Assembly (NCBI RefSeq): GCF_000744375.1
Contig: NZ_JQLU01000005.1
Coordinates: 2,069,496 to 2,093,495, forward strand
Direction: 5' to 3'
Source of the DNA: Carnobacterium gallinarum DSM 4847
Lineage (GTDB): Bacteria > Bacillota > Bacilli > Lactobacillales > Carnobacteriaceae
DNA: 24,000 nucleotides
Shown here: one piece after another, positions 1 to 24,000 of the stretch
Layout: each line of letters opens with the position of its first letter
How positions within the stretch are numbered: position 1 is the first letter of the stretch
Made by a program: the position numbers and the translations under genes
The notes under the pieces: model-generated
The model's input: only the letters and a program-made list of their open reading frames with translations
What the model was told of the DNA's origin: nothing
Databases searched by the model: none

Positions 1-2
1 TT

Positions 3-287
3 TCTTCCGGGGGTATTTGGCAATTAGCTTTATCGATTTTATTAGAATTCTTCCCTAAAAACAAAGGGCGAATGACCAGTTATTATACTTTAATGACTTC
101 GTTTTCTGTTATGTTAATTCCTTTAATTACTGGATACTTAAGTGAATATAATGTTCTGTATGTAATGTTGTTTAATTGTGGGGTTACATTGATAGGTGTC
201 TTCATTTCATTACTTGTAGCCATTCGTTATCATAAATTAGTGGAACCTAATGAAAAAAATAGAACTTTAGCAAATGTTATTGAGTAA
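3..287 (+). CDS. 3' end of a polytopic membrane transporter gene (MFS-like); 5' end outside the window
   Basis: The frame of the listed 72..287 ORF stays open back to nt 3 (SSGGIWQLALSILLEFFPKNKGR precedes the listed Met). Hydrophobic helices are followed by a short charged tail. Stop TAA 285-287 is followed by a terminator. Confidence 0.5.
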   Translation, partial: SSGGIWQLALSILLEFFPKNKGRMTSYYTLMTSFSVMLIPLITGYLSEYNVLYVMLFNCGVTLIGVFISLLVAIRYHKLVEPNEKNRTLANVIE

Positions 288-296
288 AAGTAATAG

Positions 297-329
297 ACTG
301 ATCTCTTAATTTTAGAGGTCAGTTTTTTT
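297..329 (+). terminator. Rho-independent terminator of the transporter gene
   Basis: 10-bp stem ACTGATCTCT (297-306) / AGAGGTCAGT (314-323, one G-U pair), 7-nt loop, T7 run 323-329. Confidence 0.75.
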
Positions 330-599
330 GTTATTTAAAAATGAAATCGCAAATTTAAAATCGAATGTTAGTGTTAAGGAATGATCGTTAGAATGAATTA
401 AGTTTTAGGAAGTTTATTAGAGTTTATTTTTAATTGGTAGTGAGAGTAATCAATATGGAAAGCTAGTAGTTTAATTTTTAATGAGTTGGATAAAAAGAAT
501 GAAGTATAGGGAGAAAGTGATGATTTTAGAATTGGTTAGAAAAAATATAAGCTATTTTTATATCTAGAATCATTTCAAATTATATAACAACATTAAAAA

Positions 600-701
600 T
601 AAAAAAAATAGCTACCTCATAGAGGTAGCTAGGGGGAGTGACTCTTTTCAATAGGGGGGAGAAAAGAGTATAAAAATAAAAAAGATTTAGTTTGGACTAC
701 A
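600..701 (-). ncRNA. Candidate small RNA with two C-rich motifs; 3' end defined by an intrinsic terminator, 5' end uncertain
   Basis: Read on the minus strand: hairpin ACUCUUUUC / GAAAAGAGU (669-661 / 649-641) with loop UCCCCCCUAUU, then linker CACUCCCCC. This is followed by terminator stem UAGCUACCUC / GAGGUAGCUA (631-622 / 618-609) and U8-A-U5 (608-595). Extended -10-like boxes TGgTAAGAT (716-708) and TGtTAAGAT (724-716) lie upstream. No ORF of 60 aa or more is listed across this interval. Confidence 0.3.
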
Positions 702-864
702 TAGAGTATCTTACCATCTTAACATAACAAAATAATGACAAGACTATAACCTTTTTGAATCAATTTGGTGAAAGTTTAATGAAAGTGTTTTCGTTGTTTT
801 TATTCTTATTTTAATTATACGTTTTTAGAAAAATCAGTGATACTACAATCAATAGAAAACAGTA

Positions 865-873
865 TGGTATGAT
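865..873 (+). promoter_or_regulatory. Candidate extended -10 promoter for mgsA
   Basis: TGgTATGAT at 865-873, about 35 nt upstream of the ATG at 908. RBS GGGAG at 895-899. Confidence 0.4.
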
Positions 874-907
874 AGAGGAAACGATTGTTTAAAAGGGAGA
901 TAGTTAT

Positions 908-1330
908 ATGAATATTGCTTTGATTGCTCACGATCGAAAAAAAGAATTAATGATTGAATTAACGATTGCTTATCAAGAAATTCTAAAAAAACATACTTTA
1001 TACGCTACTGGTACAACTGGAAAGCGTATTATTGAAGCAACAGGTTTGGATGTTCATCGATTTAAATCAGGTCCATTAGGAGGCGATCAACAAATTGGTG
1101 CGTTAATTTCGGAAGATAAAATGGATATGGTACTTTTTTTACGTGATCCATTAGCGGCCCAACCTCATGAACCAGATGTGACGGCCTTAATTCGTTTAAG
1201 TGATGTTTATGAAATTCCTCTAGCGACAAATATAGGCACAGCTGAAATCTTATTACGTGGTTTAGACTCTGGTTTCGCTGACTGGAGAGAAATAAAAAAT
1301 CAAAATACTGGAGAAATTTTAGATATTTAA
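908..1330 (+). CDS. mgsA: Methylglyoxal synthase
   Basis: 140 aa. [10 protein letters not shown]...LYATGTTG...[11 protein letters not shown]...FLRDPL..QPHEPDV motifs are typical of MgsA. Good RBS. Confidence 0.9.
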
Positions 1331-1415
1331 TGAGGGTGAAAATCCATTTAAGTGCAAAAAACATTGAAATAAGCAGAATTAGGTTATAATAAATTATTAA
1401 CATGGAGGTGTTTGT

Positions 1416-2015
1416 TTGGCAAATAAGGATATATTTGATAAAATGGCTAATTCATATGATTCTGAAGATCGTTTAGAAGTCGGTTCTCATATTATTCGTG
1501 AAGCGCAAAAGCATGTAGCACAACTGGAAACAAAAAATACATTGATTGACTTTGGTTGTGGTACTGGTGAAATTGGTCTAAATTTTATTCAAGATTTTAA
1601 TCAAGTCTTATTTTTGGATGTCTCAGAAAATATGTTAAACGTTGTGGAAGAAAAGCTAGCGGCAGCAGTGATTAAAAATGGAAAAACAATGCTAATTGAT
1701 GAAATAAGCAATTTTAGAGTAGAAGCGGACTGCATTATTGTATCGCAAGTCTTGCTGCACATTCCAGATACAGAAGCTGTTTTAACCAGTTTGTTTCATA
1801 TGTTAAAGACAGAAGGTTCATTATTAATTGTAGATTTCGACAAAAATGAATTGGTTCAATCTGCATTAGTTCATAATGGCTTTGATCAAAATAAACTAGC
1901 TGATCAACTGAAAAAGCTAGGATTTTCTAAAGTTCACTCCGAAATCTTTTTTGAAAGAGATCAATTATTTATGGGACAAGCGGCATCTTTATTTTTAATG
2001 GAAGCTGTTAAATGA
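1416..2015 (+). CDS. Class I SAM-dependent methyltransferase (substrate unknown)
   Basis: 199 aa with motif I LIDFGCGTGEIG and a downstream acidic residue (FLDVS). TTG start 1416 sits 7 nt after GGAGG (1404-1408). Confidence 0.8.
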   Translation: MANKDIFDKMANSYDSEDRLEVGSHIIREAQKHVAQLETKNTLIDFGCGTGEIGLNFIQDFNQVLFLDVSENMLNVVEEKLAAAVIKNGKTMLIDEISNFRVEADCIIVSQVLLHIPDTEAVLTSLFHMLKTEGSLLIVDFDKNELVQSALVHNGFDQNKLADQLKKLGFSKVHSEIFFERDQLFMGQAASLFLMEAVK

Positions 2016-2059
2016 AAATCAGCAAGTATGAGTTTAACTTTCTCATACTTGCTGATTTT
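2016..2059. terminator. Bidirectional terminator between convergent methyltransferase and metQ genes
   Basis: 18-bp perfect stem AAAATCAGCAAGTATGAG (2016-2033) / CTCATACTTGCTGATTTT (2042-2059), flanked by A/T runs on both sides. Confidence 0.85.
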
Positions 2060-2060
2060 A

Positions 2061-2903
2061 TTATTTTTTATCTGTCCAAACAGGTACAGAAGAGCCTTTT
2101 GACGTTTCTTCAATCACTTTGATGGTTTCGGGTGATTGGTAAGCTTTTACAACTTTTTTGTAGGTTTCATTGTCTTTGTCTTTATTGTTTGCCACAATAA
2201 TATTAATATATGGTTTTGACGTTTCATCAATAGGTTCTAGGAAGATCGCGTCTTTTGTTGGAACAAACCCTGCATCCACAGCCATACCACTATTGATTAA
2301 TGAAATTGTTGTATCTTTTAAAGCACGGGCAGTTTGAGCAGCATCTAATTCTTTAATTTCTAAGTTTAATTTATTTTCAGTAATATCTTTAACTGTAGGC
2401 GTTTGTTTGGCAGCTGGATTAACTTTAATCAAACCGGCTGTTTGTAAAAGTAATAACGCACGTCCGCCATTGGTTACATCATTAGGAATTGCAACAATAT
2501 CCTTATCTTTTAATTCTTTTACATCTTTAATTTTTTCAGAATAGATTCCAAGCGGCGCAATAACAGTTTCGCCAATCGAAACTAGATCGGTTCCGCTATC
2601 TTTGTTATAGGCATCTAGAAAAATTTGATGTTGGAAAGAGTTTAAATCAATTTCTCCTGAACTTAAAGCAGAGTTTGGTTGATTATAATCAGTGAATTTT
2701 ACAATGTTTAACTCAATATTCTCTTTCTTCAAACGTTCTTTTACAGAATCCCAAACCTCCGTATTTTCACCAACAACTCCAAGTTTAACAACTGTGGGTT
2801 TCTTTGTATCGGCGGCCGTATTGCTACCACTACCACAAGCAGCTATAAATCCTACACTTAAAATTAAGACTAACGCTAAGATGATTTTTTTTACATTTTT
2901 CAT
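2061..2903 (-). CDS. metQ: Methionine ABC transporter substrate-binding lipoprotein (MetQ/NlpA family)
   Basis: 280 aa. Signal peptide with lipobox FIAAC-G, NlpA-family body. Last gene of a metN-metI-metQ operon. Confidence 0.85.
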   Translation of the reverse strand: MKNVKKIILALVLILSVGFIAACGSGSNTAADTKKPTVVKLGVVGENTEVWDSVKERLKKENIELNIVKFTDYNQPNSALSSGEIDLNSFQHQIFLDAYNKDSGTDLVSIGETVIAPLGIYSEKIKDVKELKDKDIVAIPNDVTNGGRALLLLQTAGLIKVNPAAKQTPTVKDITENKLNLEIKELDAAQTARALKDTTISLINSGMAVDAGFVPTKDAIFLEPIDETSKPYINIIVANNKDKDNETYKKVVKAYQSPETIKVIEETSKGSSVPVWTDKK

Positions 2904-2955
2904 TTTCTTATTCCCCTTTTAATTTAAGTTTGATAAAACACATATGAATGATCTA

Positions 2956-3642
2956 TTAATGACTAGTTTTACGAATTAAATAATTGCCGATTGCTTGACT
3001 GATAAAGACTAAGATTAAAATAATGATTGTTGCGACTAAGGTTACATCATCTTGAAAACGATTATACCCACGAGAAATAGCTAAATTTCCTAATCCCCCA
3101 GCACCAATTGCACCAGCCATCGCAGTTAAACCAATTAAATTAATGATGGTTAAAGAAGAAGCACGAATAATTCCATTTAATCCTTCTTTTAAATAAACGC
3201 GGAAAATAATTTCTAGCGGGCTAGAACCCATCGATTGTGCAGCCTCAATTACACCAGGATCAACTTCAACCAATGCATTTTGAATTTGTCTAGCAAAGAA
3301 AGGAATAGTTCCGATTGATAATGGAACGATAGCAGCTGTAGTCCCAATGGATGTTCCAACAATTAAACGTGTAAAGGGAACAATGACAGCTAGCATGATA
3401 ATAAAAGGAATCGAACGGAATAGGTTAATCACTTTATCTAAAATATTGTACAACGTACGATGTTCCAGAATGCCACCACGGTCAGTAGCAACTAATATGA
3501 CCCCTAACACAATACCTAAAACTCCAGCAATTAGAGCGGTCACTCCAACCATGTAGAGTGTTTGAATCGTACTTTCGATAAATTCTTCTTTCAAAGGTGG
3601 TACATTTTTAAAATAAGTGTTAATAAACTCCATAATTTTCAC
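2956..3642 (-). CDS. metI: Methionine ABC transporter permease
   Basis: 228 aa polytopic BPD-type permease (EAAQSMGSSPLEIIFRVYL EAA loop). Its start lies 3 nt from the metN stop. Confidence 0.85.
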   Translation of the reverse strand: MKIMEFINTYFKNVPPLKEEFIESTIQTLYMVGVTALIAGVLGIVLGVILVATDRGGILEHRTLYNILDKVINLFRSIPFIIMLAVIVPFTRLIVGTSIGTTAAIVPLSIGTIPFFARQIQNALVEVDPGVIEAAQSMGSSPLEIIFRVYLKEGLNGIIRASSLTIINLIGLTAMAGAIGAGGLGNLAISRGYNRFQDDVTLVATIIILILVFISQAIGNYLIRKTSH

Positions 3643-3645
3643 TCC

Positions 3646-4722
3646 TTAGCTAATTTGGCTCTTTTTTTGTGGGTAGGGAATTATTTTTTCTTCATGTGGA
3701 ATTAAATCTACTTTGACATCTTTAGCAGCAAGATAGGCTAACGCTTTTTCACGCTTAGCTGGTTCACCAGAAAGAATTACGATTAAATTCCCAATCGGTG
3801 TATTCTGCAAAATTTCAACATTTCCAAAAAGGATACTAGTAGAAATAGTAAATTGACTATATAAATGCGAAATCAGTGGTTCACAGGTACTTTCTCCAAC
3901 GTAAGAAATTTTTGCCAGAACATCATTAGGTTTTAAATCAAGTAAAGTAGGATGGTTTAAAATCGTTTCTACTCCTTGATCGACATGTGTTGCTGTGTTG
4001 ATAAAGTCTTTTGTAAGAGTTTTTTTAGGTTTAGTAAAGATCGAAACGAGACTACCTTCCTCAATAACTTTGCCGTTTTCCATGACTGCAACCTTATTAC
4101 AGATTTCTTTCACAACTTGCATTTCATGGGTGATAATAACGATTGTCAACGCTAATTTTTTATTTAATTCTTTTAGCAATTCAAGAATCGATAAAGTCGT
4201 TTTTGGATCCAAGGCACTAGTTGCTTCATCACAAAGGAGAACTTCTGGATCATTTGCTAATGACCGAGCGATGGCTACCCGTTGCTTTTGCCCCCCAGAT
4301 AATTGAGAAGGAAAGGCATTATGTTTATCAGATAAGCCAACTAAGTCCAATAAATCACTCACCTTTTTCTGGATTTCAGTTTTAGATAGGCTAGAATTTT
4401 TTAAAGGAAAGGCAACATTATCAGCAATTGTACGAGAATCCATCAGATTAAAGTGCTGAAAAATCATGCCAATTTTCTTACGAGCGGTACGAAGATCTTT
4501 TGGCTTAAGACTAGATAAGTTTTGCTTTACCACAGTCACAGTCCCTTTTGTGGGACGTTGTAATAAATTGATTGTACGGACGAGCGTACTTTTTCCAGCT
4601 CCGCTATAGCCAACAATACCAAATACATCGCCTTTTTCTACATGTAAATCGACTTGATCGACTGCTTTAACAAGTTGCCCCTTACTTTCAAAAGTTACTT
4701 CAATATCTTTTAGTGTAATCAT
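3646..4722 (-). CDS. metN: Methionine ABC transporter ATP-binding protein with C-terminal NIL domain
   Basis: 358 aa. Walker [10 protein letters not shown], signature LSGGQKQR, Walker [12 protein letters not shown], and a C-terminal regulatory extension typical of MetN. Confidence 0.9.
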
Positions 4723-4913
4723 TTAAGTTCCTCCCATTTCCCAATAAAGCTCAAAATTGTTTATCTATTTTCATGAACACGTATTGTTTGTGTGACTAAC
4801 AGAAATTCGCATCAGTCTAAAAACAAGATTGTATTTACACCTTTTCTGTTAAATAGTATTTCTACAAGAATTCTAATAGAGTATTCCACACTCCTGACTG
4901 CCTTTCAAATTAG

Positions 4914-5222
4914 AAAAAATAAAAAACTCTCATCCTTTTATCAAATGAATCATTCGATAAAAGGACGAGAGCTATAATTTGCTTCGTGTTACCACCTTTG
5001 TTTATAAAACTATTGCTAGTTTTACCTTAACCAGTTCTTGAAAAACTTACTTTTCGTTAAACTGTGGCGCTTTATCGGGCGCACCCGTAACAATCTAAAG
5101 TATTAAAAATTAATACAATTCAACTGTTTCACTCCAAGACCATCTTCAGTTCTCTCTCCATTACCCGCTTCCACCAACGAGGGCTCTCTATAAATGTGTT
5201 AAAAACGTACTCTTCTCTTCAA
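4914..5222 (-). promoter_or_regulatory. T-box leader (Met specifier, AUG) controlling metNIQ
   Basis: Read on the minus strand. Stem I has an AGAGAG bulge and a UUGGUGGAA distal loop. The specifier loop is GAAG-AUG-G (AUG is the complement of 5141-5143). T-box sequence AAAGGUGGUAACACGAAGC is the complement of 4981-4999. Terminator CTCTCGTCCTTTTATC/GATAAAAGGATGAGAG (4971-4956 / 4942-4927) is followed by a U run (4926-4914). A possible -10 TATGAT is the complement of 5233-5238. Confidence 0.85.
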
Positions 5223-5360
5223 TGTGAATTTAATCATATTCTCATTTATTTGTAACTTAACACTTACTATACAGGGGAACTTAAATTTTGTCAATAAAAA
5301 TTTAAAAATAAAATTACGAATCAAATAAACTCTTTTAGCTAGTAAAAACCTCTCTAAATA

Positions 5361-5369
5361 TGCTATAGT
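5361..5369 (+). promoter_or_regulatory. Candidate extended -10 promoter of the folT leader
   Basis: TGcTATAGT at 5361-5369, immediately upstream of the leader hairpin and riboswitch. Confidence 0.45.
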
Positions 5370-5374
5370 ATCCA

Positions 5375-5411
5375 TTAGATGAATTGACTTGTTAAGAGTC
5401 AGTTCATCTAA
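5375..5411 (+). promoter_or_regulatory. 15-bp-arm inverted repeat at the predicted 5' end of the folT leader
   Basis: TTAGATGAATTGACT (5375-5389) / AGTCAGTTCATCTAA (5397-5411), one G-U position, 7-nt loop. It starts about 6 nt after the -10 box. Confidence 0.5.
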
Positions 5412-5416
5412 TAAAT

Positions 5417-5521
5417 CAGAGTAGGGAATGAAGCGTTAAGTGCTGAAGGGATGGGATGTTGCCTTTTGGACGAAAAGCTATCTTTTGATAGGTTGCGGTT
5501 TTATTCTTGCATTCGCTGCAT
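5417..5521 (+). promoter_or_regulatory. THF (tetrahydrofolate) riboswitch aptamer
   Basis: CAGAGUAGG..AUGAAGCGUUAAGUG...GGGAUGGGAUGUUGCC...GGACGAAAAGC...UUGCGG...CUUGCAUUCGCUGCAU matches the conserved blocks of the THF-I riboswitch as I recall them. It lies directly upstream of a folT-type gene, its classic context. Confidence 0.8.
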
Positions 5522-5562
5522 AATATTTTTATGTTGGAAGCTCTTAAGAGGAGATTTTCAAA

Positions 5563-6081
5563 ATGAACAAGAAAAAGTTAGATGCACGAGCTATTGCTAT
5601 TATTGGACTTTTAATGGCCTTAGAGATTATTTTAACGCGAGTTTTCTCGTTTGAAGTACCATTCTTTAGAATTGGTATAGGCTTTTTACCAGGAGTTATG
5701 ATTGCTATGATGTATGGTCCGTGGATTGCAGGGATTACAGCATTAGCAACAGATATTATCGGTATGACCTTATTGCCTAAAGCGATGTTTTTCCCAGGAT
5801 TTACATTGTCAGCTGTTTTAGGAGCAGTAATTTACGGCTTGGTTTTATACAAAAAGCCTAAGTCATTAGGACGGATTATTGTTGCAGTATTACTTGTTTC
5901 AGTAATAGTTAACCTTGGTTTAAACAGTCTATGGTTATCAATGATGTACGATAAAGCGTTTATTGCAATTTTTCCTGGTCGTGTCGTATCTAATTTAATA
6001 GGTACACCATTACGTGTAGCACTGATTTATCTTGTAGTTAAAAGTCGCGTGTTGGAACGATATTTGCAGCCAGTATTATAA
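5563..6081 (+). CDS. folT: Folate-family ECF transporter S component
   Basis: 172 aa, 5-6 TM small integral membrane protein (LDARAIAIIGLLMALEIILTR...). Preceded by the THF riboswitch; RBS AGAGGAG. Confidence 0.75.
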   Translation: MNKKKLDARAIAIIGLLMALEIILTRVFSFEVPFFRIGIGFLPGVMIAMMYGPWIAGITALATDIIGMTLLPKAMFFPGFTLSAVLGAVIYGLVLYKKPKSLGRIIVAVLLVSVIVNLGLNSLWLSMMYDKAFIAIFPGRVVSNLIGTPLRVALIYLVVKSRVLERYLQPVL

Positions 6082-6104
6082 TAAATAATAAAGAAACAAA
6101 CATC

Positions 6105-6146
6105 CAAAAAAGGCAACCTTATCAACTATAAGGTTGCCTTTTTTTC
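6105..6146 (+). terminator. Rho-independent terminator after folT
   Basis: Stem AAGGCAACCTT (6110-6120) / AAGGTTGCCTT (6130-6140) followed by a T run to 6146. Confidence 0.85.
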
Positions 6147-6162
6147 GTTTAAAATGAATTTG

Positions 6163-6195
6163 GTATATACAAACTAGTATATACTATTGTATAAT
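6163..6195 (+). promoter_or_regulatory. Candidate promoter and HutC/GntR operator of the glycosylasparaginase-PTS unit
   Basis: Two copies of the 8-bp palindrome GTATATAC (6163-6170 and 6177-6184) lie just upstream of a TATAAT box (6190-6195). The first sits in TTGGTATATACAAA, which resembles the GT-N-TA-N-AC cores of HutC-type operators. The direct repeat AATGAATTTGG (6153-6163 and 6193-6203) brackets the region. Confidence 0.4.
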
Positions 6196-6210
6196 GAATT
6201 TGGATTCTTT

Positions 6211-6225
6211 AAGAAAGCGTTTTAA
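6211..6225 (+). promoter_or_regulatory. Weak candidate cre (CcpA) site
   Basis: AAGAAAGCGTTTTAA compared with the cre consensus WTGNAANCGNWNNCW gives 2 mismatches. It lies downstream of the putative -10. Confidence 0.25.
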
Positions 6226-6258
6226 TATAAACTTGAATTTAAAAATGGAGGTAAAAAA

Positions 6259-7212
6259 ATGACCTATGGAATGATTGCAACTTGGCGAATGGCCTATGAT
6301 GGTGTGGCAGAAATGACTAAGGAGTTGCAAAAGGGAAAAGATGCAGGAGATGCTTTAGTAGAGGCAATTAAACAAGTTGAGGATTATCCTTTTTATAAGT
6401 CAGTAGGTTATGGTGGATTGCCGAATGAGCATTGTATTTTAGAAATGGATGCAGCGTATATGGATGGAAATACTTTCGATATTGGGGCTGTTGCAGGCAT
6501 TCAAGATGTGAAAAATCCGATTGCTGTGGCTCAATCTTTGAGCCATGAACGGTTTAATTCATTTTTAGTAGGTTCCGGTGCAACCAAGTATGCCAAAAAT
6601 GCTGGATTTGAGTGTCAAAATATGCTGACAGAACGCGCAAAACGCTTATGGGAGCTACGAATGGAAGAGATTCAAAAGCATAACCTAAGTCCTTACGATG
6701 GACATGATACGATTGGTGCAGTTTCCTTAGATATTCACAAAAAAATGGTAGCAGGAACATCCAGTAGTGGTTTATTCATGAAAAAAAGTGGGCGGGTTGG
6801 AGATTCCCCCCTATCTGGTTCAGGATTTTATGTTGATAGTGAGATAGGCGGAGCAACGGCAACAGGCTTAGGTGAAGACTTAATGAAAGGCTGCTTAAGT
6901 TACGAGATTGTCCGTTTGATGGGAACAGGGCTGCATCCACAACAAGCTGCGGATCAGGCTGTCTATCAATTTGCTGAAAAATTAACAAAACGTAAGGGGA
7001 AAGCTGGTGCTTTTTCATTAGTTTGTATGAATAAATCAGGTGAATGGGGTGTTGCTACAAACGTAGAATTTTCATTTGTTGTAGCAACAGAACATGAAGC
7101 AGCCGAGATTTATTTGGCATATCCTGCAGAAAATCAAACAACAAGAATTGAGATTGCCTCAAAAGAATGGTTGGCAGCCTATGAAACTCGAATAAAAAAA
7201 CCACTTGATTAG
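6259..7212 (+). CDS. Cytoplasmic Ntn-hydrolase of the glycosylasparaginase / isoaspartyl-peptidase family (N4-(beta-N-acetylglucosaminyl)-L-asparaginase-like)
   Basis: 317 aa. Autoprocessing site HD-TIGAV (Thr151 codon 6709-6711), GRVGDSPLSGSGFY and GATATGLGEDLM motifs. No signal peptide. RBS GGAGG 6247-6251. Confidence 0.8.
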   Translation: MTYGMIATWRMAYDGVAEMTKELQKGKDAGDALVEAIKQVEDYPFYKSVGYGGLPNEHCILEMDAAYMDGNTFDIGAVAGIQDVKNPIAVAQSLSHERFNSFLVGSGATKYAKNAGFECQNMLTERAKRLWELRMEEIQKHNLSPYDGHDTIGAVSLDIHKKMVAGTSSSGLFMKKSGRVGDSPLSGSGFYVDSEIGGATATGLGEDLMKGCLSYEIVRLMGTGLHPQQAADQAVYQFAEKLTKRKGKAGAFSLVCMNKSGEWGVATNVEFSFVVATEHEAAEIYLAYPAENQTTRIEIASKEWLAAYETRIKKPLD

Positions 7213-7230
7213 ATAAGAGGAGTGAAGCAA

Positions 7231-7953
7231 TTGGAAAATAAACGATTAGGAATTTACTTGGAAGTTTCTGATCAAATTCGTTCACGAATTAGTGATGGAA
7301 CCTATAGTTCAGCTCAAAAACTGCCTTCAGAATATGAGTTAGCCAAAGAATATGCTGTGAGTCGCTTAACTGTTCGCAAGGCGATTGATGAGTTAATTAA
7401 ACAAGACATTTTGATTAAATATAAGGGCAAAGGCACCTATATTATGACGCAACAAAAAATTCAAAGTGGTCGTGGTGGGTTACAAGGATTTACCGAGGCA
7501 GCAAAAGCGTATGGCTTAAGCTCGGAAACTAAAGTAATTGAATTTAAAAAAATAAAAAACATTCCAGAAGAGGTTCAGAAAACATTAGAGCTTGAAACTG
7601 GGCAAGAAGTCTATCATATTAAGCGTCTAAGAATTGCCAATCAAGAACCCATGACTGTTGAAGATATGTATATTGCTAAAAAATATTTGCCCACCATTAC
7701 AAAAAAAATGGCGGTAGAATCACTATTTCATTTAATTGAAAAAGAGATTGCGATTGCATATTCACATCAAGAAGTTGAAGCGATATTAGTAGATGAAGCA
7801 ATGGGGCAATTATTGCAAATCGATGTAGGACAGCCAATGTTATTAGTTCATTCAGTTACTTTTTCAGTGACTGGAATTCCAATTTTATATGATACTTCCT
7901 ATTATCGTGCTGATAAATATACCTTTAAAAATACACTTCATCGAATTAAGTAA
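7231..7953 (+). CDS. GntR-family transcriptional regulator, HutC subfamily (wHTH plus UTRA domain)
   Basis: The N-terminus KLPSEYELAKEYAVSRLTVRKAIDELIKQ is a GntR wHTH, and the C-terminal approx. 150 aa are UTRA-like. The track start is GTG 7222. I prefer TTG 7231, which lies 8 nt after GAGGAG (7217-7222). Confidence 0.8.
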   Translation: MENKRLGIYLEVSDQIRSRISDGTYSSAQKLPSEYELAKEYAVSRLTVRKAIDELIKQDILIKYKGKGTYIMTQQKIQSGRGGLQGFTEAAKAYGLSSETKVIEFKKIKNIPEEVQKTLELETGQEVYHIKRLRIANQEPMTVEDMYIAKKYLPTITKKMAVESLFHLIEKEIAIAYSHQEVEAILVDEAMGQLLQIDVGQPMLLVHSVTFSVTGIPILYDTSYYRADKYTFKNTLHRIK

Positions 7954-8028
7954 TCTTTAGTAAGTTTATGCATGGATTTAAATGTTAGTTAGATAAATAA
8001 AATTAGTTAAATTCGAGGAGGAAGAAAA

Positions 8029-8364
8029 ATGAGTAAGAAAAAGATTTATTTATTTTGTGATGCAGGAATGTCAACGAGTATTATGGTGAATAAAATGCAG
8101 GCAGTCGCGGATCAACATCAAATGCCTTTAGAAATCTCAGCTTATCCAGTAGCTCGTGCCATTGAAGTAGTCACAGCAGAAAAGCCAATCTGTATTTTAT
8201 TAGGTCCACAAGTTCGCTTTTTATTGCCAAAAATTACAGAACAATTTGAGCCATTAGGAATTCCTGTTGGTGGCATTGATCCTGAAATCTATGGCATGAT
8301 GGATGGCGAAAAGGCTTTAAAATCAGCATTAAAATTAATTAAAAGCAAGAAACAATCATCTTAA
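8029..8364 (+). CDS. PTS EIIB component, lactose/cellobiose family
   Basis: 111 aa. KIYLFCDAGMSTS with the phospho-Cys at residue 10 (codon 8056-8058). RBS GAGGAGG. Confidence 0.85.
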   Translation: MSKKKIYLFCDAGMSTSIMVNKMQAVADQHQMPLEISAYPVARAIEVVTAEKPICILLGPQVRFLLPKITEQFEPLGIPVGGIDPEIYGMMDGEKALKSALKLIKSKKQSS

Positions 8365-8419
8365 TTGATTGTTTTGCTAAGTCAGATTTATCTTTTGTCA
8401 AATTGAGAGGAGAGCAAAA

Positions 8420-9778
8420 ATGAAAAAACTTTTAGATGGGATGGAACGGGTTTTAATGCCGTTAGCTAAAATAATTGGAGAGAATAAATATTTAATTGCA
8501 ATTCGTGATGGTTTTTTAATTTCTACGCCAATGCTGATTATTGGTTCCTTGTTCTTATTAATTGCAAATTTTCCTTGGACAGGCTTTGGTGACTGGATGG
8601 CAAGTTTTCTAGGTGCAGACTGGGCAACAAAAATGTCTGTTCCAGCTTCAGCTAGTTTTGATGTGATGGCTATTTTAGCTGTTGTTGGAATTGGGTATAG
8701 TTTAGCGAAGCAGTTTGATATTGATGCAATTGCATCTGGTGTGTTATCGCTAGTCTTGTTTTTTATGGTGACCCCCTTCTTTACAAATTATACAATTGAA
8801 GGTACAAATGAGATTGTTAAAGTTACAAGTTTACCTTTAGAGTGGATGGGTTCAAAAGGACTTTTCTTAGGTATTATAGTTGCATTAGTCGGAACACGAA
8901 TATTTGCAGCAGTCATTAAAAAAGGCTGGGTTATTAAAATGCCGCCAGGAGTTCCGCCAACTGTAGTAAAATCTTTTGAAGCATTAATTCCAGGATTTAT
9001 TGTTATTTTTATTTTCTTTGTTATTAGTTGGCTGTTTACATTAACGTCATTTGGTAGCCTGCAATTATTTATTTTCAAATTCTTACAGACACCATTATTG
9101 AGTTTAGGTAATACTTTAGGAGCAATGATTATTGCGTATCTATTCTTACATTTCTTCTGGTTCTTTGGTATCAATGGTTCCAGTGTTGTAGGTGCGGTTT
9201 TTAATCCAGTTTTGAGAGCGTTATCAGTAGAGAATTTAGATGCGTTTAAAAGTGGCGCACCCATTCCAAATATTATTACAGGACAATTTCAAGATATGTT
9301 TGCTACATTTGGAGGTGCGGGTTCAACGTTATCTCTAATTGTTGTCATGGTTTTTGTTTGTAAGAGTCAGCGGATCAAAAAACTGTCTCAACTTTCCTTG
9401 ATTCCAGGTGTTTTCGGGATTAATGAACCGATTATTTTTGGCTTACCTATTGTGTTAAATCCAATATTATTAGTACCATTTGCTCTTGTTCCAACGATTA
9501 ATATTATTGTTGCTTACTTTGCTATGTCATGGGGATGGGTACCATTTACGAATGGAATTCAATTGCCTTGGACAATGCCGATTCTAATTTCAGGGTTCTT
9601 AGTGAGTGGTTGGCAAGGTGCTGTTTTACAGGGATTATTGTTTGTTTTAGGAATGTTTATCTACTATCCATTTATTAAAGTACTAGACGATCAATATTTG
9701 ATTGATGAGCAAAAATTATTAGCAGAAGAGGAAGATGACGACATTTCCTTTGATGATTTTGATTTTGATGAATTATAA
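8420..9778 (+). CDS. PTS EIIC permease, lactose/cellobiose family, with acidic C-terminal tail
   Basis: 452 aa polytopic protein. The N-terminus ...MPLAKIIGENKYLIAIRDGFLISTPMLIIGSLFLL is typical of CelB-type EIIC. The C-terminus is EEEDDDISFDDFDFDEL. Confidence 0.85.
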   Translation: MKKLLDGMERVLMPLAKIIGENKYLIAIRDGFLISTPMLIIGSLFLLIANFPWTGFGDWMASFLGADWATKMSVPASASFDVMAILAVVGIGYSLAKQFDIDAIASGVLSLVLFFMVTPFFTNYTIEGTNEIVKVTSLPLEWMGSKGLFLGIIVALVGTRIFAAVIKKGWVIKMPPGVPPTVVKSFEALIPGFIVIFIFFVISWLFTLTSFGSLQLFIFKFLQTPLLSLGNTLGAMIIAYLFLHFFWFFGINGSSVVGAVFNPVLRALSVENLDAFKSGAPIPNIITGQFQDMFATFGGAGSTLSLIVVMVFVCKSQRIKKLSQLSLIPGVFGINEPIIFGLPIVLNPILLVPFALVPTINIIVAYFAMSWGWVPFTNGIQLPWTMPILISGFLVSGWQGAVLQGLLFVLGMFIYYPFIKVLDDQYLIDEQKLLAEEEDDDISFDDFDFDEL

Positions 9779-9793
9779 GAGGTGGAAACAGAA

Positions 9794-10312
9794 ATGATAA
9801 AAGTGATACTTGTATTAAATCATGTTCAGGCTGGTTTTGGTAGTGATGAGAATGCTAGATTAGCCCCTGGTGGCAAGAAAAAAACTATTGGACCAGGAAT
9901 GACATTGGAGCCTTTGATTAAAGAATTAGGCGGAGAAATTGTGGCGACACTTTATTGTGGTGACCAGTATTTTCTAGAAAATCAGTTAGACGTTCAAAAA
10001 AAATTCATTGGATTTGCTAAGAAATTCGGAGCAGATGTCGTTTTGTGTGGTCCTGCGATGCACTATCCGAATTTTGGTGAAATGTGTGGTGGTTTAGCTA
10101 ATGCTTTTAATGAAGCGAATATTCCAGCAATTGCAGCAATGTCCATTGAGAATCCAGCAACTGAGAAATATAAATCCGTATGTCCAATTGTAAAAATGCC
10201 AAAAAAAGGTGGGATTGGGCTAAATGAATCCTTTAAACAAATGACTCAATTAGCCATAGCTAAAGGTCAAGGAGTAGATACAACTCAATTAGAAAAGGAC
10301 TTATGCTTTTAA
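9794..10312 (+). CDS. Stand-alone protein resembling the N-terminal domain of glycine/sarcosine/betaine reductase component B (GrdB/PrdB family); function unknown
   Basis: VILVLNHVQAGFGSDENA...GPGM...EIVATLYCGDQYF...VLCGPAMHYPNFGEMCG parallels the GrdB N-terminus as I recall it (VVHYINQFFAGIGGEEKA...GPGM...IVATVICGDNYF...AGPAFNAGRYG). It ends at TAA after 172 aa, far short of the GrdB Sec region. The track start is GTG 9782; ATG 9794 sits 8 nt after AAGAGGTGG. Confidence 0.55.
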   Translation: MIKVILVLNHVQAGFGSDENARLAPGGKKKTIGPGMTLEPLIKELGGEIVATLYCGDQYFLENQLDVQKKFIGFAKKFGADVVLCGPAMHYPNFGEMCGGLANAFNEANIPAIAAMSIENPATEKYKSVCPIVKMPKKGGIGLNESFKQMTQLAIAKGQGVDTTQLEKDLCF

Positions 10313-10336
10313 ATAAAAGAACGAAGGTGTAAGAAA

Positions 10337-11656
10337 ATGAAGAATTATCAACAAATTAGTGAGGCTGTTTCAGATCACCAGAAGACTTTTTTAGCTGGTT
10401 TAAAAAAAGTGATGCAAGTTGCAAGTGTGAAGGGAGAATCCTTGGTAGATGCGCCGTTTGGTGTAGAACCTAAAAGGGTCTTAGAAGTTGCTTTGGCTTT
10501 AGCAGAAGAATTAGGGTTTGAAACTAAATTGGTTAATAATGCGATGGGATATGTACAATATGGTCCAAATAATTCAGAGTATATTGGGATTGTGGGACAT
10601 TTGGACGTGGTTGAAGCTGGTGACGGCTGGAGTTATCCACCATTTGACTTAACTTTGGATGAACGTACTGGCAAAATATATGGACGTGGCATTTTGGACA
10701 ATAAAGGGCCAGCAATAAGTACGCTTTATGGCTTGTGGGTATTAAAGGAACTAAAAATTCCATTAACAAAAACAGTAAGGATTATTTTTGGAACAGATGA
10801 AGAAAGTGGTTCAGCAGATATTCCGTTGTATTTAGCCAAAGAGCAACCGCCTATCTATGGATTTACCCCAGATTGTAAATATCCAGCAGTTTATGGTGAA
10901 CGTGGCATGGTGGCTTTAACAATTAAAACAACATTACCAGCCCGTGAATTAGAGCAAATTCAACAATTAAAAGGAAACTTCACAAGAAGTTCTGTGCCAG
11001 ATAATCTAAAAGTACAACTGGCTAGTGGCGAATATAGGGTGGTTAAAGGAATTCGCGCTCCAAGTAATGCTCCTGATATGGGAGAAAACGTTATTACAAA
11101 ATTTGCTACTTTAGCTAGCTCACAGTCACTAATCACTGGAAAATTAAAAGATTATTTCACTTGGTTAAGTAATTCTTTAGATGGAAAGCATGATGGTAGT
11201 GGACTAGGAATTGACTTCTCTGATGAGGCCTCAGGAAAATTAATGCTAACTCCGTATGATTTTGAGCTTAAATCAGAAGAAATCTGGTTAACGCTATCAA
11301 TACGATACCCAATTTCAGTAACTGAAGCAGACATTTTAGCTGAGTTGAACCAGCATCTTCCTCTGAATAGCGTGATTGATGTTAGTAGAAGGATGCCTTC
11401 AACAAGCTTTCCAAAGGATCACCTAATGTTAAAGATAATGCAAGAGGTTTATGAGGCTTGTACTGGATTAGATGGAACGCCAGTTACTACTACTGGTGCC
11501 ACATATGCTCGAACAATGCCGAATATTATTGCTTTTGGACCTTCATTTCCTGGACAAAAAGGCATAGCCCATAATAAAGATGAGTACATGGATTTGACAG
11601 ACTTAATGAAAAATATGCAAATCTATGCGTTAACGATTGCTGAATTAGCAAAATAA
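10337..11656 (+). CDS. M20-family dipeptidase (PepV / Sapep-like)
   Basis: 439 aa. GIVGHLDVVEAGDGWSYPPF, GRGILDNKGP and FGTDEESG metal and catalytic motifs are typical of PepV-type M20A dipeptidases. Confidence 0.8.
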   Translation: MKNYQQISEAVSDHQKTFLAGLKKVMQVASVKGESLVDAPFGVEPKRVLEVALALAEELGFETKLVNNAMGYVQYGPNNSEYIGIVGHLDVVEAGDGWSYPPFDLTLDERTGKIYGRGILDNKGPAISTLYGLWVLKELKIPLTKTVRIIFGTDEESGSADIPLYLAKEQPPIYGFTPDCKYPAVYGERGMVALTIKTTLPARELEQIQQLKGNFTRSSVPDNLKVQLASGEYRVVKGIRAPSNAPDMGENVITKFATLASSQSLITGKLKDYFTWLSNSLDGKHDGSGLGIDFSDEASGKLMLTPYDFELKSEEIWLTLSIRYPISVTEADILAELNQHLPLNSVIDVSRRMPSTSFPKDHLMLKIMQEVYEACTGLDGTPVTTTGATYARTMPNIIAFGPSFPGQKGIAHNKDEYMDLTDLMKNMQIYALTIAELAK

Positions 11657-11658
11657 AA

Positions 11659-11704
11659 AAACTGCTCACTACATTTTATTTTAGATGTAGTGAGCAGTTT
11701 TTTG
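11659..11704 (+). terminator. Rho-independent terminator closing the glycosylasparaginase-PTS-dipeptidase unit
   Basis: Stem AAACTGCTCACTACAT (11659-11674) / ATGTAGTGAGCAGTTT (11685-11700), then a T run. Confidence 0.85.
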
Positions 11705-11731
11705 CTGGACTAGAAGCAAATTAGACTTTAG

Positions 11732-11759
11732 TTGGATTCTAAAGGTTACAGCCTATGAT
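11732..11759 (+). promoter_or_regulatory. Candidate sigma-A promoter of the TraX-family gene
   Basis: TTGGAT (11732-11737), 16-nt spacer, TATGAT (11754-11759). RBS AAGGAG precedes the ATG at 11798. Confidence 0.35.
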
Positions 11760-11797
11760 ATTCTTTTAAATAGATTGAAAGAAGGAGCGAGATAAAA

Positions 11798-12529
11798 ATG
11801 AAGAAAAATTTAACAAGCTTTCCTTTGAAAATAATAGCGATTGTGGCAATGACGCTAAATCATATAGGACAGGCATTTCACTTAGGAGATTACTCAGAAG
11901 TGTTATTTTTTGGTACAGAGTTTATTGGGAAATTAACTTTTCCAATTATGGCGTATTTATTAGTAGAGGGAGCATATTATACACGTAGTAAATGGAAATA
12001 TGCAGGTCGATTAGCTATCTTTTGGTTGCTTTCGATTTATCCTTTTCACTTAATACATGCTTTTAATAGTGCATTTGGTCCAATAGAATTCGTTAATAAT
12101 ATCTTTTTTACACTTTTAATGGGCTTAATTTTAATCATCTTTTACGAGAAGACTACTAATAAATGGATACATATAGGGTTAGTTGTCCTATTTTCGCTCT
12201 TAACGATTATGTCTGACTGGAATTTAATTGGAGTAATCATTATTTTTGGATTTTATCGAATTAAAAATCCAATAGTAAAGAAACTTATTCCTCCTATATA
12301 TGCAACCGTATTTTTATTTTCATTAATGTTGCTAATATTTATGATTTCTCCATCTTCCGTTCCAGCGTATATCGTAGTATCAGCCTTAGGTATTTTAATG
12401 GTGATACCATTATTATTGAAATACAATGGTAAACGAGGGTATTCCCCAACATGGTTAAAATGGGGATTTTATGCCTACTATCCGTTACATTTGCTGGCAA
12501 TTTTTATAGTGAAGATTTTGTTCTTTTAA
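11798..12529 (+). CDS. TraX-family integral membrane protein
   Basis: 243 aa polytopic protein. The N-terminal LKIIAIVAMTLNHIG motif resembles TraX-family proteins common in Firmicutes. No other conjugation genes are nearby. Confidence 0.55.
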   Translation: MKKNLTSFPLKIIAIVAMTLNHIGQAFHLGDYSEVLFFGTEFIGKLTFPIMAYLLVEGAYYTRSKWKYAGRLAIFWLLSIYPFHLIHAFNSAFGPIEFVNNIFFTLLMGLILIIFYEKTTNKWIHIGLVVLFSLLTIMSDWNLIGVIIIFGFYRIKNPIVKKLIPPIYATVFLFSLMLLIFMISPSSVPAYIVVSALGILMVIPLLLKYNGKRGYSPTWLKWGFYAYYPLHLLAIFIVKILFF

Positions 12530-12542
12530 AGTGAATAAAGTT

Positions 12543-12585
12543 AAACCTACGCCAATTTCTATTTTCTAGAAATTGGCGTAGGTTT
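12543..12585. terminator. Bidirectional terminator between convergent TraX-family and DUF218 genes
   Basis: 18-bp stem AAACCTACGCCAATTTCT (12543-12560) / AGAAATTGGCGTAGGTTT (12568-12585). Confidence 0.85.
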
Positions 12586-12587
12586 AG

Positions 12588-13637
12588 TTATTGAAATTGA
12601 GGTAGCCAGTAAGTGTTAAGAATTTTTGCCACAATAAGTGTCACTGCAATGAGACTAACAACAAGTATATGGAATTTTTTATGCATGACGATACTTGCGA
12701 TAAATTCACGAATCATTGCATTTGGCCAGTAATAAAAAGCTGTTTTTGCACCAATACCTTGAGCTGATAACCCAGCTTTTTTAGCGTAAATCCCAGCACG
12801 AAACAAATGGAAATTATTTGTTGAGAAAATTGCTCGATATCCAGTTGGACTTAATTTATCCATAATTTCTTTAGAAAATTGCATATTCTGGAGAGTGTTA
12901 ACTGAGCGATCTTCTACAAGTGTATCTTCAAACGGAATACCCTTTTCTTCAACCGCATATTTTTGCATAGCTACAGATTCGGCTAAATGTTCATCATCGC
13001 CACGGCCGCCAGAAAAAATTATTTTTGGTGGTTCTTGTTTCGCTTTTTGCTTTTCATAAAAGGCAATAGCATGATTGATTCGGTTTGCCAATAGCTTAGG
13101 AACTTTGTAGCCATCAATTAAGCCACTACCTAAAACAATAATGTAATCTTTATTCAGCTTTGGACGATAAAAGAGATAAATAAGCGAAGCCGTTAAGAAA
13201 TTAACAAAAATAAAAGCAAAATAAATTATGACTAAATCAATAAAATGAACTAAAATTTGCAAGATTGCAGGAAGCTGACTATTAATATTTGTAAACGAAA
13301 AGATTAAGGTAAATAAAATAGCAATACCAGCAAATAATGTTAGTAAATTAGCAAATCGCTTGCCTTCACGCTGTATCATTAAGCGAGCATTGAAGAAAGC
13401 AGCAATCATTAGAATGAATAAGCCAAACAATAAAATAAATATAAAAGCTAGCAAAAGAAAAGCCGTTAAGGTCATTAAAATTGGATTTTGGCTATCAAAG
13501 GCTAGATAGGCTATTGAAATACAGCTTGAGAATAAAACCAAATTAAACAAGAAACCATTAATAATTTTACGTCGATCATGCCAATAGGAACTAACAAAAA
13601 TAACAACTATAGCTAAATTTAGCCAGTAAAAAAACAT
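12588..13637 (-). CDS. Membrane protein with C-terminal DUF218 (YdcF/ElyC/SanA-like) domain
   Basis: 349 aa. About 5 N-terminal TM helices, then IIVLGSGL...IIFSGGRGDDEHLAESVAMQKY...DRSVNTLQN, typical of DUF218. Confidence 0.7.
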   Translation of the reverse strand: MFFYWLNLAIVVIFVSSYWHDRRKIINGFLFNLVLFSSCISIAYLAFDSQNPILMTLTAFLLLAFIFILLFGLFILMIAAFFNARLMIQREGKRFANLLTLFAGIAILFTLIFSFTNINSQLPAILQILVHFIDLVIIYFAFIFVNFLTASLIYLFYRPKLNKDYIIVLGSGLIDGYKVPKLLANRINHAIAFYEKQKAKQEPPKIIFSGGRGDDEHLAESVAMQKYAVEEKGIPFEDTLVEDRSVNTLQNMQFSKEIMDKLSPTGYRAIFSTNNFHLFRAGIYAKKAGLSAQGIGAKTAFYYWPNAMIREFIASIVMHKKFHILVVSLIAVTLIVAKILNTYWLPQFQ

Positions 13638-13759
13638 ATACCTACCTCCTAATAAATACGTCTGTCTATTTTATTATAACAAAAAAAGAAGAGCATAAAT
13701 AAGGAAATGAATGAATTTATAAGAAAAAATAATAAATTAGAGAAATAGTGTGAAAAATC

Positions 13760-13768
13760 TGATAAAAT
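13760..13768 (+). promoter_or_regulatory. Candidate extended -10 promoter of the NUDIX gene
   Basis: TGaTAAAAT at 13760-13768, 28 nt upstream of the ATG at 13796. Confidence 0.35.
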
Positions 13769-13795
13769 AGATAAAAAGTAGATAGGGGATTAGGT

Positions 13796-14242
13796 ATGAA
13801 CATAAAACGATTTGGAACTAAGGTTGAAGATCAAGACTACAAAGTACGCATTGGCGTTTATGCTCTTATTTTTAATCAAGATAAAACGCAACTATTAGTT
13901 GTATCACCACCAAATGGTTCTTATTTGTTGCCTGGGGGCGAAATGGAAGGTTTGGAAACACAGGCTGAAACCTTACATCGTGAAGTTATGGAAGAGCTGG
14001 GGTTTATTGTTGAGATTGGTATGTATTTAGGCGAAGCTGAAGATTATTACTACTCAACTTTTAGAAAACAATATTATCATAATCCAGGATATTTTTATAT
14101 GATCGATAGTTGGAAAGAAGAATGTCCACCATTAGAGGATTTCAACCGTCTAGAATGGATGAATACCGAAGTAGCAATTGAGCGATTAAAACGCGGTAGT
14201 CATAAATGGGCGATTCAACATTATCTAGAATTAAATAACTAA
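13796..14242 (+). CDS. NUDIX hydrolase
   Basis: 148 aa with a complete Nudix box GGEMEGLETQAETLHREVMEELGF (GX5EX7REUXEEXGU). Confidence 0.85.
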   Translation: MNIKRFGTKVEDQDYKVRIGVYALIFNQDKTQLLVVSPPNGSYLLPGGEMEGLETQAETLHREVMEELGFIVEIGMYLGEAEDYYYSTFRKQYYHNPGYFYMIDSWKEECPPLEDFNRLEWMNTEVAIERLKRGSHKWAIQHYLELNN

Positions 14243-14282
14243 TTAACAAAAAGAAGCTGGGACATAGGTTTTAAAATAGAGA

Positions 14283-14333
14283 AAACTGTAAGAAATCCAT
14301 TTTTACAAATGTTGATTTCTTACAGTTTTTTTA
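14283..14333 (+). terminator. Rho-independent terminator after the NUDIX gene
   Basis: Stem AAACTGTAAGAAATC (14283-14297) / GATTTCTTACAGTTT (14314-14328), then a T run. Confidence 0.8.
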
Positions 14334-14406
14334 TTTGTATTTAACAGATTTTTATCCGAAATAGTAGTTTTGCCCACTAACTTTGTTTACTATAAAGTGG
14401 ATAAAG

Positions 14407-14844
14407 TTAGATTTCTTGATAAGCAACTGCTTTAACGGTTACGTCAATATTGCCATTAGTTGCTTTAGAATAAGGACAAACAGTATGAGCTTTATCCGCT
14501 AATTCTTGAACTTGGCTTAATTCTTTCCCTTCAATGGCTACATCTAATTCAACGCCGATTTTAAAACCATTGTCTGTTGGATCAGCTAGCAATTCAACCG
14601 TTGCCGTTACTTGGGATTTTCCAGCAACCTTTTGTTGTCCCATGACTAATTCTAAGGCTGAATTAAAGCAAGCACTATATCCTAGAGCAAATAATTGTTC
14701 AGGATTGCTTCCTTGTCCTTTTCCGCCCATTTCTTTAGGTGTAGATACATTGACTGAAAAAGAACCATCAGGTAATTGACTTTTCCCATTACGTCCACCA
14801 GTATTAATTGCTTGAGTGTGATATAAAACTTTAGATTCTGTCAT
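14407..14844 (-). CDS. ohr: Organic hydroperoxide resistance protein (Ohr, OsmC/Ohr family)
   Basis: 145 aa. NPEQLFALGYSACF and HTVCPYSKATNGNIDV contain the two conserved Ohr cysteines. Confidence 0.85.
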   Translation of the reverse strand: MTESKVLYHTQAINTGGRNGKSQLPDGSFSVNVSTPKEMGGKGQGSNPEQLFALGYSACFNSALELVMGQQKVAGKSQVTATVELLADPTDNGFKIGVELDVAIEGKELSQVQELADKAHTVCPYSKATNGNIDVTVKAVAYQEI

Positions 14845-15330
14845 ATAAAAAATCTCCCTTCAACTTTTGTTAACGTATTCTACCTCTGTTATTCTAACGC
14901 ATCTAGGAAAGATTTGGCTACTAATGTGCTTGTGAATTCTAAGGATATGCTTGAATGTAATTCATGTTGTTCTACTGAAAAGTAAGGTTTTCATTCGTGC
15001 GGAATGTAAATAGAAATTAAAAAAAGTATCCAAATGAAAGAGCTTTGTTGCTATCATTAACCAGATATTGAACGAACTTTATCTTTGTAATCGAGGATTG
15101 CTTTTAGCATTTGATAGCTTGGATTAAGAGGATAAATGGGCGATATTCGGTTGTTTATTGATTCAAAAGGCTGCGGAAGTGAAGGATCTTACGATTCAAT
15201 GGAATCAAACGTTGAAGCAACAAATCTTGTTAAGAGATTTTATGTGGGATCGACAAGTAGCTGGATTAAGCTAGAAAGTAGTAAAGTATGATAAACTAAG
15301 TAAAAACCTAAATAAAAGGAGAGAATGCTG

Positions 15331-15510
15331 ATGCCATTTGTTCATATTGAAATGTTAACAGGGCGTACCCCTGAGCAGAAACAGCAATTAGTGAAGGAAG
15401 TAACGGAAGCCGTAGTCCGAAATACGGGAGCGCCTAGTGAAAAAATCCATGTGATTATTCGAGAAATGCTGCCAACTGAATATGCTCAGGATGGAGTATT
15501 TAAAGGGTAA
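15331..15510 (+). CDS. 4-oxalocrotonate tautomerase family enzyme
   Basis: Begins MPFVHIEMLTGRTPEQKQQL..., so ATG 15331 gives the obligatory N-terminal Pro1. RBS AAAGGAGAG 15316-15324. The track start 15325 would add Met-Leu. Confidence 0.8.
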   Translation: MPFVHIEMLTGRTPEQKQQLVKEVTEAVVRNTGAPSEKIHVIIREMLPTEYAQDGVFKG

Positions 15511-15588
15511 ACTTAATTTCTGTAGCAATCAAGAGTATGTTCTAAAACAATCAGCATACTCTTGACGGGAATCAAAGGAGGTAAGCTA

Positions 15589-17070
15589 TTGTTTGATGAC
15601 AGTGAAATAATTGAAATTAAAATTTTGCAAATTTTGGACACAGAAGAAAAATGGTGGCAAAGTCTTGAAATTGCCAAACTACTTAATCAGTCAAAATCAA
15701 CGACTCAAAAATATTTAAAGTTATTAAAGGAAAAAATTTCAACCTTTGATAAAGAGTTAGTAGATATAGAAATAAGTAGTAGCCGAGGAATCTTTTTTAC
15801 ACGAGCGCCATCATTTAATTTACAGTTTCTATATACTGAAATACTCAAAGAGCTCCTATTATATTCGGTTGTTGAAAGTTTTATTTATGATGGAGCATTA
15901 TCAATCACCCAATTTTCAATGGTTCATTATGTCAGTGTTACATCAATAAGAAGAAAATATACAATCATTCAAGATTATTTAGAAAAATTAGAACTAACAA
16001 TAAAAAAAGATCAACTTATTGGGGAAGAAAAGCAAATTAGATGGTTCTTAACTCATTTCTTTTGGGAAGTCTACCAAAGTTCAGAGTGGCCCTTTTCCAC
16101 TATTTCAAAAAATGAGCTAACTACAATTGTCAGAGATATTGAAGACAAGTTCAGTTTGCAATTAATTCCTGAAATGAGAGAACAATTACTTTATTGGTTA
16201 GCAGTGAATATCATTCGTACGAATAAAGGGTATAAGTTGCCAATTGATGAAGAAATTGATCTATATTTAAAAGATCATCCTGTTTTTTTTGAGTTTAGGG
16301 GAGTAATTAGAGCGAAATTTTATAATCCGATTCGGTCGGAAAAAGAATTTTTGGGGAATGTAGGTGAAGTGCAACATCTCTTTTTTCTATGCACGATTTT
16401 CCCAGTTTTAGAAGGGGAGGAAACTCTAAGCACAATTAACTATCAAATGCATAAAAATAAACAGACACAAATGTATGCTGCAACTCAAAGGTGGATCACT
16501 ATGTATGAAGAGTTATTTGATTCAATTGATGGTGATTTAAAGAAGAATCAAATCGAAAAAAAATTACTACGAATCCATAGTTATTCTTATTTATATAAAA
16601 TGGGCGATGATCTTTTTCATACTCACGATTATATCGATGATCTTTTTGTGAAATATCCGAATTATTCTAAAAAAATGAATCAATTATATCAACAAATACA
16701 ACCTTCAAATGAACTGGTTTTAAAAAATCAACAGTATCTAATGAAAGCATATATGTTACTTTGTTATGAAGAATTTGAGATGATAAACTATGAAAAAAAT
16801 ATTCTGATTTGTCTAAGTATTGGTGATGGAAGTACGTATGAAGGGATTATGAAAAATGAACTTAAAACCAAATTTCAAGATAACTATAATTTAAAATTTA
16901 TTTCTCAAAAAGAAAGTGCGGATATTTGGATTACGAATTTACCAATAACCAATCCTGATGATTCAAAGTATCAAGTGAGTGTAAATAACTATTTTACTAA
17001 AAGAGATTATAAGTATATTGAAAATTTCTTTATTGAAATTATTGGGAAAGCGTCTATAGCTGATAACTAG
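15589..17070 (+). CDS. Mga/AtxA-like (PRD-containing virulence regulator type) transcriptional activator
   Basis: The N-terminal EIKILQILDTEEKWWQSLEIAKLLNQSKSTTQKYLKLLKEKI is an Mga-type HTH pattern. It has a long helical middle and a C-terminal ILICLSIGDGSTYEG... segment resembling the EIIB-like end of this family. TTG 15589 lies 7 nt after AGGAGG (15576-15581); the track start is 15562. Confidence 0.55.
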   Translation: MFDDSEIIEIKILQILDTEEKWWQSLEIAKLLNQSKSTTQKYLKLLKEKISTFDKELVDIEISSSRGIFFTRAPSFNLQFLYTEILKELLLYSVVESFIYDGALSITQFSMVHYVSVTSIRRKYTIIQDYLEKLELTIKKDQLIGEEKQIRWFLTHFFWEVYQSSEWPFSTISKNELTTIVRDIEDKFSLQLIPEMREQLLYWLAVNIIRTNKGYKLPIDEEIDLYLKDHPVFFEFRGVIRAKFYNPIRSEKEFLGNVGEVQHLFFLCTIFPVLEGEETLSTINYQMHKNKQTQMYAATQRWITMYEELFDSIDGDLKKNQIEKKLLRIHSYSYLYKMGDDLFHTHDYIDDLFVKYPNYSKKMNQLYQQIQPSNELVLKNQQYLMKAYMLLCYEEFEMINYEKNILICLSIGDGSTYEGIMKNELKTKFQDNYNLKFISQKESADIWITNLPITNPDDSKYQVSVNNYFTKRDYKYIENFFIEIIGKASIADN

Positions 17071-17102
17071 TTATAACAAAATTCAATAATAATAATTATT
17101 TT

Positions 17103-17141
17103 AAAAAAACAAGGACTGCTTCAGTCTCTTGTTTTTTTTTG
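17103..17141 (+). terminator. Rho-independent terminator after the regulator gene
   Basis: Stem AACAAGGACTG (17108-17118) / AGTCTCTTGTT (17123-17133, one bulge), followed by T9. Confidence 0.75.
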
Positions 17142-17257
17142 TTGATAAGTAACGATGCGGGTACGACATTGTTAAATAAAGTTGTTAGTCTTTAAACATA
17201 AGCCTGCCTTACTCAAATGAATCAATAAGATACAAAATAGTCTACTTCTAAAAAAAA

Positions 17258-17290
17258 TCAGAATTAAGGTCAAGAAAGACTTAATTCTGA
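17258..17290 (+). promoter_or_regulatory. Perfect inverted repeat upstream of the synthase operon promoter (candidate activator site)
   Basis: TCAGAATTAAG (17258-17268) / CTTAATTCTGA (17280-17290), 11-nt spacer. TATACT -10 box at 15 nt-plus downstream (17315-17320), with only a poor -35 (TGTTTC). Confidence 0.4.
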
Positions 17291-17350
17291 ATGTTTCTAG
17301 AAGGTAGAACGTTTTATACTGAATGCATAGTAAAAGAAGGAGCGTGTTTA

Positions 17351-18661
17351 ATGTTTACTTTGCCAGATTTATTATTTAAAGGAGTGTCAATGGTTATTTT
17401 AATTACATCAATCATGGTGTTTTTTCATTTAGGTTTTTATACCTTATTAGCGCTAATAGGATTAAAAAAGCCGAAAAGAACATATGAGATAAAGTCAGAT
17501 AAAAATAAGTTTTTATTTATTGTCCCGGCCCATAATGAGGAAAAAGTGATTCAAAATTGTTTAGAGAGTATTTCACGCTTAGACTATGATGCTCAATTAG
17601 TGAATGCAGTTATTTTAGCAGATCACTGTGAGGATAGGACAGCTGAAATTGCACGTTCTATAAATAACTATACGGTATATGAGAATACCTATGCTGAGGG
17701 AGATGTAAGAGGAAAGCCTCACGTTATTGGAAAATATTTGAAGGAACATAGAGACATATGGTTAAAGTATGATTTTATCGTGTTTTTAGATGCAGATAAC
17801 TTAGTTTCATCAAATTATTTAAAAGAAATAAATTCCCAGTCTATTGCTCAACCTGAATATATGGTGATTCAAGGTTATTTAGATAGTAAAAATATCGGTG
17901 AATCAATGCTGTCTAGAGGATATGCGGCGGCGTACTTTATTACAAATCGAGCAATTCAATATTCAAAGCATTTACTTGGTTGGAATGCCTCTATCGGTGG
18001 TACGGGGTTTGCGCTTAGAACAGATTATATTGAGCAATATGGCTGGAATCCTAAAAGTTATACGGAAGATTTTGAGATTCAAGTTGAATTATCAATTGAA
18101 GGGAAAAAAAGCACGTGGAATCATTTTGCAAAAGTTTATGATGAAAAACCAAATACTTTAGTTGTAAGCCATGTTCAGCGGACTAGATGGTCACAAGGAC
18201 ATTGGCATATTGCATTTACAAAAACTGGCAAGCAACTACTCTCATTAGTGAAACCACAAGGAATTGTCAGTTGGAGCAATCGCTTAGAAACGCTTATTTA
18301 TTCTTATTCGATGTTCAGATCAGTCTGGCTCTTGTTTTTATTTATGCTAGTAGCTATTGATGTTAGACTTATTTCTCAACTTCCCTATTTCTTTTCATTT
18401 TTCTGGTTTTGGTTAATATTTGAAACAATCAATTATATTGTGATTCCATTTACTTACATCATTCAAGAAGGGAAAGAATACATGGGAAATTTTAATACAT
18501 CCAAAAAGATTTCAGAATTTTTTCTACTGTGGGTTGGTTATTTTTATTCAACAGCAGTGTATTACTTTGCTCAAATAAAAGGGTTCTTTACTTGGTTTTT
18601 ACCGCAAAATCATTGGCAAAAGACCGAGCATACAAGTCAAGTTAGTTCGGATGATTTATAA
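17351..18661 (+). CDS. Membrane-embedded processive family-2 glycosyltransferase (polysaccharide synthase type)
   Basis: 436 aa from ATG 17351 (RBS AAGGAG 17335-17340). N-terminal TM, then IVPAHNEE, DAD (17789-17797), TED (18062-18070) and QRTRW (18176-18190). At least 3 C-terminal TM helices follow. Confidence 0.8.
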   Translation: MFTLPDLLFKGVSMVILITSIMVFFHLGFYTLLALIGLKKPKRTYEIKSDKNKFLFIVPAHNEEKVIQNCLESISRLDYDAQLVNAVILADHCEDRTAEIARSINNYTVYENTYAEGDVRGKPHVIGKYLKEHRDIWLKYDFIVFLDADNLVSSNYLKEINSQSIAQPEYMVIQGYLDSKNIGESMLSRGYAAAYFITNRAIQYSKHLLGWNASIGGTGFALRTDYIEQYGWNPKSYTEDFEIQVELSIEGKKSTWNHFAKVYDEKPNTLVVSHVQRTRWSQGHWHIAFTKTGKQLLSLVKPQGIVSWSNRLETLIYSYSMFRSVWLLFLFMLVAIDVRLISQLPYFFSFFWFWLIFETINYIVIPFTYIIQEGKEYMGNFNTSKKISEFFLLWVGYFYSTAVYYFAQIKGFFTWFLPQNHWQKTEHTSQVSSDDL

Positions 18662-18694
18662 AATCCTAGAAAAGTAAGGATAGAAAGGACACTT

Positions 18695-19810
18695 ATGAAA
18701 AAATTCACAGTTATGGTTGTGATTGGAGATGATCAGGAGGCCTTAAAAATGGCTCCAATTATTGACAAGCTAAAGAGAGAGTTTGAAAAATTTAAAGTAA
18801 GCATTGTAAGTACAGCAAGTAATAAACCAGCAGTCAAAAAAATCCTAGGGCTGTATCATGTAAAAACGAATATCGATTTGAATGTTAGAAAAAGAAATCA
18901 ACAATTAAATGAATATATAGTGGCTGTGACTGCAGGAATTACAAAGGCCATTCATCATGAAAAACCTGATTTAGTCTTAGTTCATGGAGATTCTACAACT
19001 AGTCTAGGAGCTTCTTTATCGGCTTTTTATCAAAAAATTAGTGTTGGACAGATAGATGCTGGTCTACGCTATGGCAATAAATATAGTTCGTTTCCAGCTG
19101 AAATGAATCGACGTTTGACAAGTGTAATTGCTGATTTTCATTTTGTTTCTACAAATTCAGCAAAAGCCAATTTAATAAAAGAAGGCATTCAAGAAAATCA
19201 TATTTTTATGACAGGAAATACGGTTATCGAAACGTTGCCCAAAACAGTAAAAGAAAAATTTATCTACAATGAAATTTCAATTCATAGCGACAATAGTCTA
19301 ATTTTACTGTCTCTTGATCAACTAGAGGAAATCAATCCAAAATTAGAGGAACTGTATGCAGCTATTAAACAAGTAGTCGCAAAAAATAGCAAAGTGGAAA
19401 TTATTTATCCACTGCATTTAAATCCAGTGCTGCGAAATCATGCGATTGATACTCTATCAACTATAGAAAGAATTCATCTAGTAGAGCCTTTAGATGTTGG
19501 CAAGTATCACAATTTAATCAATCAAGCCCAATTAGTGCTAACAGATACTAGCAGTATGTATGAAGTTGCTACCAGTTTAAAAACGCCTTTATTGATTATG
19601 GCGGCTGACATAGATCATCCTGAAATAATTCATACAGGCGTTGGCAAATTAATTGAGATGAATTCGGTGACAATTACAGAGGAAGTTATGAAATTAATGA
19701 CAGATACTTTTTATTATGATTCTATGCTTTTAAATGAGGAAGTCTTTACGAATGGACTTGAAAGTGCGAGTGAAAAAATTGTGGAAGTAATAAAAAAACA
19801 AATTAGATAA
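18695..19810 (+). CDS. UDP-N-acetylglucosamine 2-epimerase (WecB/MnaA)-like protein with degenerate catalytic motifs
   Basis: 371 aa, colinear with MnaA/WecB (HGDSTT, AGLR, NR, HLNP and LTD blocks kept). GTRPE, GHVE, HRREN and DSGG-QEE blocks are replaced (see findings). Confidence 0.65.
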   Translation: MKKFTVMVVIGDDQEALKMAPIIDKLKREFEKFKVSIVSTASNKPAVKKILGLYHVKTNIDLNVRKRNQQLNEYIVAVTAGITKAIHHEKPDLVLVHGDSTTSLGASLSAFYQKISVGQIDAGLRYGNKYSSFPAEMNRRLTSVIADFHFVSTNSAKANLIKEGIQENHIFMTGNTVIETLPKTVKEKFIYNEISIHSDNSLILLSLDQLEEINPKLEELYAAIKQVVAKNSKVEIIYPLHLNPVLRNHAIDTLSTIERIHLVEPLDVGKYHNLINQAQLVLTDTSSMYEVATSLKTPLLIMAADIDHPEIIHTGVGKLIEMNSVTITEEVMKLMTDTFYYDSMLLNEEVFTNGLESASEKIVEVIKKQIR

Positions 19811-19830
19811 GGAATGGGGAATAAAAAATT

Positions 19831-19986
19831 ATGCAATATTCAAATGAAAAAATTGGAATCGAACTAAAAAGCAATACACAGAATCAGATTAAGCAGAAAA
19901 AAGGTCAATTAGCGGTAGTTAATGCTCTATTTTTACTGGCTTTTGTTTCAGTAGTCAGTACATTTATCTATTTGGCCTTTTTTTAA
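19831..19986 (+). CDS. Small tail-anchored membrane protein, 51 aa (not in the ORF track)
   Basis: ATG 19831 ... TAA 19984-19986. Sequence MQYSNEKIGIELKSNTQNQIKQKKGQLAVVNALFLLAFVSVVSTFIYLAFF has a polar basic N-half and one C-terminal TM. It starts 20 nt after the epimerase-like stop. Confidence 0.4.
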   Translation: MQYSNEKIGIELKSNTQNQIKQKKGQLAVVNALFLLAFVSVVSTFIYLAFF

Positions 19987-20050
19987 GAGAGAAAGGCAGC
20001 AATTCTGAAAAAGTAGTGGTTGTTTATTTAGCTGGCAAGGAGGAAGTAGG

Positions 20051-20728
20051 ATGAGAATAAAGAACCATAATTTTGCCAATGTGTATAGATTCTTATTTTT
20101 GCTAGTTTGTGGCTATGGACTGTATCTAAATTCTGGACTAGTAAATGGAAAATTAGAGCTAGGTTATCTATGGTTTTATACAATTTTAAGTAATCTTGTT
20201 TGTTTTATCTATTATTTTTATTTAGAAATACAGTCCATTCGAGGGTTTCCTTATCAAGAGACTTCAAGAATGAAGGGTGCTATAACAATGTGTATTACTG
20301 TGACACTGGTTGTCTATCATTTTTTACTAGTACCAAATGCTTTTGAAATGAACCCAGAATATACAATTTTTAGTTTGGGAAATCTGATTGTTCATTATAT
20401 TGTTCCTATATTGGTACTTTTGGATTGGTTACTCTTTGATAAAAAAGGCGTAGGTAAAGTGAACGATCCGATTCTATGGTTACTGTTGCCATTTAGTTAT
20501 TTTTTAGCTGTATTTATGCGAGCTTTGATTTTAAAAACACCTTTAGTTGGTAAAAGTTTATATCCTTATTATTTTATGGATAGTCAACAAATTGGAACAG
20601 CTGGGGTCGCAATCACAATCATTTTTTTAGTACTGTTATTTTTATGTATTGGGTATTGTATTTTTGGAGTGGATTTAGTTCTTTCAAAAAGAGAAATTCT
20701 AAAAAAGGGTAAGTTTTTTATTGATTGA
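20051..20728 (+). CDS. Six-TM membrane protein, probably Pr6Pr / FAR-17a/AIG1-like family
   Basis: 225 aa. FYTILSNLVCF and LIVHYIVPILVLLDWLLF resemble the conserved SN and H..P...DW blocks I associate with this family. RBS AAGGAGGA. Confidence 0.5.
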   Translation: MRIKNHNFANVYRFLFLLVCGYGLYLNSGLVNGKLELGYLWFYTILSNLVCFIYYFYLEIQSIRGFPYQETSRMKGAITMCITVTLVVYHFLLVPNAFEMNPEYTIFSLGNLIVHYIVPILVLLDWLLFDKKGVGKVNDPILWLLLPFSYFLAVFMRALILKTPLVGKSLYPYYFMDSQQIGTAGVAITIIFLVLLFLCIGYCIFGVDLVLSKREILKKGKFFID

Positions 20729-20766
20729 TTGGATAGTAGAGTGACTTTGATATGGAGGATTTTAAC

Positions 20767-20931
20767 ATGACTAAATTTGAATTTTATGAACGTCTATTAA
20801 AAGAACTTGAGAATGATTTCTGTTTTTTAAAGGAAAAAATGTATACAGATGAAGAGTATAGTAAAGTAAAAAATTTATTACTGGAAGTTTTTAGGATTGA
20901 GCTAACTAGTACTTCCCTAACAGAAGATTGA
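20767..20931 (+). CDS. Small cytoplasmic hypothetical protein, 54 aa (not in the ORF track)
   Basis: ATG 20767 is preceded by GGAGG (20753-20757). Sequence MTKFEFYERLLKELENDFCFLKEKMYTDEEYSKVKNLLLEVFRIELTSTSLTED, stop TGA 20929-20931. Predicted helical, no TM. Confidence 0.45.
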   Translation: MTKFEFYERLLKELENDFCFLKEKMYTDEEYSKVKNLLLEVFRIELTSTSLTED

Positions 20932-21071
20932 TGCCACTAGTTACTAGTTTCCATTTTGAATTTTACTAATTCAGCTTTTAAGTCAACTTGACCTGAAATT
21001 TGGTCATAAATAAGGTGGATTTGACAGTATACTAGATTTTGACTAACAAAAAAATTAGAAGGAGCGAAAAA

Positions 21072-23825
21072 ATGAAAAAACAGAAACAGTCATATACAAA
21101 GATTATGAGTTCACTATTAGTAGCAAGTATTTTAGCAGCACCGGTATTGGAGTTAACCAATCCGTTAAAAACGGTATTTGCAGAAACAACGGAGCTGGTA
21201 GAAGAAAAAACAGAAACAGATGAAACAGAAGCAGAAAGTCAGGAAGAATCCGAGGAATCTACTCCAATTGAAGCAGAACAAGAGGAGGAGAATCCTGCCG
21301 AAATATCAGTTGAACCAGAGGCTGTAGATGTAGAAACATCCTCAAATCCAGTTAAAGCAGCCACTGTTGGAACAAAAGCGGATACAGATCTGATTACAGC
21401 GGCTGATTTAGGGAATGAACAATGGTTGATTGATAACGTGCAAAGCCAAACAAGAAAAAAAGTTGGCGTTGATCTAACTTTTGGTGATTTAAAAACAATC
21501 ACTGATATTAAACTTGAAAGAAGAGATGTAGTTGGAAGTATTCCTACAGAAATAGAGAATTTAAGTAACTTAGTGAACTTGAATTTGAACTCGAACGAAG
21601 TGAGTGGAAGTATCCCTGAAGGCATAGGGAATTTAAGCAAATTAACAACTTTAAATTTGGAGAATAATAAATTAAGTGGGAATATTCCTGAGATTCTAGG
21701 GAATTTAAGTAATTTAACAATCTTGAATTTGTATAATAATCAACTTGATGGAAACATTCCTGATATTCTGGCGAATTTAAGTAACTTAACCAACTTAGAT
21801 TTGAGGGGCAATCAACTGAGTGGAGACATTCCTAAAAGTCTCGGAAATTTAAGTAACTTAACGAACTTGAATTTGGGTGGTAATGAATTAAGTGGAAGCA
21901 TTCCTGAGGAACTGGGGAACTTAAGTAACTTAACGATCTTGAATTTATATTTTAACCAATTGAGTGGAAATATCCCTGAAAGTCTAGCCAATTTAAGTAA
22001 CTTAAAGACCTTGAGTTTTAATACAAACCAATTGAGTGGAAATGTCCCTGAAAGTCTAGCCAATTTAAGTAACTTAACAAGTTTAGATTTGAGGACAAAT
22101 AAACTGAGTGGAAGCATTCCTGAGAGTTTAGGGAATTTAACTAACTTAGTAGGCTTATATTTGAGTCACAATCAACTGAGTGGAAGTATTCCCGATAGTC
22201 TAGGTAATTTAAGTAATTTAAGTGGATTTAGTGTATATGGTAACCAATTGAGTGGAACCATTCCTGAAAGTCTAGGAAATTTAAGTAACTTAAAGAGTTT
22301 AGATATAGGTCGTAATCAATTAAGTGGAACTATTCCATCGAGTCTAGGAAATCTAAATAACTTAGATAGTTTTTTTTTCAGTTATAATAAATTGATTGGC
22401 ATCATTCCAGAAAATCTTAAATCAATGGAGAAGATTTCTAATAGCGCTGCTTATGATAATCAAGTAACAAGCAATTCAAATGGTCCATTTGATTTTGATA
22501 ATGGGAAAAATCTTCATTCACTTGGTACATTTATTAATGCTGAAGGTTCCAAATTACAATTGAACTCAAATTCAATTCTCTATTTAAATCCCAAAATGGC
22601 TGATTTAAAACCATTCGATAGTGAAAGCGATAGTTATTTCAATATTGGATTATCAAATGGGGAAGAGCTATTTGAAGGCCATATCTATACAATTAAAGAC
22701 AAAGCAACAGGCGAAGTCAAGTATAGTGGTGAGGCAGATGATTCTGTTGTTTTACCAAATCCAGGTAAGGCCACAACGTATCAAATTATTCTAGATGAAG
22801 CAGATAAAAATCCAAATAATATAACAGAAACTAGAGTAACAGTACAGGGGCCAGTAAAAGTAGAATACAAATCAGAAGCAGGGACTGAGATAGCTCCTAT
22901 TCAACTATTAGAAGGCGAAATTGGGACGCCCTATACAACCAGTGCGCTAGATATCGAAGGGTGGATTTTAAAAGAAACTCCGGCAAATGCGAACGGAACG
23001 TATACAGCTACCGAACAAACGGTGACTTATATTTATCAAGCAATACCAACTCCTTATAATACATTCACGAATGGCTACTGGAGAGATTATGGGTTTATTC
23101 TTGAAGGACGTGCTGGAATTGACACAGAGAAATTTAGCGCCGAAGATTCAGTCACGAAAAAAGTAGAAATGTTAGATAATACTGGAACTATTGTGAAAAC
23201 ATGGGATGCACAAAATACAAACTGGTATGACGCGACTACCTACGATGGCTATCAAGTGATTTTAACAACTGCTGATATGGCGACGTTAGCTGCTGGAAAT
23301 TACACATTCCAAGTAGAAGTGACTTTAAAGAATGGTGACAAATATGTTGAAGCTATTCAAGAAGGAAGTTCAGCCTTGGGATTTATTGGTGAAGAAAGTC
23401 AAACGATTGCTGGTTTAGAAAATGGTATAGCTAACTCAAATGAGGTTGCTTTTAGTACAAATGGTCGCAATGTGATGCAAATGAATATAGCTTCCTCGAC
23501 TGCAGCATTTAATAAAATTACCCAATATACAAGTGAGGCAGGAACGACCATCATTGATGGCTGGGTTGCAGAAACCAGCTTTAACTTTGCCGATACCCAT
23601 ACAAAAGAACTTGTGATTGAGAATGCTGAAGGAACAGAAGTCTATCGTGAGATAGCTCCTACATGGGATATTACAGAAACATTTGGTATTACAGTCAACG
23701 ATGAATGGAAACGTGCAGGATTCCAAGCCGATATTCCACAATTACATGATGTAAGTGAAAATAAAGCGTATATCGTAGTAAAAAATGAAGATGGAACAGA
23801 TATTAGTAAAACACAAATTAAATAA
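21072..23825 (+). CDS. Secreted leucine-rich-repeat protein (plant-specific-type LRRs plus MucBP domain), no recognisable anchor
   Basis: 917 aa from ATG 21072 (RBS AAGGAG). Signal peptide MKKQKQSYTKIMSSLLVASILAAPVL...VFA-ETT, then an acidic E/T-rich linker. Twelve 24-aa LxxLxxLxLxxNxLSGxIPxxLGN repeats follow, then a MucBP-like segment (VKVEYKSEAGTEIAP...TVTYIYQ). The last approx. 260 aa are uncharacterised. No LPXTG, C-terminal TM, LysM, GW or WxL domain was recognised. Confidence 0.8.
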   Translation: MKKQKQSYTKIMSSLLVASILAAPVLELTNPLKTVFAETTELVEEKTETDETEAESQEESEESTPIEAEQEEENPAEISVEPEAVDVETSSNPVKAATVGTKADTDLITAADLGNEQWLIDNVQSQTRKKVGVDLTFGDLKTITDIKLERRDVVGSIPTEIENLSNLVNLNLNSNEVSGSIPEGIGNLSKLTTLNLENNKLSGNIPEILGNLSNLTILNLYNNQLDGNIPDILANLSNLTNLDLRGNQLSGDIPKSLGNLSNLTNLNLGGNELSGSIPEELGNLSNLTILNLYFNQLSGNIPESLANLSNLKTLSFNTNQLSGNVPESLANLSNLTSLDLRTNKLSGSIPESLGNLTNLVGLYLSHNQLSGSIPDSLGNLSNLSGFSVYGNQLSGTIPESLGNLSNLKSLDIGRNQLSGTIPSSLGNLNNLDSFFFSYNKLIGIIPENLKSMEKISNSAAYDNQVTSNSNGPFDFDNGKNLHSLGTFINAEGSKLQLNSNSILYLNPKMADLKPFDSESDSYFNIGLSNGEELFEGHIYTIKDKATGEVKYSGEADDSVVLPNPGKATTYQIILDEADKNPNNITETRVTVQGPVKVEYKSEAGTEIAPIQLLEGEIGTPYTTSALDIEGWILKETPANANGTYTATEQTVTYIYQAIPTPYNTFTNGYWRDYGFILEGRAGIDTEKFSAEDSVTKKVEMLDNTGTIVKTWDAQNTNWYDATTYDGYQVILTTADMATLAAGNYTFQVEVTLKNGDKYVEAIQEGSSALGFIGEESQTIAGLENGIANSNEVAFSTNGRNVMQMNIASSTAAFNKITQYTSEAGTTIIDGWVAETSFNFADTHTKELVIENAEGTEVYREIAPTWDITETFGITVNDEWKRAGFQADIPQLHDVSENKAYIVVKNEDGTDISKTQIK
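21552..22415 (+). repeat. 12 tandem 72-bp coding repeats (LRR units)
   Basis: The AATTTAAGTAAC core recurs at 21558, 21630, 21702 ... with an exact 72-nt period. Long stretches are identical between units (e.g. GGGAATTTAAGTAACTTAAC, CAATTGAGTGGAA). Confidence 0.9.
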
Positions 23826-23873
23826 GCAAAATAGAGTGTGAGTAGGATAGAACTCTATCTTCCAAAGAAAAAA

Positions 23874-23911
23874 GGTGGGAAACTAGAAAAATCTAGTTTC
23901 TCACCTTTTTT
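23874..23911. terminator. Bidirectional terminator between the LRR gene and a convergent gene
   Basis: Stem GGTGGGAAACTAG (23874-23886) / CTAGTTTCTCACC (23893-23905), with an A run before it and T6 after it. Confidence 0.85.
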
Positions 23912-23933
23912 CACTACTTAAATCTATCAAAAA

Positions 23934-24000
23934 TTAAAATGCAAATTTTTCAATGGCAACCGCAACGCCGTCATTAACGTTCGTTTCAGTGACATAGGTA
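23934..24000 (-). CDS. 3' end of a minus-strand gene, possibly a Cof-type HAD-IIB hydrolase
   Basis: The reverse complement reads ...TYVTETNVNDGVAVAIEKFAF-stop (stop is the complement of 23934-23936). The T..N.DGVA..I.K ending is typical of Cof-like phosphatases. Only 21 codons are visible. Confidence 0.35.
   Translation of the reverse strand, partial: TYVTETNVNDGVAVAIEKFAF

Follow-up and report, generated by a model that had tools for sequence, protein, structure and literature searches.

The closest described system is ega (enterococcal glycosylasparaginase), locus OG1RF_10933-10939 of Enterococcus faecalis, from Combret et al. (Res Microbiol 175:104169, 2023/24), which we use here as it is summarized in PMC11160706 and PMC11976118. 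According to these two accounts, E. faecalis imports and breaks down GlcNAc-L-Asn from host glycoproteins, with the free glycoamino acid reported as substrate. They also state that the PTS for GlcNAc-L-Asn uses the EIIA protein CelA1, which is encoded elsewhere, that EgaG hydrolyzes GlcNAc-Asn, and that the OG1RF copy of a gene for a "putative oxidoreductase" at the locus is a pseudogene.

The second relative is the alf-2 operon of Lacticaseibacillus casei BL23 (PMC6960285). Its AsnA2 is a proven cytoplasmic glycosylasparaginase for which GlcNAc-Asn hydrolysis was shown, and the operon also has the MFS permease AlfH, the alpha-L-fucosidase AlfC (alpha-1,6), the ROK kinase SugK and AsdA. Uptake requires the 6'-fucose, and there is no growth on GlcNAc-Asn. 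The first-pass annotation of our sequence described this operon accurately, as asparaginase, PepV and GntR regulator with a permease, a fucosidase and a kinase. Its remark that no PTS for glycoamino acids had been described is out of date: Combret et al., as summarized in the sources above, described one, and the 2020 paper on alf-2 (PMC6960285) had already drawn asnA2 clusters with a linked PTS for L. sakei and L. curvatus in its Fig. 7.

Gene content and boundaries of the locus

The window, which is the whole 24 kb stretch of Carnobacterium gallinarum DNA that we analyzed, has six co-directional genes at 6259-11656 of the + strand between two strong terminators (Table 1). The gene order is asparaginase, regulator, IIB, IIC, GrdB-like and dipeptidase, with a single operator-bearing promoter. 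Two starts were corrected. The regulator ORF opens at GTG 7222, and we think that TTG 7231 is most likely the start because of the RBS AAGAGGAG at 7215-7222. For the GrdB-like ORF (9782-10312) the most likely start is ATG 9794, giving NCBI's 172-aa product.

The first-pass annotation held up well here. All six ORFs lie where it put them, and Pfam and NCBIfam profile matches agree with the families it named. Both of its terminators fold strongly (6100-6150, -21.6 kcal/mol, z -9.3; 11655-11710, -29.9 kcal/mol, z -9.2). With the corrected starts the gaps are 18, 75, 55, 15 and 24 nt, which is the 15-75 nt range it gave. It also held that EIIA is absent locally, and we found no match to a PTS EIIA family among the ORFs of at least 100 aa in the window. 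An EIIA supplied in trans, as is CelA1 in E. faecalis, would explain this.

The upstream neighbor, ahead of the first terminator, is a folT-like ECF S-component gene (5563-6081).

Table 1. Features of the C. gallinarum locus (window positions).
Feature	Position	Strand	Evidence or description
Intrinsic terminator, 5' boundary of the locus	6105..6146	.	17-bp perfect stem, U/A tracts on both sides
Putative EgaR-type operator	6163..6184	.	Two palindromic HutC-family boxes, GTATATAC-N6-GTATATAC
Sigma-70-like promoter	6166..6195	+	TATACA-18-TATAAT, 10/12 consensus match; overlapped by the putative operator
Weak cre-like element	6212..6225	.	AGAAAGCGTTTTAA, between -10 and RBS
Predicted cytoplasmic glycosylasparaginase, orthologous to EgaG (E. 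faecalis) and AsnA2 (L. casei)	6259..7212	+	Asparaginase_2 PF01112, E 7e-60
GntR/HutC (UTRA) repressor, EgaR ortholog	7231..7953	+	GntR and UTRA; NF041547 GntR_LSA1692 equivalog, 360.7 bits (cutoff 275)
PTS EIIB, lactose/cellobiose family, EgaB ortholog	8029..8364	+	PTS_IIB PF02302
PTS EIIC, lactose/cellobiose family, EgaC ortholog	8420..9778	+	PTS_EIIC; TIGR00410, 441 bits
GrdB-N-terminal-like protein without selenocysteine	9794..10312	+	NF041545 GrdB_like_no_Se, 214.6 bits (cutoff 175)
M20 dipeptidase, PepV/Sapep type	10337..11656	+	Peptidase_M20; TIGR01887 Sapep family, 390.6 bits
Intrinsic terminator closing the operon	11659..11704	+	21-bp stem and U tract

The encoded proteins

The product of the first gene is 100% identical to a protein that NCBI already names N(4)-(beta-N-acetylglucosaminyl)-L-asparaginase [Carnobacterium gallinarum]. 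Its best solved relative is the Flavobacterium glycosylasparaginase, at 180 bits, whereas isoaspartyl peptidases in the PDB reach at most 112 bits. An alignment of 10 homologs keeps the HDT autoprocessing motif (H149-D150-T151) throughout, and W9, T151, R179 and D182 align with W11, T152, R180 and D183 of the Flavobacterium enzyme; W9, R179 and D182 are also invariant in the homolog alignment. In the Flavobacterium and human structures the Arg and Asp bind the Asn moiety, and the N-terminal Trp stacks on GlcNAc. The product begins directly at the mature-enzyme region, so it has no signal peptide. The HDT alignment and this start confirm the earlier description of a cytoplasmic Ntn hydrolase with an HD-T site.

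All six proteins have full-length counterparts in the E. faecalis locus of our survey (L081), which runs GntR-M20-Asparaginase_2-IIB-IIC-GRDB, the layout that is given for OG1RF_10933-10939 in the accounts of ega. The identities are 72.5% for the asparaginase (313 of 317 aa), 55% for the regulator, 75% for EIIB (109 aa), 75% for EIIC (P0132/L081, 440 aa), 68% for the GrdB-like protein and 54% for the dipeptidase.

The GrdB-like protein is the counterpart of the ega "putative oxidoreductase". Its match to GRDB is limited to profile positions 1-155 of 347. The AF2 model has a pLDDT of 97 and an alpha/beta fold, and a search of the PDB gave no match at E<=1e-3. We ruled out a true GrdB (glycine/sarcosine/betaine reductase protein B), which is ~430 aa long with a selenocysteine-containing C-terminal part, against 172 aa here; the GrdB, GrdF and GrdH models score far under their cutoffs (e.g. 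93 vs 800).

The M20 dipeptidase corresponds to the dipeptidase of ega and to PepV of alf-2, and among solved structures it is nearest to PepV (1LFW) and Sapep (3KHX). It possibly trims short Asn(GlcNAc) peptides. A more ambitious idea is that these two genes encode undescribed steps of glycoamino-acid catabolism, with the GrdB-N-like flavodoxin-fold protein acting on a 6-P-GlcNAc-amine/glycosylamine product or as a PTS accessory, and with the M20 enzyme being a glyco-dipeptidase. We consider both parts together rather unlikely. If they were true, short N-glycopeptides would also be open to the pathway through the M20 glyco-dipeptidase, and the single-operon layout of Carnobacterium and Bacillus, in which the GrdB-like gene is intact, would serve better for uncovering these steps than OG1RF with its pseudogene.

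Promoter region and related loci

The pattern GTMTAKAC has exactly two matches in the window, and both are boxes of the putative operator. Both E. faecalis promoters carry the same paired GTATATAC box (L081 positions 4391 and 6607), and in the P_egaG region the geometry of box and -10 is identical to that in the window. The paired box, 60-90 nt ahead of the asparaginase gene, ahead of the regulator or both, is kept in 49 of 84 related loci, E. faecalis included, and by our own estimate ~0.01 would be expected by chance over 1.3 Mb. The candidate operator GTATATAC-N6-GTATATAC is conserved across many genera. As for the cre-like element, it differs from TGWAANCGNTNWCA at two positions, and such matches are not above chance window-wide; its AAGCGTT core recurs in C. 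maltaromaticum and E. faecalis at the corresponding place.

Our gene-neighborhood survey found the six families together in Enterococcus, Vagococcus, Lactococcus and lactobacilli. The gene order of the window recurs in C. maltaromaticum and Bacillus sp. APMAM, and the APMAM locus adds a PTS_IIA gene preceded by the same paired box.

Proposed function and comparison with known systems

We believe, with a probability of roughly 85%, that this locus is the C. gallinarum ortholog of ega, a catabolic operon for GlcNAc-beta-Asn from N-glycoproteins. We base this on the content of six families, the identities to the E. faecalis proteins, the matching layout, the common operator, the linkage across genera, the NCBI name of the identical protein, the APMAM locus, the proven activity of L. 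casei AsnA2 and a glycosylasparaginase with aligned key residues as the best solved relative. The PTS-based GlcNAc-Asn utilization model of the first-pass annotation is thus supported by the orthology with ega (54-75% identity) and by the common putative operator. The sequences themselves show the genes present, their orthology, the conservation of the operator and of the residues for catalysis and substrate binding, and where the operon ends on either side. Which substrate is taken up and phosphorylated, what induces the operon and that a distant EIIA is used are transferred from L. casei and from E. faecalis as described in the accounts of ega.

In this model, when there is no substrate, the GntR/HutC repressor would be bound to the paired GTATATAC boxes at the one promoter of the operon (6163-6195), and GlcNAc-Asn would relieve the repression. 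A lactose/cellobiose-type EIIA from elsewhere in the genome would feed EIIC and EIIB, and these would import and phosphorylate GlcNAc-Asn. The autoprocessed Ntn hydrolase, with T151 as nucleophile, would then cleave the N-glycosidic amide to aspartate and 6-P-GlcNAc-amine. The latter would decay to GlcNAc-6-P and ammonia, and GlcNAc-6-P would enter the usual NagA/NagB route.

A variant has the PTS import short peptides of the form X-Asn(GlcNAc) or Asn(GlcNAc)-X. The asparaginase could then act only after the M20 enzyme had released the alpha-amino or alpha-carboxyl group, and the GrdB-like protein would be an accessory. Glycosylasparaginases do require both groups to be free, and the alf-2 authors point out that asnA2 always accompanies the nearest relatives of PepV and suggest a functional link (PMC6960285). 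Linkage of the M20 and asparaginase genes was seen in ~70 of 80 loci of our survey, loci without a PTS among them. However, we know of no PTS that carries peptides. The first-pass annotation had the dipeptidase act ahead of the amide cleavage, a step that is not supported. The L. casei pepV mutant grew normally on 6'FN-Asn (PMC6960285), and the substrate reported for E. faecalis is the free glycoamino acid, going by the accounts in PMC11160706 and PMC11976118. We regard peptide uptake as improbable.

It is less probable still that the locus joins two unrelated functions, with the first gene encoding an isoaspartyl dipeptidase or plain L-asparaginase that acts together with the M20 enzyme on beta-aspartyl peptides, and EIIB and EIIC being an ordinary cellobiose/chitobiose transporter. 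The EIIC is just over the NCBIfam "cellobiose IIC" cutoff (441.5 vs 434.45 bits) and the sole NCBIfam match of the asparaginase is beta-aspartyl-peptidase, but the latter scores 112 against a cutoff of 567, and the solved structures favor glycosylasparaginases by the bit scores given above. The 72-75% identity to proteins of an ega-matching locus, the six genes behind one operator-bearing promoter and between two terminators, and the linkage conserved across genera also argue against it.

Among single enzymes, the glycosylasparaginase of Elizabethkingia/Flavobacterium meningosepticum (PDB 1AYY, 2GAW, 1P4K, 9GAA) shares the HDT site and the residues (Trp, Arg and Asp) that bind the substrate. 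A signal peptide is present in the Elizabethkingia enzyme (PMC6960285) and absent from the window enzyme, and by the ega model the window enzyme, unlike that one, would see a phosphorylated substrate.

With alf-2 the locus shares the linked cytoplasmic glycosylasparaginase, PepV-type M20 peptidase and GntR regulator and, if our model is correct, N-glycan core glycoamino acids as the substrate class. None of the AlfC, AlfH, SugK and AsdA families is present among the ORFs of the locus or of the 24 kb window, which bears out the earlier reading that a PTS replaces permease and kinase and that there is no fucosidase; the PTS would combine uptake and phosphorylation.

The asnA2 locus of Latilactobacillus sakei (LSA1689-LSA1693) also starts with the asparaginase and then the regulator, and genes for a lac/cel EIIC and for an M20 peptidase come after them. 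The NCBIfam family GntR_LSA1692 takes its name from the regulator of this locus, a related L. graminis locus has the GrdB-like gene, and the window regulator and GrdB-like protein exceed the cutoffs of the equivalogs GntR_LSA1692 and GrdB_like_no_Se. The order in lactobacilli, Asp-GntR-GrdB-like-IIC-M20, is unlike that of the window, identities are lower (IIC ~45%, GrdB-like ~35%), and no EIIB was detected in their asnA2 loci at the tblastn threshold used.

Ega is closest, with the same six families, the linked dipeptidase and GrdB-like genes, the paired putative operator over the promoter, and an EIIA encoded in neither locus (within 24 kb for ours). The E. faecalis genes form two transcription units with two operators, regulator-dipeptidase and asparaginase-IIB-IIC-GrdB-like, whereas the window has one operon and one operator with the regulator inside; we see the two-unit arrangement, which the window does not have, as an organizational rather than a functional trait. 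The regulator and dipeptidase are only ~55% identical to those of E. faecalis, so the effector or substrate range could differ. The ega system of E. faecalis reportedly contributes to virulence in Galleria. The GrdB-like gene is intact in the window and, according to the accounts of ega, a pseudogene in OG1RF.

The functional model is supported and the system is already known, since ega was described in 2023 for E. faecalis, as those accounts give it; studies of alf-2 in L. casei and of asnA2 in L. sakei anticipated it, and the enzyme was already named in public annotation. What our locus adds is that the ega system probably reaches the Carnobacteriaceae, which are associated with meat, fish and animals, and that its operon is laid out differently there. 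Its remaining value is comparative and lies in this layout, the candidate operator and the conserved GrdB-like and M20 dipeptidase genes.

The operon and its surroundings

The six plus-strand ORFs lie at the coordinates given to them by the first-pass annotation, and profile matches agree with the family that it had assigned to each (see table). For the regulator, the start is likely to be the TTG at 7231, which is preceded by AAGAGGAG, and for the GrdB-like gene it is likely to be the ATG at 9794, which agrees with the 172-aa NCBI product. With these two predicted starts, the intergenic gaps are 15–75 nt, as had been claimed. The terminators proposed to bound the operon also held up: the hairpins on its two flanks (-21.6 and -29.9 kcal/mol) both had z of about -9 when folding was compared with shuffled controls. 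No match to a PTS EIIA family was found among the window ORFs of at least 100 aa.

Features of the operon and of neighbouring genes in the window
Feature	Coordinates	Strand	Match
MetNIQ-type methionine ABC transporter: NlpA lipoprotein, permease, ATPase with NIL domain	2061-4722	-	
FolT-family ECF S-component	5563-6081		
Asparaginase_2 gene	6259-7212	+	PF01112, E 7e-60
GntR + UTRA regulator ORF	7222-7953	+	profile match
PTS_IIB gene	8029-8364	+	profile match
PTS_EIIC gene	8420-9778	+	TIGR00410, 441 bits
GrdB-like ORF	9782-10312	+	GRDB profile, first 155/347 positions only
Sapep/PepV-type M20 peptidase gene	10337-11656	+	TIGR01887, 390 bits
Mga-like regulator	15562-17070	+	
GT2 glycosyltransferase	17291-18661	+	
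UDP-GlcNAc 2-epimerase	18695-19810	+	
225-aa ORF	20051-20728	+	no Pfam match
928-aa LRR + MucBP surface protein	21039-23825	+	

Upstream, the MetNIQ-type transporter and the FolT-family gene have no connection with the locus. A TraX-family membrane protein is encoded at 11798-12529, after the operon terminator and before a DUF218 gene. The block further downstream (15562-23825) may be a regulated surface-glycan/adhesin cluster.

The encoded proteins

Two of the proteins are 100% identical to NCBI entries from C. gallinarum: the asparaginase-family protein to an N(4)-(beta-N-acetylglucosaminyl)-L-asparaginase and the GrdB-like protein to a "GrdB-related putative oxidoreductase". The GrdB-like protein also scores above the cutoff of the NCBIfam equivalog NF041545 (GrdB_like_no_Se), and the regulator does so for NF041547 (GntR_LSA1692). 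The accession numbers of these two models are near-adjacent, which suggests that curators built both from one conserved neighbourhood, this one.

The closest solved relatives of the enzyme are Flavobacterium glycosylasparaginases (180 bits), while isoaspartyl peptidase/asparaginase structures reach at most 112 bits. Its residues T151, W9, R179 and D182 align to T152, W11, R180 and D183 of the Flavobacterium glycosylasparaginase. We rejected the reading of the enzyme as an isoaspartyl peptidase because the NCBIfam beta-aspartyl-peptidase model gives it 112 bits, far under the cutoff of 567.

We also rejected the GrdB-like protein as a true GrdB reductase subunit, since it is missing the C-terminal half, where true GrdB has its selenocysteine. 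The AF2 model of the protein has an alpha/beta fold (pLDDT 97), for which Foldseek against the PDB returned only generic alpha/beta (flavodoxin/CheY-like) similarities and no solved structure at E<=1e-3. C55 is conserved in all of 40 homologs and C85 in nearly all. The "putative oxidoreductase" label is based only on resemblance to the GrdB N-terminal region, and we regard it as unsupported.

We treat a role of the M20 protein in trimming dipeptides or glycopeptides as a hypothesis because in L. casei pepV is dispensable for fucosyl-GlcNAc-Asn (6'FN-Asn), yet always linked to asnA2 (PMC6960285).

A candidate operator

A paired palindromic box, GTATATAC-N6-GTATATAC, at 6163-6184 overlaps the promoter TATACA-18-TATAAT. 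The motif GTMTAKAC, which we take to be the HutC-subfamily consensus, matches only twice in the 24 kb window, both times within this element. E. faecalis has a nearly identical element, GTATATACAAAACAGTATATAC, ahead of its asparaginase gene and a related one ahead of its regulator gene; on contig L081 of this species the paired boxes are at 4391-4412 and 6607-6628. The exact paired box is present in 47 of 82 related loci (49 of 84 when C. maltaromaticum and Bacillus sp. APMAM are counted), and these loci span Enterococcus, Vagococcus, Carnobacterium and Bacillus. Wherever we compared it with gene maps, it stood ahead of the asparaginase gene or of the regulator-dipeptidase unit, and by our estimate about 0.01 such boxes are expected by chance in 1.3 Mb. 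It is a strong candidate for the operator of EgaR, the regulator of the E. faecalis GlcNAc-Asn locus (ega). As the window has only one candidate operator, the regulator would be autoregulated inside a single operon.

At 6212-6225 there is a weak cre-like element whose position is conserved but whose match is statistically unconvincing; a cre scan of the window gave 25 matches at two or fewer mismatches, against 28.6 expected. The EIIC coding sequence holds a near-perfect palindromic cre-like site, TGAGAGCGTTATCA (9213-9226, one mismatch), and the window holds no more such sites than chance predicts.

Gene order and relation to known systems

A genome scan with the asparaginase found 241 loci; we retained 80 and surveyed them by tblastn. 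This gene-neighbourhood survey, which the first-pass annotation had proposed, recovered PTS-linked orders: the enterococcal GntR-M20-Asp-IIB-IIC(-GrdB-like) in about 30 of the 80 loci and the lactobacillus Asp-GntR-GrdB-like-IIC-M20 in nine. About 25 others have the asparaginase and M20 genes and no PTS. The window's own order was found in 0 of the 80. It is present in C. maltaromaticum (L083), where the TraX gene is missing and M20 is followed by the same DUF218, NUDIX and OsmC genes in an otherwise syntenic region. It is also present in Bacillus sp. APMAM (L084, 2068-7837), with a PTS_IIA gene (PF02255) directly upstream of the asparaginase gene and the paired box upstream of that. The Bacillus locus is thus a self-contained EIIABC version, and its local EIIA supports the idea that the window's PTS borrows EIIA from elsewhere. 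In E. faecalis, loss of the EIIA gene celA1 is reported to prevent GlcNAc-Asn utilisation.

The nine lactobacillus loci (L021, L055, L057, L062, L064, L069, L073, L074 and L076) had no EIIB detectable by tblastn at E<=1e-10 and coverage of at least 50%. Their IIC and GrdB-like proteins are 33–48% identical to the window's, and this PTS block may come from a separate lineage that is older than that of the enterococcal and carnobacterial loci.

E. aquimarinus (L009, 5745-12657) has a non-PTS arrangement of operator, YitT/DUF2179 membrane protein, M20, asparaginase, GHL6 glycosidase, ROK kinase and GntR, probably shared by L008 and L014. Its YitT-family protein occupies the expected transporter position, and the locus follows a logic like that of alf-2, the L. 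casei 6'FN-Asn cluster, without a PTS. Membership of alf-2 was rejected for the Carnobacterium locus itself, from which four defining genes are absent.

The E. faecalis locus was absent from the 80 loci kept and was reached by an EIIC search (cluster P0132, EIIC 75% identical) and contig look-up. Full-length BLASTP identities between the window and E. faecalis are 72.5% for the asparaginase, 55% for the regulator, 75% for EIIB, 75% for EIIC, 68% for the GrdB-like protein and 54% for M20. In the ega system GlcNAc-Asn reportedly releases EgaR in EMSA, the glycoamino acid is said to be phosphorylated by the PTS, and the products of the asparaginase EgaG are reportedly aspartate and 6-P-GlcNAc-amine. 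Orthology to this characterised system supports GlcNAc-Asn utilisation as the predicted function of the Carnobacterium locus, and with it the PTS-based reading proposed at first. The accompanying claim that no PTS for glycoamino acids had been described is refuted, as a GlcNAc-Asn PTS has been published and PTS-linked asnA2 clusters were already figured in 2020 (PMC6960285). Our literature search found no account of this locus in Carnobacterium.

A 2024 E. faecalis preprint, citing Combret et al. (Res Microbiol 175:104169), calls ega a "recently named enterococcal glycosylasparaginase locus". It gives OG1RF_10936/10937 as its lactose/cellobiose PTS EIIB and EIIC, OG1RF_10938-39 as a pseudogene that in other strains is a GrdB-related putative oxidoreductase, and OG1RF_10933/10934 as a GntR regulator and dipeptidase with their own separate promoter. 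Contig L081 (GntR, M20, Asparaginase_2, IIB, IIC, GRDB) has exactly this published layout. The system has already been described in E. faecalis, and from gene content and identity the Carnobacterium locus is evidently its ortholog, rearranged into a single operon, whereas in ega the regulator and dipeptidase are under a separate promoter.

Follow-up and report, generated by a model that had tools for sequence, protein, structure and literature searches.

The window discussed here is a 24-kb stretch of the Carnobacterium gallinarum genome, and the part of it that concerns us carries the following features, with coordinates counted from the first letter of the window.

15562 to 17070, plus strand: Mga/AtxA-type (AcpB/EbpR/MafR family) transcriptional regulator, 502 aa, putative TTG start; NCBIfam and Pfam matches
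17103 to 17141, plus strand: rho-independent terminator behind the regulator gene; hairpin and U-run, dG -15.6 kcal/mol, z -4.4
17241 to 17308, plus strand: long hairpin or imperfect inverted repeat, placed 43 nt ahead of the GT2 start; 24-nt arms, 88% complementary
17351 to 18661, plus strand: membrane GT2 processive-synthase-like glycosyltransferase, 436 aa; good RBS; Pfam Glyco_tranf_2_3 and Glyco_trans_2_3
18695 to 19810, plus strand: WecB/MnaA-fold protein with a degenerate active site (pseudo-epimerase), 371 aa; TIGR00236
19831 to 19986, plus strand: micro-protein, 51 aa; polar N-terminus and one C-terminal TM helix (residues 33-51)
20051 to 20728, plus strand: Pr6Pr family membrane protein, 225 aa; NF038065 at 82 bits against a cut-off of 30; at least four TM segments
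20767 to 20931, plus strand: putative gene, 54-aa acidic ORF; RBS-like GGAGG 6 nt upstream
21072 to 23825, plus strand: secreted 917-aa LRR protein; RBS-supported ATG; Pfam LRR families and MucBP; identical to P0122 (917 aa)
23046 to 23822, plus strand: new tandem beta-sandwich domain of ~260 aa at the C-terminus of the LRR protein (hereafter CTD), shared with large neighbours of GT2 homologues
23867 to 23912, no strand assigned: strong bidirectional terminator that closes the unit; 21-bp stem, dG -30.7 kcal/mol, z -8.9

The six co-directional ORFs from the GT2 to the LRR protein are present as the first-pass annotation described them, and its genes and family assignments are correct in every detail that could be checked, including the intergenic gaps of 33, 20, 64, 38 and 140 nt. 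Both of the terminators that it placed (17103-17141 and 23874-23911) are real, being backed by hairpin energies, z-scores and U-runs; the second is flanked by A- and U-runs and is therefore bidirectional. It had seen no internal terminator, and the sole internal terminator-like match, at 23009-23024, has a weak 5-bp stem. Overall, terminator-like matches occur at chance level (4 found, 3.8 expected), and a promoter scan was uninformative (27 found, 38.5 expected). The absence of Wzx/Wzy or ABC-type machinery, also claimed at that stage, was borne out by Pfam scans of the whole window: its ORFs of at least 100 aa include no Wzx, Wzy, priming transferase, chain-length regulator or polysaccharide ABC exporter, and the window does not qualify as a Wzx/Wzy- or ABC-dependent polysaccharide locus. 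Its single ABC system, preceded by a T-box, is a methionine-type importer.

Directly upstream of the unit, where an Mga/AtxA-type regulator had been proposed, the 502-aa protein matches NCBIfam model NF053736 over nearly its full length (175.4 bits, cut-off 130; residues 12-489 on model positions 2-479) and carries an N-terminal Pfam Mga HTH (PF05043, E 5e-13), which together place it in the AcpB/EbpR/MafR family. Homologues of it are found beside the GT2 in loci of Brochothrix, Enterococcus, Vagococcus and B. cereus and on unassigned SRA contigs. Besides the window, 19 fetched loci (near-duplicates counted) have an Mga-type regulator adjoining the GT2. The hairpin at 17241-17308 (dG -23.1, z -5.1) may be an operator or leader structure. 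It has no counterpart in the related loci L007, L099 and L100, and a comparison of GT2 upstream regions for a common operator found conservation limited to short patches. A riboswitch or leader upstream of the GT2, such as a c-di-GMP riboswitch, was considered and rejected, as Rfam finds none in the locus.

The GT2 is identical in sequence to an NCBI C. gallinarum protein and has the DxD, TED and Q(Q/R)xRW pattern of processive membrane synthases of the BcsA/HAS/PgaC/NodC type; its own motifs, D147-A-D149, T238-E-D240 and Q276-R-T-R-W280 (QRxRW), are invariant in 29 homologues. A hydropathy scan gives TM segments at residues 7-25, 318-336 and 347-365 together with a hydrophobic C-terminus. These would flank the catalytic domain, which is predicted to lie between them in the cytoplasm. 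Resemblance to PDB entries is weak, the best by profile alignment being to BcsA over the catalytic core (the TED-QxxRW region). The protein also falls far below every NCBIfam equivalog cut-off (PgaC/IcaA, TIGR03937, 57.7 against 422; CelA 28.3 against 699; NodC 18.4 against 550; EpsU 84.7 against 700) and is assigned to none of these four families. The window GT2 and its close relatives form a distinct subclade of membrane GT2 synthases.

The LRR protein consists of a signal peptide (an N-terminal hydrophobic segment), an acidic linker, 11-12 LRRs of 24 residues, of which 11 fit the pattern L..L..L.L..N.LSG.IP perfectly by regular expression, a MucBP domain and the CTD. No LPXTG is found by regular expression, and none of the WxL, LysM, GW, SLH or CWB models matches, Pfam giving LRR families and MucBP only. 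It is not a class 1, InlJ-like internalin, the NF033187 score being 40.4 bits against 1700 and confined to the MucBP part.

The CTD is the sole region common to the LRR protein and the large neighbours of GT2 homologues. It always sits at the protein C-terminus or within ~20 residues of it, and no Pfam or NCBIfam model matches it above any cut-off. An exhaustive HMMER search of 1.84 billion proteins yielded 75 representative clusters; with a word-index homologue search the CTD alone returned nothing and a 13-sequence CTD profile returned one protein. At least seven unrelated, interchangeable passengers precede the domain, including M60 and M26 peptidases, LRR_5, RCC1 and DUF285, with the LRRs one kind among these. 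AlphaFold2 with an MSA models the CTD as all-beta with two subdomains (pLDDT 91.8; 38.8 from a single sequence), and Tyr, Trp, Gln, Glu and Lys are frequent among its invariant positions. Foldseek gives only generic tandem Ig/FnIII matches with TM-scores of 0.2-0.3, RbmA at the top, and this fold search on a model speaks neither for nor against a lectin function.

The first-pass annotation had regarded the locus as a minimal synthase-dependent unit coupled to a secreted LRR protein and had not recognized it as a described system. Neighbourhood conservation, the check that it had proposed, supports the unit and its coupling, and the module is undescribed in the databases and literature that we searched (for the gene combination and for C. 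gallinarum surface proteins). The coupling itself needs restating, for it goes to the C-terminal ~260 aa and not to the LRRs: it is the CTD, rather than its passengers, that tracks the GT2. Among loci whose GT2 is close to that of the window (at least 40% identity), 24 of 29 encode a CTD protein in the fetched flanks, as against none of the 61 with a distant GT2 (33-38%); the close-GT2 loci L019, L022 and L026 have no CTD protein within 10 kb. In the reverse direction, the metagenomic CTD loci L092, L094 and L095, as well as L091 and L104, have a GT2 adjacent. A genome may hold several CTD copies, and CTD genes away from any GT2 occur in L090 and L093. Among 72,556 plasmids, the five that encode a GT2 of at least 50% identity are the same five that have a CTD match, and the two genes are adjacent in all five. 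C. gallinarum itself has two GT2/CTD pairs, whose GT2s are 61% and whose CTDs are 27% identical. That unrelated genes merely happen to adjoin in one genome is hardly credible, as no fewer than seven genera share the arrangement, plasmids and metagenomes have it too, and it is missing beside distant GT2s; the neighbourhood analysis effectively refutes it. Synthase and docking domain may travel together as a cassette, on plasmids and between families (Enterococcus, Lactococcus, Carnobacterium, Brochothrix, B. cereus and Clostridium).

Gene content, motifs, domain architecture and conserved co-localization are matters of observation. The locus apparently represents a surface module of Gram-positive bacteria, conserved and horizontally mobile, in which a synthase is combined with a docking domain. 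Our main reading, to which we give a probability of roughly 0.5, is that the synthase would make a ManNAc/GlcNAc-type surface glycan onto which the CTD would dock secreted proteins; the polymer, the identity of its sugar and its binding by the CTD are what we infer. The Mga/AtxA-type regulator would switch on the unit. The membrane GT2 would then polymerize UDP-HexNAc into a beta-linked glycan, assisted by the adjacent single-helix micro-protein, and extrude it through its own TM region, a parallel being IcaA/IcaD or PgaC/PgaD. The neighbouring protein, exported by Sec, would bind the glycan non-covalently through its CTD, and its N-terminal passenger would be kept at the cell surface or in the matrix. 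This passenger would be the 24-residue LRRs with MucBP in the window, and elsewhere mucinase-type M60 or M26 peptidases, BspA-like LRR_5 or RCC1.

The regulons of Mga/AtxA-type regulators classically comprise surface factors of diverse function. One example is hasACB of Bacillus cereus biovar anthracis, which is regulated by AtxA (PMC4382292). The genes here could be co-regulated and yet physically independent, an EPS synthase and separate adhesins or proteases sharing an Mga-controlled mobile colonization island, with the CTD serving in oligomerization or in host or peptidoglycan binding. The generic Ig/FnIII tandem fold and the CTD genes that do not lie beside a GT2 would suit this arrangement. 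We nevertheless think it unlikely, since the CTD is essentially confined to this GT2 subclade, by the locus and plasmid counts given above, and since the Lactococcus and Clostridium loci keep the GT2-CTD link without an Mga regulator. The divergences of GT2 and CTD also co-vary (r 0.85, Mantel p 2e-4), although functional co-evolution and simple co-inheritance both fit, and the correlation does not separate them.

As for the remaining genes, the conserved core of the module differs from the one first proposed and comprises the GT2 subclade, a micro-protein of 27-60 aa and a secreted protein ending in the CTD. A homologue of the 51-aa protein stands directly behind the GT2 in L100 (E 9e-8), and a micro-ORF of the same kind, encoding a single helix in 27-60 aa, directly adjoins the GT2 in 18 of the 26 loci of the close clade as against 2 of 61 distant ones. 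The 51-aa protein is a conserved core component and would be a partner of the synthase. In RefSeq plasmids these micro-ORFs are left unannotated. Pr6Pr, whose family membership follows from its NCBIfam domain model, recurs in three loci only, among them L100 and the L. lactis plasmid NZ_CP117405, where it lies beside a CTD protein, a GT2 and wecB; it is an accessory. No function has been described for it, and a literature search for the family gave nothing relevant. The 54-aa ORF is the only one of the six without independent support: its longest frame begins at 20752 while the RBS favours 20767, and it has no TM segment, no Pfam or NCBIfam match and no homologue among the loci examined.

The commonest partner gene is an epimerase (20 loci); Mga-type regulators and an LtaS-like sulfatase (10 loci) are likewise frequent accessories, and a few loci have GDPD, an O-acetyltransferase (Acyl_transf_3/SGNH), a PrsA-like foldase or Pr6Pr. 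The epimerase, sulfatase, GDPD, acetyltransferase and foldase suit glycan chemistry outside the cytoplasm and favour the docking reading. Under the docking reading, the LtaS-like, GDPD or O-acetyltransferase partners would further decorate the polymer in some loci. The recurrence of LtaS-like sulfatase-family and GDPD partners also points to glycerol-phosphate chemistry, and the paralogous C. gallinarum locus lies near LCP and TagO-like genes. Both observations would be expected if the GT2 decorated or extended an existing envelope polymer, either teichoic acid or a glycolipid-anchored one, and the CTD recognized the modified polymer, no free EPS being made. We consider this improbable: TED, QRxRW and the multi-TM C-terminus resemble processive synthases and would be unlike CsbB/GtrB-type lipid-carrier glycosyltransferases, and the LtaS-like gene is missing from the window and from many loci.

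The foldase bears on a further alternative, in which the CTD is a substrate or primer and not a lectin: GT2 and micro-protein would attach sugar to it or assemble a glycan directly on it. In some loci the GT2 and CTD genes are separated by the PrsA-like gene, and the strict adjacency and co-variation of the two would likewise be accounted for by covalent coupling. However, the catalytic domain is predicted to be cytoplasmic and its QxxRW is typical of polymer synthases, whereas the CTD would leave the cell through Sec and be a folded domain outside it; the unlinked extra CTD genes are also easier to reconcile with a ligand common to several proteins than with a substrate reserved for one enzyme. 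Covalent coupling seems to us to have little in its favour overall, and we return to non-covalent docking and the question of its sugar.

Since the gene most often found as a partner encodes an intact UDP-GlcNAc 2-epimerase, the donor would most likely be UDP-ManNAc and/or UDP-GlcNAc. The WecB-like protein of the window has the WecB/MnaA fold (TIGR00236, 294 bits, cut-off 210) and is 39% identical over its full length to the reference epimerases 3OT5 (L. monocytogenes) and 3BEO (B. anthracis). It does not have the catalytic and UDP-binding residues of a UDP-GlcNAc 2-epimerase. GTRPEAIK has become GDDQEALK, HVEAG is QIDAG, PEE is PAE and HRRE is DQLE; further changes are DSGGxQEEA to DTSSMYEVA, TERPE to IDHPE and NPYGDG to EVFTNG. 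By provisional E. coli WecB numbering, R10, E117 and H213 are all replaced by D, SGG by SSM and QEE by YEV, with D95, K15 and E131 kept. The roles of R10, E117, H213, the DSGGxQEE loop and TERPE are those given in the E. coli mutagenesis literature. The earlier call of a pseudo-epimerase was right for this locus, where both sets of motifs are lost, and by its motifs the paralogue is catalytically dead.

Elsewhere the picture is different, as 17 of the 19 GT2-adjacent epimerases of other loci retain every motif that they contain or show only single-residue differences (the N-terminal part is missing from the two Brochothrix copies, which were judged on the motifs that they have). Those of L011 and, separately, L099 are likewise degenerate. 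As related loci mostly have an intact epimerase, the degenerate copy of the window is a local peculiarity. A conserved pseudo-enzyme clade was considered and rejected, the degenerate proteins having long branches, mutual identities of ~22-29% and differing motif replacements; from these alignments it looks like independent decay or divergence and not a conserved new function. With a dead epimerase, UDP-ManNAc would need to come from a housekeeping enzyme, and the inference of ManNAc is weaker for this particular locus.

Comparison with known systems is instructive. With the has operon (HasA, a class I hyaluronan synthase, and the precursor enzymes HasB/HasC) the locus shares the plan of a minimal synthase-dependent capsule: a single membrane GT2 that has QxxRW, a gene for a nucleotide-sugar precursor beside it, the lack of Wzx/Wzy/ABC machinery and control, predicted here, by an AtxA/Mga-family regulator. 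It differs in that its GT2 finds no HAS match in PDB or NCBIfam searches, in that the precursor gene is a UDP-GlcNAc 2-epimerase and not a dehydrogenase or pyrophosphorylase, and in that has lacks a described counterpart of the micro-protein or of dedicated CTD proteins. The PNAG systems icaADBC and pgaABCD likewise pair a GT2 synthase of ~410-440 aa with a small membrane partner (IcaD/PgaD), and their HexNAc polymer mediates surface and biofilm association, as the polymer here might. The locus, however, is without a deacetylase, IcaC or porin and is far from TIGR03937; its micro-protein (27-60 aa, one TM), compared by size, falls far short of IcaD and PgaD, and the epimerase as a partner gene is suggestive of ManNAc and not of GlcNAc alone.

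A ManNAc-based EPS, putative in our case, is known from another Firmicute: Listeria Pss (pssA-E) is a cell-associated EPS with a beta-1,4-ManNAc backbone carrying Gal, and it needs the PssC glycosyltransferase (PMC13492145). Gene content sets the two apart: neither a c-di-GMP receptor nor any gene resembling PssA, B, D, E or Z is present in the loci described here. Around the GT2 homologue of Listeria fleischmannii (L026, 40% identity) the genes are unrelated. We considered and rejected membership in the c-di-GMP EPS systems of the Listeria Pss or B. subtilis Yda type, as the scanned Listeria and Bacillus homologue loci L026 and L080 show no receptor or accessory genes.

For the CTD itself, the closest analogies are SLH with pyruvylated SCWP (Bacillus anthracis), CWB2 with PSII (C. 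difficile) and GW with LTA (Listeria), in each of which one non-covalent anchoring domain serves many passengers and recognizes a specific wall glycan. The B. anthracis SCWP contains ManNAc and needs UDP-GlcNAc 2-epimerases. By sequence, the CTD matches none of the SLH, CWB2, GW, WxL or LysM models, and here the ligand maker would be a single synthase encoded beside the anchored protein, the pair moving on plasmids. Another comparison is the VPS matrix of Vibrio cholerae with its proteins RbmA, RbmC and Bap1 (PMC5605196). In that species the genes for matrix proteins are in physical linkage with those for EPS biosynthesis; RbmA, of tandem FnIII type, directly binds the polysaccharide, and VPS is made by a multi-gene, non-synthase pathway. 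RbmA is the top Foldseek match of the CTD model. TM-scores of ~0.2 and an identity of ~10% indicate a generic fold resemblance and not homology, and RbmA stands alone, whereas the CTD is a C-terminal module on large passengers.

Only a handful of domain-ligand pairs are known to account for sortase-independent surface retention in Gram-positive bacteria (SLH, CWB2, GW, LysM, WxL and choline-binding). If our reading is true, a new pair would join them, with the ligand-making enzyme encoded beside the cargo and the whole unit mobile. The CTD is most likely a tag that holds large secreted adhesins and proteases on the polymer of the synthase at the cell surface. More tentatively, and at somewhat less than even odds, we may be dealing with an unrecognized Gram-positive display system, in which a private HexNAc (ManNAc-type) "landing pad" is the target to which the CTD directs adhesins and proteases of mucin- and IgA-degrading type, the cassette is mobile, and divergent, possibly orthogonal pairs coexist in one genome. 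The module is found in enterococci, in lactococci and in lactic acid bacteria associated with food spoilage or fish, and its passengers include mucinase-type and IgA-protease-type proteins. If the reading holds, a widespread "GT2 family protein" and the unannotated micro-ORFs of 27-60 aa would gain a function, and the CTD might serve as a modular tag for surface display in lactic acid bacteria.

All of the elements named in the first-pass annotation were recovered in the window through family models, ORFs, and hairpins, and they are listed here together with an AU-rich hairpin:

15562-17070, Mga-type regulator (NCBIfam AcpB/EbpR/MafR, 175 bits against a cut-off of 130; Pfam Mga HTH)
17103-17141, terminator (dG -15.6 kcal/mol, z -4.4)
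17241-17308, AU-rich hairpin with 24-nt arms (dG -23.1 kcal/mol, z -5.1)
17351-18661, GT2 synthase-like glycosyltransferase (Pfam GT2 families)
18695-19810, WecB-like gene (TIGR00236)
19831-19986, 51-aa single-TM ORF (TM at residues 33-51)
20051-20728, Pr6Pr membrane protein (NF038065)
20767-20931, 54-aa ORF (RBS only)
21072-23825, 917-aa LRR/MucBP protein (Pfam LRR families and MucBP)
23867-23912, bidirectional terminator (dG -30.7 kcal/mol, z -8.9)

The RBS-supported starts agree with database proteins of 436 aa (GT2) and 917 aa (LRR protein), and the intergenic gaps of 33, 20, 64, 38, and 140 nt are exact as first reported. At 100% identity, GT2 matches an NCBI protein from Carnobacterium gallinarum, the source of the window. 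The unit was also said to lack internal terminators and Wzx/Wzy/ABC polysaccharide machinery; our scan, whose match count is at chance level, gave a single weak match inside it, and none of that machinery is present in the 24-kb window. The AU-rich hairpin stops 43 nt short of the GT2 start codon, with a short U-stretch behind it; an operator or a leader attenuator is a possible role, and the closest related loci do not conserve it.

Elsewhere, the window carries PTS, peptidase, and stress genes, as well as two transporters with RNA leaders:

2061-4722, (-), methionine-type ABC importer (NlpA lipoprotein, permease, ATPase with NIL domain)
4958-5231, (-), T-box leader upstream of this importer (97 bits)
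5415-5520, (+), THF riboswitch (73.9 bits), directly upstream of the next gene
5563-6081, (+), S component of an ECF transporter (presumably of the folate family)

From genomes and assemblies, we took the regions around GT2 homologues and searched them with the proteins of the window. Three partners recur: a UDP-GlcNAc 2-epimerase (20 loci), an Mga-type regulator (19 fetched loci, near-duplicates counted, plus the window), and a large secreted protein that shares with the window's LRR protein only the last ~260 residues, hereafter the CTD. Thus, the proposed linkage of synthase and LRR protein is conserved by way of the CTD, with other passengers replacing the LRRs. These passengers are unrelated to one another (M60 and M26 peptidases, LRR_5, RCC1, DUF285, and pectate-lyase-like domains), and in all full-length matches the CTD ends no more than ~20 residues from the C-terminus.

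Where GT2 shares at least 40% identity with that of the window, an HMM of the domain detects the CTD in 24 of 29 loci, spanning Carnobacterium, Brochothrix, Enterococcus, Vagococcus, Lactococcus, B. cereus, Clostridium, and Sarcina, and in 0 of 61 distant loci (33-38%). Two of the five CTD-less close loci end early: L007 stops 2.7 kb downstream of GT2, and the neighbouring 1983-aa protein of L009 runs past the contig end. The reverse search agrees: in the full-length CTD loci that a scan of metagenomes yielded, GT2 and wecB come directly after the CTD gene, and GT2 adjoins the CTD gene in L091 and L104. Among the plasmids of a sequence collection, five have a GT2 of at least 50% identity (three megaplasmids of E. 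raffinosus, one plasmid of E. faecalis, and a mobilizable one of L. lactis); these same five, and no others, give a CTD match, and the two genes are adjacent on each. Pairwise identities of GT2 and CTD co-vary (r 0.85, Mantel p 2e-4); therefore, the pair is inherited as a module, and the 72-75% identity that B. cereus and Enterococcus GT2s attain points to horizontal transfer. The linkage is conserved, bidirectional, cross-taxon, and plasmid-borne. Chance adjacency is scarcely credible to us; that GT2 and CTD proteins are co-regulated, physically independent factors seems unlikely.

Across 29 GT2 homologues, the DxD (D147-A-D149), TED (238-240), and QRxRW (276-280) motifs are invariant, and hydrophobic segments flank the catalytic domain on both sides. 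Because the protein scores far under the cut-offs of the PgaC/IcaA, CelA, NodC, and EpsU equivalogs and has no close solved relative (over the catalytic core only BcsA is similar), we place it in a family of its own among membrane GT2s that resemble processive synthases.

The 51-aa TM protein is a conserved part of the module and no filler. A micro-ORF of 27-60 aa abuts GT2 in 18 of 26 close-clade versus 2 of 61 distant loci, and most begin with a polar or basic stretch and have their one TM helix at the C-terminus. Single-TM examples of 27-32 aa, unannotated on RefSeq plasmids, lie between GT2 and wecB on plasmids L101 (10318-10401) and L102 (10309-10392), and just upstream of GT2 in L104 (2331-2429). 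By analogy with IcaD/PgaD, the micro-protein may be a synthase co-subunit. The order in L100, whose GT2 is 69% identical to the window's, is Mga, GT2, a 50-aa micro-protein homologue, Pr6Pr, and an intact epimerase. Pr6Pr occurs only in the window, L100, and the L. lactis plasmid, and the 54-aa ORF has no homologue in any locus examined.

The label of pseudo-epimerase proves apt for the WecB-like protein, which scores above the TIGR00236 cut-off yet has lost the canonical motifs (GTRPEAIK to GDDQEALK, HVEAG to QIDAG, PEE to PAE, HRRE to DQLE, DSGGxQEEA to DTSSMYEVA, TERPE to IDHPE, and NPYGDG to EVFTNG). Among the GT2-adjacent epimerases of other loci, 17 of 19 keep every motif present or differ by single residues, and at family level the synthase is probably normally supplied with UDP-ManNAc. 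Two Brochothrix copies are without the N-terminal part; that of L003 (Brochothrix thermosphacta) is split or N-terminally truncated and uncalled as a gene. Degenerate copies also occur in L011 (E. termitis) and, separately, in L099 (3-665; HRRE to YRLN, DSGGVQEEA to DSKSVHVEA), where the gene precedes a GT2 with 73% identity to that of the window. The copies share only ~22-29% identity and their replacements differ; L099 is a third, independently degenerate copy, and therefore motif loss has occurred more than once in the module. The long ORF intact despite divergence suggests that the window's protein keeps some non-catalytic role.

No Pfam or NCBIfam model matches the CTD, and when 1.84 billion representative proteins were searched exhaustively, only 75 clusters turned up. 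Its AlphaFold2 model (25-sequence alignment, pLDDT 91.8) predicts two all-beta subdomains, and the Foldseek hits to it are tandem Ig/FnIII structures of a generic kind. The best of them is RbmA (E 4e-6, TM-scores only ~0.2), a matrix protein that binds VPS (PMC5605196); the two are alike in fold but are not homologous. Tyr, Trp, Gly, Gln, Glu, and Lys make up most of the invariant positions, in the patterns GYW..YG...EG, NTNWY, and Y.GYQ. Covalent glycosylation of the CTD, or priming on it, we consider distinctly improbable.

Proteins of ~640-720 aa with the first subdomain only were also seen (L013 14861-15928 and 19102-21249; L020 358-999; L096-L098), 8-9 kb from GT2 in L013/L014 and L098; those of L013 and L020 have genes for WxL and WxL-interacting proteins around them, a setting that suggests cross-talk with the WxL surface complex of enterococci.

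The window's LRR protein combines a signal peptide with 11-12 LRRs, each of 24 residues, and a MucBP domain; no LPXTG or other known anchor was found in it. The repeats (21561-22424) are near-perfect and of the LxxLxxLxLxxNxLSGxIPxxLGN type, the class characteristic of LRRs in plant receptors and of Xanthomonas effectors. Among NCBIfam models, XopAE and XopAC are the most similar to them, which is unusual in lactic acid bacteria.

Module neighbours further include an LtaS-like sulfatase-family protein (10 loci), GDPD, Acyl_transf_3/SGNH O-acetyltransferase, and PrsA-like foldase genes, recurring at L104 486-13076, L090 1332-9319, and L005 18071-19948; the PrsA-like rotamase lies just upstream of the CTD gene and, in L104, between it and GT2. 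These accessories fit an extracytoplasmic, decorated glycan with a large secreted cargo, and hint at glycerophosphate or O-acetyl decoration and a dedicated foldase. That an existing wall polymer is modified and then read by the CTD is rather improbable.

With architecture, motifs, and linkage as observations, we give a probability of about 0.5 to a synthase-made glycan on which the CTD docks. The Mga-type regulator would turn the unit on; GT2 and the micro-protein would assemble a HexNAc polymer, probably with ManNAc, and extrude it; and the Sec-exported LRR/MucBP protein would dock on it through the CTD, displaying its adhesive domains.

Parallels exist. The has operons, including hasACB under AtxA control (PMC4382292), share the logic of synthase, precursor gene, and regulator, and in ica/pga, too, a small membrane protein accompanies the synthase. 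The Pss polymer of Listeria is cell-associated and made of ManNAc (PMC13492145), as the glycan here may be. SLH/SCWP, CWB2/PSII, and GW/LTA likewise have one anchoring domain common to many cargos, and in V. cholerae the genes for the EPS, VPS, are linked to that of a matrix protein which binds the polymer, RbmA. Where membership is testable, the locus falls outside has, ica/pga, Pss, SLH/CWB2/GW, and VPS-RbmA, and no paper or annotation describing the combination was found, in line with the initial impression. For these reasons, we rate it as a surface glycan that depends on a synthase and has a cognate domain for docking proteins, a kind itself known, in which the CTD family, the micro-protein, and the distinct GT2 subclade are new.

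In L003 (13087-14291 and 14410-17781), a GT2 of the window's subclade is combined with a CTD of the other, which indicates module shuffling. C. gallinarum itself carries a second module on another contig (L001 10001-15851), where a GT2 61% identical to the window's precedes an M60-peptidase protein of 1442 aa, whose C-terminal CTD has only 27% identity to that of the window; this organism may hold two orthogonal synthase-docking pairs in one genome.

What the first reader, a model, noticed from the sequence alone, without database searches (positions are those of the whole stretch)
18695..19810. WecB/MnaA-like protein in which most catalytic and UDP-sugar-binding motifs are substituted (possible pseudo-enzyme)
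The protein is colinear with non-hydrolysing UDP-GlcNAc 2-epimerases but differs at hallmark blocks, compared from memory with B. subtilis MnaA and E. coli WecB.
- GTRPE becomes GDDQE (res 11-15).
- GHVEAGLR becomes GQIDAGLR (118-125).
- FPEE-NR becomes FPAEMNR (133-139).
- T-HRREN becomes SLDQLEE (205-212). This block holds the essential His213 of WecB.
- TDSGG-QEEA becomes TDTSSMYEVA (283-292).
- R-TTERPE becomes AADIDHPE (303-310).
- HGD(T/S)TT and HLNP are retained.

This pattern suggests loss of, or change in, epimerase chemistry. The protein could instead be a structural or regulatory partner of the adjacent synthase, or act on a different nucleotide sugar.
Basis: partly seen in the sequence, partly recalled or inferred. 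Interest (0 to 1): 0.65.

Follow-up and report, generated by a model that had tools for sequence, protein, structure and literature searches.

The report
Catalytically dead MnaA epimerase paralog
A gene that databases would label as a normal UDP-GlcNAc 2-epimerase has lost most of the residues that bind its substrate and do the chemistry, yet it is kept as an intact, well-folded protein next to a surface-glycan synthase, so it is most likely a non-catalytic "pseudo-enzyme".

Summary
ORF 18695-19810 (+, 371 aa) is a full-length, confidently folded MnaA/WecB homolog (wecB model 294 bits against a cut-off of 210; AF2 pLDDT 89; TM 0.85-0.91 to solved MnaA). Ten of the 15 published substrate-binding, catalytic and allosteric residues are replaced: R13D, E135A, H208D, E291V, R209Q, Q42S, H43N, Q45P, and the milder E121D and S285T. 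It also differs at 44 of 95 columns that are invariant in 23 canonical relatives.

The genome has a normal mnaA elsewhere. The variant is a singleton: its nearest relative among 15 billion proteins is 39% identical. In related "Mga-type regulator, GT2 synthase, epimerase" cassettes the epimerase is nearly always canonical.

Neutral decay cannot explain the intact frame (0 of 300 simulations stayed open). The scaffold scores 5 SD above neutral expectation, while the cleft columns look unconstrained. A separate Enterococcus clade of degenerate cassette epimerases has dN/dS 0.22-0.29.

Best reading: it is dead as a UDP-GlcNAc 2-epimerase and retained for a non-catalytic role in the synthase cassette. 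The partner is unknown and no experiment has been done. Unverified notes from this scan report similar degenerate WecB-fold proteins in other genomes.

The parts
18695..19810 (+). Degenerate MnaA/WecB paralog (371 aa), the candidate pseudo-epimerase
   Evidence: PF02350 5e-68; TIGR00236 294 bits against a cut-off of 210. AF2 pLDDT 89.3, pTM 0.87. Foldseek TM 0.85-0.91 to 3BEO, 3OT5 and 5ENZ. 10 of 15 functional residues replaced.
18683..18689 (+). Shine-Dalgarno-like GAAAGGA, 5 nt before the ATG
   Evidence: Read directly from the sequence.
17351..18661 (+). Membrane-embedded processive-type GT2 synthase. The likely start is 17351, because homologs are about 436 aa.
   Evidence: Pfam Glyco_tranf_2_3 and Glyco_trans_2_3. 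Family-invariant DAD, TED and QRxRW motifs. 48-73% identical homologs in Enterococcus, Brochothrix, Lactococcus, Carnobacterium and Bacillus.
15562..17070 (+). AcpB/EbpR/MafR (Mga-type) transcriptional regulator
   Evidence: NF053736 175 bits against a cut-off of 130; Pfam Mga HTH. An Mga-family gene lies next to the GT2 in nearly all related loci.
19831..19986 (+). 51-aa single-pass membrane protein, a conserved cassette member
   Evidence: 48% identical over its TM half to the 50-aa ORF that follows the GT2 in L057.
20051..20728 (+). Pr6Pr-family membrane protein
   Evidence: NF038065 82 bits. A 33%-identical homolog sits in the L057 cassette.
21039..23825 (+). Secreted LRR/MucBP protein whose C-terminal ~270-aa domain (23004-23822) travels with this GT2 family
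   Evidence: Pfam LRR and MucBP, with no hit for the C-terminus. The C-terminal domain is found in 19 of 29 GT2 loci. No terminator-like site between 17127 and about 23009.

Best explanation
The gene encodes a paralog of the non-hydrolysing UDP-GlcNAc 2-epimerase MnaA. It has lost the ability to bind UDP-sugar and to catalyse epimerisation, but it is still made and kept as a folded GT-B protein, which makes it a pseudo-enzyme.

It descends from the epimerase that normally accompanies a single-polypeptide GT2 surface-glycan synthase in a cassette found in Lactobacillales: Mga-type regulator, GT2, small TM protein, Pr6Pr, epimerase. In that cassette the epimerase presumably supplies UDP-ManNAc. 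In this genome the housekeeping mnaA can supply that precursor, so the cassette copy was released from catalytic constraint.

Shown here:
- The substitutions.
- The intact fold (a prediction).
- The canonical paralog elsewhere in the genome.
- Canonical epimerases in sister cassettes.
- Constraint on the scaffold without constraint on the cleft.

Inferred:
- The protein is inactive as an epimerase (probability about 0.9).
- It persists because it has a non-catalytic job in the cassette (about 0.55-0.6). Candidate jobs are a structural or regulatory subunit of the synthase complex, or a 'prozyme'-like partner that heterodimerises with the active MnaA.

The partner is not identified.
For: 1. Residue map. 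PaMnaA numbering coincides with this protein's numbering (PMC11464976 Table 4).
- Substrate-binding residues R13, K18, E135, R139, H208, S285, E291 read D, K, A, R, D, T, V here.
- Catalytic residues D99, E121, E135, H208 read D, D, A, D.
- Allosteric residues Q42, H43, Q45, Q69, R209, H241 read S, N, P, Q, Q, H.
- E135A alone left PaMnaA without measurable kinetics.
- The equivalents of R13, H208 and S285 bind the uracil and alpha-phosphate, E291 binds the ribose, and R209 binds the beta-phosphate (PMC4793188).

2. Family and fold are intact.

3. A canonical mnaA scoring 514 bits lies at G000:C5:109854-110945.

4. Related cassettes carry canonical epimerases: G002, L028, L034, L035, L036, L038, L041-L048, L053 and L057.

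5. The branch is very long: terminal branch 8.1 against a median of 0.23. At GT2 identity of 62-65%, canonical epimerase pairs keep 49-53% identity, whereas this one is at 36-37%.

6. Neutral decay does not explain it. None of 300 neutral simulations kept the frame open, with a mean of 15 stops at 40% identity and 7.9 stops at 69%.

7. Its score against a canonical HMM is 355 bits, against 302 +/- 10 for stop-free neutral simulations at the same identity. Yet it retains 51 invariant columns against 54 +/- 3.5 in the simulations. The scaffold is constrained and the cleft is not.

8. There is a parallel case. Degenerate cassette epimerases in E. termitis and Enterococcus sp. AZ192 (L037, L055, L054) sit in a conserved syntenic locus and have dN/dS of 0.29 and 0.22. 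The neighbouring GT2 has 0.04 and canonical epimerases have 0.04-0.10. Their old active-site residues differ from one another.

9. The gene is embedded in an apparent operon with a ribosome-binding site and no internal terminator.
Against:
- No clear ortholog exists, so selection on this gene itself cannot be measured cleanly. The only candidate relative is a partial degenerate copy in L056, 29% identical. For that pair dN is 0.79, against 0.19 for the adjacent GT2. Using the GT2's dS of 1.9, omega is roughly 0.4, but dS is saturated. Constraint is therefore weak.
- Nothing shows that canonical MnaA, let alone this protein, physically contacts the GT2.
- D99, K18, R139, E136, H241, E290 and D284 are retained, so a remodelled but functional pocket is not excluded.
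- Sequence-based 'dead enzyme' calls have been wrong before.
Confidence: 0.55

Rival explanations
1. It is a re-tooled enzyme. The GT-B cleft has been rebuilt to act on something that is not a UDP-sugar, such as a free or polymer-bound amino sugar, with carboxylates replacing the phosphate-binding Arg and His residues.
For: - The replacements are not random junk. Several basic phosphate ligands became acidic or polar (R13D, H208D, T305D, R308H, plus D12), while D99, R139, K18, E136, H241 and E290 are kept.
- There is a precedent in another family: GH130 phosphorylases became hydrolases when basic phosphate-binding residues were replaced by carboxylates (PMC4599007, abstract seen).
- The ORF and the fold are maintained.
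Against: - Retention of invariant cleft columns is no better than neutral drift predicts (51 against 54 +/- 3.5).
- In the parallel Enterococcus clade the former active-site residues are not conserved between members: W/K at position 13, A/E at 99, D/G at 121 and S/D at 208. That is the opposite of what a new catalytic site predicts.
- No orthologs conserve the new residues.
Confidence: 0.15
2. It is a functionless relic. The cassette epimerase became redundant with the housekeeping mnaA and is simply decaying, and the frame is open by luck or through weak selection against polar effects on downstream genes.
For: - A canonical mnaA makes it redundant.
- The rate is extremely high and the cleft has completely lost constraint.
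- It is a singleton with no conserved orthologs.
- Omega against the only candidate relative is high, about 0.4 or more.
- Other cassettes do without any epimerase (L025, L027, L030, L032).
Against: - None of 300 neutral simulations kept the frame open, even at modest divergence.
- There are no indels that disrupt colinearity over 371 aa.
- The HMM score is 5 SD above neutral expectation.
- The fold prediction is confident.
- Intact degenerate copies persist in at least three further genomes with dN/dS well below 1.
Confidence: 0.2
3. It is still a working UDP-GlcNAc 2-epimerase that uses unusual residues.
For: It scores above the curated wecB equivalog cut-off, keeps D99, K18 and R139, and has conservative changes at E121D and S285T.
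Against: - E135A abolished measurable activity in PaMnaA.
- R13, H208, R209 and E291, which are the uracil, phosphate and ribose ligands, are all replaced. Two are replaced by Asp, which should repel the diphosphate.
- Four of the six allosteric-site residues are gone.
- 381 of 385 homologs tolerate at most 2 such changes.
Confidence: 0.05

Closest known systems
Non-hydrolysing UDP-GlcNAc 2-epimerase MnaA/WecB (EC 5.1.3.14). Solved examples: B. anthracis 3BEO, L. monocytogenes 3OT5, B. subtilis 4FKZ, S. aureus 5ENZ, P. alvei 9CM8, E. coli 1F6D.
   Same: Same sequence family and length. Colinear over 365+ residues at 33-39% identity. Same predicted two-Rossmann GT-B fold.
   Different: Lacks 10 of the 15 residues defined for substrate binding, catalysis and allosteric activation, and 44 of 95 family-invariant columns. 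It is an extra copy beside a normal mnaA.
E. coli NfrB (GT2 synthase) and WecB pathway for the N4 receptor glycan NGR (PMC8669472, PMC8669469).
   Same: A processive-type GT2 synthase depends on a UDP-GlcNAc 2-epimerase for a ManNAc-based surface polymer. This is the logic inferred here for the canonical versions of the cassette.
   Different: In NfrB/WecB the epimerase must be catalytically active (the K15A variant fails to complement), it is encoded elsewhere, and control is by c-di-GMP. Here the linked epimerase is degenerate and the regulator is Mga-type.
Non-catalytic GT-B-fold partners of active glycosyltransferases, such as GtfB with GtfA in serine-rich-repeat adhesin glycosylation, and 'prozyme' paralogs that activate their catalytic sibling, such as trypanosomatid AdoMetDC prozyme. 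These are cited from my own knowledge and were not checked here.
   Same: A paralog with the enzyme's fold but without its catalytic residues, encoded beside the machinery it serves.
   Different: No interaction has been shown here, and no such role has been described for an Epimerase_2 protein. No paper in the searchable library combines 'pseudoenzyme' with this enzyme's name.
Degenerate cassette epimerases of Enterococcus termitis LMG 8895 and Enterococcus sp. AZ192 (L037, L055, L054; P0242, P0243). The databases annotate them as ordinary non-hydrolysing epimerases.
   Same: Same type of cassette (Mga-type regulator, GT2, epimerase homolog, membrane protein), the same kind of loss (8-10 of 15 residues), and an intact ORF.
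   Different: Only 26-31% identical to the window's protein. They nest in a different clade of cassette epimerases, sit beside a different GT2 subclade and are followed by a DUF998-like rather than a Pr6Pr protein. They are therefore an independent origin.

Membership tests
Non-hydrolysing UDP-GlcNAc 2-epimerase (WecB/MnaA; TIGR00236, PF02350) | Full-length match to the family model above the curated cut-off | tested here: met
   TIGR00236 294.4 bits against a cut-off of 210.15, covering model positions 2-364 of 366. PF02350 229.9 bits.
Non-hydrolysing UDP-GlcNAc 2-epimerase (WecB/MnaA; TIGR00236, PF02350) | Two-domain GT-B (double Rossmann) fold | tested here: met
   AF2 pLDDT 89.3, pTM 0.87. 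Foldseek E 1e-38 and TM 0.85-0.91 to 3BEO, 3OT5, 4FKZ and 5ENZ. This is a prediction, not a solved structure.
Non-hydrolysing UDP-GlcNAc 2-epimerase (WecB/MnaA; TIGR00236, PF02350) | Catalytic set Asp99, Glu121, Glu135, His208 (PaMnaA numbering; E. coli D95, E117, E131, H213) | tested here: not met
   The protein reads D99, D121, A135, D208. E135A abolishes measurable activity in PaMnaA (PMC11464976).
Non-hydrolysing UDP-GlcNAc 2-epimerase (WecB/MnaA; TIGR00236, PF02350) | UDP-sugar binding residues Arg13, Lys18, Glu135, Arg139, His208, Ser285, Glu291 | tested here: not met
   The protein reads D13, K18, A135, R139, D208, T285, V291, and the SGG loop has become TSS. The roles of these residues are described in PMC4793188.
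Non-hydrolysing UDP-GlcNAc 2-epimerase (WecB/MnaA; TIGR00236, PF02350) | Allosteric UDP-GlcNAc site Gln42, His43, Gln45, Gln69, Arg209, His241 | tested here: not met
   The protein reads S42, N43, P45, Q69, Q209, H241, so 4 of 6 are replaced.
Non-hydrolysing UDP-GlcNAc 2-epimerase (WecB/MnaA; TIGR00236, PF02350) | [quoted passage not shown] | not testable with these tools
   This needs a biochemical assay.
Pseudo-enzyme (a catalytically dead homolog kept by selection) | Key catalytic or binding residues are missing in an otherwise intact family member | tested here: met
   10 of 15 functional residues and 44 of 95 invariant columns are changed, while fold and colinearity are intact.
Pseudo-enzyme (a catalytically dead homolog kept by selection) | Maintained by purifying selection | tested here: inconclusive
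   In favour: 0 of 300 neutral simulations keep the ORF open; the HMM score is 5 SD above neutral; the parallel Enterococcus clade has omega 0.22-0.29. Not decisive: there is no clean ortholog of this gene, and the pair with the L056 partial copy gives omega of about 0.4 with saturated dS.
Pseudo-enzyme (a catalytically dead homolog kept by selection) | Expressed, with a demonstrable non-catalytic function | not testable with these tools
Only a ribosome-binding site and operon context are available.
Synthase-dependent glycan cassette (processive GT2 plus a precursor-forming enzyme) | GT2 with the D, DxD, TED and Q(R/Q)xRW signature and multiple TM segments | tested here: met
   DAD, TED and QRTRW are invariant across 30 family members. 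Pfam GT2 families match. There is weak sequence similarity to BcsA.
Synthase-dependent glycan cassette (processive GT2 plus a precursor-forming enzyme) | A catalytically competent nucleotide-sugar enzyme is encoded with the synthase | tested here: not met
   This feature is met in most related loci, which carry a canonical epimerase, but not in this window, where the linked copy is degenerate.

The most novel reading that the evidence does not exclude
MnaA-derived pseudo-epimerases may be a recurrently evolved, non-catalytic subunit of a previously undescribed surface-display module of Lactobacillales. The module would consist of an Mga-type regulator, a single-polypeptide GT2 synthase, a small TM protein, a membrane protein, and a secreted protein with a dedicated ~270-aa C-terminal domain. 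The dead epimerase might dock on the synthase, or heterodimerise with the housekeeping MnaA as a 'prozyme', to gate or channel the UDP-ManNAc supply. Alternatively it might bind the nascent polymer through its newly acidic cleft.
Probability: 0.25. Interest if true: 0.7.

Novelty: new variant of a known kind. Interest (0 to 1): 0.52.

Why it matters
1. Annotation. This protein passes the curated 'equivalog' threshold for wecB, so pipelines will call it an active UDP-GlcNAc 2-epimerase. The Enterococcus relatives are already labelled that way. Metabolic reconstructions would therefore credit these loci with an activity they almost certainly lack.

2. Biology. Pseudo-enzymes are well documented in eukaryotic signalling but are rarely shown in bacterial glycan pathways. 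At least two independent degenerate lineages sit in the same type of cassette. Together they offer a tractable system to ask what a dead nucleotide-sugar enzyme does beside a synthase.

3. The cassette itself appears to be uncharacterised. It consists of the GT2, a small TM protein, Pr6Pr, an epimerase, and a secreted protein with a conserved C-terminal domain, all under an Mga-type regulator. It may be a way for Lactobacillales to display proteins on the cell surface.

Tried and rejected
- Mapping the substitutions in 3D: the model's coordinates are not exposed to scripts, so I used published contact lists instead.
- Velloso 2008 (PMC2246411) and Hurlburt 2020 (PMC7605110) are not held. Mann 2016 gave no UDP contact list.
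- An order-wide scan with TIGR00236 to obtain the low-score tail of degenerate copies: the output lists only the top 150 matches, so the tail was not visible. I replaced it with a residue screen of 385 retrieved homologs.
- Looking for orthologs in 40 relatives, in 5.8 billion clustered proteins and by exhaustive HMMER over 1.84 billion representatives: nothing is closer than 39-40%.
- A shared downstream partner for the two degenerate lineages: Pr6Pr and the DUF998-like protein are unrelated.
- An epimerase or regulator remnant beside the genome's second GT2 paralog: none found.

Full report
**Observation.**
The ORF at 18695-19810 (+) is real. It is 371 aa long, starts 33 nt after the stop of the upstream GT2 gene and is preceded by GAAAGGA. 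It matches Pfam Epimerase_2 (5e-68) and the curated NCBIfam equivalog for wecB at 294 bits, above the 210-bit cut-off. HMMER aligns it end to end with solved MnaA enzymes at E 1e-77 to 1e-81. Two further blocks are also altered: the allosteric-site QHRxM is now SNKPA, and the C-terminal NPYGDG is now EVFTNG.

**What the substitutions hit.**
Table 4 of the P. alvei MnaA structure paper (PMC11464976) lists three sets of residues:
- Substrate-binding: R13, K18, E135, R139, H208, S285, E291.
- Catalytic: D99, E121, E135, H208.
- Allosteric: Q42, H43, Q45, Q69, R209, H241.

The numbering coincides with this protein's. The canonical C. gallinarum MnaA shows exactly those residue types at those columns. 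The variant instead reads D13, K18, A135, R139, D208, T285, V291; D99, D121; and S42, N43, P45, Q69, Q209, H241. Only 5 of the 15 residues are unchanged.

E135A alone left PaMnaA without measurable kinetics. The human GNE epimerase paper (PMC4793188) assigns roles to the equivalent residues:
- R13 stacks on the uracil and bonds the alpha-phosphate.
- H208 and S285 bind the alpha-phosphate.
- E291 binds the ribose hydroxyls.
- R209 binds the beta-phosphate.

In the variant two of these are Asp, one is Val and one is Gln. Loss of UDP binding, and with it loss of epimerase activity, is therefore the expected outcome. This is inferred from sequence, not measured.

**How unusual this is.**
Twenty-three canonical homologs, both housekeeping and cassette-linked, are 45-95% identical to one another and share 95 invariant columns. 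In a leave-one-out test each keeps 94-100% of them. The variant keeps 51. Among 385 homologs retrieved in three database searches, 381 have at most 2 of the 15 functional residues changed and the variant has 10 changed. In a maximum-likelihood tree its terminal branch is 8.1 changes per column, against a median of 0.23.

**Fold.**
An AlphaFold2 model built with 43 homologs is confident (pLDDT 89.3, pTM 0.87). It superposes on 3BEO, 3OT5, 4FKZ and 5ENZ with TM-scores of 0.85-0.91. The scaffold is predicted to be intact.

**Paralogy and uniqueness.**
The same genome carries a canonical mnaA scoring 514 bits, with every motif present and 35% identical to the variant. The variant has no close relative. 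The best hit among 5.8 billion clustered proteins is 39% identical. An exhaustive HMMER search of 1.84 billion representatives also finds nothing closer than 39%. No hit in 40 related genomes exceeds 40%. An earlier follow-up note of this scan (e1-2457477) names the organism Carnobacterium gallinarum.

**Context.**
The upstream GT2 (17351-18661) has the DAD, TED and QRxRW signature of processive synthases, invariant across 30 family members. It has 48-73% identical homologs in Enterococcus, Vagococcus, Lactococcus, Brochothrix, Carnobacterium, Bacillus, Clostridium and Listeria. These genes sit next to Mga-type regulators and large secreted proteins.

In most loci an epimerase gene is adjacent, and in all but a few it is fully canonical. 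One example is a same-genus genome with the identical order of regulator, GT2 and epimerase. The closest cassette with the same gene set is L057, whose GT2 is 69% identical. It has the GT2, a homolog of the 51-aa TM ORF, a Pr6Pr homolog and a canonical epimerase. The ancestral role of the cassette epimerase was therefore almost certainly to supply UDP-ManNAc to the synthase, as WecB does for the GT2 synthase NfrB in E. coli (PMC8669472). Other cassettes carry a sulfatase-fold protein instead, or no partner at all. The epimerase is thus dispensable when a housekeeping copy exists.

**Relic or retained?**
Three tests bear on this.
- *Neutral decay of the frame.* I applied neutral point-mutation decay to a canonical cassette epimerase. 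At the observed 40% identity it left an open frame in 0 of 300 runs, with a mean of 15 stops. At 69% identity it also left 0 of 300 open, with a mean of 7.9 stops. Indels were not even modelled.
- *Scaffold against cleft.* Against an HMM of the canonical set, the variant scores 355 bits. Stop-free neutral simulations at the same overall identity score 302 +/- 10. Yet the variant retains no more invariant columns than those simulations do (51 against 54 +/- 3.5). The scaffold is still constrained, while the conserved cleft evolves as if free.
- *Divergence at matched GT2 identity.* At GT2 identity of 62-65%, canonical epimerase pairs are 49-53% identical, and the variant is 36-37% identical to them.

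This combination is what a pseudo-enzyme predicts. It fits poorly with both a dying gene and a new catalytic site.

**Parallel cases.**
A degenerate epimerase also follows the GT2 in E. termitis (L037), in a 97%-identical relative (L055) and in Enterococcus sp. AZ192 (L054, 52% identical). All three sit in a conserved locus.
- They have 8-10 of the 15 residues changed, and they differ from one another at the old active site.
- They nest in a different clade of cassette epimerases.
- Their dN/dS is 0.29 and 0.22, against 0.04 for the adjacent GT2 and 0.04-0.10 for canonical cassette epimerases.
- Selection on them is relaxed but clearly purifying.

A partial degenerate epimerase also lies beside the GT2 most similar to the window's (73% identical; L056). 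It is 29% identical to the variant and shares 5 identical replacements among 16 co-changed invariant columns. That hints at a common degenerate ancestor. For this pair dN is 0.79, against 0.19 for the GT2. Synonymous sites are saturated, so omega of about 0.4 is only a rough figure.

**Mechanism.**
What the evidence shows directly is limited to these points:
- The cleft residues are lost.
- The fold is retained (a prediction).
- A canonical paralog exists.
- Sister cassettes have canonical epimerases.
- The scaffold is constrained.
- The gene sits in an operon-like unit with no terminator between 17127 and about 23009.

The rest is inference. The protein probably no longer binds UDP-sugar or epimerises it (about 0.9). 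It probably persists for a non-catalytic role in the cassette (about 0.55-0.6). I cannot tell which role. Candidates are a subunit or regulator of the synthase complex, a heterodimer partner of the active MnaA, or a binder of the polymer through the now acidic cleft. Rivals are a re-tooled enzyme (0.15), a functionless relic (0.2) and a still-active epimerase (0.05).

**Comparison with what is known.**
By sequence and fold it belongs to the WecB/MnaA family. It fails the family's functional definition on three tested counts: catalytic residues, UDP ligands and the allosteric site. It should therefore not be filed as a UDP-GlcNAc 2-epimerase. I found no paper describing a pseudo-enzyme of this family. 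The library is limited to open-access papers, so this is a weak negative. Unverified first-reader notes of this scan describe degenerate WecB-fold proteins in three other genomes. If they hold, such proteins are a recurring and overlooked theme.

**Verdict.**
This is a well-supported candidate pseudo-enzyme and a new variant of a well-known family. It has moderate interest because it recurs in one type of cassette and because curated models mis-annotate it. It remains a sequence-level inference, from a singleton gene, with no identified partner.

Noticed in passing
window 23004-23822; also L025 10959-11741, L028 69-845, L035 9782-10483, L037 6055-6858, L041/L042/L053 ~6126-6903, L054 3499-4299, and others: The C-terminal ~270 aa of the LRR/MucBP protein has no Pfam match and starts near 'GYWxDYG(L/F)xxEG'. 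It recurs at the C-terminus of large secreted proteins in 19 of 29 loci of this GT2 family, often ending 100-150 nt before the GT2 start. It may bind, or be anchored by, the polymer the GT2 makes; these proteins lack an LPXTG anchor.
   Followed up: partly
L037 9076-10197 (E. termitis LMG 8895); L055 7001-8122; L054 7001-8113 (Enterococcus sp. AZ192): An independent clade of intact but catalytically degenerate cassette epimerases (8-10 of 15 functional residues changed), with dN/dS 0.22-0.29. Databases annotate them as ordinary non-hydrolysing epimerases.
   Followed up: yes
L056 3-665 (metagenome contig SRR22022263_22798): A partial degenerate epimerase (YRLNK for HRREN, NVDP for HLNP, DSKSVHVEAT for DSGGVQEEAP) lies upstream of the GT2 that is closest to the window's (73%). 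It shares a few derived residues with the window's variant, so the two may have a common degenerate ancestor.
   Followed up: partly
G000:C5:2179887-2181206 (L025 5900-7255): A second GT2 paralog, 60% identical, lies about 93 kb away in the same genome. It is followed by a 1442-aa secreted protein with the same C-terminal domain, and has no epimerase or Mga-type regulator within the fetched 13 kb.
   Followed up: partly
L027 7333-9204; L030/L031 7334-9169: In some cassettes the GT2 is followed by a ~610-620-aa sulfatase-fold (PF00884) protein instead of an epimerase. This suggests polymer modification, in the manner of LtaS-like or BcsG-like enzymes, in those versions.
   Followed up: no
L030/L031 9317-10291 (Brochothrix thermosphacta): The epimerase homolog here is only 324 aa and lacks the N-terminal GTRPE and QHR region, while keeping all later motifs. 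It could be truncated, or it could have a missed start or a frameshift.
   Followed up: no
window 19831-19986: The 51-aa single-pass membrane ORF is conserved: it is 48% identical over its TM half to a 50-aa ORF at the same place in the L057 cassette. It is therefore a real gene and part of the cassette.
   Followed up: partly
P0485 (408 aa) and P0404 (384 aa), from the exhaustive HMMER search: These two further Epimerase_2 cluster representatives have 6 and 5 of the 15 functional residues changed. I did not look at their contexts.
   Followed up: no
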